DNA of 64,000 nt from Rhynchopus sp. YZ270_cl-10 (Eukaryota). A program made the position numbers and the translations under genes. Location: positions 930,001 through 994,000 of the forward strand of contig OZ037847.1 in assembly GCA_964035575.1 (NCBI GenBank). Direction: 5' to 3'. This document shows, piece by piece, positions 1 to 64,000 of this stretch (its first letter is position 1; the number at the start of each line of letters is the position of its first letter). Under the pieces are notes generated by a model. The model ran no database searches and was not told where the DNA came from. It saw only the letters and a list, made by a program, of their open reading frames with translations.

Positions 1-335
1 AAAGATACACTATGGATGCACTCTGAACCTTGCTGTTGTGCTATGGATGCACTCTGAACCTTGCTGTTGTGCTATGGATGCACTCTGAACCTTGCTTTTA
101 TTCTATGGATGCACTCTGAACCTTGCTTTTTTTCTATGGATGCACTCATCTCCCCCCTTTTGTCCCCTTCCCTTTTTTAAGATACACTATGGATGCACTC
201 TGAACCTTGCTGTTGTGCTATGGATGCACTCTGAACCTTGCTGTTGTGCTATGGATGCACTCTGAACCTTGCTGTTGTGCTATGGATGCACTCTGAACCT
301 TGCTGTTGTGCTATGGATGCACTCATCTCCCCCCT
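1..335. repeat. 31-bp tandem minisatellite (CTATGGATGCACTCTGAACCTTGCTGTTGTG) in a ~178-bp higher-order repeat
   Basis: About 10 full or partial adjacent copies; AAGATACACTATGG recurs at ~2 and ~179; runs off the window start. Confidence 0.95.
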
Positions 336-426
336 TTGCTGTGAATGCTCTGTTTACCGCTCAAAGAGAATAAGAAGAAAGAAATAGAAGAAAACCTCCA
401 ACCCCATTTTTGAGTATCCTCTTGTC

Positions 427-1322
427 AATGGTCATTTTTGGTGGAACCCCCCCTGCGCGTTAGGGGGCCTTAGGGAGGGTACCCAGGGAGGGGGTGGGGG
501 GCAGCAACAGTAAAAACCTAAACACCAGTGTTTAGGAATGTTTTCTAGAATTAGTAAAACTGCCGTCTAACATGAAAAATCAGTATCGCGTACTGATATC
601 CATGAAGTACGTAGGCATTGCAGGTTCGTGGAGTCTTTCACTTCGGCAAGTCAACACTTGGCGGTCTGTTGTATACAAACAATCGCGTTTCCCAGCCCAC
701 ATGGCCAGGTATGGGCCCAAAAAACCACCCAAAAAGGCGAAAATCCCGGTTTTTGGTGAAAATTCCTAAACACTTGTGTTTAGGTTTTTAAGGTTGCTGC
801 CCCCCCACCCCCTCCCTGGGTACCCTCCCCCCGGGTGGGGTACCCAAAAAATGACCATTTCGCGAAAATGCGCCAAAGTGTAAGATTTTTTCGGCATTGG
901 AAAGATTGGGCCAAAAATCCAGTTATTACTAAATTAGATCGCTGAGAGATTTGTTACTAATTCCTAATTTCGTGTCGCGAGTTTACGTGTAAAATGCCTT
1001 AGGAACCGTGCGTTCCTTAAGGATTCTACAGGCAAAACAGGCGATTTTCACGAAAAACCGGGATTTTCACCTTTTTGGGTGGTTTTTTGGGCCCATACCT
1101 GGCCATGTGTGCTGAGAAACGCGATTCTGGGATGTTAGAACCATGTAGAGGCCCTTTTGTGGGTAAAAACAAGCCAAAAACCATGCACAACGTGGTGTTC
1201 TGTGACCAGTCTGATGTTTTAACTAGTTTAAGATCCTTGACGATAGCGTCCGTTTTGTGCCAGAAGATCTCGCTCATCAACCACACGAGCCAGCAGAAAG
1301 TGTTTAGGATTCGCAAAACTAA
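427..1322. mobile_element. Foldback/MITE-like non-autonomous element(s) with interleaved inverted repeats
   Basis: ~427-538 is the imperfect reverse complement of ~764-860; ~682-764 is the reverse complement of ~1043-1126; CCTAAACAC motif recurs; boundaries approximate. Confidence 0.65.
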
Positions 1323-3215
1323 ATGTGTACCTCCGAATTGTTGCAGCCAGACCGTGTGTTGTACAGTTGTGGGGGTGATCTGCTTGACGGAGCGCGTTCC
1401 CTCCTTTGTCAGCTCAACAATGTTGATTTGAACTCGCAGGAATTCAGCAGTCCAAGAAATAGCATGCGAGTCAGCCGACGTCAAGCTTTTTCTGTGCCAG
1501 TCCTGCCATTCCTTGACTGTCGTATACTTCCCATCCGCATTGTCACTGGCGCACGCAGCCTGCGCGAACCCACGCATCGTTGTCGACACTCTTGGTGGAT
1601 CAAACACGGTTTCGCGGAAAAACTCAACGGAGGAGAAGCTGAATGTAGTTGAGCTCGCCGCGAGCAGGGCGGAGAAAAAGCAGCCGTCTGTTCGCGGAAC
1701 GTCCACAGGTTTCCCGGGCTTCTGTTGCAGAACGTCGCGTACAGGGATGTCTCCATGCAACTGCAGTGGTGCATCACTGAGGGGTTGCTGCAAGTCATGG
1801 GCACTTTCCTGCTCATCCTCCTCGCACACTTCCATCGCCAGCCTTGTCTGAAACTCCTCGTCCTCATGCAACTGCAGTGGCGGCACATTGTTGCGTTGCT
1901 GCGGAGGAGGAGGAGGAGAAGGCATGTTCTGGAGAGCATTGCTGCTCGTCCTTTGGTCGAGCTTACCTTCTGGCGAATTCCTCGTTTGCGACTGACCCTG
2001 CCTTTCGTCAAGCAGGCTCCTCGCGAGCGCTGTCTGAAACCCCACGTCCACGTCCTCATGCAACTGCGTAGGCGCATCATGGAGAGGTTGCTGCAACCCG
2101 CCAAACTGCGGAGGAGGAGGAGGAGGAGGAGAAGGTACGTTCTGGAGAGTATTCCTGCTTTGGCGAAGGAGGGAGAAATGACAACCAGAATCGCCATAAT
2201 TTCCTGTTTGGAGGATGACGCGGAGATTTCTCGACTCTCCGTTCATGATACGGCAAACACCGGCTTCGTCCATCAAGACGACCTTCTTGTCGAACACCTG
2301 TGCCAGTGCGTCTATATCTGCATCAACCAGATAATAGCCGCGGGAGACGAATCGCTGCCTGTGCGCAGCTGCACCTGCGCCCTCCCAAAAAAAGCGCCTC
2401 GTGGCTAACTCCACCGCTTGTGTTGTCTGCTCAATTTCAACATTCAAAACATTGAACGATGAGACACCAGCAACGGAATGGAACAGATCCCGAATAGAGC
2501 GAGTCGTTTCATAAGCCTTCACACACACTTCAGGACTTAAGTGTGCACGGAACTCCTCGTACTGCATTTCGCGAACATCTGCAGTGATGACCTTCATGTC
2601 CGCGAAGAACTCCTCAGTGCAGAGATCACGAGTACGCACTAGTTCCAAAATCACGCGCCCGAGATTGTCTTTCGCTTCGTTCAACCGGGCGCTTTCCTCG
2701 GTACAGTACGCTGAAAGCTGTGACCGAACGTCAGACGTCATTCTCTGCCGGGCACACGACACGAACAAATCCATGTGCTGCTCAAGCTTGGACAATGCAT
2801 ACACCCTAGCATAGTACCAAGTATCCCTCCTGAGGTCCGCCACCGCCACACCCTCAGGTGCACACACAATACTGCCATCCAACACGTGCTCGCCCAATAG
2901 CGAATGTAGCGCACATGCCCCGTCTCCCACAGTGTGTATCGCTAGCCGGGCGTGACGTGAGACCTGAACCAGATCCAGCGACGGGCAGTCTTTCTCAAAA
3001 TCGCACATGGGCAATTCTCTGAGTCCATACGCAGAAGACTGTCTCGGATGGCTCATCGAAATCGGAGCAACTTGAAACATGTTCTGCGATAGCAAGTACG
3101 CGCTATCACCCCTCGTAGCACCCGTGGTCTCTGTGGGCGGACGCTCTTGCTCCTCTCTGTGCAACTCGAGACAAGGCTCTGATCCGACCATGGTCGCCCA
3201 TTGTCGGGCGACCAA
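1026..3215 (-). CDS. Tandem OTU-like cysteine protease (deubiquitinase) with UIM-like motifs; C-terminus runs into a repeat element
   Basis: OTU Cys loop TVGDGACALHSL with distal His GCHFSLL; second VPRTDGCFFSAL ... GGTHL; UIM-like EDVDVGFQTALARSLLDE; the last ~100 codons translate the foldback repeat; true start probably an internal ATG (e.g. 3008 or 3080). Confidence 0.65.
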   Translation of the reverse strand: MVARQWATMVGSEPCLELHREEQERPPTETTGATRGDSAYLLSQNMFQVAPISMSHPRQSSAYGLRELPMCDFEKDCPSLDLVQVSRHARLAIHTVGDGACALHSLLGEHVLDGSIVCAPEGVAVADLRRDTWYYARVYALSKLEQHMDLFVSCARQRMTSDVRSQLSAYCTEESARLNEAKDNLGRVILELVRTRDLCTEEFFADMKVITADVREMQYEEFRAHLSPEVCVKAYETTRSIRDLFHSVAGVSSFNVLNVEIEQTTQAVELATRRFFWEGAGAAAHRQRFVSRGYYLVDADIDALAQVFDKKVVLMDEAGVCRIMNGESRNLRVILQTGNYGDSGCHFSLLRQSRNTLQNVPSPPPPPPPQFGGLQQPLHDAPTQLHEDVDVGFQTALARSLLDERQGQSQTRNSPEGKLDQRTSSNALQNMPSPPPPPQQRNNVPPLQLHEDEEFQTRLAMEVCEEDEQESAHDLQQPLSDAPLQLHGDIPVRDVLQQKPGKPVDVPRTDGCFFSALLAASSTTFSFSSVEFFRETVFDPPRVSTTMRGFAQAACASDNADGKYTTVKEWQDWHRKSLTSADSHAISWTAEFLRVQINIVELTKEGTRSVKQITPTTVQHTVWLQQFGGTHLVLRILNTFCWLVWLMSEIFWHKTDAIVKDLKLVKTSDWSQNTTLCMVFGLFLPTKGPLHGSNIPESRFSAHMARYGPKKPPKKVKIPVFRENRLFCL

Positions 3216-4188
3216 GCGACCCGGTCGCTTGGTCGCCCAAAAAAAATTTTTTTTTTTTGGTGACCCTGCGTGAAAAAAAATTTTTTTTTTTTTGTTAGAA
3301 AAAAAAATTTTTTTTTTTGTGATGTCGAAAAAAAAATTTTTGGGTCATATGGCCTTATAAGCAACAAAGGCGAACAAGACGACCATTTCCCCGAGACCCC
3401 GCGACCCGGGTCGCGACCCCCATAAAAAAAAAATTTTTTTTTTTTTTTTGGTCGTTGAAAAAATTTTGCCATTTTTTTTATATTTTTTTTTTTGGAAATT
3501 ATGGAATTCGGTTTTGCCTTACGAACCTTATTTTTTTTTTTGGCCCTTTTTTCCTAGTTCTGGCCCTATCTTTCAAATAAAGCCAGAATTTTCAACTTTT
3601 GAGCCTTTTTAAGGCATTTCCCTGCATTTTTCTGCAAAAAAAGACCACAAGAACGCAATTTGCCTTTGCAAAAATTGAAATTTCGAGACAAAAATGTGAA
3701 AAATTTCACAGTCATAAAAACGCTCAGGAAAATAATCGAGGTCCGTTTTTTGGGCAGAGAATGGCGTTTTAGAGGCCCACATACGGTCAAAACATCAAAA
3801 TTTTGGGTTTTTTTGCACTTTTGGACACCCAAGGACCCACTATAAGGGGTGAATTTTTTCTAGCCTGAGATTTCCCTTTGCGAAAAAATAGTATATTTTT
3901 TCTGGAAATATAGTACTCATATTTCCTGAGGTACCCCCAATGCTGCTGAGCAAGGCTCTGATGAGGCCCAGGCCTCCCGGCCGGGAGGCCCGGCCTCCCA
4001 GGCCTCCCGGCCTCCCAAAAAAAAATTTTTTTTTCCGGTGACATCTGCGGAACTTTTTTTTTTTTTTTCCTTAGGAAAAATTTTCGGGTACTTAGCAAAA
4101 TTCGGCAAAAAAATATGGATTTTGCTTACGTCGCTACTGGACCGTCTGTGGTGGTTTTTTTTGGATTTTTTTTTTTGGATTTTTTTTT

Positions 4189-4442
4189 CCGTGCCATACC
4201 CTGCCATACCCTGCCACACCCTGCCAAACCGTGCCGTACCGTGCCAAACCGTGCCATACCGTGCCAAACCGTGCCATACCCTGCCATACCGTGCCATACC
4301 CTGCCAAACCGTGCCATACCCTGCCAAACCGTGCCAAACCGTGCCATACCCTGCCATACCCTGCCATACCCTGCCATACCCTGCCATACCGTGCCATACC
4401 CTGCCAAACCGTGCCATACCGTGCCATACCCTGCCCTACCCT
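4189..4442. repeat. 10-bp minisatellite CC(G/C)TGCCA(T/A)A
   Basis: About 25 slightly variable tandem copies. Confidence 0.95.
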
Positions 4443-4826
4443 TACTAACCCTCTCAAACCCCCCCAAATCTGCCCAAATCCTCTCAAACCCTCCCAAACC
4501 CAAATGTCCGTGACGTCAACTAGCCTAATTTTCGGAGAGCAATAATTTAGGGATATTCCCTCGCTCGGCTGGACGAGTAAAAAACCGGAAGGTGGATTTT
4601 ATGCTTACCTCATTTAGGGGATAATATTTTTTTTCGAAAAAAAACTTAAAAAAATGGAATTGAAAGCCGTGTTCAAAATCTTTCAATTGCGGCCAGGTAC
4701 GATCAAAAATTTGCATCTGGGGTCCCTTCACCGGTTGGAGAGCCCCAAAAACCAAAACTCAAAAGTGGGTCCAAAAAAACGGCTTGGGGTCTAAAGGGTT
4801 AAAAAAAAAAAAGAAAGTAAAAGAAA

Positions 4827-7800
4827 ATGATAACATCAGATAAGAAACTCAAGGAGATAACTCAAGAGTACACCACCGCAATCAAAGCCTATGAGAAGCA
4901 GATCAACCTCCTCGGTAAGGCAATGACGTCTGGGGTATTGAGTGTTGGTACGATCCAAGCCATACAACAGGATGTCGTTCTAATTCAAGACAAGATCGCA
5001 AATCTCAAGTTGGAACAGAAGAAGGCTCTGGTACCATTTCATGAGGAGAAGGAGAAGGATAAGGTTGTCAAGAAGAAGATCACAGACAAGGAGCTTCTAC
5101 CATTCGTACAAGAAGATATCAAGGATCTGAAGACAGCTGTTGCAAAGGCTAAGAAAGATCTCAAAGGTACCTTCTTCAAGCAGAACAAGTCAAGATTCGT
5201 CAGAGACTTCAAACCTGAACAACAAGGGCAGCTGAATGACATCGAGAAGCAACACAAGGAAGCCAAACGTAAGATTCTTGATGATGCAAAAGAGACACAC
5301 AAGGAAGATATCATTCGGGGGAGGCTTGGAATAAAGAAGGAAGAAGAAGAACAGTCAACTATCACTGAAGACCCCAACCATCTGGAGGAACTTATCGCAA
5401 AAACCGCAGTAAAAGTCATCCATGGAGACAAAGGTACAGATGCCAAGATGATAATAGAGCTCCCTGAACCGCTAGATGAGTACTTCTCTTCAACAATACG
5501 TGCACAATATGACACCATCACCGCATTCATTCAGGGAGACTTAGAAGGCAATCGCACCAAGAAGGTTAAGTTTATCTTGATGGCCATCTTCAGCAAACCA
5601 GACAATGAATCGCCCAAACAAATCAGCAAGGAAGTATTCCTCAACAGTGTACTTGCAACAGACGTACTTGACTTAGATGCAGTTATGAAGCAAGGGAATG
5701 AGCTCTTCAACCGCGATGAAGGGGAGTCAGGTTTATTCTTTGTTGGCTTCAAGTATGTCACGATATTAACCTACAACACACAGATGCAGATTGGTGGTGA
5801 ATATATTGATGTTGTGGAGAGGTTCAGTGCCAACTCCAATCTCAAGAAGAATATTGTGAATGTAAAGAATGATGAATACCCAGAAGTCAACAACGCATGC
5901 TTCCGTTTTGCTGTGATGGCACATGAGCATGACTTCCCGAAAGACGCATCACGAGTGAGCAAGTACTACAAGAAGAAGACTGGATGGATTGAGTCAGATT
6001 ATGATTTTTCTATGTTTACTGACTACACGCTTCCTACAACGGATCAGCAAGTCAAACACTTCCTGAAGGAAAACAAGAACACATCAATTAGCATATATGG
6101 TATTGAAGCCACATCCAACTCCGACAAGACAGGCAAGTTCCATGTGTTGAGGCACGAGAAGTCCCCAAAGGAAGACCACATCAACCTCCTCTTCCATGAC
6201 AACCACTACATGCTGATCAAGAACCTGAGCAAGATGATGGGTGATAATAACAAATATGTGTGCCCCAAGTGTTTGTCAGTCAAGAAGGATACCAAGAAGG
6301 AGATTGATGCCCACCTTGAGTCATGCAACGAGAAACCAACACAGAGAACACAGATGGCAAGGTCTGCTATTATTGAGTTCTCCGAGAACAAGATGAAGAA
6401 CAAAGAGATGAAGCCATTCATTATTACAGCAGATTTCGAGAGCTTCCTAGACACAAGAGACCAGGATACGTCATACAGCAAGACAAAGACACAGACAGGT
6501 AAAGATGAGACAACCATTCTCCAAACCCATCGTGCAGCCTCTTTCTCCCTAAAGCTTGTACCCGACACTTCACTCAACTTTACAGGTAAAACACTTTACA
6601 CATACACACCTTCAGATCAAGATGATGCAGTTGAGTACGAGATTGACTTACTTGGTCAATTCAACAATGCCTGCCAGGAGATAGCCGAGGACGTTGCAGC
6701 ATTCATGACCACAAGCCAGAAGGAGTATGGTAGCATTGATAGTGCATGCACCGCATTTACAGCTGAAGATAAGGATAGACATGAAGAAGCCAAGAAGTGT
6801 GCATTCTGCAACAAGACCTTTAACTTCCAAAACATCAAAGTCAGAGACCATTGCCATTTGACTGGGAAGTACAGAAGGGCCTTGTGCTCTTGGTGCAACC
6901 TCAACAACAAGACAGAGTACAACATCCCCATCTACTTCCACAACGCCAGAGGATACGACAACAACTATATCTTCAAGATGCTGAAGCAGTATGACTCAAA
7001 TGGCGTCAATGTTCTGAACACCAACAGCCAAACAACAATGCTGATCAAGATGGACAAGTACACGAAGGTCAAGGTAAATCATGGGAAGGAGATTAAGAAT
7101 AGGAAGATTTCGTTCCAGGTGAAGGATAGTCTACAAGTCATGTCGTCTTCGTTGGACACGCTGTTGAAGAACTTACCCCATGATCAGAAGGTACATCAGC
7201 TAGACTACATCAAGACCACACACAGGGATATTGACGTGAATGATAAAGGCATGCTTGACCTCTTGTTGGGCAAAGGAGTGTTTCCGTATTCGTACTTCGA
7301 CAGTCCCAAGAAGCTAAGTGGATCACTACCATCGAAAGACCTATGGTATGACTGTCTAAGGCAGGATGACATCAAACAAGAAGACTACGATAAAGCCTGC
7401 AGAGTGTGGAACACCCTAAAGTGCAAGACCTTCAAAGACTACCACGACTTCTACCTCAACATGGATGTGCTTGGTCTTGCAGACGTCCTACAGGCACAAA
7501 GGAAGAACCTCCACACAACACATAAGCTGGACATTTGCCACTACTGCAGTCTCCCGAGCTTCAGCTATGATGCATGGCTACTGAAGCAACAAGAAGATGA
7601 TGTGAAGATGAAGACCCTGAAGGACCCAGAACTATACGAGTTGTTTGAGGATCAAAAACGTGGAGGGTTTACATGCACTGTGAAGAGACACTGCAAGGCC
7701 AACAACAAGCACACAAGGAGCGCAGACAACCAAGGCAAAGAAGGAAACACGCACCTGTTGTACATTGACGCAAACAACTTATACGGGTGGGCTATGTGCA

Positions 7801-9101
7801 AGAAGCTTCCCTACGATGATTTCAAGCTGATGGAATGCAAGAGTTTGGACTCAGGAGCAGAGCTCCATCGAGGGTTAACACCCGAGGAGACTGAGAAGAT
7901 GATTGCCGACTACAACCCAGAGAGTGACACAGGTTATGCTCTAGAAGTTGACCTTGAGTACCCTTTGAGCCTCCACGACAAGCACTGGGACTTCCCTCTT
8001 GCACCATACAATAGGTCTGTTAGAAGTGGAGAGCTGTCAGACTACCAGAGGAAAGTACTTGATGATGAGAAGCATGCAGAGGGTGGGAAGCTTATTGCAG
8101 ACTTCAAAGACAGAGTGAAGCAGACATACAACATTGAGTACTTGCAGTTCCTCCTCAGGCAAGGTCTGAAGTTGACGAAGGTCCACCGCATTGTCTCATT
8201 CAAGCAGGACAACATCATGAAGCCATACATTGACAAGAACAGTGCACTGAGAGCACAGGCCAAGAACGATTTCGAGAAGGACCTGTACAAGTTGCTCAAC
8301 AACTCCATCTATGGGAAGACCCTGGAAAATGTTCGTGGTAGGACAGAGATGAAGAACATCCCTTACGACAAGACAAAGTGGGTGAAGGGGAAGGAGGTTC
8401 CAATGACAGAGGAGGAAATCAAGGAGTACATAGCAAAATATCAAAGCAAACCATTCTTCAACTGCAACACTGTCGACCTGAAGAGTAGCAAGATACTTCA
8501 ATTCATGCAGGGGGACGTCACTCTTGACAAGCCTGTTTACATTGGCTCACAAATCCTGGACTACAGCAAGCTTCTCATGAACAGCTTCTTCTACGACACC
8601 CTCATCCCACATTTCGGAAGAGAGAATGTGACCATGGCCTACACCGACACTGACAGCTTTGTGCTGGAGATAACAACAAAGGATCTTGATGAGGAGCTTG
8701 CCAAGCTGTCTGCAGACTTTGACTTCAGCAACTACCCAACAACCCACGAGCTGCATGACGTAAACAACAAGAAGGTCCCAGGGAAGTTCAAAGATGAGCT
8801 GGCTGGTGATGTGATGACTGAGTTCATTGGCTTGAGGGCAAAGTGCTATGCCTACTCAACGATCAAGAAGAACGACGACAACAAGGCCAAGGGTATAGCA
8901 AAGTCTGTCAGTAAAACTCTCAACCTGGACACCTATCGAAGTACCCTTGAATCCCACAAGAAGCACGTTGTGACGATCAACAGCATCGAGAAGAGGGATC
9001 ATGAGCTGCATACAGTGAGGTCTCAGAAGATAGCATTGAGTGCCTTCGATGACAAGAGGTATATTTGCGAGGATGGAGTTACCACAAAGGCCTACCAATA
9101 A
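4827..9101 (+). CDS. polB: Protein-primed family B DNA polymerase (terminal protein region, vOTU-like protease, Zn finger, exonuclease with HNH/EndoVII-like insertion, polymerase)
   Basis: Exo motifs ADFES and FHNARGYD; Pol motifs YIDANNLYGWAM, KLLNNSIYGK, YTDTDS, KCY, KAKG; CAFC..VRDHCHLTGKYRRALCSWCN insertion; NNACFRFA...DNHYMLI Cys/His pair; intact 1424-aa ORF. Confidence 0.97.
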   Translation: MITSDKKLKEITQEYTTAIKAYEKQINLLGKAMTSGVLSVGTIQAIQQDVVLIQDKIANLKLEQKKALVPFHEEKEKDKVVKKKITDKELLPFVQEDIKDLKTAVAKAKKDLKGTFFKQNKSRFVRDFKPEQQGQLNDIEKQHKEAKRKILDDAKETHKEDIIRGRLGIKKEEEEQSTITEDPNHLEELIAKTAVKVIHGDKGTDAKMIIELPEPLDEYFSSTIRAQYDTITAFIQGDLEGNRTKKVKFILMAIFSKPDNESPKQISKEVFLNSVLATDVLDLDAVMKQGNELFNRDEGESGLFFVGFKYVTILTYNTQMQIGGEYIDVVERFSANSNLKKNIVNVKNDEYPEVNNACFRFAVMAHEHDFPKDASRVSKYYKKKTGWIESDYDFSMFTDYTLPTTDQQVKHFLKENKNTSISIYGIEATSNSDKTGKFHVLRHEKSPKEDHINLLFHDNHYMLIKNLSKMMGDNNKYVCPKCLSVKKDTKKEIDAHLESCNEKPTQRTQMARSAIIEFSENKMKNKEMKPFIITADFESFLDTRDQDTSYSKTKTQTGKDETTILQTHRAASFSLKLVPDTSLNFTGKTLYTYTPSDQDDAVEYEIDLLGQFNNACQEIAEDVAAFMTTSQKEYGSIDSACTAFTAEDKDRHEEAKKCAFCNKTFNFQNIKVRDHCHLTGKYRRALCSWCNLNNKTEYNIPIYFHNARGYDNNYIFKMLKQYDSNGVNVLNTNSQTTMLIKMDKYTKVKVNHGKEIKNRKISFQVKDSLQVMSSSLDTLLKNLPHDQKVHQLDYIKTTHRDIDVNDKGMLDLLLGKGVFPYSYFDSPKKLSGSLPSKDLWYDCLRQDDIKQEDYDKACRVWNTLKCKTFKDYHDFYLNMDVLGLADVLQAQRKNLHTTHKLDICHYCSLPSFSYDAWLLKQQEDDVKMKTLKDPELYELFEDQKRGGFTCTVKRHCKANNKHTRSADNQGKEGNTHLLYIDANNLYGWAMCKKLPYDDFKLMECKSLDSGAELHRGLTPEETEKMIADYNPESDTGYALEVDLEYPLSLHDKHWDFPLAPYNRSVRSGELSDYQRKVLDDEKHAEGGKLIADFKDRVKQTYNIEYLQFLLRQGLKLTKVHRIVSFKQDNIMKPYIDKNSALRAQAKNDFEKDLYKLLNNSIYGKTLENVRGRTEMKNIPYDKTKWVKGKEVPMTEEEIKEYIAKYQSKPFFNCNTVDLKSSKILQFMQGDVTLDKPVYIGSQILDYSKLLMNSFFYDTLIPHFGRENVTMAYTDTDSFVLEITTKDLDEELAKLSADFDFSNYPTTHELHDVNNKKVPGKFKDELAGDVMTEFIGLRAKCYAYSTIKKNDDNKAKGIAKSVSKTLNLDTYRSTLESHKKHVVTINSIEKRDHELHTVRSQKIALSAFDDKRYICEDGVTTKAYQ

Positions 9102-9110
9102 GTCTTCAAT

Positions 9111-9133
9111 ATACATATCTCTGCGATATGTAT
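9111..9133. terminator. Palindromic hairpin between convergent polB and MCP genes (putative bidirectional termination/polyadenylation signal)
   Basis: ATACATATC-TCTGC-GATATGTAT, 9-bp stem; exact reverse complement at 14076-14098 between the other convergent pair. Confidence 0.65.
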
Positions 9134-9149
9134 GTCTCTTATAGCAGTC

Positions 9150-10556
9150 TTACAGCACAGCACTGACCTCTTGCACAATCCCTGTCTTCAGGTTAAAGTC
9201 CACAACCTTATCGTAGTACACCAAACAATACAGGTACATGTCGTAGCTGGCCTCTCTCTCAATGTTAACTGTCAAGGTGTTTGCCTGGGTGCTTGAGACA
9301 CTGTCTTGGTTCAATGTGTTCTGAAGGTCAAAGCAGTACATGGGGTAGTACTTCCAGTCGTTGTAGGAGAGCAGCCCTTGAGTGGTGAATCCCATTCCCT
9401 CAGGATCCTTGTAGGCACTATGCATCTTCATGTACTCCTTGTAGGCAGACTCCCACTTGTTCTTACCCACCTCAATTTCAAGATCCTTGCTTGGCACCTT
9501 GATGCCGTTCAGGTCAACAGAGATCTTCCTCACCATACCACTGTCAAAGCGCGACATATCATGCTCTTGACTTGTTTCCCTGTTTTTCGTTTGGCAGAAG
9601 ATGATTGCACGTTTGATCCTTGTGTGCGACTTGATTGGTACAGGCCAGGAGATGTATGTGTCGCCAGCTGCAAACTCCTTTCTCTGAATTTGTGAAGACT
9701 CAAAGACCGCTTGAACCATACCAGACTTGTTGATGTAGCTGAGAACTCCAGCGAGCGGTGAAGGAGCCAAGGTGACACGAGGCATCCAGATCCTCATACC
9801 ATACCCAACCCAGTTCAAGGCACGGTCACTAACCCCAGAAGAGCGAAGAACTAGAGCACTGTCGTCATTCACCTCAAAGTTGAACTCCATAGGTATGTTG
9901 GTGAACATCTTCTTGTGGTGCTGGAATATGTTGAAGATAAGACTGAGAGGAACCATGCAGTGTATCTCTCTGTTCCCTGTGGTGCGTCTTGCGCGGTGTG
10001 AAGTGCTTGAGTCTCTGTTTGCAGTGTCATTGAACCCATCCACAAAGTCATCATTAACAGCATCTTTCCAAGTGATGTAGTGGCTAAGTAGATTGCTCCC
10101 CACAGTGTCGTCGTATTGATTGGTGAAGTGAATGAGCGACTCTGCATTCATCTGTTGTCCTGCAAAGTTGGGAGTGTCCTCGATGTTGACCCCACCGATC
10201 TTGAGTGACTTCCTTCTGAAGAAGTTGAGAACATTTGACGCGAAGGCAGCTTTGTTATCATCATTGTCAGCAAAGGTCCATGCTTCTGTAGCATCCAGGG
10301 TCTTGTGTGCTGCAAGGTCTTCATACCCGTTACCACCTGCGTTTACCTTTACCATCTTGAAGGACATCTCCAAGAACCCTTCAGAGGGGATGATGTGGCT
10401 GCTCTGGTCAAGAAGGGTGAAGGTGAAGTCCCGCTCGACTCTTCCAAACTGGTTCTGCAGGTTGCTTGACTTCCCAGTGTCTTGGATGGTGATGTAGTCG
10501 TACCCACTGACATCGGAGTGTCTCTTGGTTTTCTCACTCAAATTGTAGAAGCTCAT
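9150..10556 (-). CDS. Double jelly-roll major capsid protein (Polinton-type)
   Basis: 468 aa, beta-rich; Polinton MCP-like segments PSEGFLEM, FFRRKSLKIGGVNIE, VPLSLIFNIF, WMPRVTL, VDLNGIKVP, YPMYCFDL; viral gene context. Confidence 0.85.
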   Translation of the reverse strand: MSFYNLSEKTKRHSDVSGYDYITIQDTGKSSNLQNQFGRVERDFTFTLLDQSSHIIPSEGFLEMSFKMVKVNAGGNGYEDLAAHKTLDATEAWTFADNDDNKAAFASNVLNFFRRKSLKIGGVNIEDTPNFAGQQMNAESLIHFTNQYDDTVGSNLLSHYITWKDAVNDDFVDGFNDTANRDSSTSHRARRTTGNREIHCMVPLSLIFNIFQHHKKMFTNIPMEFNFEVNDDSALVLRSSGVSDRALNWVGYGMRIWMPRVTLAPSPLAGVLSYINKSGMVQAVFESSQIQRKEFAAGDTYISWPVPIKSHTRIKRAIIFCQTKNRETSQEHDMSRFDSGMVRKISVDLNGIKVPSKDLEIEVGKNKWESAYKEYMKMHSAYKDPEGMGFTTQGLLSYNDWKYYPMYCFDLQNTLNQDSVSSTQANTLTVNIEREASYDMYLYCLVYYDKVVDFNLKTGIVQEVSAVL

Positions 10557-11452
10557 TTTGATAAGCGGATTCTATCTTGAGCAAATAGAAATTGTCTCAG
10601 CTGTGTTTCATCGTTGAGTATGTCAGGTTTGAGTGTGGGGAATGCTCGTTGTGCTATGCCCTTCATGCGTTCAAAGGATGGGTCTGTCGGTGGGAGGAGC
10701 TTAAGTCTTTTGTTGGTCTTCTGTGGTGTCGGGGTCTCGAGGGAGCTCTGCTCCTGAGTCGGCTCCTGAGTCTTCTGTTCATCATCCCTCTCCTGAGTCT
10801 TCTGTTCATCATCCCTCTCCTGAGTCTTCTGTTCATCATCCCTCTCCTGAGTCTTCTGTTCATCATCCCTCTCCTGAGTCTTCTGTTCATCATCCCTCTC
10901 CTGAGTCTTCTGTTCATCATCCCTCTCCTGAGTCTTCTGTTCATCATCCCTCTCCTGAGTCTTCTGTTCATCATCCCTCTCCTGAGTCTTCTGTTCATCA
11001 TCCCTCTCCTGAGTCTTCTGTTCATCATCCCTCTCCTGAGTCTTCTGTTCATCATCCCTCTCCTGAGTCTTCTGTTCATCATCCCTCTCCTGAGTCTTCT
11101 GTTCATCATCCCTCTCCTGAGTCTTCTGTTCATCATCCCTCTCCTGAGTCTTCTGTTCATCATCCCTCTCCTGAGTCTTCTGTTCATCATCCCTCTCCTG
11201 AGTCTTCTGTTCATCATCCCTCTCCTGAGTCTTCTGTTCATCATCCCTCTCCTGAGTCTTCTGTTCATCATCCCTCTCCTGAGTCTTCTGTTCATCATCC
11301 CTCTCCTGAGTCTTCTGTTCATCATCCCTCTCCTGAGTCTTCTGTTCATCATCCCTCTCCCTCTTCTTAGCTCTTGCCTCTGCTCTGGGGTTACTGTTCA
11401 GATCCTCTTCTTTCCAATTAGGACCACCAATCTTATTCATGAAGCTGTCCAT
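10553..11452 (-). CDS. Acidic repeat protein (ERDDEQKTQ)x22; possibly the C-terminal tail of the integrase ORF
   Basis: Open frame; stop overlaps the MCP start (ATGA); same frame as the integrase core; frame stays open ~100 nt upstream of the ATG. Confidence 0.6.
   Translation of the reverse strand: MDSFMNKIGGPNWKEEDLNSNPRAEARAKKRERDDEQKTQERDDEQKTQERDDEQKTQERDDEQKTQERDDEQKTQERDDEQKTQERDDEQKTQERDDEQKTQERDDEQKTQERDDEQKTQERDDEQKTQERDDEQKTQERDDEQKTQERDDEQKTQERDDEQKTQERDDEQKTQERDDEQKTQERDDEQKTQERDDEQKTQERDDEQKTQERDDEQKTQERDDEQKTQEPTQEQSSLETPTPQKTNKRLKLLPPTDPSFERMKGIAQRAFPTLKPDILNDETQLRQFLFAQDRIRLSK
10766..11359. repeat. Perfect 27-bp coding tandem repeat, 22 copies
   Basis: CTGAGTCTTCTGTTCATCATCCCTCTC repeated with no visible mismatch. 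Confidence 0.97.
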
Positions 11453-11475
11453 TTGTGACTCGTGTTCTGCTTCTT

Positions 11476-11769
11476 CTACAGCTGTGTCTTGTGTATTGTC
11501 TCCCTCTTGTTCTGGAGTAGATCTTGGAGCATCACCAAAGTTCTCCTCCTCCTCCTCCCCTCAGCTCGGGAGCTCTGCTCCTCCTCTTTCACTTTCAACA
11601 ACCTCTCAATCCTCACCTTCCTCCCATTACTCAGTCTTGCATTGACTTGAGCCACACTAACCACACTAAAGATCTCCCTAGAAAACTTTTGCTTTGTCCC
11701 CTTTGCATGTATATTCTTACTCAACAACACCCTCACTCTATCACCAGGTTTCACACTAGACTGTGACAC
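11476..11769 (-). CDS. Integrase C-terminal SH3-like segment, out of frame with the catalytic core
   Basis: VKPGDRVRVLLSKNIHAKGTKQKFSREIFSV matches the GDxVR...KG...WS.EIF segment that follows rve in Polinton integrases; no ATG start. Confidence 0.7.
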   Translation of the reverse strand: MSQSSVKPGDRVRVLLSKNIHAKGTKQKFSREIFSVVSVAQVNARLSNGRKVRIERLLKVKEEEQSSRAEGRRRRRTLVMLQDLLQNKRETIHKTQL

Positions 11770-12517
11770 ACTTTGCTTTATCCAGGTTCATGATGAGTAT
11801 GCTGACATCGTCGTTGGTGACAAGGTTCGGAGGCTTCTTGATGATGCTGTGGTATCTGTTGTTGTAGGCGTACGTTAGCTCCTGAAGGCTGTCTACCCAG
11901 TTTGCTGTCTTGTTGATCTCGAAGTGCTTTTGCAGGATCTCGCGCAGGGTTCTTGAGATGCGGTCGACAATCCCAAGGGCGTTATGGTCTCCAACCTCGT
12001 TCATCTGGTGTTCTATGCTGTGGGCGCTGAAGACTTCCTTCACCATCAGGTTGTTGAATTCTAACCCGTTGTCACTCATGATCGTTTGAGGAAGGTCCTT
12101 CTTATCTGTCTGTATCTGATGTAGTATTGCTGTCAAGGCTTCTTTGACACTACCCATTGTCTTGTTCTTCAGGGGTCTGGTGTACAACTTTCTACTAAAG
12201 ACATCAATCAAGTTCAGGATCCACGAGTAGCCTTTGTTCCTTGTCTTGAGCTTCTGGAAGTCGAGGAGGTCCATCTGCATGACGTGGTTGATCTCGAAGG
12301 CTGTGATGTGACCCGACAGCTTGCTTGGTTTCTTCCTGAACAGCTGATATGCCCTCTGCTTGTGTATGTAGTCCTCTATCTCGTCAAGGGTATACTTTTC
12401 CCCACCATCTTCGGCTGCGCCTGCAAACTGAAAGTCAAACAACCTCGCAGGATCAGTGATGTAGCCTGAGTCTCGCCATAATTTGTTCAAGTTTACTCTT
12501 ACTTCGTTTGAGCTCAT
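11756..12517 (-). CDS. Retroviral-like (rve, DDE-type) integrase catalytic core
   Basis: QMDLLDF, LNLIDVFSRK, IMSDNGLEF, IVDRISRTLRE, YNNRYHSIIKKPP; the third catalytic position reads D (VDR) rather than the usual E. Confidence 0.93.
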   Translation of the reverse strand: MSSNEVRVNLNKLWRDSGYITDPARLFDFQFAGAAEDGGEKYTLDEIEDYIHKQRAYQLFRKKPSKLSGHITAFEINHVMQMDLLDFQKLKTRNKGYSWILNLIDVFSRKLYTRPLKNKTMGSVKEALTAILHQIQTDKKDLPQTIMSDNGLEFNNLMVKEVFSAHSIEHQMNEVGDHNALGIVDRISRTLREILQKHFEINKTANWVDSLQELTYAYNNRYHSIIKKPPNLVTNDDVSILIMNLDKAKCVTV

Positions 12518-12537
12518 TTATTTCTTCTACACAAAAA

Positions 12538-12939
12538 ATGGTCACTACAAGCAGATATCAGAAGACTCCAGTGTACGTATCACCTGTCGACATGCAGAGG
12601 ATTGCAGATGCCTTAGGTGGGAAGAGCAAGACAGTGTCAGTTACGTTGCATGCAAGTGGTATCAAACGGTATCCATTGCCACTAACCCCAAAGCAGAAGG
12701 AGAAGGTCAAGGAGAAGGGGTCAACACGCATCACTTTAAGTCAACCACAGCTGCTGTTCATTGGAGGTGATAGGAAGGAGGGAGGGTTCTTTCAGTTCTT
12801 GGTACCGTTGTTGGCAGCAGGAGCAAGTGCACTCGCAGGCTCGCTTGGGACACAGCTTGGTAGCACAGCAGGGAAGTTCATTGATAGGAAGGTGAATGGA
12901 CGTGGTCTGGTAGCACCTGGTAGAAGGTTAAAAAAATAG
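12538..12939 (+). CDS. pX-like virion core/membrane-active protein
   Basis: KEGG-FFQFLVPLLAAGASAL resembles the adenoviral pX/Polinton GG-hydrophobic helix motif; several GG protease-type sites; AAAAAATG start. Confidence 0.65.
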   Translation: MVTTSRYQKTPVYVSPVDMQRIADALGGKSKTVSVTLHASGIKRYPLPLTPKQKEKVKEKGSTRITLSQPQLLFIGGDRKEGGFFQFLVPLLAAGASALAGSLGTQLGSTAGKFIDRKVNGRGLVAPGRRLKK

Positions 12940-13400
12940 GGGATGTAGCTGAGTCTTCGTTGACCCCTCTTCGAGATGATGAGATTATAGACTGGTGTAG
13001 ACATCAGGGCATAGAGCTGAAAGGTATGGTGATGAGGGATGAGATTACAGACAACATGGATGGGTTGTACTTGATAAACTTAGATGAGAGAGAGGGTAAA
13101 GGAACACATTGGGTAGGTTTCTTCAGCGCAGGACCCCAGACTTTCTACTTTGACCCCCTTGGTTTACCCCCTCCCCAAGAATTGACTGCACACTACAAAC
13201 CCCTCACATACAACACCAATCAAATACAGGATGTCTCTTCTACACTATGTGGCTACTTTGTGTGTTTGTTCTTCAAGTACATGCATAAGTATGAGGACAA
13301 ATATGAAGGCTTCTACGCTATGACACACGGGATCTTTGGCAGCGACACAAAAGAAAACGAACGCGTACTTCTTGAGGATGTGTACGATCTATCAAAATGA
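12924..13400 (+). CDS. Adenain/Ulp1-like maturation cysteine protease (no ATG at the expected start)
   Basis: NLD..GKGTHWV (His), YFDPLG (Asp), QIQDVSSTLCGYF (Gln/Cys); frame open from 12924, first ATG only at 13026. Confidence 0.9.
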   Translation, partial: KVKKIGDVAESSLTPLRDDEIIDWCRHQGIELKGMVMRDEITDNMDGLYLINLDEREGKGTHWVGFFSAGPQTFYFDPLGLPPPQELTAHYKPLTYNTNQIQDVSSTLCGYFVCLFFKYMHKYEDKYEGFYAMTHGIFGSDTKENERVLLEDVYDLSK

Positions 13401-14044
13401 TCTCATATTGTGTAAAGTGCAGGACAAAGACCGCAGATGTCGATGGAGTTCAACGGGCTGTTTGTATAACAAAGAACGGACGTCGAGGTGTGAAGAGCAA
13501 GTGTGCTGATTGCGGTACAAAGAAATTCAGGTTTGCCAAAGGAGCAACACAGGGTGGAGTTGAAGGTGGAGACATTGTGAAGGCACTCAACGACAAGTTC
13601 CCAGACACAGAGTTCCACTTCCCTGTCATGAACGAAAAAACAGGACAAGTCGAGAAGGCTAACTTCATGGGACCAAACACAAAGCTGGAAGAGAGAATCA
13701 AAGACCTTGAGAAGAATGCTGAACGTGCATGGAAGGGAGAGCAGATACCAAAGGAGGACATCATAACACCAGGCAAATCAAGGTTCGACGAGAGTGCGAT
13801 GATACACGACCTGATGTACAAACATGCCTCAAAGACAGGGAAGAGTGGGAAAGATGTGCGTAAGATGAAGCACAAAGCAGACCTACAACTCATCCGATCA
13901 AACATCTACCATGCACTAGACCCCAACAACAAGAGCTCAATAGACAGAGTGCAACATATAGCGAGTATCCCCACCTTCATCCTCAAGATTCTAGGGGAGA
14001 CAGCGTATGGCAAGATTACAGGGAATAGAATAGAGATAAACTAG
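13397..14044 (+). CDS. Zn-ribbon plus parvovirus-type phospholipase A2-like virion protein (PLA2X-like)
   Basis: YCVKC...KNGR...CADCG Zn ribbon; QGGVEGG linker; NFMGPNT loop, FDESAMIHDLMY (HDxxY), KADLQL. Confidence 0.8.
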   Translation: MISYCVKCRTKTADVDGVQRAVCITKNGRRGVKSKCADCGTKKFRFAKGATQGGVEGGDIVKALNDKFPDTEFHFPVMNEKTGQVEKANFMGPNTKLEERIKDLEKNAERAWKGEQIPKEDIITPGKSRFDESAMIHDLMYKHASKTGKSGKDVRKMKHKADLQLIRSNIYHALDPNNKSSIDRVQHIASIPTFILKILGETAYGKITGNRIEIN

Positions 14045-14075
14045 ACTCAGGAGCAGAGCTCCGAAGACTCAAATA

Positions 14076-14098
14076 ATACATATCGCAGAGATATGTAT
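14076..14098. terminator. Second copy (inverted) of the 23-bp viral hairpin between convergent genes
   Basis: ATACATATC-GCAGA-GATATGTAT lies between the stops at 14044 (+) and 14107 (-). Confidence 0.65.
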
Positions 14099-14106
14099 AG
14101 ACACAC

Positions 14107-14316
14107 CTATATTGTGACCAACCCATTCCCAAGCACAACATTATGCCTCTTAGAGATGTCAGCCAGTACATCAAGCACCTTCTTATTGTCTCTTTCTTCT
14201 TGCTTCTCTTGCTTCTCCTCCATATCTACCCCACTACCCTCCACCAAATCACTCCAGGTTCTCTTCCTCCCTGATACCCTTTCACTATCCTTCACTAGAT
14301 TTGACCAGGATGACAT
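14107..14316 (-). CDS. Small hypothetical viral protein (69 aa)
   Basis: AAAAAATG start like neighbouring viral genes; tight packing; repeated WSxLV; VEGSG and VLGNG protease-type sites. Confidence 0.55.
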   Translation of the reverse strand: MSSWSNLVKDSERVSGRKRTWSDLVEGSGVDMEEKQEKQEERDNKKVLDVLADISKRHNVVLGNGLVTI

Positions 14317-14320
14317 TTTT

Positions 14321-15065
14321 TTAGTACGAAGATTTTACTTTGCGAAGGATAACATGATAGTTGACGTTCTCCCCTTGGTTGTTGATGCGCTTCCCATTCT
14401 GGTCTGTGAGCCAGAACCTTATGCTGTTGATCTGTGTCTTGTTGGTGGGGACATAGTACGAGCTGCCAGGTTCTACCACGTTGTACAAACTACTAGGAGG
14501 GAGGGAGGGAGGGTGGGCTGACAACATACAAGATTTGCGACTTGGTGCCTGATGTGCCTGTGTTGTGGTAAGAGTACTTTGGGTTCACAAGATCACAGTG
14601 TACAACAACTGCTTGGATTCCGTTCGTAATGTCTGCGACGTGAGGCGCAGTGTTCACACCTGCACTTATGATGGTGTTCTCAGCAAAGCCTAAGATTCCA
14701 TGGAAGGAGCCTGTTCTGAAGTTCACTTGATAGTTAGCAGGTAGGGTGATCTTAATCTTCTGCAGGGCTAGGATGGGCTCGATTGTGATTTCCGATGGTA
14801 TGTGGTCGTTGATCTCAGAGATGCTGTAGTTCCCGTCACCGAACACTATTGTCTCCCATGAAGAACCGTTGTCACGACTCCACTCAAAGAAGTTGTTGCC
14901 TTGCTGCTGGCTGATGTTTGTCCATGAGTAGTACTGACTGCTTTTAATGAGACTTATCTCATAGCTGTCACCTTCGTCAAGGTATATGGGAGGGTTGTAG
15001 GCTACAGTGAAGTCAGTGGAGATTGGTTCTCCTTCAGAGGAGACAAAGAGTGAGAGTTGTTCCAT
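14321..15065 (-). pseudogene. Minor capsid (penton, single jelly-roll) gene, frameshifted at a (CCCT)n tract
   Basis: ORFs 14493-15065 and 14321-14527 join if one CCCT unit is removed; motifs DFTVAYNPPIYLD, YEISL, GILGF, VHCDLV, RFWLTDQNG are typical of Polinton minor capsids. Confidence 0.8.
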
Positions 15066-15068
15066 TTT

Positions 15069-15245
15069 TTATGAGTTGATTTCTTGTGTGAGGAGTTTGT
15101 GTTCCTCTAGGTCTATGTTGTTGTTGTTGTTCAGAAGCCAGTCAAGGATAGTGGATGCTTCTTGTTTGATTGCTTGACTTGTATTCCCTGCCTTCTTTCC
15201 TCCTATCAATATCGTCAGTCTCTTCATTGCACCCTCGGTGTCCAT
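15069..15245 (-). CDS. Small conserved Polinton-type protein (RL..L.....AGN motif)
   Basis: MKRLTILIGGKKAGNTSQAIKQEASTILDWL resembles a short helical motif recurrent in Polintons; ends 3 nt before the penton start. Confidence 0.6.
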   Translation of the reverse strand: MDTEGAMKRLTILIGGKKAGNTSQAIKQEASTILDWLLNNNNNIDLEEHKLLTQEINS

Positions 15246-15272
15246 TTGATACACACCATTGTTATTGCAAAA

Positions 15273-16013
15273 ATGATACGCAATTACGTTACGAGGAATG
15301 AGTCACCTGAGGATGATGAACATTCAAAGCTTCTTCCGTCGTGGCCATTCAGGATGTTGTCTGTCGGATCTTCTGGGTGTGGGAAGAGCACAGTGATGGG
15401 GAATATGCTGATGAACAAGGAGTTGAAGTTACCGTTTGACAGGGTTTTCGTTATCAGCACAACACTACACCAAAAGATCTACCAGGTTATGATGGAACAC
15501 TTTGCAGACATTGACGAGAAGATACGAAGTGAGCTGGAACGGGAGTTGAAGAAGAAGAAGGTAAGTGAGGAGAAGATCGACGAGACCTTAGAAGCCTTGA
15601 AGCCAACAGCAGAGTTCTTCGACAGTGCGGATGAGTTCGATGTGGAGGACCTTGACCCCAACCAGAAGAACCTTGTGTTGTTGGATGACATTGTGATGGA
15701 GAAGAAACAGAGAGACTTCATCGACCTGTATGTACGTGGACGTCATCGCAACATCTCACCAGTCTACTTGAGTCAGAGCTTCTATGACACCCCAAAGGCG
15801 ATACGACAGAATTGTAGCTGCTTCCTGCTGTTCAACCTCAACAAGAAGGAGAGGCGTATGATAGCGACTTCATGCAGCGACCTTGAGCCTGATGAGTTCA
15901 ACAGTATGTTTGAGGGTCTGCCCCGGTACAACTTCGTCATGATCGACAACCAGCCTGTTGTTCCTGAATTGAAGTATCGAAGGAACTTTGATGAGATTCT
16001 GTTTCCAGGATGA
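15273..16013 (+). CDS. A32/FtsK-HerA family DNA packaging ATPase
   Basis: Walker A GSSGCGKST, Walker B LVLLDD, RGRHRNIS arginine finger, LSQSF..PKAIRQNC; AAAAATG start at 15273. Confidence 0.95.
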   Translation: MIRNYVTRNESPEDDEHSKLLPSWPFRMLSVGSSGCGKSTVMGNMLMNKELKLPFDRVFVISTTLHQKIYQVMMEHFADIDEKIRSELERELKKKKVSEEKIDETLEALKPTAEFFDSADEFDVEDLDPNQKNLVLLDDIVMEKKQRDFIDLYVRGRHRNISPVYLSQSFYDTPKAIRQNCSCFLLFNLNKKERRMIATSCSDLEPDEFNSMFEGLPRYNFVMIDNQPVVPELKYRRNFDEILFPG

Positions 16014-16298
16014 TAAGAGAAACGATGTCCAACAAGACGAGAGACTCAGAAACGAAGGTTCCTCGAGGGAATTCAGCCCGAGATGTGAGTTCGAGTGGGA
16101 GTGTTGGGAGCAAGATAGTGACCGTGATGTGCTGTAGAAGCAAATGTGTAGGGAACCCTAATCTTGTTGTCAAAAGGTAGGTCGATGTGGACATTACTTC
16201 ATCACAAATAGAATAGAACACCCCATACCCCTCCCCTATGTTTGCCACCTCTCCATCACCACGCACCTATCTCATTACACCAACAGGAACACAACACA

Positions 16299-17790
16299 AT
16301 GACGAAATTCCACAAACTGTGGAAGGCACTCAGAATGTGCAGTACACAAGCATCTACCACACCTAATGCACCCAAAGTGAATCGAACTGAGGTGTTTGGT
16401 ATTGTTTTAGATACGAATGGCAAAGTGGTCTCTTTTCTTGTAGCGGTGGGTACAGCGTATGGGCTCTACACGCAAACTGTATGGCACCTCAACTGGACGC
16501 TGAAGAACATTGTCACAGCGAAGTACGACCCCGAAATGCCGAAAGGCATAACATACATCAAGAGAGAGCAAGATGATGAACTGAAGGTAAAGCTGCACGA
16601 ACACATCTGCGACGGTAATGGATTCTTCATGGTGACGGGTGAGAGCGGCTCAGGCAAAACCACAATGATGCAGAATCTGCTCAAAACGGATTATGAGGAC
16701 GGTGTGATCTTCGTGAAAATCAATGCAGCTCACCTGATGGACGTACCTAAAAACCAGCTACCGGGTGTATTTGAAGCGGCCGTGATGAACGAATTTGACG
16801 AGTGCAAGAACCACCCGCGGCGTAAGCTTTCCTTTGACAACTTCATCGGACACGCCAATGGTGTCAGGCTCAAGAACCAGAAGAAGTGGCGGACGTGGCT
16901 CATGCCGATGTGGTTCAAGATTAAGGAGCACCCGCTGATCATCTACATCACTCTGGACACGAAGGACAAATCGCTCAAGCACGAGACTATGCAAGCTATT
17001 GCCGTGGCTGTTAGTGGAATGGCAAGCAACCTTTCATCGAAGGCGAACAAGTGCAAGACCATTCTCGAGTTCTCCAAAACAGGAATCTCGGACCATGTCC
17101 TAGAGCTCCGCGGTGATTACGACGATTTTGCAGTGAAAGCAATGACAGAGACGGAATTCCAGGAGATTGGGAAGCAGGTGTTAAAGGTGAAGGATCCCCA
17201 GAATCTTGTTCCGCCGTATCTCGAGCACTATCACAACTGGTTGGGAGGACACACTAAGGGCTTGATGCAGCTTATGAAGTCTGCGAGACCCAGGAGTATG
17301 CACAGTATTTGTTGCCTTTTTGTACAATATGATTTTCAACCACACATCTCATCGCAGTTGAGTCTGCCACCCCCGAAACAAAGGATAAGGTTTTGGAGCA
17401 GCTGAAGAAGGGTATGTTGTTGTTGTTGGGGTGGGTAGTTTGTCAATTATGAGACCCACGTATTGCACAGAGATCGATGAGGAGTATTACCGTGCATGCG
17501 AAAAGTTGGATGAGGAACCAGAACTGAAGTTGCTCAAGGAAATGGCAGAGGCTGGAGCAAATGGATTAGGCCCGCGCGCTCTCCCAATTACCGTCCTTGC
17601 CAACCTCAGCGAACGCAACTCACACTCGACACTGATCCGCAAAGCGGGCAAAAACAGCGTGAGGATCCACCGCTACTCTCACGCGCTGTACCTGCTTGGT
17701 GTGAAGGAGCCAAATCCAAAGGACGTAAAATTGAAGGAGAAGATTGCAGAAGTGAAGGAGAAGTTCGGGATGAACGCTAAGTCTGCGTGA
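16299..17790 (+). CDS. Spliced P-loop NTPase with an N-terminal hydrophobic segment (exons 16299-17295, 17358-17411, 17471-17790)
   Basis: Walker A VTGESGSGKTT; GT-AG introns 17296-17357 (GTATGC..CGCAG) and 17412-17470 (GTATGT..CACAG) join two ORFs in frame. Confidence 0.7.
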
Positions 17791-18696
17791 TGATATGGGT
17801 GTGGGGTGAAGTACTTTTGTGGTTCTTTTTTTTTTTTGTTTATTTGTGTCTGGAGGAGGTGGGGAAGGGTATGAAAGAAAAAAGAAAAAACAGGGTGTTG
17901 TCAACTGTCCCAACAACACAGGCTCATCCGGGTGTGGGTAGGAATAGTGAATATGTTTTGTGATTATATTTTTTACTTTGATTTGTCTCTGGAGGGGATG
18001 GGAACAACGATGGGTCTTACTTGCACAATATGTGGGGAAAAAAAAAAACCGTCCTATGAGTTGAGTGTATGTCTCTGGTGCTTTGGGTCACAGCGAGGGG
18101 TTTTTGGTGTTGTTTTTATATTTTTCCTTTCCCAAACAAAACAAAAAAAAGCAAAAAAAAAAAAGCAAAAAAAAAAAAAAAAACAGACCGCCTGATGAGT
18201 ATTTTCTTAACTGTCTCTTTTTCACAACACACTCACCACACTCAGACAGGAGTACAACAAACTACACAATGGGAAGGACAACAAATTGTGGTTCAAAAGA
18301 ACCCGTGGTATAGGCCTACAGGGGAACGCCACGTAAAATAAAGACTAACGCGCCATGTGCACTACCTCTTGGGTGGTTGTGGAAACGTGCACTGCTTCCT
18401 GTATAATTTGTATAATTTGGAGATACAGAGTAAACTCACAGCTCCCTACACGGCCGTAAAGGTAAGGAGTATGCAGAATACACCTACAGGCGGAACCATA
18501 TCCATCATCACGTCATCAGGAATACAGTCACCGAAGTCCGAGTCACTGAAGAATCCACTGCTGAAACAGGTATGGCACACGTGCACACAGGTATGTAAAA
18601 GGCTACATAAAAAGTGAATAATGAATAAAATATTGGCGCAGTACATTTCTACCGGGTTTTAATTCCTGCGCCCATCTCTCGATTTCTCCTATTACT

Positions 18697-18991
18697 AGTG
18701 AGGTCTCAGAAGATAGCATTGAGTGCCTTCGATGACAAGAGGTATATTTGCGAGGATGGAGTTACCACAAAGGCCTACCGATAAGTCTTCAATATACATA
18801 TCTCTGCGATATGTATGTCTCTTATAGCAGTCTTACAGCACAGCACTAACCTCTTGCACAATCCCTGTCTTCAGGTTGAAGTCAACAACCTTATCGTAGT
18901 ACACCAAACAATACAGGTACATGTCGTAGCTGGCCTCTCTCTCAATGTTCACTGTCAAGGTGTTTGCCTGGGTGCTTGAGACGCTGTCTTG
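18697..18991 (+). repeat. 295-bp direct copy of the polB-end/hairpin/MCP-end region (9014-9308)
   Basis: Colinear, ungapped, about 6 substitutions. Confidence 0.97.
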
Positions 18992-19675
18992 CAGCAGCAA
19001 CGGCGCCAAGAGGCTTTACAGCAGGCGCAGTCCAAGCAGGGGCAGCAACAGCAACAACTTCTTGAGCAGCAGCTGCTCAGCATGATGGAGGCGCAGAAGG
19101 CCTCGCTCGCGGCAGCGACGTCGCACCGGACGGAAGCCGCGGGTGTGCCGCCGGTCGCGGCAGGGGATAGCGCCACCCTTGCTCAGGCCCTGGCAACCAT
19201 CATGACGTCTCAACGGGAGGGGCAGCTGCAGCAGACCGCCCTTTTGATGCAGCTGGCCGAACAACGGGGTGCGGGGGGGCGGGGGTCAACGGAGGAGGAG
19301 ATCCCGGTGGTGTCGCACCGTGTGGAGGACGTGGCACGGGACCCCCTGCGATGGGCGGAGTACGCGCAGGCGCAGCCCCACCACGGCTACACCCTGCTGG
19401 AGGCCATCAAGGCCCGGGTGGGGTCGGTAACGCCCGACACCGACGCCGCCGACGCCGCGGCCTTCTGCGTGGACTTGGTGGAGTCCATCCTGTTCGGGGC
19501 GGCGCCGATGGACCTGCTGGCGCAAGTCGGCCGGGAGCTCTCCTTCTGGGAGCTACGGGGCAAGACGGGGCGGCCCGGGGCAGCGGCCTACAAGGCCAAG
19601 TTGTGGTCGCAGTCCGCTGTGCCGGCGGGGGAGCGGGCGGCGTATGCGGCTGCTTTCGCGACGGCGAAGGCGAAG
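18992..19675 (+). pseudogene. GC-rich truncated gag-like fragment of a second YR-retrotransposon family
   Basis: EDVARDPLRW..LLE..DAA..LVESILFG..DLL..G..AAAY..RAA..AA aligns by eye with the gag at 59582-60610 (ETVALNPTRW..LLE..DAA..LIQKILKG..DLL..G..AARAF..RAA..AA). Confidence 0.7.
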
Positions 19676-20940
19676 TACAGTACAGTACAGTACAGTACAG
19701 TACAGTACAGTACAGTACAGTACAGTACAGTACAGTACAGTACAGTACAGTACAGTACAGTACAGTACAGTACAGTACAGTACAGTACAGTACAGTACAG
19801 TACAGTACAGTACAGTACAGTACAGTACAGTACAGTACAGTACAGTACAGTACAGTACAGTACAGTACAGTACAGTACAGTACAGTACAGTACAGTACAG
19901 TACAGTACAGTACAGTACAGTACAGTACAGTACAGTACAGTACAGTACAGTACAGTACAGTACAGTACAGTACAGTACAGTACAGTACAGTACAGTACAG
20001 TACAGTACAGTACAGTACAGTACAGTACAGTACAGTACAGTACAGTACAGTACAGTACAGTACAGTACAGTACAGTACAGTACAGTACAGTACAGTACAG
20101 TACAGTACAGTACAGTACAGTACAGTACAGTACAGTACAGTACAGTACAGTACAGTACAGTACAGTACAGTACAGTACAGTACAGTACAGTACAGTACAG
20201 TACAGTACAGTACAGTACAGTACAGTACAGTACAGTACAGTACAGTACAGTACAGTACAGTACAGTACAGTACAGTACAGTACAGTACAGTACAGTACAG
20301 TACAGTACAGTACAGTACAGTACAGTACAGTACAGTACAGTACAGTACAGTACAGTACAGTACAGTACAGTACAGTACAGTACAGTACAGTACAGTACAG
20401 TACAGTACAGTACAGTACAGTACAGTACAGTACAGTACAGTACAGTACAGTACAGTACAGTACAGTACAGTACAGTACAGTACAGTACAGTACAGTACAG
20501 TACAGTACAGTACAGTACAGTACAGTACAGTACAGTACAGTACAGTACAGTACAGTACAGTACAGTACAGTACAGTACAGTACAGTACAGTACAGTACAG
20601 TACAGTACAGTACAGTACAGTACAGTACAGTACAGTACAGTACAGTACAGTACAGTACAGTACAGTACAGTACAGTACAGTACAGTACAGTACAGTACAG
20701 TACAGTACAGTACAGTACAGTACAGTACAGTACAGTACAGTACAGTACAGTACAGTACAGTACAGTACAGTACAGTACAGTACAGTACAGTACAGTACAG
20801 TACAGTACAGTACAGTACAGTACAGTACAGTACAGTACAGTACAGTACAGTACAGTACAGTACAGTACAGTACAGTACAGTACAGTACAGTACAGTACAG
20901 TGCAGTACAGTGCAGTGCAGTACAGTACAGTACACAGTAC
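19674..20940. repeat. (GTACA)n pentanucleotide satellite, ~250 copies
   Basis: Perfect array with a degenerate right end. Confidence 0.99.
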
Positions 20941-20949
20941 TGCAAACCC

Positions 20950-21160
20950 AAAAAAATCACAAAACCTGCACTAGCGATTCACATAAATTCACAAAAATTC
21001 ACATAAATTCACAACACCTGCACAAAACCTTCACATAAATTCACAAAAATTCACAAAACCTGCACTTGCGATTCACAAAAATTCACAAAAATTCACATTC
21101 ATTCACAAAAGATCCCACACATGGTGTATCACGTGTGTTTTCGCCTCGTTGTGAATTTTT
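20950..21160. repeat. ATTCAC(A/AT)AA short-repeat cluster, related in reverse orientation to 24948-25010
   Basis: Repeated AATTCACAAAA/AATTCACATA; TTTTGTGAAT copies near 21150 and 24950-25000. Confidence 0.65.
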
Positions 21161-21350
21161 GTAGGCATTTCCCAGAGTGCCCCAAACCCTCCGCGTTCAC
21201 CTGTGAGATATAGTCGAAGTTACTCCATTAAAATCCTGCCTCGACATCCTTGCCCCCCTCTCTCCCTCCTCCTCCTCCTTTTCCAAAGCTTCGACAGCAC
21301 TCACAGAACTGATTTACATCACCCCTCTTTCTCTTTCTCCACCCGCAACA

Positions 21351-22334
21351 ATGAAGCACCCTATGCAGGGCCAGGCGACGCTCATTGTAGAAGACGTAGC
21401 AGATTACCGCGCAGCGATTAGTGAGGTTGTGAAGCCAGGGGATGTGGTGCTTGAGGTGGGATGCCATGAGGGGATCACAACACGGCGTATTGCGCAGGAG
21501 GTTGGTTCGGAAGGGTTGGTGTACGGCATTGACACTTCGAATGTCTGTATTGAGCGTGCAAACACTGCCTACGAAGCACTCCCCAACCTGCACTTCGCGG
21601 TCGCAGATGCACTGCACATCCCTTCGCTCCGCAAGCTCAGCCCAGACCGCCCATTTGAAGTCATCTTCCTCGACATCTCCGGCTCCCGCGATCTCGAAAC
21701 GCTCATTCCTCTTATGGAATCATACGAATTTGCCCTCAAACCTCGTCTCATTGTTTGCAAAAGCTTTCGTCTGAAAAGATTATATTTAAACTGCACGCTT
21801 CTCAACTACCACCCTGCTGCTCCTGGGGAGAAGATGGACGGGGATTTGGCAGGACACGGTGAGTGGGTGAAACCGGAGGCTTCAGAGAGGTTTCCGATTA
21901 GGAAGACAGCGAGGGTGAAGATGGCGAGAGGGGTGCTGCCTAGAGATGCAGCGGGATGTGTGGATACGAAGGATCTGGCGGAGAATGCGAAGTGCAATTT
22001 GAAGTTAGATGCATGGGGCAGTGGAAGGGACCGTCGGAGGGAGAAGACAGCACGCCTCAGAGACCAACGCCGTGATGCTCCAGAGGAACGTGAAAAGGAA
22101 GTTGCCATCAACGTTCTCCGCGGCGAAGAGGAAGGCATCCGTGCTGCCATTGGGAGAGAGTACAGTGCCACGCTCCTCAAGCTCTGCAGAACACTCAGAA
22201 CAAACCTCCGTACTGCCTACAAAGAAACGAAGCATACGTGCACAGCAGTTCTTCACTGGTCCAAGCCGGTCGGTCACATCAGTTGGACCATCAGAGAAGA
22301 AGAAGAAGAAGAAGTGCCAGAGCAAAAGGAATAG
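21351..22334 (+). CDS. Class I SAM-dependent methyltransferase
   Basis: Motif I VLEVGCHEG, VYGIDTS, FAVADA, VIFLDISG; upstream pyrimidine tract. Confidence 0.88.
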   Translation: MKHPMQGQATLIVEDVADYRAAISEVVKPGDVVLEVGCHEGITTRRIAQEVGSEGLVYGIDTSNVCIERANTAYEALPNLHFAVADALHIPSLRKLSPDRPFEVIFLDISGSRDLETLIPLMESYEFALKPRLIVCKSFRLKRLYLNCTLLNYHPAAPGEKMDGDLAGHGEWVKPEASERFPIRKTARVKMARGVLPRDAAGCVDTKDLAENAKCNLKLDAWGSGRDRRREKTARLRDQRRDAPEEREKEVAINVLRGEEEGIRAAIGREYSATLLKLCRTLRTNLRTAYKETKHTCTAVLHWSKPVGHISWTIREEEEEEVPEQKE

Positions 22335-22563
22335 GAGGAGTGGGTGGAGAGGAGGAGAAGAGAGGAGGAAGACGCATAGCATTATAATGTGTTGTTTTGT
22401 GGAGGGGTTGGGGATGTGCCCAAGTGTCTAACCTTTTTTTGTTGCCCCATTTTTTATCAAGTATGCATCATTGATATGGAACGTTTTATTTTGTTTTGTT
22501 ATTTGTTCTTTTTACGTATTCCAAAGTCTTTCACCCCCACCCTCTCTATTAGGATTGAAAAAT

Positions 22564-23865
22564 ATGCGTTTCGATCTACAACTAAGCAGGGAGGGCCGTA
22601 GTACGGGGACGTCGCTTGCACATGGCGTGCAGTCGCACAGTGTGGGGAGACGGAAGAAGTCGAATGTGCAAGGACGTGCGCTGGCTGCAGCAGGGGTGAA
22701 GCCACTCCCGACACATCCACACCCGGCTTCTGCAGTGCGTGTGCACAACCCACCTGCGCTGTTCAGTGGCCTCCCTCTGGAGGAGGAGAGCCACCTCGCA
22801 CATCACCCACACCCGGCACATCTGTCATACCAAGCACACCAGCCGCCTCTGCCGCTTCCCCAGGCACCGTACACACAGCCGTACGTTCCGCAATACCCTC
22901 TTCCCGTGTTCCCCGTGGAGAACAACCCGTACCCCAGTGTAAAGGGGCAGGGTGCACCGCCAGGGTACATCCAAAGCAGCCCAGTGGGGCGGAACAGTGC
23001 GGTCAGGTCGCATACACACCAGCCCCAGCAGGAGACGCCGACAAGGCAGTTGATGTACCCGCCAAACCCGATCCCGAATCCGGTGAATGTGGCGGCTGCG
23101 AACCCTATCAAGGTGGTGGGTGGTGCACACCGTTCAGCGCGGAGCCGTTCGCAGTCGTTGCAGAAAGAGGTTCGTGTCGCGCCAGGTCTGTCGGTGCCGT
23201 CGCCGTATGGCAGTCCATATGCAAAGTACACATCGACACCAAGAGACGCAGCGCCTGTGCCTGCCCCAGCCCCCGCAGTGCCGCCCCAGCCACACCCACA
23301 GCCGCAGAAGGCAAAGCGCAGAAGCAACAGTGCAGGCACAGCGCGTGCACGCACAGCCTCAACAGGCCCCCCTATACCACCTGCAGCAACCTCCTCGCAG
23401 TCCTTCTGCGCAGAGCAGAGCCCAAAGACGTACACAAAGTTTGACTACGGAACAAAACGGCAGGTCCCCGACCGGCAGCCCATCCAAAGGGCGCCGTCCA
23501 TCCCACAGGCCCCCACACCAAGCAAGCTCCAGATAGGTGACGAAGCCTGGGAGCGTCTTGTGGTCCTGGCAAGGGACGACTTCACAGAGGACGAGCTCGG
23601 CATGCTGTTCTGGGACACGTTGAGCAAGCTGCTGATGTTCTACAGCATAGAGGAGCCTATGGAGGTGGCCAAGATCGAGCTCAAGTGGAAGAGCATACAG
23701 TCCGGACGCCCCGCAGAGGGCATGCAGTCACCGGGGGGGAACGGCAGCCTCTACGAAGTGCCGCGTGTCGACACTGCACACCACAGCACCCACAGTGCAC
23801 GCGATGTCAACGCACAGAACAAGTACACACCCTACAACTACCATGCAAAGCGCGAAATGGTATGA
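22564..23865 (+). CDS. Pro/Gln-rich hypothetical protein with a short helical C-terminal domain
   Basis: Long GC-rich ORF from ATG 22564, flanked by AT-rich DNA. Confidence 0.75.
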   Translation: MRFDLQLSREGRSTGTSLAHGVQSHSVGRRKKSNVQGRALAAAGVKPLPTHPHPASAVRVHNPPALFSGLPLEEESHLAHHPHPAHLSYQAHQPPLPLPQAPYTQPYVPQYPLPVFPVENNPYPSVKGQGAPPGYIQSSPVGRNSAVRSHTHQPQQETPTRQLMYPPNPIPNPVNVAAANPIKVVGGAHRSARSRSQSLQKEVRVAPGLSVPSPYGSPYAKYTSTPRDAAPVPAPAPAVPPQPHPQPQKAKRRSNSAGTARARTASTGPPIPPAATSSQSFCAEQSPKTYTKFDYGTKRQVPDRQPIQRAPSIPQAPTPSKLQIGDEAWERLVVLARDDFTEDELGMLFWDTLSKLLMFYSIEEPMEVAKIELKWKSIQSGRPAEGMQSPGGNGSLYEVPRVDTAHHSTHSARDVNAQNKYTPYNYHAKREMV

Positions 23866-24241
23866 AAAATATGTAGTAAAGTAGTTCTGTAGTGAGAGAG
23901 GTTTTATATCACGCGTGAATAACGTTTTATAGGTGTAAACAGGTGAAAAAGTGAGTGAAATAAGATTCGTTTTATTTCACGCAAATCGTGAAGGATTGGG
24001 TGGGGGAGTGAAATAAAAGACCACCCCTCTTTATTCTTACTTTTCATGAAGGAAATGTAGGGGATGGGTTGGGAAGTTAGGTGAAAAAGAGACTGTTTTA
24101 ATAGGAAGGACAAGTGAAAGGCGTATATGCAGTAACGTTCGCTTAATAACGATATGGGAGTAAACCCATACACAACGATGATGAAAGGATCGGGGAAACC
24201 AAAAACAACAATAACAACAATAAAGGCAATAGACATCAGTG

Positions 24242-24950
24242 TCACTCATCGGTCGACTTTAGTTCCAGAGTCACATGCACGTTTTGCGTCCGCTGTTGCG
24301 CCCTGTTCACCTGGGTGATGGCGTTCGAGATGTCGTGCTGCATCCGCTCGCTGCCATCCACGTACCTCTGTGGCATGGAGCTGCTGCGCCATCCGAAGTG
24401 TGTTTGCATCTGCAGCAGAGAAGCGCCACCCTCGGCTGCCGCCGTCGCAGAAGAGCGCCGGAATGCATGTCCAGTGTAGTGACCAGGGTAGCCCATGAAC
24501 TCTGCAATCAGATTTGGAAAGGTGTACAGGGTGTTGATCCCAACAGGCTGAGACTTAAACTTGGTCTGTGTGGACTGCACAAAAAGTCTGTCTGTCTTCA
24601 GTGAGCCTCGTTGCTTCATGTACAGAGACAAGGCCATGCTGAATGAGGATGCTTCCTGGATGAAGAATCGGCCAACTCTGTCTTCAGGGGTTCTGGCTTT
24701 GCAGTGCTCATACGTGATGTACCACCCGTCGTCACCCTTGCGCACAGAACCCGTCTTCTAGTTCACAGCTTCCTTGCATCTGAGTCAACCGACAAAGCAC
24801 ACCGCGGCATACACCTTCACCAATACCCATTTCGGGCCATCAGTGTCCTTCAGGAGGAAGTCTTCCAGCTGCTTCAGCGAGAAGATGGCGCTCTGCCGGG
24901 GTGATTCCTGCGAGGCCCACTGCTTCAGAAGGGCAGTGATTCTCCAATTT
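24242..24950 (-). pseudogene. Crypton-type tyrosine recombinase pseudogene
   Basis: One frame reads G*LRCKEAVN* ... YTGHAFRRSSAT ... HFGWRSSSMPQRY (R, HxxR, W, Y catalytic set) with two in-frame stops at ~24785 and ~24758; 5' end truncated by a repeat. Confidence 0.85.
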
Positions 24951-25950
24951 ATGTGAATGTTTTGTGAATCGGTACTGAATATTTTGTGAATGTTTTGTGA
25001 CTTTTCCTGAAAAAATGACCCCAAATCACCCCAATGAATAAAATTTGTACTTTTTTAGATACCCGGTCTTTCGAGCACAAAGCACAGTCTTTTTTTCCCG
25101 CTCACCTCTACACATTCTTCCCTGTACAGCCATCAGCCTCGAAGTCCCGTCCAGGGATGTCCACCCCTGTGCACGACGACCCTCGTACGCAGAGAAGCAT
25201 CCGGAGCAGTAGCCCAGCGCAACGGTCGTGGATGTGATGTCGCTGCTGGTCATGGCCCTTCGCTTTGATGTGAGTTGTGTTTTGATGTGTTTCTTATTGA
25301 TAGAGAGACTCAAATCTTTCTCTTTAGATAGGAACTCTGCGAAACAATTTGAGCGTGGAGGTGTTTTTTTCCAGAATTTGCGGGGGGGAAGAATAGGAGC
25401 AAAGAAATAAAGTTGCAATGTTTTTTTGTTTTCTTTTTTTGTGCGGAAAAGCGAGATTGCCTCTGCACCCGCTTCTTATTACCCATTCTTGCTGTCCCCC
25501 CCACCCGTTGTTAATGACGCTCATAGAATTTATTGAGACATTGTACCTATAAACCCAAAATAGCATGTCTGTACCCTAAAACACCCCACATCTCCTCACT
25601 TATTGCAAAAAAAAACAAAAAAGCAAAGCAAAAAAAACTGTGTGTAATAGATAGTCCCTACAATAGATGAAAAAAAAAAGCAACCACGATTGCCCCGTTT
25701 TCCTCCCCCTTTTTTTTTACTCCAACCGGACCCTGTATCACGCAGACTTAATTAACCTGCGTCTCCAATGATCACCGTTTATCTTACTGATGATTCAAGT
25801 CACCTTTGATTTCATGCTTCACATTTAATTTTCTGCCCCATTGTCCTCCAAACCAAAAAACCCTCCAGAAACCCAACCCCCCTCCCCGCACCCTCCTTCC
25901 TCCTTCCCTCCCCCTTCCCTTTCCACTTCCACCCGTTTCCCCCCTTTTAA

Positions 25951-27501
25951 ATGGAATTGGAGTTTGACAGCAATGGCACAAGGGTATTTCTTGACATTGA
26001 TGAGGATGAGACGGTGTTGTCTGTGAAAGCAAAGGTGTGCAAGGCGTTTAACTTGGGGACAGTCAACTCGTTTGATCTGCGTAAGGACGGCAAGGTCGTA
26101 GAGGATGATGCTGCGCCCGATACGTACCAACCTCCAAGCCCCGTTTCCCACTTCCGTCCGATCACCCAGGCGAACACCAGCAGCACCACATCGACCTCCT
26201 CTGTGTTCACCCACGTCTCCTCCAGCAGCACACAGTCCACCTCCATCTCAGAGACCCCCCTAGCGAACGGCGACCTCGTCAGCATACAATGTGTATCCTA
26301 CCCGACGCAGGAGGTGGGGATCATCGACCTTCTGGACGAATGTGTTGTGGACGGCGAAGGGCGCAATATGGAGGGCGACTTTGATGATTTCTCTGACTAC
26401 ACCTGCGATGACATGGCCTGCGAGGATTATGAGACCTGTGAGACAGCGTTCACCCTCTCGGACAAACACAGTGAGGTCATGGTCACGGCGCGTCCTGGGG
26501 TGACGGCGGCACTGCGTGTATTCTCGACGTCGGGGAGCTTGCTCTCGCTGCTCGAGCCTGCAATGCAGACTGTGTCGCTCGCAACGACGCTCCAAGGTCA
26601 GGTCTTTGCATTGTCTGCAGATGGGAACATCCACGCTTGGAACACCGAAAGCGGCGAAAAGCGCACCCCCGTGATGTCCTGCGGTGTGCACGTCAAGCGT
26701 CTACAAGTCTCCCCCTGCCAGAACTACCTCGGAGCCTTCGGGGACAACGAAGCACAGATCTGGTGTCTGAAAGACCCAGAATCCCCGCAGCTCCACCTGC
26801 GTGTCCCCTGTTCGGGCAACCTTGGTGTGCTTGCACAGCTCCACGGTGCGTCGTGCCTCTTCGTGCAGAGCACAGAGACAAAGGCCTTCCGCATTGAATG
26901 CTGGGCGCTCTCCCGCGGGTCTTTGGTCAAAACCTTTGAGATCTTCAACGAGGCGCAGATGAACGGACGCAGCATCACCTCCGGGGTCTCGCTTGCACTG
27001 TCCCGCGCAGCGATGGTAGGGTACAGCGAGGATGAGGAGGACGTCATGGGGAGCAGGTTTGACAACTCATCCTACGTGATTGTGGGTGCAGGCGATGTGC
27101 TCACGTTGTTTGCTTCGTCGGACTGTTCGATTAAGGGACAGATCTTTACTGATGTGGAGCGCTTCCATGAGATTATTGTTTCACCTTGTGGGCGCATTGT
27201 GACGACGAGGCAGGGTGAGGGGTATCTGTTCACATACCGTGTGATGGAGGGGACTATTGCGCTTTTGCACTGCAGAGATACCATGGTGTGCAGCAGTGTT
27301 TGCGCTACGGAGTGCGGCCAGTACGTTCTTGCCTGCAGGGACGACAGACTCGACGTGTTCGGCGTGACAGAGTTCCTCCCCCTCCGCGCCCTCACCGTCA
27401 GCATGCATTGCAGCGACCCCCAGTACGAACTCTGCAAAATCACCCCCCTCGGAAAGCTCGCAATCACGATCGAAGAGGACAAGGTCTTCTTCTTCATGTG
27501 A
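25951..27501 (+). CDS. Ubiquitin-like N-terminal domain plus WD40-like beta-propeller protein
   Basis: N-term LDIDEDETVLSVKAKV..DGKVVEDD; repeats SADGNIHAWN, VSPCQNYL..AQIW, VSPCGRIV, TECGQYV. Confidence 0.7.
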   Translation: MELEFDSNGTRVFLDIDEDETVLSVKAKVCKAFNLGTVNSFDLRKDGKVVEDDAAPDTYQPPSPVSHFRPITQANTSSTTSTSSVFTHVSSSSTQSTSISETPLANGDLVSIQCVSYPTQEVGIIDLLDECVVDGEGRNMEGDFDDFSDYTCDDMACEDYETCETAFTLSDKHSEVMVTARPGVTAALRVFSTSGSLLSLLEPAMQTVSLATTLQGQVFALSADGNIHAWNTESGEKRTPVMSCGVHVKRLQVSPCQNYLGAFGDNEAQIWCLKDPESPQLHLRVPCSGNLGVLAQLHGASCLFVQSTETKAFRIECWALSRGSLVKTFEIFNEAQMNGRSITSGVSLALSRAAMVGYSEDEEDVMGSRFDNSSYVIVGAGDVLTLFASSDCSIKGQIFTDVERFHEIIVSPCGRIVTTRQGEGYLFTYRVMEGTIALLHCRDTMVCSSVCATECGQYVLACRDDRLDVFGVTEFLPLRALTVSMHCSDPQYELCKITPLGKLAITIEEDKVFFFM

Positions 27502-28376
27502 GCTGAGCGGAAAGGCCAAATCTCTAAAAAGTAAATTTGATTAAAAAAAGTTGATGTGATTCTTCAAACACAAAAATAATAATTCCCAAGGGCGTTTGCA
27601 ATCTTTTTTCAAAAAAAAAGAAAAAACAGTCCTTTTCATTTCCCAATTATGTTTTCCCTTTCTTTCCTTCGCACAGTGTTTTGTCATATTGTCGTGGTTT
27701 GATTCTGTTAAGGGACATTCCACCTTTTATTCTTCAGTGTGACATTCTCTTTGTGAAGTGAATACCTTTCCCCCCCTTTCCCCTTTCCTCCCTTCTCGCA
27801 CCTCCCCAGCATCTTCGGCATTTTTTGACTTATTTATTCTTTGTTTTAGGTGAGCGTTTTCGTGGTGATTCACGATTCAGCCTTTTCGGGTTAACCGGCA
27901 ATTTCCCCTATCGAGCACATCCATGCATTCACACGCCATTGAGGTGGTCTCAGCTTTGCCCTATGGAACGTGTTCCACCCGGCTGTCCTTCAGAGCGTTT
28001 CAACACAATTTTAAATTTATTTTTCAGGTGACTAAGCGTGATAGGCTTAGATTTCAATACATTTTTTTTTTTGTTCTACCATTCAATTGCAAGGGCAAGA
28101 TCGTGATCCGCTTCTTTTTTTTTTTTAAAAACCCCAACCTTTTTTTCTCGATTCTATTTCAACTGGTAGTTAAAGCTGGCTGGGTAGGAGCGCAGAAAAG
28201 GAAAACACTCCCAAAACTACATACTCTTTTCAGTTTAGGTATACGCTTGCCACGAGAGGCTTTGTATTCCAAGTTAGCTTTCTTTTGATAAATTTAAGAC
28301 GTCTTGATGTTGTTCTCTTCCTCCTTTTCCGTGCAGGTTATCTTTGTGTGTGGTGTTTTATTGTTTGTTTCGTTGG

Positions 28377-28409
<33 letters not shown>

Positions 28410-30108
28410 ATAAAAACTTTACCTTTTGTTGAGACGTGTGTGTGTGCCCGAGAGGTGCATTCGCCACTTTTCAGTTCTCTCAATGAAGTGCTCTTCTCAG
28501 GTTCGATAACCCGCGGAGAAGCAGTGCCCTGTGTCTACTGCTGGGGGAAAAGGGGGACAAAATGCAAATACAACCAAGTTTTCAAAAAAAGAAAAGACAC
28601 CCATATGAGTAGGGAAAATGCCTGCACCGATACCACTCACTTCACACACGACTGAACTGTCCATAAGAATGTCAGTGGGGCCAACCGGAATGGGTGTTCG
28701 TTGCGATACACCTTATACAGCATTTGTAAGCAATAAAAGTAGATTACCTGCGTGTACAATCAAAAAAAGTGTTATGACGTAATCGTACTACAGTCATGAG
28801 TGGTCCGTGGAAAAAGGAAACACTCTATTTAAAAGAAATATGGCCCACCAAAGGAAGGAGTCTCGTCTATCTTCCCATCCCTTCAGAATCTCTTCCCTCT
28901 CTTGTGTTAAGAGAAGGTGTTAACCAGAGGTAATGAGATATTGACCGAAAATTTTTTTTTCTCCAGAAAGGGTGAGAAGAATAGCCGCACACAAAACTAT
29001 TATTTTATTTTTGGGGACAGTAACTCAGAGGGGACAGCATTGCTAGCGAAATAAATTGCAATCTTTGTGGGTTTGCTCCGAATTTGTCCAAAAAAAAATA
29101 TGGTGCTCATCCTCACGTGTCTCCGCTAATACAACTAAGTGTTCAAAAAAAGATGAAAAAGAAGAAGAAGAAGAAAAAAAAAAAAAACACGCACTGCCTT
29201 GCCAGCAGTCCTTCACCTCACGTCCCCTTCTCTACCCGTTTATCCCCTCCCCCACTCATCCACCCCTTTCTGCGTGGTAGTCTAAAAGGATTGGATGTGT
29301 GCCATTTGATATGTTCTGTTATTATTATACGTTTCACCCCCATCTCCCCACCCTTCTCTCTCCCCTCTTATTAGCAGTGTCTGGTTCTGGGTGTGATTTT
29401 TTTTTGTTTGTTTGGTGATATGTGGATCATCCTAACACGTTTCTCTCTTTTTTTTTGTGTGTTTTCCGTGAGAGTCCCCCTTTTTTTAAACATGTGTATG
29501 CACATGAAGCATATTTAAACCCCCTTTGTTTTGCTCATTCTCAGAGAAGGCTTGCGCTGGTATATCATGTACTGTTCACAAGGAAATGACTGGACAAGAT
29601 TTTGCCAGCGAGCGAGGTATTTTTTTTTTCCTCCATTTTTAAATACACAAAAAAATACAGCATTGTTTTTCCACAAATCAATGCGAAATGGGTTTGAGGG
29701 AAAGTGAAGTTTGTCACAGAGTGACAGCTTCTTTCCAACAATTTATTGACAACAATATCGCCCTTTTTTGGGTGACATTTGAGTTCAGAACCCATCTTAA
29801 TGGGTAATTGTCGATAACAATAACAACAAAAAAGGGGGAAAAAAATTGAATTCTGAAAGTGTATTAAATGGGGGGGTTTGTTGTGATCTTTCGATTACAG
29901 TATTTTTTTCTTCCCCTTTGCCCTTTTTTTTGGGGGGGTTTTTTTTTTAATAGGGAGAGGTACCTTTGCTAATTAAAAGGTGGTTTTATGTCGTTTGCAA
30001 TGTTTCTTGGTGGCTAAGCATTGTGTGAAGGCTTAGTACCATCTGGCAAACGTTTCCTTTTTCTGTTGCATGTGTGCAGCAGAGTGAAGCAGTACCGTCT
30101 GGTATTTA

Positions 30109-30143
<35 letters not shown>

Positions 30144-32830
30144 TACAGTGACGACGAGAGGCTAAGTATAACTATCATCTTAAACCTCCTGAAAGGGAAA
30201 AATAGTAAAGGTTTCCAACCTTTATTCTTTTTTCCCACATGGAAGTCATCCAAATCCATCAATAACATATGGCAGGCTACCCTCTGTTAACCAATACCCC
30301 CCCATTACCCCACCCACCCCAGCATCCATAGTGGCTCAGAGCAGCAGCATTGCTCGTTATAAAACCACGCCGTTTTTTTTTTTCTTTGTCAATTTCACCT
30401 TTTTCCAAGGAGAGGGTTATTCCCTTTCTTCATGTCCCTTCGCCTCCCCCCTTTTTAAATGTGTGTGCACACTAGACATTCATCTTCCAAATTTTTATTT
30501 TTATTTTTGTACTCAGGTAGCTACGTGCCGTAAAGGCGATCGTGTGCTAATACAGAAAGTATCAGACAAGGCTGTCCTTACAGACGCATGCCACAAAGAA
30601 GCCACCGCCACGTGGGTGTAGACTTAAGAGCGAAGTTTCAGCATTGTGCTAGCCCTAAGTGAGGGTTCCTGGCGACCGGCGAAGGTCTCTTCCAATCCGT
30701 AACCCAGCTTCCTAGGGGCCTTTTTGACTTTGCCCTCGGGATTTATGAGACCACCATACCTACCCTCGTGCCTCTGCTTCTTTAGGTACAGCGTTTATGA
30801 TTAGCGGTAATAAAATAGCTTCTAAAAAGAAGAAAAATGGAATAATTTTTATGGTGTCTGCCATCCAAAGAGGTGTTGCGCACTTTCCTTTATTCATTGG
30901 AAATAATGATGAAAATATTAACGTTTGATACGCCCTCTTTTTTGTCTAGCAATCTGGATTAAGGTTTTCCCCCCGATGACTCCCTACCTTCTCAATGAAG
31001 CTTTTTTGTTGGCGGTATAGGCCCGCTATTTTTGAAACCTGCACCGATGTTGGTAGTACCAAAAAGGTATTGCACATTGTCTTTTGATTCAAGAATAAAA
31101 GCAAAAGAAGGTCATAGTGATTTTGACATAGTCCCTTTATTAAATCCAAAATGAAAGTGAAGGCTGTGGTATTTACACTCCAACAATTTACATACAATAC
31201 AATGAGGCCGAACAAGCCTTGCTAAGGCCTGATACAGGCGTGGCTGAGGCGTGACTGTAAGTATTAGTACACCTCAGCCACGCCCCAGCCACGCCTCAGA
31301 TAGATTCTCCAGACATGCCTATTTTCAGGTAGTCGACCTCGTTGCATTGTATGAATTTATTCAAAAAAACAAAACAAAAAAAAAACAAAACAAAAAATAA
31401 ACTTAATAACAACCGTGCGAACAGGAGAGTAAATGTGACTATCCCCAATATCCTATTCCACCCCCCTTTTTTTTTTGTTTTTTTTTTGTTTACCTCAGCG
31501 TCTTATCCAGGAATCCAGATTTCAAGATCAGGGAGGGATCAGCTTAGTTTTTGACCAACAAAAAAAAAAAAATCAGCACTGCTGACACGCGAGTACACGA
31601 GTGAGGGGGCGGGGCTTTCTACGGGTCGAGTCAGAGATTGAGACTTGGTGGACCCCCGCCCGCAGCGGACCCGGACCCCCTGGAAAAGCAAAAACAACAA
31701 CATTTATTCAATCCCCTTGGAAAGACGCTGACCATACTTCTCACACCCCCCCACTCTTTTTTTTAACCTCACAGCCCCACCATCAGCACCCCCCATAGGT
31801 TTTTTTTATACTATTTTTCAAAGTTCTCTTCTCTCCCCTCCCTTCTTTACATTTTTCGGCAGTCGGTTGTATTTTTTGGAGTGCCAAAAAACTCTCAACT
31901 GCATGCTTATGCCAATTTTACCTTTTGCGCCCTTTTTTTTTTCCTCCCCCTTTTTTCTCCCTTCGCAAATCATTTCCCCCGTTCCCCCCATTACCTTTGG
32001 GCAGAACAGAAACGTTTTTTTTTTAAAGGAACGGGAAACAATTATATAAACGTACTAAATGCCCCCAGCGATTAGGTGCATATGCGGTCGAGGTACTACA
32101 AGACTCATTGTATCTAATTACCAGTTGTTTTTATACCTTTTTTTTTTTTTGTCGACATTTTGTTTTCTCTCGAAAACGTTTCAGTTTAAATATTCTTTCG
32201 GCAGAAATAGAAGAGTTTTTTTTTTTTTTAATTTATTTTTTTTAATTTTGCATTATTTTGCGATTTCCCATTCCCTTCTTCGAAATTTAGTTTAAAAGTA
32301 TTTTTTTTTCTCTTCAAAAGGTACTGTTTGTTTACCTTAGAGACACGAGAGAGAGACAGAGACAGAGAGAGAGAGTAAATTGTTTCAAACAAGAGACTTT
32401 TTATTCCCCTCGTCCATCCCGAATTCCACCCCACCCATACCCCCTCCTTCACTCAGTTATCAGAACTCTCAGACTTAGTCCCGTGATAACAATAGAAAAA
32501 AACTTCATTATTTTCACAGCACCGAGCAAATAAAGTGGTCTGCCCCATTTTTGAGTGAAGCGTAATTTTATTTTACTTTTTTTTTTTTTGTTTTTGTTTC
32601 CCTCAGCGTATCCCCTTCCCCCTGCATGATTTATTTTGTTTGTTTGTTTGTTTGTTTGTTTTTTTTTTTTTTTTGGTTTAAATTTTACTCCACCGAATAA
32701 AATTCAGGATATATTAACTTTGATGGGTAGGAAGGGAGGGAGACATACCTGTTTTAATAATTGCAGTATCACGGGTCAACCATATTGCAGGTTGTGCAAA
32801 TATTCATTTTTCGTTTTTTTAAAAAAAAAC

Positions 32831-32867
<37 letters not shown>

Positions 32868-33918
32868 AAAAAAAAAACGAAGTTCACTATACCTTGTGTA
32901 TTCGTAGACGGTTTTAAATGGTAACAAATAATATCCGTGACGGGTTTTTACCATAGCGAAAATAATTTTGATGGACGAGAAATACGGGATTTTTTGAAAA
33001 GGACACGTCTTCATTAAAGTTGAAGAACGGAAATAAGGTGCCAGCTAGGGTAGAGGGTGGACCTTGAAGGGGGGTGGTGTGCTCTTTAATGGTGACTCAG
33101 GCACGTTAAGCCTTAGCCCAATATATTCCTTTTGTGAAAGAGAATGGTGTGCTTGTTATTTGTAACGCTCCGCATCCTCTCCCAGCAGTTCTGACATGAA
33201 ACGGGTATTGTGTGCTTAGCCAGAAGGAAACCTTATCATGTAGTAAATTGATTCACTGAGTCCTTTTGGGGGAAGTTGTGGAGGGGAGCATTTTCTTTCT
33301 TTCTCTCTCTCTCTATTTTTTTTTTTTTTTTGTTCTTTCCACTTTCAAATCAAGGGATGTGTGTCGCAGTGCATATGTTTTGGCCAACATTTGAGTGCAA
33401 ATCTTTACCCAGTATTGGTGTAAAGGGATTGTCGACAATGAAAAGGGATACCCTCTCCTTTGCGGTCATTATGTCTTCACCACACACACCCCCCGATTAG
33501 GTCTCGCGTTTGTTGCTACCCTGACAAAAACAAAAAAAAAAATCTTTTCGCGAGGGAAGGGAGAAAACATCAGGTTTTTTTTTTTTTTTTTGAAAGACCC
33601 CCGTCATGTTTATTGAATGGAGGTTTATAGTAATCCAACCCTTTTTGTATTTCAAAATGGCCTGTGTCTGACGAAGGATGCTAGCTGTTTGTGGAATTTC
33701 AAAAAAAAATGCCAGGGGGGAATTTTTTTTTCTTTGTGAGTTTTTTTCTTTTAATTGATGCCAATCAGAGATTGGATATCTCATAAATGTGCACTATTAC
33801 CTCTCTCTTTCTTTTTTGCATAACGTGAAAACAGTTTTTTTTCCCCCCTTCAAAATCCAGAATTATGCGGCTATAGTAGCTATTTCCCTGGTGTGCACAT
33901 CTCCCAAATTTTCTTGGT

Positions 33919-34292
33919 TTACTGGAGGGGGGGGGTCGAATAGTGCCCCCCTAAACAGTATACCCTTCCTGAGAAATTTTGGGACTTTTTAAAAAAAAAA
34001 ATTAACATTTTTCGCACCCTCTTTGCCTTCTTTTTGTTTAGAAAAGAAGGCAACGAGGGTGCGAAGAGAAATTTTATTTACTGGGGTGAAAGACCACAGA
34101 TGGTCAAAAGCGCCAAAATTTTGGTTTTAACAGCCTCAAATCATCGATATTAGCCCTATAAAGGAGGTCAAAAAAAAAAAATTGCCCTCCACTGCGAGTC
34201 CGCACTAAAAAAAAAATAGTTTAAAAATATGCCTGTCGGTTCGCCGAACAGTATACCCCAGGTATACTATTCGACCCCTTCCCCCCCAGTAA
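33919..34292. mobile_element. MITE-like element
   Basis: Imperfect TIRs TTACTGGAGGGGGGGGGTCGAATAGT / ACTATTCGACCCCTTCCCCCCCAGTAA; no ORF. Confidence 0.6.
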
Positions 34293-35131
34293 GCTTTTTT
34301 ATTTTTATTTTTATAAATGAACCAAAAGGAGTTCTTTCCCCCCTTTTTTTTGGTGACTAAGCACGAGAGGCTTAGGTTCATCTTATAAACTTTCCCCCCC
34401 TCAGTGCCTGCGTCCTCCGATGAATGGTAGAGGCGTTTGTACTTGCAACTTCTCTTTTCTTTTTCTTTTTCTCCCAAGCAGCAGTGAAGACTGCTGGGCG
34501 ACGGATACACTAATCAACAAACCCGAAAAACAACAACAAGAAAATATGAAGAAAAAAAAAATTGGCTTCAGCAGAGCTAATCTTGAAGATGGCATGTTGG
34601 CCCCCACTTTTTTTTGTTTTGTTTAAAGGTGACTAAGCACAGAGAGGCTTGTGCTCATCTTAACGACTTTATTCTGCGTTTTTTGTTTTGTTTTTTTGTT
34701 TGTTTTTTGTTTGGAAAATCAAAAATAATAATAAAAAATGGTCGTTTGACAACGTGCGGCCCTCCTACTTGGTGGTAGTTACGGTCAATACAACCTTCGA
34801 TTCAAACAGCCAAATAACAAAAAAACATTTTTTTTTTTTCTACGCACACTGCTTTATGAGCGGAAAGTGTCACGTCGTTCGCTCACCCAACTACGCTCCG
34901 CAACACCACCACCCTACAGGTGTGGAGGTAGTGTGTGGAAGCGTCAACGCATCAAAACAACTACAAGAAGGGGGGTGAGGGAACGGCACGTGACACTTTA
35001 TGCACATAAAACGCTAGCCTTTACTTCCTTCAATAAGGAAATCACCACTACCACCCAAAGTGAGGCTTTGATGCGAAACGTTTTATTTTTTTTATTTTTG
35101 GCAAAAAAAACCCCCCATTTTTAAACACCTT

Positions 35132-35513
35132 TCATGGTACACAGAAGATCTTACCTCAGCAGATATGGAAGAGAAACACTGTTTTTAAAGATCTTAGTTT
35201 TCCCTGGGGAAATTAAGATCTTTGGTAATATCTTAGTTTTTGGGCATTTTCTTTTCGCGACCCAAGGTTTTGCAAGCCAAGAACGAGGTCAAAATATATT
35301 TTCTGTCTCAGATCGTCCCGATCTTTCAAATATGGCCAGGTGTCGATTTGAAGAAAATTACACCGGCGAGTGGGTGTTTTCGAGTTTTTTTACAGTGTAA
35401 AAATTGTTTAAGAGTGGATTTCACTAAGATCTTAGATACAACATTTTCCTAAGACAAGACAATGGGGGTTTTGGGACCCTCACCTCTTAGTTAAGATCTT
35501 CTGTTTATCATGA
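35132..35513. mobile_element. MITE-like element with internal AAGATCTT repeats
   Basis: Imperfect TIRs TCATGGTACACAGAAGATCTTA / TAAGATCTTCTGTTTATCATGA. Confidence 0.6.
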
Positions 35514-36080
35514 CCTTTTCAAATGTTTAAAAAGTTTGGCTTCTAATATGTAGTTGCTTCCCTCCCCCCTCCCCGTCTCCTTCTCCCTCAAACCCCACTC
35601 ACCTCCCCACTCAAGTTATGCGACCGCAACAAATACACCCCCCATCCCTCAGTATTTGAGCAAACAACAAAGCCCGCTTCTCCCCCCTTTTTTTAAAAAA
35701 GCTATCCGTTTATCCATCTCATTCCCAAAACACCAGTTTTTTAAAATTTCTCGGACAACTCTGTGCAAAAAACCTGCATTAGCTGATGCACGACAACGAT
35801 TGTGATAAACTTTTCCTTACCAGGTGTTCTGGTCATGCACTAAGCATCTAGGCACACTATCACGGGCTTTGTATGTCAAATCACATTGGGTGCGCATATC
35901 TGTGGAGTCTGACATAGAACCTTCCATGGAGCTGGTACTAATCTCTGATCCTAGGAGCGACCTGGTAACCCCCTCAGCGCTTTTGCCATACAGCTGAAAC
36001 TGATGCTGTACGATCAAGAGGCGAGTGTACTCCAAAACTTTTATTTCCCCCATCTCTTCCACCTTACCCACAGAGGGACA

Positions 36081-37724
36081 ATGGGTTGTACACAGGGGAA
36101 GGCCGCAGCAAAGCCGCCGAGGACCCCTCTCAGGACCCCGGAGTGTTCGCAGCCGAAGCCTGCCGCTTCACCGAGTTCTGCACAGTTTAATCCTCCGTCG
36201 CCTTTGCCTTGTCCGCTTCCTCCGTTTTTGCAGGACACACACGGTGATGTGCACAATGAGTACCGCCGCAAGCATCATGCCTGCGACCTGGTGTATGACG
36301 TCAACCTAGCGCGCAACGCAAAGGTCCAGGCAAACCTCTGTCTTAAGGCAGGGAAAATGCTCCATGGGACCTGCGACGGGGAAGGGCAGAACATCTACAC
36401 TATGTCGTACTCCGGCTACACACCCGACGACGAAACCGTTGCGACCAAGGCTGTCCGTGCCTGGTATGATACTGAGGTCTCAAAGTACACCGAAGCAGGC
36501 TGTGGTCTCAAGGGCATGCAGAACGGTGCGGGGCACTTCACCCAGGTTGTGTGGAAGGCTACGAATCGCTTTGGGATGGCGATTGCGCGGGAGGAAGGGC
36601 GGGTGTACGTGGTCACGAACTATGCTGAGGCAGGGAATGTGGCGGATGACCACTACATTCGGAGCAATGTGTGGATGCCGGGGGATCCTGATGCACCACC
36701 AGTTCCTTCGAAGGCAGCACTACCACGGGAATGCAACATGGAGCAGCTGCAGCAGGTCCATGCCGATGTGCACAACGCCTTCAGAAAGAAACATCGAGCA
36801 TGCGATCTTACATATGACGAAGCCCTGGCACGCAACGCACAAATACAGGCAGATATATGCCTCGAAGCAGGCAAAATGATGCACGGAACCTGCGACGAAG
36901 AAGGCCAAAACCTCTACATGCTTACCTTCGCTGGCTACACCCCCGACGGCGAAACTGTGGCCCGAGACGCTGTCACGCAATGGTACGAAACCGAGCTTCC
37001 CCTCTACCAAAAAGCTGGCGGTGGCATCAAGGGAATGCGAAACGATGCTGGCCACTTCACCCAGGTAGTGTGGAAGGGGACGACCCGGTTTGGGATGGCA
37101 ATTGCACGCAGTTCGAACATGGTCATTGTGTGTACAAACTATGCAGAGGCGGGGAACCTTGATGATGACTATTTCATTCGTAAAAATGTGTGGTTGCCAG
37201 GGGACCCTGATGAGCCGCCACCACCATCGAACAATATCATTGCACAGAATGCTTCAGATGTGAATCGTTTGCAGCACGTTGCTTTGGATATTGTTAATGC
37301 GCATCGTAAGAAGCATCATGTGAAAGTGGTCAAGCACGACGCGTCTCTTGCCGCAAAGGCACAAAAACATGCCGAAAAATGCGTCAAAGCAAAGAATCTC
37401 CAAGTCTACAACACCAAGGGAATAGGCGAAACACTCTACATGATATCCTTCGTTGGGGGCTCGCCTGACTGTGAAACCATCATGAAGGAGGCTATCGAAT
37501 CATGGTACGCAGATGTCGAAGTGTACAAAAAGCACGGCGGTGGAGTCAGCGGGCTCACAAATGGGGCCGGCAATTTCACACAACTCGTCTGGAAAGGAAG
37601 CACCAAGATGGGCCTTGGTTTTGCGAGGTCTGAGCACAACATATGCGTCATCGCCTTCTTCACACCTCAAGGCAACATCACTGATGAAGGCATCGTAAGG
37701 GCAAATGTTTACTTGCAACACTAA
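36081..37724 (+). CDS. Triple CAP/SCP (GAPR-1/PR-1-like) domain protein, predicted N-acylated
   Basis: Three repeats of HN.YR.KH...GQN/GET..WY..GHFTQVVWK/GNFTQLVWK..GN; MGCTQGK N-terminus. Confidence 0.93.
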   Translation: MGCTQGKAAAKPPRTPLRTPECSQPKPAASPSSAQFNPPSPLPCPLPPFLQDTHGDVHNEYRRKHHACDLVYDVNLARNAKVQANLCLKAGKMLHGTCDGEGQNIYTMSYSGYTPDDETVATKAVRAWYDTEVSKYTEAGCGLKGMQNGAGHFTQVVWKATNRFGMAIAREEGRVYVVTNYAEAGNVADDHYIRSNVWMPGDPDAPPVPSKAALPRECNMEQLQQVHADVHNAFRKKHRACDLTYDEALARNAQIQADICLEAGKMMHGTCDEEGQNLYMLTFAGYTPDGETVARDAVTQWYETELPLYQKAGGGIKGMRNDAGHFTQVVWKGTTRFGMAIARSSNMVIVCTNYAEAGNLDDDYFIRKNVWLPGDPDEPPPPSNNIIAQNASDVNRLQHVALDIVNAHRKKHHVKVVKHDASLAAKAQKHAEKCVKAKNLQVYNTKGIGETLYMISFVGGSPDCETIMKEAIESWYADVEVYKKHGGGVSGLTNGAGNFTQLVWKGSTKMGLGFARSEHNICVIAFFTPQGNITDEGIVRANVYLQH

Positions 37725-38274
37725 AAAAAGGCTCTTTCTTTAGCAACCATTTTTGCTTTTTTTTAAAATTTCTCTTTTCTTTTTCTTGACGTCTGTAGAG
37801 GCGGCTAAAAATCTTTTTATCCTTTTTTGAAGTCTTTGAAGCCACCTCAGATTTTCCATGGGGGAATTTTTTTTAAAAGATGAATTGTGAGCAGGGATTT
37901 TTCTAAATGTGGATTGGGATTGGGATTTCCGGAAAATAAAAAAATTCCCTGAAAAAAATTCCTTGTTTTTCCCTACAGCAATTTCAGGTACATTCTACCC
38001 CACCCCACCCCCAGAGAGTTTCGCCTGTGGGATGCGATCGATCAACGCGATCAAATAAAGCGAAAAAAGGGGGGAACAAAAAAATAAAATCCCGGATTTT
38101 CGAGAAAAAAATTGGCTCTGCAGGCGGTTGCTGTAGTTGTGGGTGCGGATGTTCACGTCAGTTGCAGGCAAACGTCCAGCATCAGAGACATTTGAGGTTG
38201 TGCACAAGAAGAAGGAGAAGACGTGTCAATCGCATTCAATTATGAGGGTTGGAAGACGGAGGAGATCTCAGATG

Positions 38275-38470
38275 GTGCGTACCGTGGCTTCGCCAGGAAC
38301 CTTTGGGTGCCTAATGACCGCCGTTTCTTTCATAAATGTACCGAGGTTACTGATAAGGCTGATACACTACGGCTTGTGGTTCACCCCTCCCCACCCGCCT
38401 TTTGTGCATCAGAGGGAGAAAGCGCCACGCCTCCCTGCACTGGCAGGGAGTCGCGAGCGCGAAGCGCGCA
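38275..38470 (+). repeat. Dispersed repeat family (core GCGTACCGTGGCTTCGCCAGGAACCTTTGG)
   Basis: Related copies at ~46970, 47054, 47706, 47823 and inverted at ~54425-54830. Confidence 0.8.
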
Positions 38471-41400
38471 GCGACCGCTTTACGGGGGGAAAGCTCGGGA
38501 CCCCAAATCACCCCCGTTTTAGCCAAAAGGGGTGATTGGTGAGTGACCTGTCGACATGTCGGGGGAAAAAATATTTTTTTCCACAAAAAGGTCAAAAAAC
38601 GGCCCAAAAAATATACCAAAAAAAACAGGAAATTTTTTGGATTGGGATTTCGGAATTTGGCCAAAAAGGGACGGATTTAGAGATATCCTTGATTGTGAGT
38701 TTAGAGTGCTGTGGGTTTCTTTGTTTCATATAAAACGGCATCTCTGTGAATGAGCAAAAAACCGCAAGCAATAAAAACACACACACACACTGATCTTTTT
38801 TTATCATTTTTAATGGATTGCAGAGTTCTTTGCCTTTTTAAAGACGGATTCCTTTTCTAAGATGGGTAGCGTGGCGAACATTTATTGATCTCTCTCCTTT
38901 TGGTTAGGTGACTAATCACAGAGAGGCTTAACCAAGAGGTTCATTTTTACCGACTTCTTTTCGGTCCACAGAAACCAATAGTCTTTACCTACCTTCCGTA
39001 GTGCAAAGGCTTCGGCCAACATTGAATACCGACCCTATTAGCCCGAGTGAGTTCTTAGGCGATTGTTGACAAAAAAATAAAAAAAATAAAAATAAAAAAG
39101 CAGGGAAGTTCCTAAGTGGGACCGAGAACATGAAATTCTGGATTTTAGTTTTTTTTTCCTTTTTTTTTTTCCTTTTTTTCCTTGGGGGGCTTTCTTGTGG
39201 TTTCTAGTGGGTTTCACTGTAGGTGACACACCACCAGTGTGGTGAAATGGTCGAAACTCTCAAAAGCAAGAGTTTTCAGGGGGCAAGAAAAAAAAAATTG
39301 ACAACAAAATCCTGCACCGTCAGGGCTGTACCCCCAATTTTTTTTTGCCTGCGGCGCCATTTTTCATTTTTTGCTCTGCAAAAAAGGGTTCGTTGGAAGC
39401 TAGATTTTTACACTGTACTCAAAATTTTTTGCCTGCGGCGCCATTTATATTATTTTTTGCTCCGCAAAAAGAGAAGTGCAACGCCTCACCGTTCATCGGC
39501 GGAAGCACTGGTTCCACGGGTTATCGAACCCCAGAGAGCACTTCATTGGCATGCACGCGGTTACCGCGAGGGAGCGTGTATGCAGGTACAAAATCACTGC
39601 CCCATCCAAATAATATTCCCAACGTCTTTGGGGGTCCCCTTGCATTTTGCAGCCAAAAATGCAACTAGACCAAAGCTGCAAAAAGTTCCGCGCGAGTGTA
39701 GCGCGCCCGGGTTTGGGACCCCTTTTTGAATTTCGAAGGGCGGTTAAAGTGGGCCCAGAATCACAGTTCTGACACTCATTTAGCATTGTGAGCAACTCAC
39801 TAGTGGTCGTAACCAAAATTTGTATCAATCAAGAACTTGTCCATTTTCTCGAAATGACCCCACTACAGTGAGGGTAGAGCTCGGAAAGCCCGAAAAAGGG
39901 CAAAAAACCCCACCCAAAAAAAGGAAAAAAACGGGAACATAAATCCAGAATTTTGCTGTTTTTCCCGAGAACAAGGAACAACCCTGTAAAAAAGCAACGA
40001 CGGCAAAAGCTCTCCTTAAGTCTATTTGTTTCAGGGTTTATATCTCCAACTTTTCCGCCCCCAAAAAACGTTTTGTTTCACGACAACAAAATTTTTTTCC
40101 CCTCCCCCATCCTGAGTTACGTTATGGATACCTGATACACATATGATTCTATGAGAGTATTGTTCTCCTTGACGGAGCCCCCCCTATAGTTTTAATTGTA
40201 GGCCCGCTCTACGTGAAAATGTATTTTCATTTAATACCCATCTCACCCCCAGCACCCCCTTTTTTTTAACAGATTGTAGCAGTAGATATAAGACTAAAAA
40301 TAAAAATGCTCAAAAAAAAATGCAGTGTGCCTCTAGGCGCAAGGCATGGGACGAAGATTATAACATTGCAACCAGAACCTGATTTGGTCGATACAACAAG
40401 CGTGGGGATTACAAGAAAAAAGCGAAGGGGCTACACGCTTGTCAATTTTTCAATTTTCAACAACAGCAAGAAACCCTCAAAAATGGGTTCATATTATTAT
40501 TGGTAAACAATGTTATTTCAATGAGGATACGAGACCTCCCCTTTTTTGCCAGTTATGCACACGTTTAGGAAGGGTAACTTCCTCTTTAGCCTGCCGACTC
40601 CATTTTTTTTGGAGATTCCAGGACTGTACATGCTCCGTTCCCTAAAAGGAATAGAATTTTTTTTTTTTTTTTTAAATTGTCGATGCCTTTGCAGTACAAA
40701 GGCTTCGGCTGAACATTGAGTACAGATCTTTATACCAAAAGGTGTAAAGTGATGGTCGATTCAACAATAAAAAAGAAAAATAAAAACGTTCTGAAGACAC
40801 CCCGTAGCTATCCCAAGGCATCTGCACATCCTGTACGTCCCAGATTGCCTCATAACCTTCCTGCACCGTACCATGTTCGTAACACCTTTCCCTTACGTGC
40901 GCCCCCCTGCGACCTAACTTCCCCATAATATTATGAACAAATGAAATAAAGCCAAAAAAATGGAATGCAAAATAAAACCATTCAAAACTTGGGTGTCCAC
41001 ACTAACAACCAAGTCTTTTCTTCGAAATTCTTTTTTTTTTTAAATGTAAAAATGGCGTCCTTTCGTGTCTTTTTTAAGATGATTATTCTTATCGATTTTT
41101 CGTCTTTTTCTTGTGTGTGTGACAGAGGGGGGGTTTTTTTTTAGTCCGGATTTTTCGAGCAGTGGGGGGTGAAGAAATTTTCTTCAATTTTTTCCAATAA
41201 ACCCCCCCCGTAAAAAAGAAAAGTTTATAAGATGATCCTATGACTCAGCCTCTCGTGCTCAGTCATCTAAAAAAACAACCTCGGGTGTGTGGAATAATAT
41301 TTTCTGATGGTTTAAACGGTATCAATACCATAGCAAAACAAAACAGCAGAGAAAAAAAGCAGTGACAAAACGTAAAACAACAATGGGGGATGAAGGGAAC

Positions 41401-41655
41401 GAAAAGTCCTGGGCATGCGTATTGCAGAAAAAAAAGAACCCAGGGCGGGGGCAACTACACTAACCCCAAACTATTTTATCAAAAAAAAATGAAATAATAC
41501 AACGGAAAGCTGCCAAAGCAACATCCGCAATACAGCCCACCACCTCCACCTTACATACCTTTGCCTTCCACGCGACCTTCCCTCTCTCCCTATCTACCCT
41601 ACCTTACAGTCATTATTTTTGGGGTAATTAATTTACAACTTTATCTCTTTTTTCA

Positions 41656-44600
41656 ATGTCTGACCCTGAGGTGGACGAACCGGAGCTGTCTGTGGAGGAA
41701 ACACTGATGCGGTTGGAGATGGAGATCGAGATGTACCATAGTGAGAATGGGGAGACGACGCAGTCGGGTGAATGCGAGGAACGTGTCAAACAGTACTTGA
41801 AGCTTGCGTTCAAGGTGTGCACTCCGTTGACACAGCAACGCCGCCATGGTCGTGTATTAGATCTCATCAACAGAATGGAGGAGCTGACTGCAGCCTCTAC
41901 GGGCTACTTTGTATCCCAAACACTGCGTACAAGATGGCGTGATAAAGTCTTCGCTTTACTCCGCAGATTCGAAAACAAACGTGCCCGCGCCTCCTTCTCA
42001 CGCAGCTGGAGTCCCGAAGAGAATGACACTGGGTTAGACTATCTCACCAACCCTCCCGTCGTTTTCAAACACGCTACTCCATCATTTTACGCAAAGTACA
42101 CCAAAACATATGAAACGCCAGCTCCGAAGCCTCCGTTGGAACCACCACCACCGCCGCCTCCACCGCTACCACCAGCTCCGCTAATGGAGGCACCAACAGA
42201 GGCACCACCGGCATCGCCGTACGAACCCACCACACCAGCTGTGGAGCAAACCATGCAGGAAGGTGTGCCACCCAATGCGGAAGGTGCGGAAGGCTACACC
42301 TTCAAGCCAATGGAGGTGCCGGGGACAATACATAAACCATTGCCGATTGTGCCGCAGTCGCCGAAAATGGTGGATTGTGAGTCGCTGGGAAGCTCCGGAA
42401 GCCGTGCCAGCGCTTTGAGGGAGTTGATGGAGTTGTACGACATGCCCGACTGCATTGAGAGTGACGGTCTCAGCAGTGTCACAGAAAAGAAGGCAAAACA
42501 TAAAAGGGCAAAGAAAAAGAAGAAGAAGAAGGCCCCCTCACACAAAACCTCTGAGCACATCGATGACGACCACGAGAAATTCTTTACTGGGAGATCTGGT
42601 ATTCTTGGCCAACCGAAGATTCCACGACAAGCATCGCATCACTCTCAGCAGCGTGGTGTATTGCAACGCGCGCATTTCAAATTAAATCGCAAACCCAAAC
42701 AGAAGGAGGACCGTTTCAAGCATCCGAGCCCTCCTAAACAGACAAAACTACAGCCACAAAAACCGACACAAAAACAACCACAAAAACCTACACATCCAAA
42801 CAGACGTCCTCAGCCCCAAGCCGAACCAGAAAAACCACCACAGAAGAAGTCCGGAAAGAAGAAAAAGCCTATCAACCCTTTGTACAAAAACAATGAAACG
42901 ATTCCGAGCAGTTTTGAGTCATTGCTGCCGTCCATCGATGAGGAGGTAGGGGAGGTTCGAAGGTCGAGCCAGCAGCTTGCGTTGACCGCAGACTCATTAC
43001 GCATGCAGGACCGTTTCCTCGAGGTGCAAGGGGTAAAGAAGCGCGTCGTTCTGGACACACTTAAGTTCGTCGAGCCCCCCTCCGCGGATGACGTCGTTAC
43101 CACAGCACACTCCACCTTCTTCAGCAGTGCAGTGCACGAATACTACGACGAACCTCACATCCCTCCCATTCCTCATCTAAAAGGAAACTTTCCAACAAAG
43201 GTTAAAGCATATCTGAGGCATCAGCACATCCAAAACGATATTTATGTGAAAAGCGAACAGCCGAAGAAAAAGAAGAAAAAGAAGCCTCCAAAAAGGGCGC
43301 ATTCAGTGCTGAAAGGGTTTGAAGAGCATACCACTGCGGCGCCGAAGGAGGAGAGGGTATCACTGCCGGATATGGTAGGGTTTCTTGGTGGGGGAGGGGA
43401 GATGGAGGTGACAAATGATAGGATGTTTGGTTTGGAGGAGGAAAAGCTTCCGACAAAGACGAAATCGCTTACAACACGCACCAAACAGAAGGGAGGCAAG
43501 ACAGTCCACACACCTGCCCCTCCACCCCACGACGTCCACAGCCCCACAAGCACCGCACCCGACAGAGTAGAAGACCTTCTCCTCCTCCCCATAGCTGAAG
43601 ATGACCAACGTAGCACTGCTCTTGAAGTAATCAACGCTCTTTTAACTGCCGATAGCAATCACAAAAAGGCGAATATAGAAAACAAAATGTCTCTCTTTCA
43701 GGTTATAGGCCAAGCGCAAGAATTGAAACCCCCAGAGATAGAGAAAGAAGAGGATGAAGAAAAAGAGCGAGAAAAGGAGGAGAAGGAGAAGGAAAGGGAA
43801 AGGGAAAAGGAATTGGAGCGGGAAAGGGAGGAGAAGGAGAAGGTAGAGGAGCAGCCGGTTGAGTCTGCACCGGATGCGTTGTTTGATGGGTTCAGCTTTG
43901 ACGGAGAGGATATGTTTAGTGGCGAAAAGGAGGATCTGTTAGTTGACGATGGTTCCGACACTACAAGCGATGCCCCATCTGACCCTCCTCCTATCACCGC
44001 CGTCAACGCTACCCCTACACCAGACGAAGCAGCGGAAGAAGAAGAAGAAGAGGAAGAAGAAGAGGAAGAAGAAGAACCCGAGACACCTGCAGTCGAAGAG
44101 GTGGAAGAAGAAGGAGAAAGAGAAGGGGAAGGAGAAGGAGAAGGAGACGTGGCTTCGGTTGAGGGCAGTCTCGTAGGGTCAGGTGGTAGTGAACAGGAAG
44201 AAGAAAGGGAGGAGAATAAAACACAAACTGCGGCAGATGACGGCGAGACAATCGCATCGTTGCAGCCGAGCATCACCATTGAACGGGGGGAGGAAGAGGA
44301 GCCAGAGGAGCGAAGCGAAGCTGGTACTCCACAGGATGGGTCAGAAACGGGGAACGAGACAGAGGATGGCGGGTTTTCGTGTAGGGAAACGCAGAGGAAT
44401 GACAGCCAGACTACCTTGGGTGAGTGGGATGCCCTCGGAGATGTTCCTATTACCCCAAGCCGGTCTGCTTTTAGAAATAGCTTTTCGTTTCCAACACGGC
44501 GTGTCAGTATATTAGAAGCTACACCGCTTGAGATGGCGATGTCCCCTGTAACGTTACGACACCGAGCTACCATTGTCCTCAACGATGACGAAATGCTTGC

Positions 44601-45297
44601 AGAAAGCACGACACTTTCCCCCTCCGATGACGTATTGGTTGGCTCCATAGTCGTTGCAAAGGGAAATCTTTTTGACGATTCTCTCATTTCTTCACCACAG
44701 GATGATCATGACACCATCAAAGCGCCAACATCCACACCCCCTGAAGCCATGCTCTGCACCCAGGCCGGCCAAGAGACGTCACCCACTCTCCAATACACCA
44801 AAAGCGAAGCAGAAATACGTCTTCAAAACAAAGTTGATACCCTCTGTGTAAAGCTCTGTGGGGACACTATAGTTGAAGAGAGTACAAGCCAGGTTTTGGT
44901 GGGGTGGGTTGAACAGAGAGCGTTTCTGACAAAATTGGAGCAAACCGAGGTGTCTCTTGGGAAGCACCATCAGGTTATCAACCTTACGATGCACAACAAC
45001 GCCAAGGTCGTGCAGAGGGCGTGGCGGAGGTGTCTTCAGGAACGGAAGGACCGTGTGTGCAGCTTAAAGGAGGATATGGCAACTCTCTTTGCTGCGAGAG
45101 GTGTGTTCCCGTTTGCGCAGAAGCAAGCCGCCGCCCCAACAGACGCACACCACCACATCACACCCACCCCCTGGAACAAAATACTGACCCCCTTCCCAGA
45201 GCTGCACATCACAAAGATGATTGGGGTCCCAGACGAAGTGCTCAATCATCTTCGGCGGACAAACTTCAGCAGCACCGCACTGCCGGTGTTAGGGTGA
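41656..45297 (+). CDS. Large low-complexity (Pro/Lys/Glu-rich) protein with an IQ-like motif
   Basis: Uninterrupted 1213-aa ORF; AKVVQRAWRRCLQER near the C-terminus. Confidence 0.85.
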   Translation: MSDPEVDEPELSVEETLMRLEMEIEMYHSENGETTQSGECEERVKQYLKLAFKVCTPLTQQRRHGRVLDLINRMEELTAASTGYFVSQTLRTRWRDKVFALLRRFENKRARASFSRSWSPEENDTGLDYLTNPPVVFKHATPSFYAKYTKTYETPAPKPPLEPPPPPPPPLPPAPLMEAPTEAPPASPYEPTTPAVEQTMQEGVPPNAEGAEGYTFKPMEVPGTIHKPLPIVPQSPKMVDCESLGSSGSRASALRELMELYDMPDCIESDGLSSVTEKKAKHKRAKKKKKKKAPSHKTSEHIDDDHEKFFTGRSGILGQPKIPRQASHHSQQRGVLQRAHFKLNRKPKQKEDRFKHPSPPKQTKLQPQKPTQKQPQKPTHPNRRPQPQAEPEKPPQKKSGKKKKPINPLYKNNETIPSSFESLLPSIDEEVGEVRRSSQQLALTADSLRMQDRFLEVQGVKKRVVLDTLKFVEPPSADDVVTTAHSTFFSSAVHEYYDEPHIPPIPHLKGNFPTKVKAYLRHQHIQNDIYVKSEQPKKKKKKKPPKRAHSVLKGFEEHTTAAPKEERVSLPDMVGFLGGGGEMEVTNDRMFGLEEEKLPTKTKSLTTRTKQKGGKTVHTPAPPPHDVHSPTSTAPDRVEDLLLLPIAEDDQRSTALEVINALLTADSNHKKANIENKMSLFQVIGQAQELKPPEIEKEEDEEKEREKEEKEKEREREKELEREREEKEKVEEQPVESAPDALFDGFSFDGEDMFSGEKEDLLVDDGSDTTSDAPSDPPPITAVNATPTPDEAAEEEEEEEEEEEEEEPETPAVEEVEEEGEREGEGEGEGDVASVEGSLVGSGGSEQEEEREENKTQTAADDGETIASLQPSITIERGEEEEPEERSEAGTPQDGSETGNETEDGGFSCRETQRNDSQTTLGEWDALGDVPITPSRSAFRNSFSFPTRRVSILEATPLEMAMSPVTLRHRATIVLNDDEMLAESTTLSPSDDVLVGSIVVAKGNLFDDSLISSPQDDHDTIKAPTSTPPEAMLCTQAGQETSPTLQYTKSEAEIRLQNKVDTLCVKLCGDTIVEESTSQVLVGWVEQRAFLTKLEQTEVSLGKHHQVINLTMHNNAKVVQRAWRRCLQERKDRVCSLKEDMATLFAARGVFPFAQKQAAAPTDAHHHITPTPWNKILTPFPELHITKMIGVPDEVLNHLRRTNFSSTALPVLG

Positions 45298-46090
45298 CCT
45301 CCACTCGAAGGGGGGTTGTGTTTGCAGGGAGGGTACTTCTGCTTTCATCTGGGCCTGTCATCGTGTGCCTGCATCAACACTTATTCAGTTTTTGTGACAA
45401 CTTCTGGATAAGAAAATGCATTTTTTGACCTTTTTTTTTTGCTAACCCTTCGGATAAAAGCAGATTGGCATTCCTGTCACATCTGTTGTTCGTGAGATAT
45501 CTGTGATTTCACTACATAGATATTTGCTTTTAACCCCCACTGCATACCATTTACTTCCATACACTATTTACTAAGCCCTAATATAGTATGACAAGTCTTG
45601 GGCACTTCACGAGCAACAAACTTGTACTCAATACGTATTTTGACATCTGGGTGGGGTCGGTGTATCCCAGCACCTGAAATTCCCTTGCTACATCACGCGT
45701 CGGCGTTCTCAAGGAGTGCATTCGCCTTCTGAAGAACTTTATTCGGGTGACGAGTTTGTTCACCTTCCGCCGCTCTTCGATGTACGTAAAGGACCGTCCT
45801 CTTCTGCCCTGCTTTCGCAGCTAGCTGCGTCTGTTTAGTAGCTTCTGGTTCATCTGTCATCTCAGCAGCTTCTGGATCATCATCACTTGAATTGTCACTT
45901 CTGTCGATGCTTTCCTGCAGAACCTCTGACACTCTCGCGGTGCACTTCCATCTGGTAGTCATACCCTCCTGTTAGGCGACCGCAAAAGTGGCGGCAAGTA
46001 CGGTAGGGAGCACAGACATTTTATTGTGGGATTAATTCCTTTTGATGTGTGCATTGAGTTATGAGTGGGAAGGGGGGATTGTGGGAGTTA

Positions 46091-48746
46091 CACCATGGAC
46101 TCGTAATGACATTACGTGACGAGGGACGAGGGAAATTACGTGGGAAATTACGCGCGCAATGACGTCGTCACGACGCGGGCACCCCCTCGTAATGACGACG
46201 TCATGACGTGAGGTTTCCCTCGTCACGACGACGGCATTACGACGTCATGACGAGGGGTGCCCTCGTAATTACGAGGGCACCCCTCGTAATTACGAGGGGT
46301 GCTCCCGTGGTCATTGTCTGGCTATTGCCTCCCAGGGAAAGGGACTCTCGATTTTTTTTTTTTTTGGCCCCTATATAGCAGGGCCTTTTCTAAGTCCATG
46401 GGCCCATGGCACCCCTCCGAAAACACACTTTTTTTCTGTACAAATGCCACACGTAAAAAAAATATTTTTTCTGTACAAATGCCACAGGCAAAATATTTTT
46501 TCTGGACTTTTGCCACATGGGAGGTGGGGGGTGGGGGGCGGAGCCCCCACCCACCGGCCCCCCAAAAAAAATTCTTTAAAAAAAAAGGAAAAAAAAGAAG
46601 AAACACACAGGGTTTTATCTCCTTATATGTTAGTGGTCCCTAGACCGGGTAAAATAAAAAAAAAAATATTTACCCGGTCTGCAGTGTTTTTTCTGGAGGG
46701 GGTGCGGGGGTGCGCGCGCACCCCCGTCAGACTTTTTTGAGATTTCGAGGGGGTGCGCGCACCCCCTAGGCAGAGTGGTCGGGGGGTGGGGGACCCACCC
46801 CCCTACCCCTTCACCTTCCCCATCATGCTCTCGCGAGCCTCACCAGGAAGTAAGGAGTCGGCGTTTCCATAGCTGCAAACATAACTGTTTTGCGTCCCAG
46901 GTGCTGGAAGTATAGCTCTTCTCTGTTTGGCAGTAAAAATGTGCAATTTTAAGCGCAATTTTTTGAAACGTTGCGTACCGTGGCTTCGCCAGAAACTTTC
47001 ATTTTAGATAATTACCAACGAAAGTGCCATTTTATGTCATCATTTCTTAGAAATGTTGCGTACCGTGGCTTCGCCAGGAACCTTTGGGTGCCATGACCGC
47101 CGTTTCTTTTGTAAATGTTCTGAGGTTACTGGTACTTCGTGCACCACGTGTGTCTAGTGCAAATATCAATGAAGTGCCGAACTCCGCAGTTGGATAACTG
47201 AGGAATTCCCATATTCCGCCGGAGGCCCCCAACTTGAGCTGGGTTGGGGACCCGGGTTCGACCGAGTTTTGACCGAGTTTCAGCGAAAACCCCCAAAACC
47301 TTTTTAATCCCCTGTTGCATGGTCAACCGCGGGGAAAAAAATATACGCACTTTTTTGCCCTGTGCACCCCCGTCAGCCAAAACCTCCAAATCCTAGAAAA
47401 AACACTGCGGTCTGGGAAAAAAAAAAAAAATAACCACCCGGCCAGGCCAAAAAAAACCCAAAATGATATATCTTGGGGGTACCTCACACAAACCTCTAAG
47501 AGTGACCAGAACTGGCCTCATGAACAAAGTGACCCCGTCACAGCCAGAACGCGACCCAATTGGTCAAACGCCGAAGGAAAAGGAAGCATGCAGCATGGCG
47601 AAAGGAAAAAAGTAGCGTACAGTGCGCCTGCGGCGCAAGATTGCAAGCCACCCATGACATAGTTTGGCTGTAAAATGTGCAATTTTAAGCACAATATTTT
47701 GAAATGTTGCGTACCGTGGCTTCGCCAAAACTTTCGTTCAGCAAAATATGGAAGTAACATTTACGGGAACTGACGATAATGACCAACGACAGTGCCATTT
47801 GATGTCAACATTTTTTTAGAAATGTTGCGTACCGTGGCTTCGCCAGGAATCAGTTCTGTTTCGTATTTGCGTTAATTAGTCTTGGTTTCCCATCCCCTCC
47901 CTCCCTAGTTCATACGCAAGGGCATCTTCCCTTTCTGTGCACCGCTTAGTGGTGTCCTTACGTCACTTTTGACCATACTTTTCTTTTCCTCACCCCCACC
48001 CCTTTGCTTTAACTTTGCTTGCACACCCCGACCCACCCGGAGAGGCCTGGGGACGGGATAGTTCACAACCGCCCCTTCTCCTATTTGACTCATTTTTCCC
48101 CTTCTTCAACCCCCACCCCCGAAAAACCCCTCTCAAAAATATGAGGGGAGATGCCCCGCCAACGCACCGACCGGAAAGCTCGGAATGGGTTTTGAAAATA
48201 TGCGGGGAGATGCCCCGCCAACGTACCGACCGGAAAGCTCGGAATAGGTTTCCGGGGGTTTTTTACGTGTGGCATTTGTACAGAAAAAAGTCATTGGCAC
48301 CTCGGCCAAAATCGGGGTTTTTGGCTCAACTTAGAGCCACCCCTGCTATATAGGGCTAATTTCGACGATTTGAGGCCATTAAAAACAAAATTTGGCACTT
48401 TTAAGCATCTGTGGGGGTCTAATGACCGTATTTTGGCTGAAATTTGACTTGACATTTTTTTTCACCATTTGGTCAATCTGAGGTTTTCTTTGGATTTTTT
48501 GGGCCACTTTATGACCTACCACGCCCGATTTTTGAAAAAAAAAATTTTTTTTTATTGGTCAAAAATCGCCTTGTCGTGGGTGCCCACGTCATGACGACGT
48601 CGTGACGTGGTAATTACGAGGGGGTGCCCTCGTAATTACCTCGTCATGACGAGGGCACCCCCTCGTAATTACGAGGGGGTGCCCTCGTCAAGGCACTCGT
48701 AATTACCTCGTCATGACGCGCGTAATGTCATTACGAGTCCATGGTG
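46091..48746. mobile_element. Non-autonomous TIR DNA transposon (TA-flanked, Tc1/mariner-like) with nested foldback and repeats
   Basis: Perfect 26-bp TIR CACCATGGACTCGTAATGACATTACG at 46091-46116 and 48721-48746, TA on both sides; subterminal CTCGTAATTACGAG palindromes; inner inverted pairs ~46368-46461 / ~48259-48356. Confidence 0.88.
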
Positions 48747-48978
48747 TAGTAGTAAATGGTATGCAGCCAAGGGATATATTTCTTTTTTTTCTCTGACGCC
48801 CCTTTTAAGTGCACACAACGGCCATCAGAGAAACCTATGTGAACCTTTGTCCCTTCACCTCCCCCTTCCCACCTTCCTCAGACTCCATTGCCTTTCTCTA
48901 CCCCCTTTCAGAGCGGACATTCCTCACCCCCGACCCCCGACCCCCGACCTTATTATTGTTCCCACAAAAGTGTCTGAC

Positions 48979-49444
48979 TATGGAGGAAGGCCAGATAGGG
49001 TTGACGTCTGCAAACGAGAAGGCATCGTTGCAGGGTAAGGTGAGTGCTGTGCTGCCAAAGCTGCTGCAGATTAAGGGGCGGGAGGTGTATTTGAAGGATT
49101 TGATCGTCGCGATAGCGGGGTTCAGTCAGGAGGACAGAGACGAGCCTGTCACAGAGGAGTTTTTTTCTGACCATAAGAGCTACCGGCACTATCTTGTGAA
49201 GACGGTGTACTTTGTGGATCAGTTTGACTTTCTCTTGACCTGCATTGCGCGTGGTGCATGTGAGGTGCGCAATTCGGCAGGGATATGTACGCTGGTAGAC
49301 CAACTCCTCGCACCCCCCAGCCGACACGACTTTCAATTCCCCCCCGAAGTCATCGCTTACGACACACTCAAACAGGAGGATGAAGAGCGGCGCATTGAGT
49401 CGTTTACACTCCGGAAGGATTGGGTTTCCACTCTTACCCCTTAA
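48979..49444 (+). CDS. Hypothetical protein (possibly a 5' exon of the downstream kinase)
   Basis: Coding-like ORF from ATG 48979 (MEEGQIG...) after a pyrimidine tract. Confidence 0.55.
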
Positions 49445-49662
49445 CGCATTTTTTCTTTCTTCTTTTCTTCAATGCCTGCGTCCGCTGGTGTCTCCACCCT
49501 TATTTTTTTAACCTTAATTTTAGCTCTGACTCCCCATGTGTTGGTTTCTTTCTAGGAACAACATTTGACCAAAATTGCCAAAAAGAAAAGCAAATGTTTT
49601 TTTTTTTTTGTGAAAATAGCAAACACCTCTCCCAAACACCTTACCCCAATGCAGAGCACACA

Positions 49663-51435
49663 ATGTCGCAAACCTCTTCTTTGGACGAAACCGACAACGA
49701 GGAGTCGAGGAACCTGCGAAATACACACCACTGCAGCCAGCTTGATGTGCACTACTATGAGAACACCCTTGCCATTGTGAATGGGTGGTACTTCATCGAT
49801 GTTCTTGGCTCCGGCTCCTTTGGTGATGTGTACCTATTGGAGGATGAGTGTCAGGAGAACCAGATAGCAGTGAAGGTCGTGCAGCGTGCACATCTTGCAC
49901 AGGTCGAGAACGAAATACGTTCCCTGCGTTGCATCGACTGCCCTCTGGTCGTCAAGTACTACGACATGTTCGAGTCCCCGCAGTACCACGAGATCTTCCT
50001 TGCATTGGAGTACATCCCTGGGCAGAGTCTCGGAGTCGTCAGTTCTGTGGGCGAACTTGTTACAAAGAAGATCCAAACACACGCATACCTGCAGACGGTC
50101 GTGCGCGACTGTTGCGAGGGGCTTGCTGCGACGCACATGGCAGGTGTCATGCACCAGGACATCAAACCCGAAAACTTTCTCTACAACGAAGTAACAAAAA
50201 GCGTGATGCTGATCGACTTCGGCTCTGCCTGGACACTCCAACGTGACACCGTGTCAGGTCTCAGAGAAAGCGTCTCGACTATAGACGACGGTGCACGCAG
50301 CACCCTGGGTACACCGCTCTTCCTCTCCCCCGAAGCCATGACTGAAACACGAGACTTTCAGGCTGCCGCACTCGATCTGTGGGCGTTGGGTGTGACCTTC
50401 TACACATTGGTGTATGGGTACGTCCCTTTTGGGCGTGGGTGCAAATCGGAGGTTCAGTTGTACAACACAGCGCCTAAGCAGGAGCTGAAGTTTGGGGAGT
50501 CGTGTGTCGGGACGCATATGTTCAACAACTTCTTGTCGCGCATCCTTCAGAAGGATGTTACACAGCGACTTACGCTGCCAGAGATGCTTTCGCATGACTT
50601 CCTGATGGACACTATCGACGTTGACTCGCTGGTGCAGGACCAGGAGCCTGTCGCGACGGAGCAGGAAGGTCTCAAGGAGGTCATGACAAACCCAGGGCTC
50701 ATCCAGTACAAATCCTTTCTGTGCGAGAACCGCGGCAGCCTCTCGCTTAACACTGCAGGCGGCGTGAAGACAACACACATCTCCATGCGTGTCTGCAAGA
50801 GCCACAAGGAGTTGCCCTCGAAGTCAGCACCGAAGAAGCTCTTTCTCTATAACAACAGCATTGTGCAAATGGCGGACCCCATGTTTGTAACAAGGATCCT
50901 TATCTGCGAGCACCATCTTCATGAGTGCAAAGCGTTGAAGGCCATCATCAAATGTGTGATCAACCCTGATATCAACGTATGCATTGACACATGCCGGTCG
51001 GGGCAGGAGGCTGTCGAGTTGAGTCAGAAGTTTAAGTACCGTCTCATCATCCTGAGCACGCACCTCCTCGACATGCCTGGCCTTGCTGTTGCAAAGGACA
51101 TTCGGAAAAACGAACTGGACGCACTCTCAGGCACCGTTCCCATTGTAGCCGTGGGGAACAGCTTTGGGACAGAGATGGAGATGGCGTTGCAGAGCGGCTG
51201 CTTTCAAACGGTGCTGCAGCATCCGATCAAGGTGGAGCTGCTTATCGACATCTTGCGGTGGCGGGGTATTGCCAGCAGGGAGGGTGAACAGCTGGCGAAC
51301 GAGTTGATATGCATGGGGCAGCAGGAGGGGAAGTACGTGGCGGAGTACTTGAGAAACCAGGACATCATTGGGGGGTTCAGTTTGTCCCCGCGGAACGGCG
51401 AGGATAGGAAGAAGAAAATGCCGTTTACAGAATGA
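49663..51435 (+). CDS. Ser/Thr protein kinase (CAMKK-like) fused to a degenerate response-regulator receiver domain
   Basis: GSGSFG, AVK, HQDIKPEN, DFG, GTPLFLSPE, DLWALG; C-terminal RILICE..SGQEAVE..YRLIILS..DMPGL..IR..PIVAV. Confidence 0.9.
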   Translation: MSQTSSLDETDNEESRNLRNTHHCSQLDVHYYENTLAIVNGWYFIDVLGSGSFGDVYLLEDECQENQIAVKVVQRAHLAQVENEIRSLRCIDCPLVVKYYDMFESPQYHEIFLALEYIPGQSLGVVSSVGELVTKKIQTHAYLQTVVRDCCEGLAATHMAGVMHQDIKPENFLYNEVTKSVMLIDFGSAWTLQRDTVSGLRESVSTIDDGARSTLGTPLFLSPEAMTETRDFQAAALDLWALGVTFYTLVYGYVPFGRGCKSEVQLYNTAPKQELKFGESCVGTHMFNNFLSRILQKDVTQRLTLPEMLSHDFLMDTIDVDSLVQDQEPVATEQEGLKEVMTNPGLIQYKSFLCENRGSLSLNTAGGVKTTHISMRVCKSHKELPSKSAPKKLFLYNNSIVQMADPMFVTRILICEHHLHECKALKAIIKCVINPDINVCIDTCRSGQEAVELSQKFKYRLIILSTHLLDMPGLAVAKDIRKNELDALSGTVPIVAVGNSFGTEMEMALQSGCFQTVLQHPIKVELLIDILRWRGIASREGEQLANELICMGQQEGKYVAEYLRNQDIIGGFSLSPRNGEDRKKKMPFTE

Positions 51436-51884
51436 TTTGCGTTCGCGTTTTGATCGGAATAAATAGTTATTTTTTTTTGGCCGATCACCCCTCGCAAGCC
51501 ATGTATCCTCTCATGCTTTCTATGTCTTGTTTCCGTATACCGCAGTTTCTTTTAAGGTCCTGGGCTGGACCTCAAATTGCATCCGGGGGTCCGTTCCTCC
51601 AGAAACTCTATGAAGGTGTTGACCGCTCGAACCGATGTCTCCTACCTGAGAGATTACAAAACAGGAGGCGAGGAGGGGTACAGTGCACGCGGTAATTATG
51701 TCGTCTTTATTTAGGTCGGTTTTAATGATGTCGTTTTTTGTGTGTCGGAATCGAAAAAAATGACCGATTTTCGATTTTTGGGCTTTATTTATTTATTTAT
51801 TTTCAGTTTGGCCGGGGGCGGAGCCCCCGGCCAAACGGTATGCTACATTTGGAGTGGGAGTGGGTGTAAGTGTGAGTGAGTGTG

Positions 51885-52213
51885 AGGGGGTCTCTTTAGG
51901 ATAAAATATGGGGGGAAAGGTCTTTTTTGGTTAATAGCGCCGAAAAAACGGCAGCGAGGTATGTGGTCATGAGGGCGAGACTGGGGAAACACAACACAAA
52001 ATACTGATGAAGGTGGTGGTGAGATTTCCCCGTAACGTCCTCAACCAACCTTGCCGAAGCAAGTGGTAAGCAATAACAACAAAAGGGCACGTAGCAATAG
52101 AGAAATGGTACGCGCAAAAAAAAAAAAAAAAAAAAAAATATATCCATAGCGAAAAAGGGGGAGGGGGAAAAGACTTTCTTATTCGCGACATATTTTATCC
52201 TAGAGACCCCCCT
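51885..52213. mobile_element. MITE-like element next to a GAGTGTGAGT array
   Basis: Imperfect TIRs AGGGGGTCTCTTTAGGATAAAATATG / CATATTTTATCCTAGAGACCCCCCT. Confidence 0.65.
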
Positions 52214-52247
52214 GGCGTAGCAAAGCTACTTAAACAAGTTTACAGTA

Positions 52248-52485
52248 TGTGAGTGTGAGTGAGTGTGAGTGAGTGTGAGTGAGTGTGAGTGAGTGTGAGT
52301 GAGTGTGAGTGAGTGTGAGTGAGTGTGAGTGAGTGTGAGTGAGTGTGAGTGAGTGTGAGTGAGTGTGAGTGAGTGTGAGTGAGTGTGAGTGAGTGTGAGT
52401 GAGTGTGAGTGAGTGTGAGTGAGTGTGAGTGAGTGTGAGTGAGTGTGAGTGAGTGTGAGTGAGTGTGAGTGAGTGTGAGTGAGTG
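52248..52485. repeat. (GAGTGTGAGT)n 10-bp minisatellite
   Basis: About 23 perfect copies. Confidence 0.97.
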
Positions 52486-54322
52486 GGTGGGAGTGGGCGC
52501 GGCGTGGGTGTGGGTGTGGAAAAAATATTCCAAGTTCCAAGTCCTCGTAGCTCTGGCAGCCGAAGTCGTTCTCGCCATGTCAGTGAGCGTACGAATGTCC
52601 TCATTGGACAGGGATGCCTTCACGGCGGTTGAAGGGGTGATGTTGGCCTCCGCCGTTGCACTTGCAACCTCCTGCGAAAACAGTTGAGCGACCATTAGTG
52701 TATGTTTAGGTTATGAAACTGGGTATTGTTTAGTGGGAGGAATGTATGTGTTTGTGTGGTTGTGACTCGCGAAGCGAGCCACGGTACGATGGAGCGATTA
52801 ATGGCGCTCTTGATTTTGGCGGTTTTAATAATGTCGTTTTTTGGGTGTCGGAAGGGGGGTAAACCGACATAATTAAAAACGACATAATAGAAACTTGGAC
52901 TGTATGCGGGGCGTTTTTGTGCCTTCAGGGTCTTTTTGTTTTTCAGCAACCCTGCCTCTCCTATATCACCAGTGCATAGCCTTTGTCTTTCTGTTGGGGT
53001 ATGCGGGACTTCCCCTAGTCCTCAGGGTCTAAACGCCCCTGCCCTCTTTTATGCAAGTTCACCCTGGCAGGGTATATAAATGCTGGGTCAGGCTGGCCCC
53101 CCTATGCTATGATGGGTGCTCGCACCCGGAGCATAAATGGCCAGCGGTCAGGCCAGAGTCGCTCTACGGAGTCTCTCTGCCACGCCTTTGGGTTACGGTG
53201 TGCTGCCTGTAAGGACGTCCATGTATATCCCTAAGAGAAAGGGTGAGGCCCAACTGTCGGTACAGCATGGGGCGCCAAGAGAGAGATGTTGTGACCCCCC
53301 CGCCCACCCCTTTTTGTGTTTTTGGGTTTCTGCTCTCTTGTGTAGACTATCGTGCATCAAGCGTTGGGTGCAGCGAACTGCAGTACCTGTAAGCTCACAA
53401 CTCTTCAACGGAAGGTGGGCCGCCGGCTATCGAGCGGTTGTGAACCGCCCTCGTTCTCTTACGGTACGGGCCAGTCATTAGGTTTCCTTTTTACATCTTC
53501 TGTTGTTGGCCGCAGGGTACTTGTGCTTTCATCCGGATGGCTGGCATCGTACGTGGGTCAGTCGGAGGTGCCTGCATTAATAACTTCACTTTTAAAAGGT
53601 GATGCAGGAATATTTGTTTTCAACAATTTTGACCATCTCCGACCCAGAGACAGCCAAATTGCAACCTCAGTTTATCCCAACAATAATACAACGTTTCTTT
53701 GACTTTTAAGTTTGTAGAGTTTTTTTCTTCTGTTTTTCTTTTTCTTGTTTTTGGTTTTGGCCAATTCTAGGTAGACTTTGGTTAACTCACCTAGTCTCCA
53801 CCTAGTTGTAACTCTAACGAGACTGTGCTGTACATCTTACACCTACAATAATTCAATAATAGGGATGTGCCGCACACTACGAAGGTGTCCACTTCCGTGA
53901 ACACTCTCCTGTGTAGTCGGGTGAGGGGCAAGGGGGGGTAGATACGAGGTAATAAAGTTGCCACTGAGAGGGTGTGAGCAGAGGTGGAGAAAGTGCGGAT
54001 GGCGGCATCTTGTATGCATTCTTCCTGCACCTCACCCTTTGTTACTCACTTCCACTACTGCATCGATTTGCAACTTTTTAGTACTTACCCCGGGATGTTT
54101 TTGTTTGGGAAACATTTTTGAAATGCGAAAAGTGAAAACTATGAACACGTCAAAGTGCGATTTCGATTCGCCTTCCTGTTCTTTTTGAGGTTGTTTGTGT
54201 CGTGCGTGTGTTCGCGTCTATGTTGTTTTGTATTGTCTGATCTGGTTCTCTATTATTGTTACCGTGCTTCAGTGAGCGTAAGAAAATTATTGATACAAAC
54301 AAACAAACAATAAGGGTACTTT

Positions 54323-54362
<40 letters not shown>

Positions 54363-54424
54363 GGTTTTCCCCGCCGCCAGTATTTTGGGTTTTGAAAAAG
54401 TTCTGTTGATGGTCCAAAAAAAAA

Positions 54425-54830
54425 ATTTCGCGCTTCGCGCGAAAACCCCTGCAAAGCTCCTTCTCGTGGCCTCCGGCGGAGAGACGCATGTTCCCCAAGC
54501 CCGTCAGAGTTCCTCCGAATCAGCGACATTTGCTCTTTCCCTCTCACCAGGCTGTACATTGTACTCTACGGTGGCCGTCCACAAGCCGTAGTGGTGTCAG
54601 CCTTCTTATCAGTAAGCAGCGGTCATGGTAACCAAAGGTTCCTGTCGAAGCCACGGTACGCAACATTTTAAAAAAATGTTCCCATAAAATGGAACTGCGT
54701 TGGTGGTGGGATCTGCTTGCGCCGCAGGCGCACGGTACGCAACTTTTTTTTTTTTCCACCACCCGATTTTGACTTTTTTGGGACGTTTGAGCACTCACCT
54801 ATCCATATCTTCTTCTCCTGAGATTTTTTG
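54425..54830 (-). repeat. Inverted copy of the dispersed repeat family at 38275 and 46970-47850
   Basis: Reverse complement contains TTGCGTACCGTGGCTTCGACAGGAACCTTTGG, CACTACGGCTTGTGG and GCGTACCGTGCGCCTGCGGCGCAAG. Confidence 0.75.
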
Positions 54831-55844
54831 ACAAGTAGAACGGGTCTGAACCACTCAACAGAACTTTTTTTTTTTTTTTTTTTTTTTTTTTCATTTTCAA
54901 AAAGTTCTGTTGACCATCAACAGAACTTTGCTAGGTGGCGGCCCCCCTGGTTTTCTTCCTTGCTTTCGTATTTTTTGTTTTCTTTATCTATGTGGATCCC
55001 CCCCAGTGAACCGTTAGGGACCCCGCTCTGCCGTGGCAGTCGTGGTTAGCGTTGCCATGTTTGTCTGTAGCACACAAGTAAGAAGGTTTTTATTTTTGTT
55101 TTTTTGTCAACGTATGTACAGATTTTTCAGATTCTAGGGGAAAATTGCTTGTTTTGTCCTCGAAGTTGTTACTCGCTGTTCAAGCTCACAGGAAGTACAA
55201 GCGCTGAACGCGTGCAGAACGTGTCCTGAGCGCTCGTTCCGTGAAACGTGTGCACGAGTGATGCCGTCGCTCAACTACCCCCTTTACGGCCATGCGTTTG
55301 CACGGGCACCCCTGACTGATGCTGTATTTGAGCAGAAGCTGAGTAACTGCAGATGTCTCGGGGACGTGCGCATTGTCAGAAAAGGATGATCGAGTGAGGG
55401 CATTGATAGATGATTGCAAGCCTCCTCAAACCAAAGTACCCTTTTATATTATAAGATAAACTTTTTATCACCGTTAAATACACCGAAATGTTTCCACATT
55501 TAAACCCCCGCTCAAACACCACTCATACCCTTTGGATAATTTGTTTTTTTTTTTTTTTTGATCTGACCACTTTGTACGGTGGTCAACAACATCCCTCCCC
55601 CCTTGAAGACAATGGACACCTCTATTCTAACAGCTCATTGTGTTCAACGAAACATAATCTAACAAATACGGCATCCCCCACACACCCCTCTTTTTTACGA
55701 TTACTATGGTGTACAAAGACCGACTCTAGGATATGTGAACGAAAGAAAAATAGCCAAAAGAAAGAAAGGGGGAGGGAGGGGTCCTGGGGGGAATTAGTCA
55801 AGTCTATGCCCAGGAAGCTGTGCGGCTCTGCGTGCAGCCTCGGC

Positions 55845-56099
55845 GGGTGGGTGGGTGGGTGGGTGGGTGGGTGGGTGGGTGGGTGGGTGGGTGGGTGGGT
55901 GGGTGGGTGGGTGGGTGGGTGGGTGGGTGGGTGGGTGGGTGGGTGGGTGGGTGGGTGGGTGGGTGGGTGGGTGGGTGGGTGGGTGGGTGGGTGGGTGGGT
56001 GGGTGGGTGGGTGGGTGGGTGGGTGGGTGGGTGGGTGGGTGGGTGGGTGGGTGGGTGGGTGGGTGGGTGGGTGGGTGGGTGGGTGGGTGGGTGGGTGGG
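55845..56099. repeat. (GGGT)n microsatellite, left flank of the retrotransposon
   Basis: About 63 perfect copies. Confidence 0.98.
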
Positions 56100-56620
56100 G
56101 GAGATCTGGTGTACAAATAGTGATCCGTCGATGAGGTCCTGAAAGCGCAACAAAAACAATGTGAGGAGGGGTTTCGTTTATTGTGACGTACGAGGGAAGG
56201 AAAACACACCGGGGAAACAAATTTGTGGAAAAATTCCTGATGAAGGTGGTGTGTTTTGACTTTCCCGTTCCAACCTTTGCAGAGCAAAGAGGTAATAAAA
56301 GCAAAAATGGACCAAAGCATCTTATACTATCATCTACAGTAACACCAGATCTCCCCATGTCGCAGCAAAGCTGCTTTAACAAGTTAACTGGGGAGGAGAT
56401 CTGGTGTACAAATAGTGATCCGTCGATGAGGTCCTGAAAGCGCAACAAAAACAATGTGAGGAGGGGTTTCGTTTATTGTGACGTACGAGGGAAGGAAAAC
56501 ACACCATATACCGCTTTGGTACATCGTTTCCAGTCCGATTGACATGTGTACGACCACAACACTCTTTTGAAGAAAGGACAAGAGAAAAAGAGAAAGAATA
56601 AAAGAAATCACAAATGCATA

Positions 56621-59164
56621 TCACTCTGAAAAACCAAAAGAATCAACCTTCTTGTGAACACGGTCCCAACACAGCGGTACCGCTATCGTTCCCTCAGAGA
56701 GATGTGTGCGCCGGGATAACTGATCCGCAGTGCTGTTCTCCTCTGAGGCGATCCACTCAACACGAAGGTGGTGTGGTTGCACAAAAGAAAAAATATAACG
56801 TAAAAATAGGTTCCCTAGACGAGACTTTGTATGTCCCCGTCTGATCGCATGCGCCAAGCCCTCGTTGTCCACCAGCAGGAGGGTCCCACTCTTTGAGGAA
56901 CCGCTCTCCAATGCAGCTCTGATGCCCTTCATCGCAGCTTCTGCCTCCAGCAGGAAGATGTCGCGGTGCGTCGCAGCCTGCACCCACTGTCCCCAGTCCG
57001 CCCCGGCCTCGGCATCGTCCAGGTGCTGCCACACAATGCCCCAACCAGTCGTACTCGCGTCCGTCCACACCACCGTGTCCCATGCAGAAGCCGGCTCCGG
57101 CAATGAAAAATCCCGAATGGGGCGCACGAAAGCATCGACAATCTCAGCCATCTCCCTCCGCAAGTCATCCGGGATCACCACCTCTACGTCCCAGTCCAGT
57201 TCGCCTCTCACGATCTTCGTGGACCACCCACTGAGGCACCGGAGTATGGCGTCGAAGTGACACAGCGGAACGCCCAGGACATGTAGCACTCGCATAGCAA
57301 TACCCACCATCTGCCATATGCGCCGAATCGACAACTTCCACGCAGACGCAAATGAAACAAAAATCAGCATCACCTTCTCCCTCCACGTGCTCGGAAACCG
57401 CAATACACCCTGCTCAGGTGACCACTCCACACCAATGTACTCCAAAGTCCGCACTGGGCTGAGGCACGATTTCTTCTCGTTTATTTCTGCTCCTGCAAAA
57501 CTGAACCGTTCCAGGATCCCTGCTACCGATGCCTGAACTCCTTCACAAGACTCTCCGAAGACAAGGATGTCGTCCAAGTACACCATCGCACGCACGCCCA
57601 CTGCTCTACCCACAAGCGCTTCCGCTGTGTTCTGTGCTATGTAGGGGGCCACAGACCAGCCCATCGGCACCCGAGTCCATCTGTACCAGCTTTGCCCGAC
57701 GCGAAAACAGAAGAAAGAGGAGACGTTGTTGTGGATAGGAAGTTGGTGGAAGAATCCTTTCAGGTCTATTTTTGCCAACCACGTAGCCTTCCTGTGCTTC
57801 AGGATGTGGAACAGGTGCGGCGGGGCGAAGAGGTGGAACTTTGGGGGCTTTGGCATCACGCAGTTGATGGGACGGCCGTCAATCACCGTGCGGTGAATCA
57901 GCGGATCAGACTTCGGAACCGTAAACACCTTGACCACTCCGCGGACACACTCACGTTTCGTCACCTTCATGCAGACACCAGCCTTCAAACATGCCGACAC
58001 AAAAGAGGGAGGGAGGTTGGATTTCGGTCCTGGGATGGGGATCTTGCCTGACTTCACCTCCGAAATAGCGTTAGGGTTCGTCATCCAGCTTGCGAAATGT
58101 GGGTCCATACCCGCTTCCGTCGCCAGTTGCGACAGACGTTGCACGTTGATGGTGGAGGTCGGGAAGGAGTCAAGCTTTGCCTGTCTGGGGGGTGGCTTAC
58201 CCAAATCGGGCCACGTCAGGGAAGACTCTCCGGACTGCTCACCCGATACCTCATTCTCATGTTCCTCCAATATCCCCCGATAGCCCTCCTGCAGACCCCG
58301 AATCACTGAAGAGAAGACAGCAGATTCGCCTCCAGCGTTCGTCGACCCCGTGTGTTCGTCCTCAGGTAACGCACCGTCTCTGCTTCGTTCGCGTGTCTGA
58401 GGAGCTCCCGCAGCTCGCTTCTTTCCACTCCCGTCTTCTCCACCTCCTGGATCGCCCCCCGTCGTAACGAATGTAGCCATGCTGCGTTGGGAAACACCTT
58501 CTTCATAGCACGTTTCAGGCTTTCGTACACATTTGAATTCCCGCCGAAGACTAGCTGTTTTTCGTCCTTGATGCTTCGCATGAATCTCACCGCTACCGCA
58601 GTCAGTCTCCCTGGAGGCATGTTGATGGGGGGCCGCCATCCCTTGCATCCTTTCTCCCGCGCAAAGAATTCCCCCCCCACGGTGTCCAGCTTCTGCGGTG
58701 TGTCCGAGCGGAATTCCCTCCAATCTACCTTCGTGATGAAGCGCAGGTCGGGCACGCGAGCTCTCGATACCCATGCAATCGCGGCCAGTGCTGCAGCCGG
58801 CTTGTTCCCTTGCGACCACAGCGTCTCTATTGCAGTTGAAGCTTCTGTGGTGGTCATTGGTGGTGCCTGTCGCGGGCGGATCATCGTGCTCAAACGTATA
58901 AGTCCTTTCTTTGCCTCCAGCAGCTTCCGCGTTCGAACTCCTCGCATGCCCATGCTCAGCGACTTTCGCACGATCACCTCCACGTAGGTCTGTACAGTCT
59001 TCGGAGAAGCCGATGCCAGCATCCTGTGCGCGTAGCCGATGATGAGGTCGTCGGGGGGGAGGCCGTCGCGCTGCGTCGCACGCCACTCCATAAACCGGTC
59101 GAAGACCCGGTCTTGCTCCGCCCGGTACTTCGGGGCGTTCGCAAACTGACCGAGCTGGTCCCAT
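56621..59164 (-). CDS. Reverse transcriptase-RNase H (DIRS type); conserved domains lie in ~56621-58200, true start uncertain
   Basis: VFTVPK, RTVIDGRPIN, KIDLKGFFHQL, VPMGWSVAP, YLDDIL; RNase H WTDASTTGWG, LLEAEA, LVDN, ENSTADQLSR. Confidence 0.96.
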   Translation of the reverse strand: MGPARSVCERPEVPGGARPGLRPVYGVACDAARRPPPRRPHHRLRAQDAGIGFSEDCTDLRGGDRAKVAEHGHARSSNAEAAGGKERTYTFEHDDPPATGTTNDHHRSFNCNRDAVVAREQAGCSTGRDCMGIESSRARPALHHEGRLEGIPLGHTAEAGHRGGGILCAGERMQGMAAPHQHASRETDCGSGEIHAKHQGRKTASLRREFKCVRKPETCYEEGVSQRSMATFVTTGGDPGGGEDGSGKKRAAGAPQTRERSRDGALPEDEHTGSTNAGGESAVFSSVIRGLQEGYRGILEEHENEVSGEQSGESSLTWPDLGKPPPRQAKLDSFPTSTINVQRLSQLATEAGMDPHFASWMTNPNAISEVKSGKIPIPGPKSNLPPSFVSACLKAGVCMKVTKRECVRGVVKVFTVPKSDPLIHRTVIDGRPINCVMPKPPKFHLFAPPHLFHILKHRKATWLAKIDLKGFFHQLPIHNNVSSFFCFRVGQSWYRWTRVPMGWSVAPYIAQNTAEALVGRAVGVRAMVYLDDILVFGESCEGVQASVAGILERFSFAGAEINEKKSCLSPVRTLEYIGVEWSPEQGVLRFPSTWREKVMLIFVSFASAWKLSIRRIWQMVGIAMRVLHVLGVPLCHFDAILRCLSGWSTKIVRGELDWDVEVVIPDDLRREMAEIVDAFVRPIRDFSLPEPASAWDTVVWTDASTTGWGIVWQHLDDAEAGADWGQWVQAATHRDIFLLEAEAAMKGIRAALESGSSKSGTLLLVDNEGLAHAIRRGHTKSRLGNLFLRYIFSFVQPHHLRVEWIASEENSTADQLSRRTHLSEGTIAVPLCWDRVHKKVDSFGFSE

Positions 59165-59847
59165 TCCAGCGTCCGGTGCAGCAGCTTCCCCAGTACCTTC
59201 CCGTCTCGTTCCGCAAACACCAAGTCCTCCACAGCTTTCGCCCTCTGCAGCGACATCTTCCTCGTCCCAAGCGACATGTGCTCCGGTAGGTGTGGTGGGG
59301 GCAGCACCTCCTTGGGCGGGGTCACCGGGTCCGTCACCAGTTTCGGCCCTGTTCGCCCCGTGTCGCTCTGTCGCACTGTGACCCAGTTCCTTGGGGAGTT
59401 CCTCGTCCCTGTTCGTCCCTTTTCTCCCTTCTGTCGTCCCTCGTCCCTTTTTGTTTGTTGTAGTTGATGTGATTTTTGACGTCGATTCACCCCATAGTTC
59501 GTTCTGTTCGACCCAGTATTTTGACCCTTGTTTCCCCCGGAGTTGTAGATGGTGTTGTTGTTGATGTTGACGCGGTGGTGGCTACTGGCGAAAAGGCTTC
59601 CCCCCTTTGCCTCCTTTCCGTCCGAAGGTCGTCGATGGGTCGAACCTCGTGCGCTTCGATCCCCTGTCGTTGTAGTTGTTGGAGGAGGTGGTGCTGTGGC
59701 GTCTCTTCGTGCCTGCAAAGCGCGCATTCGCTGCCGTCGCTGCCAGCATCGCTGCACGGCGTTGGGGGGTGGTCGAAGTGCCCATCGATGTACGGGAACG
59801 GAACGCCCTGGCCGCCTCCAGCCCCATCGTGAAACGGTAGTGCACAC
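58303..59847 (-). CDS. Tyrosine recombinase (domain in ~58303-59280; start uncertain)
   Basis: SRARVPDL (Arg), EKG (Lys), HSLRRG (HxxR), LLRH...TVRYL (His, Tyr). Confidence 0.93.
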   Translation of the reverse strand: MCTTVSRWGWRRPGRSVPVHRWALRPPPNAVQRCWQRRQRMRALQARRDATAPPPPTTTTTGDRSARGSTHRRPSDGKEAKGGSLFASSHHRVNINNNTIYNSGGNKGQNTGSNRTNYGVNRRQKSHQLQQTKRDEGRQKGEKGRTGTRNSPRNWVTVRQSDTGRTGPKLVTDPVTPPKEVLPPPHLPEHMSLGTRKMSLQRAKAVEDLVFAERDGKVLGKLLHRTLEWDQLGQFANAPKYRAEQDRVFDRFMEWRATQRDGLPPDDLIIGYAHRMLASASPKTVQTYVEVIVRKSLSMGMRGVRTRKLLEAKKGLIRLSTMIRPRQAPPMTTTEASTAIETLWSQGNKPAAALAAIAWVSRARVPDLRFITKVDWREFRSDTPQKLDTVGGEFFAREKGCKGWRPPINMPPGRLTAVAVRFMRSIKDEKQLVFGGNSNVYESLKRAMKKVFPNAAWLHSLRRGAIQEVEKTGVERSELRELLRHANEAETVRYLRTNTRGRRTLEANLLSSLQ

Positions 59848-60610
59848 ATAGCAGGTCGTCCAGGAGGATCACGAGGAGGTCCCCCATGTTCTTCCCCTTC
59901 AGAATCTTCTGGATCAGGTTCAGAGTTCCGCGTGCCGCGTCCCGTGTGTCCCCTTCCTTATCAGGCACGTATTTTGCGAGTTGCTCCAACAGTTCGGTTT
60001 GGCCAAACCTGTCGAGTTCTTGCCAACGCGTCGGATTGAGTGCCACGGTTTCAGCGTCGGGCCCCATGTCGTCACTGCGGATGTCGCTGCGGTCGTCCGG
60101 TTGGTCGTCTGGGAAGTCCTGTGCGGCCTCGAAAGCGGCGATGCGGTCCTGCCCATCAGTCTCGCGTACCACCGGCGCAAACACAAAACGTTTCTTCACT
60201 GCCTCGGCCGCCACTGCCTGCTCCTCTGTCTCCACAGAGGCCTTCGGAGAAGATACGTCCTCAGAGCAAGGGAAAGATGCCGCGTCCTCGCCACTCAGCA
60301 ACTGCGCAAAGGTCACGTCCCCAAGGCCGTTCCTCACCGTGGCCAGAAAGAGGGCGAGACGGCGGGGCTTCGTCTTCTCCCACGCCGCCTCATTCGACCT
60401 GGTGACCTCAATCACCAATTGCCGCAGGTCGCTCTCCGTCACCACACCCCCCAATCCTGCCAGGGTTGCCAGGATGTAGTCCCCCGGCAAGAAGGAATCC
60501 TTCAGCGCCGTCTTCACCACATCTGGCGCTCCCGCACAACATACGCGCATCACTTCACTCACCTTGAAGTGACAGGCCTTGCGCCCCTCAAACTCAGCTG
60601 TCAAGTCCAT
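59582..60610 (-). CDS. Gag-like ORF1
   Basis: First ORF after repeat A1; ATG at 60610 (MDLTAEF); helical core and basic Gly-rich tail; homologous fragment at 18992-19675. Confidence 0.8.
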   Translation of the reverse strand: MDLTAEFEGRKACHFKVSEVMRVCCAGAPDVVKTALKDSFLPGDYILATLAGLGGVVTESDLRQLVIEVTRSNEAAWEKTKPRRLALFLATVRNGLGDVTFAQLLSGEDAASFPCSEDVSSPKASVETEEQAVAAEAVKKRFVFAPVVRETDGQDRIAAFEAAQDFPDDQPDDRSDIRSDDMGPDAETVALNPTRWQELDRFGQTELLEQLAKYVPDKEGDTRDAARGTLNLIQKILKGKNMGDLLVILLDDLLCVHYRFTMGLEAARAFRSRTSMGTSTTPQRRAAMLAATAANARFAGTKRRHSTTSSNNYNDRGSKRTRFDPSTTFGRKGGKGGKPFRQ

Positions 60611-60821
60611 ATTCGTACGAGGGAAGGAAAACACACCGGGGAAACAAATTTGTGGAAAAATTCCTGATGAAGGTGGTGTGTTTTGACTTTCCCGTTCCAA
60701 CCTTTGCAGAGCAAAGAGGTAATAAAAGCAAAAATGGACCAAAGCATCTTATACTATCATCTACAGTAACACCAGATCTCCCCATGTCGCAGCAAAGCTG
60801 CTTTAACAAGTTAACTGGGGA

Positions 60822-60888
60822 TGGGTGGGTGGGTGGGTGGGTGGGTGGGTGGGTGGGTGGGTGGGTGGGTGGGTGGGTGGGTGGGTGG
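60822..60888. repeat. (GGGT)n microsatellite, right flank of the retrotransposon
   Basis: About 16 copies, same orientation as the left tract. Confidence 0.97.
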
Positions 60889-61633
60889 TACCATGCAGAG
60901 ACGGAGGTGGGAGGAGTGACGTAGGTGTTGACAGCGGGGTCTTGAGTGGTTGTGGAGGAGCCTCCCGTCTGCTGAGTCTGAGTCGATGTGGTGGGGATGG
61001 GATGGTCAGTGCACGGTCAGAGGCGCGGGATAAGAGGTAGGCGTCGACGTGCGGCTGGACACGGGGACACAGAGGCGCCGAGAGGTGGCAGTCACGCACT
61101 GCAAGAAAGGCACTCCCAGTGGCTGGCTGTGCCTGAGGTTCCGATGTCAAGAACCGCACAGCCCGATCTCAGTATTGTGGCGATCAGACGGCTTGCTACC
61201 CACGGGGGCGACGGAGAGGCAGAAGGCGGTGTCGGGGGAACCACTGGCAGGAGTTTTATTCTTTACCTACAGTCTGGTAGTGGGGGGCGTTGTTGTGGGC
61301 ATCCGCAGACTTTTCACTGCGATCTTGCGGCCCTTGACCGTGCAGGATTCCACTTTGTGCACGTCCTGCAGTGTTTTTGTTTTCTTCTTCTCTTCCTCCT
61401 GTGCGGGGGCTCAGCTTCTCCAGCTTCCCTTCCAAATACTCCTTCAACGCCGGAGAAGAGGGCTTATGTACTTCCCTGTCATGTACATGTACGTCGACCA
61501 GTGTAATGGGGACAGGAGAGGCTTCCTTAAAGCTGAGAAGTCTTTTTTATTCCCCCTTTCTCCCACTCCCACTCTCCACACACCCCTCTCATTTCAGTAC
61601 CGTTTTATTTAATTTTCATTCTTTTTTAATCCG

Positions 61634-62263
61634 ATGGTGTTTTCCGATCAATATAGAAATACCAAGGGCATGCTGAACCGAGCCTCGCAGCTGTTGGTGG
61701 ACTTAGAGATAGGGAGGGGGGATCCTGATGAGTTGCAGGGACGGATCTCTAAGAGCTGTTCTGACTTGCAGACTGCGCTTGGGGAGTTGGCGGACATGGT
61801 TGCTGACGAACGCAGTGGGAGACGCGCGGTGATGCAACAGCAGCTGCGACTTCTTGAGGATGAACACCAGGATGTGCAGATGGGGCTCAAAAAGTACATC
61901 ACTGGTGCACAAAAGCGGCGCATGGCGCAGAAGAACCGGCAAGCCCTCTACACCGGCATGGATGCACCAGAAAACCTTGCCGGCACAGAAATGCTCGAAA
62001 AGGAAGGTCAATCCATTGACAAAACCACCAACGCCATGCAGTCTCTTGTTGAAGAGTCGCAGGCTGTGCTCAGTGCCCTCCGCACCCAAACCTCTGCTTT
62101 CCAACGCATGTCAAAACGCCTCACAACAGTTGTCGAGTCCTCCAGTCTCTCCCGCTCCATCCTCCAAACTATATCACGCACAGAACGAACCGATGCACTG
62201 ATTGTCTACGTCGGCATGTTTGTGATTACCTTTGTCATGCTCTTGATTTGGTGGTACAGATAG
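61634..62263 (+). CDS. Qb-SNARE, membrin/Bos1/GOSR2-like
   Basis: 209 aa; helical N-terminal bundle, SNARE heptad (E..SI..T...M..L.E....VL..L..Q...F), S..IL..I.R....D..I and a C-terminal TM anchor. Confidence 0.8.
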   Translation: MVFSDQYRNTKGMLNRASQLLVDLEIGRGDPDELQGRISKSCSDLQTALGELADMVADERSGRRAVMQQQLRLLEDEHQDVQMGLKKYITGAQKRRMAQKNRQALYTGMDAPENLAGTEMLEKEGQSIDKTTNAMQSLVEESQAVLSALRTQTSAFQRMSKRLTTVVESSSLSRSILQTISRTERTDALIVYVGMFVITFVMLLIWWYR

Positions 62264-63235
62264 GATGCCTGGGTGTTTTCTGAATATTCTTTTGAAAATG
62301 TGCGTTCATTTCATCTTAAAAGGTGCTCATTTGCAATCATGAGGAACGTTCCTGCGACGGATGCTGCCCAACGAAGAGTACCACCACCTAGGATTGAAAA
62401 GGGTGGGGTGATGGGGGAGGATGAAACGAGTTGGGAGCAAGGCAGTGGTGTGCAGTGGTTGAGCGGAAGAGGATGGATGTTAGGGACATCTTATAAACTT
62501 TTTCTTTATTTTTTTTGGTACCAACCGCGTACATATTACAGTGGACACGTATTATGTCCGGCGAATATTTTATTTTTTTTTGCAATAGAGCATAAGTAGA
62601 GATCTGGCTGGGCCCCGCTATTCATTATCCCCCCCCCTTTTTTTTTTTGCATTTCGTTCTCATTTGCGCGTATCTTCCTTTTCTCAGGTGCGTGTTCGAC
62701 AAAAAAAAAAAATAATAGCGGCTTCATTTTTCCCCCTAAGGTGTGCATGAATGAGAGAGGGCGCATTCCTCTTTCAAGTTTTCGTTGTTTTTTAGTGCCT
62801 CCTCTAGTACTTGGTGAGGCGTTTTCACTTTAAACGTCTCCTATATTGTCACATATGTGCACGAGAGGCAGACATTCGTCTTTCAAGTTTTCTTTTTTTC
62901 CCTTTTTGGAAGCAACGTATAAATGAGAGACTTTCTCTCCCCTACCCATTAGAAAGATGTTCCTATCGCTATGAGGGAAAACAGTTTTCTTTCAACTTTT
63001 CAACTTCGTTTTCAAAAATTTCCTTCTTCCTCTTCCATCTCTTCCACTCTGACTCTTTTGCTTTCCCCAAGCATTACCTTTCAAACCGAGCCCCAACTAG
63101 CCTCAATTTAACCCAAAAAAAACGGACCTCCCCCCTTTTTCTTTATATCTCTTCCCTCCTTCGCACTCCCAAAAACCCTCTTTTTTTTTATCAATGCAGG
63201 GGGGGAATTTTATTTTATCTTCCCTTCTCTTTTTG

Positions 63236-64000
63236 ATGAGAAAGACAGTGTTTGCCTTATTTGCAGCATTTCTCTGTATTGAATGCTTGACACAGTGGGT
63301 TTTGGTTGGGGTTTCGGAGGGGGGTGTGGAAGGGGGTGTGTGGGTGGGGGCACATGGAATCCCGCTTCGCATCGCTGAACAGCACATTCTCTGTGGGAAG
63401 GCAGATGTACTGCGGGGTGCCTTACTCTATGCACTACCTTATGCATCAATAGCGGGGCACCATGTGCACAGTGCAATGACAGTCCTCACAACAGCCTTCA
63501 GTCTCAACCGGTCTGAAGCGATTCCTGAGGACAAAACCTGCCCTGTCTCTGACCCAACGGAAACTGCACCGCTGAACCACATCATTGACGAAACCGAATT
63601 GATTGCAAAAACCGTTTTTATTGTGTTCAACACACACGATATGGTGGTGGCTGGGGTAGGTGATGCCCGGTTTGGGGTGGGCACGGTCCCGAATATTGTC
63701 GCACTTCGACGAGAGGTTGAAGAACAACGTGACAACGTCTATCACCCAGGGGACGTCCTGCAGGGTGAAACGTACTATGCACAGAACGTTACGCTAGGTC
63801 TGTTCACGATAGCAAACGACATTGCTGCTGTGGTGGAGATGATGTGCCGTTGGGAGGTGATTCCTTTGGACTATTCATTTGATTCAGAACTGAAGGAAAT
63901 GGGGTTTGGGAGGAAGGGGGGGAAGCCTGATCCTCGGGGATGGGTTTTTGCCTGGCAACCCAGCGGCAGTGGCACCGCAGGTGATGGGGTGCTGCGTCGT
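63236..64000 (+). CDS. Partial hypothetical protein with a signal-peptide-like N-terminus (runs off the window)
   Basis: Manually translated frame from ATG 63236 (MRKTVFALFAAFLCIECL...) stays open to the window end. Confidence 0.7.
   Translation, partial: MRKTVFALFAAFLCIECLTQWVLVGVSEGGVEGGVWVGAHGIPLRIAEQHILCGKADVLRGALLYALPYASIAGHHVHSAMTVLTTAFSLNRSEAIPEDKTCPVSDPTETAPLNHIIDETELIAKTVFIVFNTHDMVVAGVGDARFGVGTVPNIVALRREVEEQRDNVYHPGDVLQGETYYAQNVTLGLFTIANDIAAVVEMMCRWEVIPLDYSFDSELKEMGFGRKGGKPDPRGWVFAWQPSGSGTAGDGVLRR

Follow-up and report, generated by a model that had tools for sequence, protein, structure and literature searches.

Gene content and integrity of the element

The window (i.e., the whole stretch of 64,000 nucleotides analyzed here) contains what is very probably an endogenous virus of the Maverick-Polinton type (Polintoviricetes), a damaged member of a multi-copy family that lacks its left end and likely has a diplonemid as its host; intact members of this family would copy themselves, be packaged and reinsert. 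The Polinton gene block (positions 4827-16013) encodes all eight genes of the replication, integration and morphogenesis set claimed in the preliminary description, i.e., protein-primed DNA polymerase B (PolB), double jelly-roll (DJR) major capsid protein (MCP), rve integrase, pX-like protein, adenain, phospholipase (PLA2), penton and A32 ATPase, and these hallmark genes support its assignment to the Polinton/Maverick-type endogenous viruses. Genes were identified with Pfam profiles, except that PLA2 and penton were missed by Pfam and were called from ESM-Atlas neighbours with PF08398 (0.91-0.92) and aligned motifs, and from the fold of a sibling protein, respectively. The features of the element are as follows.

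4827..9101, plus strand: uninterrupted protein-primed PolB of 1424 aa that contains an OTU-like region and an insert resembling endonuclease VII
9111..9133: 23-bp hairpin where PolB and MCP converge (z -2.9), the same sequence as 14076-14098 in inverted orientation
9150..10556, minus strand: DJR MCP, 468 aa, intact (DJR-like PF21738, 2.5e-11)
10553..12517, minus strand: rve integrase carrying an acidic tail plus a variable 9-aa repeat; two frameshifts interrupt it, and it has no chromodomain
12538..12939, plus strand: pX-like core protein, 133 aa, with a 7-A run just before the stop
12924..13400, plus strand: frame of an adenain-type protease, offset by -1 from that of pX (Peptidase_C5 PF00770, 2.5e-6)
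13397..14044, plus strand: DUF5679 zinc-ribbon and parvovirus-type PLA2 domain, 215 aa (DUF5679, 4.1e-10)
14076..14098: second occurrence of the 23-bp hairpin, again where two genes converge (z -5.0)
14107..14316, minus strand: 69-aa open reading frame (ORF), kept in sibling copies
14321..15065, minus strand: penton, a minor capsid protein of the single jelly-roll type; frameshift near 14496
15273..16013, plus strand: A32-like packaging ATPase, 246 aa, intact (Pox_A32 PF04665, 6.6e-11)
16299..17790, plus strand: host-type AAA/P-loop gene in the right arm, with two GT-AG introns (17296-17357 and 17412-17470)
18630..18696: likely terminal repeat of the right end; the final six bases match the (ACT)2 motif that ends vertebrate Mavericks at all but one position
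18697..18991: 295 bp left from a different copy, with the ends of PolB and MCP and the hairpin between them; 98% identity to 9014-9308

PolB showed the motifs of protein-primed family B polymerases and 35% identity to an adintovirus PolB (E 3e-129); a Pfam Endonuclease_7 match was located within it, and its N-terminal OTU-like region aligned with the coral adintovirus PolB (23%, pairwise E 1e-6) without matching an OTU profile. Structure prediction gave a DJR fold for the MCP (pLDDT 85.6), with DJR capsids of iridovirus, PBCV-1, Sputnik and mavirus as the best Foldseek matches; those to virophage MCPs are matches of fold at only 8-12% identity. A PDB sequence profile search with the MCP found no virophage MCP and yielded PBCV-1 as the single weak match (E 0.03), and pairwise comparison with one animal-type MCP showed 24% identity (E 8e-13). 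For the penton, the predicted model of an intact sibling (P0208) is a single jelly-roll that folds like the mavirus and adenovirus pentons (E 4e-8). The Adeno_PX match of the pX-like protein (0.0067) fell short of the Pfam profile cut-off.

The integrase gene carries an rve domain (PF00665, 2.9e-11) and reads from 12517 down to 10553, taking in an ORF that contains a variable 9-aa repeat, encoded by 22 copies of a 27-bp unit (10763-11360); its two breaks are located near 11772 and between 11560 and 11578. This repeat ORF (10553-11452) was also considered as a gene of its own and rejected, as comparison with siblings identified it as the integrase tail. A full-length sibling integrase (P0200) gave no Chromo domain match, while two animal-type controls matched at 2e-4 and 1e-3. 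The AAA/P-loop gene is likely cargo within the right arm. A search of Rfam gave 0 matches.

The PolB, MCP and ATPase ORFs run without interruption, as had been claimed, and the defects of the window copy are the two frameshifts in the integrase, the one in the penton and the absent left end. As this copy is defective, the earlier wording "recently active" fits the young, multi-copy family and does not fit the window copy itself. By analogy with Polinton and adenovirus biology, the excised linear genome would be replicated by protein priming from terminal repeats, condensed by the pX-like protein and packaged by the A32 ATPase into a capsid built from hexon and penton; the particle would be matured by adenain, its passage across membranes would be aided by PLA2, and new copies would be inserted by the rve integrase.

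Number, age and selection of sibling copies

A search for siblings found near-identical copies on more than two dozen other long contigs, and the family clusters comprised 20 MCP, 24 PolB, 25 penton, 16 pX, 10 integrase and 6 protease sequences. Counting the contig of the window, the members listed are spread over at least 29 ENA contigs with lengths of 35 kb-1.96 Mb, which apparently represent one assembly. Sibling counts come from cluster lists of at most 15 entries, and no one sibling was seen intact across every gene; several are fragments or rearranged. Among the listed siblings, 11 of 14 MCPs showed at least 99.4% identity, and the reading frame was open in 10 of 14 pentons and 8 of 9 integrases. 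Judged from these sequences, the family is young and multi-copy.

One alternative is that the family has spread only within the genome as a self-synthesising transposon, with capsid genes as recent baggage and no particles being formed. The fragmentary or rearranged siblings would fit this alternative, as would the lack of any close relative in scans of IMG/VR and JGI metagenomes; MCP and ATPase gave no matches in these viral and metagenome contigs, and PolB alignments recovered distant elements only (best segments 26-40% identity). We nevertheless consider a transposon-only history unlikely, given that the entire morphogenesis module is retained, that 11 of the 14 listed MCPs are full length, and that all of the listed MCP differences in other sequencing runs (8/8) are synonymous. 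Among the listed PolB differences, 13 of 22 are non-synonymous. No RNA sequencing runs were listed among those carrying the element.

Host and phylogenetic placement

The euglenozoan host claimed previously is supported and is likely a diplonemid, based on one flanking gene, short GT-AG introns and the PolB clade. Specifically, the sole named close match of the flanking methyltransferase is from D. papillatum (51%), and short GT-AG introns agree with those of diplonemids (PMC10161547). In the PolB tree, the element formed a clade with proteins of Diplonema papillatum and Flectonema neradi (SH-aLRT 100), apart from coral and snail Mavericks. The D. papillatum PolBs (DIPPA_04793 and DIPPA_05876) and that of F. 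neradi (EukProt EP01060) are the closest relatives that bear a name, at 43-45% identity across the searched region; they are unannotated proteins labelled hypothetical and were compared here by PolB alone. In the PolB, MCP and ATPase trees, all three proteins were outside the animal-type clades sampled, with the ATPase tree leaving the window sequence unplaced.

We also considered that the block could be an animal adintovirus, or an element of another organism, that came to lie in a protist contig through a mis-join or a recent transfer. Coral adintovirus (35%) is indeed among the next PolB matches after the diplonemids, and the sequencing runs carrying the element bear three different organism labels. 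However, PolB sides with two named diplonemids and away from the coral and snail proteins, copies are present on at least 29 long contigs, and the integrase is without the chromodomain found in the two animal-type controls, which together make such an origin very improbable. Runs from two studies (X2 and X6) carry both the flank and the element.

Termini and insertion

The preliminary description had reported that no termini were found. This holds for the left end, as no left terminal repeat was detected within the window by self-BLAST, by BLAST of the left against the right side or with a terminus pattern, and the motif from the loose end at 18630 was absent from the window. With the left end missing, no 6-bp target-site duplication could be demonstrated. 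It probably does not hold for the right end, as the element likely terminates at 18696. From the anatomy of this region, the window copy may have landed in the 3' end of PolB in an older copy, of which the remnant from 18697 would be left, and may have lost its own left end later; we put this scenario at roughly even probability. No contigs were listed that span the left junction or 18696/18697, a gap that proves nothing in short contigs, and contigs of runs X2 and X6 arrive at 18993 from other sequence.

Comparison with adintoviruses, other Polintoviricetes and virophages

The PLA2 and pX-like proteins had previously been described as known mainly from animal elements of the adintovirus type. 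The element is outside the strict definition of adintoviruses (Eupolintoviridae, as set out in sections of PMC11071296), because its integrase has no chromodomain and its likely host is not an animal, and the trees of PolB, MCP and ATPase place it outside the sampled clades of animal type. The reading of PLA2 as a marker of animal elements alone was rejected, as passages of a recent report (10.64898/2026.06.19.733378) describe protease and phospholipase in the protist-infecting Gosseviruses and cluster VC35, known there from the genomes of oomycetes and chrysophytes or from viromes of lakes. These groups, compared here by description only, resemble the element in their association with protists and in having a cysteine protease together with a phospholipase.

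With the PLA2-bearing group 2 / Alpha adintovirus-type Mavericks, e.g., Corynactis coral adintovirus (PolB DAC81289.1), the element shares pPolB, rve integrase, adenain, A32, DJR capsid, penton and pX-like genes, as well as a likely AGT-like terminus and a DUF5679-PLA2 protein with the domain order of locus L018. Unlike in this type, a variable 9-aa repeat tail replaces the chromodomain and there is a likely intron-bearing cargo gene; unlike Corynactis coral adintovirus, the element likely has a discoban host and a PolB that is only ~35% identical and falls in its own clade.

Mavirus has both pPolB and an rve integrase. The capsid and penton folds of the element are similar to those of virophages (mavirus and Sputnik), a likeness of fold only (8-13% identity). 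The element could conceivably be a virophage-like dependent of a giant virus that uses the transcription machinery of its helper, with the shared hairpin as a 3'-end signal. Only two perfect stems of at least 9 bp occur in 4800-18700, and they represent one identical 23-mer placed at both convergent 3' ends; sections of one report describe polyadenylation at hairpins in Mimiviridae (PMC4402537). Moreover, AAA directly precedes ATG in 7 of 7 hallmark starts as compared to 87 of 1989 ATGs in the window, and the abutting genes appear to leave little space for trans-splicing signals. On the other hand, the stems span just 9-11 bp, host repeats in other parts of the window are also rich in hairpins, no giant virus was detected, and identity with virophage MCPs is just 8-12%. 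Overall, we regard dependence on a giant virus as improbable; such a lifestyle is compatible with the Maverick-Polinton explanation and not exclusive of it.

No diplonemid Polinton was found in the literature searched, with most subscription journals outside its coverage, which is in line with the earlier claim of a probably undescribed lineage. Adintovirus-like virion genes or Mavericks have been reported as mostly restricted to animals and organisms related to them (PMC10120064; also passages of PMC8502044), and text of a 2025 paper (PMC12455990) names Bodo saltans virus as the sole virus infecting a discoban. A young, multi-copy and capsid-complete family in a diplonemid widens this animal-centred range. 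Diplonemids are an abundant group of marine protists, and the family represents a candidate inducible virus in a culturable protist group.

Protease frame and possible -1 frameshift

The protease frame lies at -1 to the pX gene, the two overlapping at a slippery A-run, and has no ATG upstream of the conserved N-terminal helix, an arrangement also seen in some unrelated Mavericks; the first in-frame ATG (13026) falls within the conserved domain. We hypothesized that the protease is produced as a pX-protease fusion when ribosomes slip by -1 on the A-run where pX stops, a proposal to which we assign a little less than an even chance. Such a fusion would place a small amount of protease in the core.

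The missing start could also reflect ordinary decay or a non-AUG start without a programmed frameshift, which is plausible at a probability slightly short of one-half. A TTG in the protease frame at 12960 could act as the start, and A-runs also occur at ordinary starts, with 3 of the 5 A/T runs of at least 6 bases in the element sitting on start codons. No frameshift-stimulating structure beyond that in shuffled sequences was detected downstream of the pX-protease junction in the window or of three other donors. Conversely, all near-full sibling proteases (4/4) were called from an internal Met, which argues against decay or a TTG start, although the protease cluster holds 6 sequences only and longer forms may fall in other clusters. 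The offset between the frames also appears to be constant, as three different pX tails (in 9, 3 and 2 of 15 entries) seem, from their protein ends, to keep it. Among the loci compared, 19 of the 22 assessable proteases have their own ATG, which counts against the frameshift. All 3 ATG-less proteases and 2 of 5 ATG-less integrases are preceded by an ORF that occupies the -1 donor frame and has a slippery heptamer, which again argues against decay.

The -1 frameshift, if true, would explain how Polintons package protease and integrase. A broader scenario, possible though rather doubtful as a whole, is that of a diplonemid-specific Polintoviricetes lineage that is still multiplying and old enough for at least three diplonemids to have it in common. 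In this scenario, the protease is made by -1 fusion to a core protein, and Mavericks more generally would follow an overlooked Gag-Pol-like rule by which enzymes reach the virion as fusions (pX or PLA2X to protease, PLA2 to integrase); the hairpin terminators may also mark giant-virus dependence.

A Maverick frameshift of the pX-protease kind was not found in the literature searched, most subscription journals lying outside this search as well. Ribosomal frameshifting is used at the retroviral gag-pro junction. For adintoviruses, sections of PMC11071296 predict -1 frameshifts for penton tails and hexon-adenain fusions, and hold no pX-to-protease or PLA2-to-integrase joins. The arrangement proposed here differs in the genes joined and resembles both the predicted adintovirus and the retroviral gag-pro frameshifts in that a slippery heptamer links a structural protein to an enzyme frame.

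Gene content and affiliation of the element

The element is very probably real, its outline having been correctly recognized in the preliminary description, and the copy in the window is in all probability a defective member of a young family whose host is likely a diplonemid. The open reading frames (ORFs) named in that description were all present in the window sequence. Pfam searches matched the capsid protein (PF21738), the integrase (rve), the ATPase (Pox_A32), the protease (Peptidase_C5) and DUF5679, and the Adeno_PX match of the pX-like protein was below the Pfam cut-off. PolB has retained its exonuclease and polymerase motifs. The PLA2 region can be aligned with PLA2s from related elements at its GP, D-x-x-A-x-x-HD and AD motifs, and its nearest Atlas clusters carry PF08398. 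Structure prediction, which had been proposed as a check, recovered jelly-roll capsid folds: the predicted capsid model (84-row alignment; pLDDT 85.6) matched double jelly-roll capsids with E about 1e-17 at 8-12% identity, and the intact penton of a sibling copy (P0208) has a predicted fold like those of mavirus and adenovirus pentons.

The element works like a Maverick-Polinton and carries every gene that characterizes this group, but it differs from adintoviruses, as delimited in PMC11071296, in two respects: no chromodomain was found in its integrase, and its likely host is not an animal. According to the accessible portions of the respective papers, the adintovirus family is now Eupolintoviridae (PMC12451622), adintovirus-like virion genes are found only in animals and their close relatives (PMC8502044), and the protist Gosseviruses and VC35 carry protease and phospholipase (10.64898/2026.06.19.733378). 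No diplonemid or euglenozoan term occurs in the accessible main text of the last paper, and no diplonemid term in that of 10.64898/2026.10.13.758929. The accessible text of PMC10120064 does not mention Diplonema, an older D. papillatum assembly appearing in its Table S1; "Polinton" has 0 occurrences in the main text of the D. papillatum genome paper (PMC10161547). What sets the element apart is its likely host group, a new one, together with PolB and MCP clades that are its own and the unusual junction at the protease.

Host assignment

The euglenozoan host suggested initially was supported: the flanking methyltransferase, the introns and the PolB clade point to a host that, judged from sequence, is likely a diplonemid. 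Eight relatives of the methyltransferase (21351-22334) were found, i.e., four EukProt transcriptome proteins (70-51%), two ENA proteins, one from Diplonema papillatum (51%) and one partial JGI match. Two GT-AG introns (62 and 59 nt) interrupt the gene at 16299-17790, which forms one open frame when spliced; canonical introns are typical of Diplonema, according to the accessible text of PMC10161547. The nearest named PolBs are those of Flectonema neradi (45% and 44%) and D. papillatum (43%), followed by a coral adintovirus (35%). Phylogenies, also called for in the preliminary description, placed the window PolB in one clade with F. neradi and D. papillatum (FastTree, 53 rows, support 1.0; IQ-TREE, 28 of these rows, SH-aLRT 100), separate from coral and snail PolBs, and the window MCP in its own clade of 8 rows (support 97; 46 rows, 35 of them chosen from 150 matches), but gave the window ATPase no placement.

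A young family with a defective copy

Clusters at 90% identity, obtained by exact look-up and consisting entirely of ENA sequences, held 20 MCPs, 24 PolBs, 25 pentons, 16 pX proteins, 10 integrases, 8 small-ORF proteins and 6 proteases. Among the matches listed, to which all contig and identity figures refer, the family occupies at least 29 contigs, counting that of the window; they measure 35 kb-1.96 Mb, and on many of them several element genes occur together. MCP is at least 99.4% identical in 11 of 14 siblings, and PolB of 14 siblings shows 94.7-98.8% identity. Remoter subfamilies have PolB at 83% and 76% and MCP at 50% identity. When 40 differences from run contigs in element genes (the best supported among those listed) were typed, 8/8 in MCP and 9/22 in PolB were synonymous. 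More than half of the window's words were found in each of seven sequencing runs from three studies, one of which may be where the sequence comes from. The recent activity claimed earlier holds for the family, which is young and multi-copy, but not for this particular copy, which is defective at two genes:

12517-10553, minus strand: integrase gene, with two shifts, near 11772 and then between 11560 and 11578
near 14496: shift in the penton gene

Sibling integrases form a single frame (466-852 aa) in 8/9 cases, a 9-residue repeat setting the length variation, and the penton has 246 aa in 10 of 14 siblings among the matches listed (cluster of 25). At the first integrase site the frame is open in contigs from all four runs compared, as it is at the penton site; for both lesions of this copy, a genuine shift and an assembly error are not distinguishable. 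The 27-bp coding repeat of the integrase tail (10763-11360) is perfectly homogeneous in the window and ranges among siblings from none to about 40 copies. In some copies the protease gene carries an insertion at window position 13131 (runs X1 and X2), and in one sibling protein (P0031) PolB is fused in frame to the pX-like protein by a deletion.

Ends, hairpins and cargo

No terminal repeat was found in the window 5' of PolB, only repeats common to many other contigs. The likely right end (18696) differs at one base from (ACT)2, the end motif of vertebrate Mavericks in the accessible text of PMC8097293, and exactly there begins a remnant of the PolB/MCP junction, 295 bp long and 98% identical. 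The simplest reading would be that this copy inserted into an older copy and then lost its left end. Two contigs of run X4 share the window from 18630 onward with different sequence upstream, which fits, and does not prove, a right-hand terminal repeat about 67 bp long.

Each of the two convergent gene pairs has between its members a copy of one 23-bp palindrome, the copies being identical and inverted. Within 4800-18700 no other perfect stem reaches 9 bp, and the shared palindrome probably serves as a 3'-end signal in both directions. Polyadenylation at hairpins is described for Mimiviridae (PMC4402537, accessible text), and this parallel is the one sign that the element may depend on a giant virus.

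All three other contigs holding cluster members of the intron-containing AAA gene also hold element genes, and run contigs link the ATPase end to 16136 and span 16133-16538 in overlapping pieces. The AAA gene was probably captured from the host and would lie in the right arm of certain copies; presence on a common megabase contig is no proof that it adjoins the element.

Protease start and a candidate frameshift

An AAA-ATG start was found for seven of seven hallmark genes, as compared to 87 of 1989 ATGs across the window; the protease, which lacks it, is the exception. The first ATG in its frame is reached about 20 residues into the region aligning with the conserved N-terminal helix of its relatives, and near-full sibling proteases are called from the internal Met in 4/4 cases. 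The protease lies in the -1 frame relative to pX, and the two overlap at a 7-A run immediately 5' of the pX stop. Of 29 lysine pairs in eight gene frames, this one alone is AAA-AAA; in-frame slippery heptamers numbered 0 in 4130 codons of the long frames of 4001-19000. Among the matches listed, 15 sibling pX proteins end in KK (9), KKMGV (3), KKQGV (2) or otherwise (1), and these protein ends suggest that the -1 offset is kept among siblings.

Synthesis of the protease as a pX fusion by -1 slippage at this run would follow the slippery heptamer rule and has a retroviral parallel. In a survey of 104 fetched loci and the window (2 truncated rows left out per gene type), 3/22 assessable proteases and 5/29 integrases had no upstream ATG; 3/3 and 2/5 of these, respectively, were preceded by an ORF that lies in the -1 donor frame and carries an A_AAA_AAN heptamer. 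The heptamer was at most 9 nt from the donor stop in 4/8 ATG-less cases as compared to 21/489 ORFs overall (P about 2e-4, post hoc). Counting against slippage, A-runs also mark start codons, TTG is available as a protease start, and no stimulatory RNA structure was found. We place slippage slightly short of an even chance. The accessible text of PMC11071296 predicts -1 shifts only for penton tails and hexon-adenain, and a literature search for a pX-protease frameshift junction found nothing.

Among unrelated Maverick-like loci, L024 (about 5200, plus strand), L025 (minus), L085 (13108-13114, plus) and L008 (8397-8490, plus) have an ATG-less integrase or protease frame in -1 overlap with an upstream PLA2, PLA2X or small basic ORF at A_AAA_AAN. 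Protease and integrase are fused in frame in L009 (2740-4248), and in L031 (minus strand) a 678-aa coiled-coil frame ends with the protease, likewise fused in frame.

Other features of the window

A 721-aa ORF (1026-3191, minus strand) between palindromic repeats shows cysteine-protease-like motifs by eye, with no convincing match in a Pfam search. A gag-like, glutamine-rich frame (18992-20934), which matched no Pfam family, is broken up by a 252-copy AGTAC satellite. The DIRS-like retroelement at 56187-60821 (minus strand) has gag-like, tyrosine-recombinase-like and RT-RNase H ORFs and identical 208-bp repeats at 56187 and 60614; a short tyrosine-recombinase fragment (PF00589, 8.7e-7) lies at 24242-24637 (minus strand). 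Three CAP (SCP) domains occur in one protein at 36003-37724 (plus strand).
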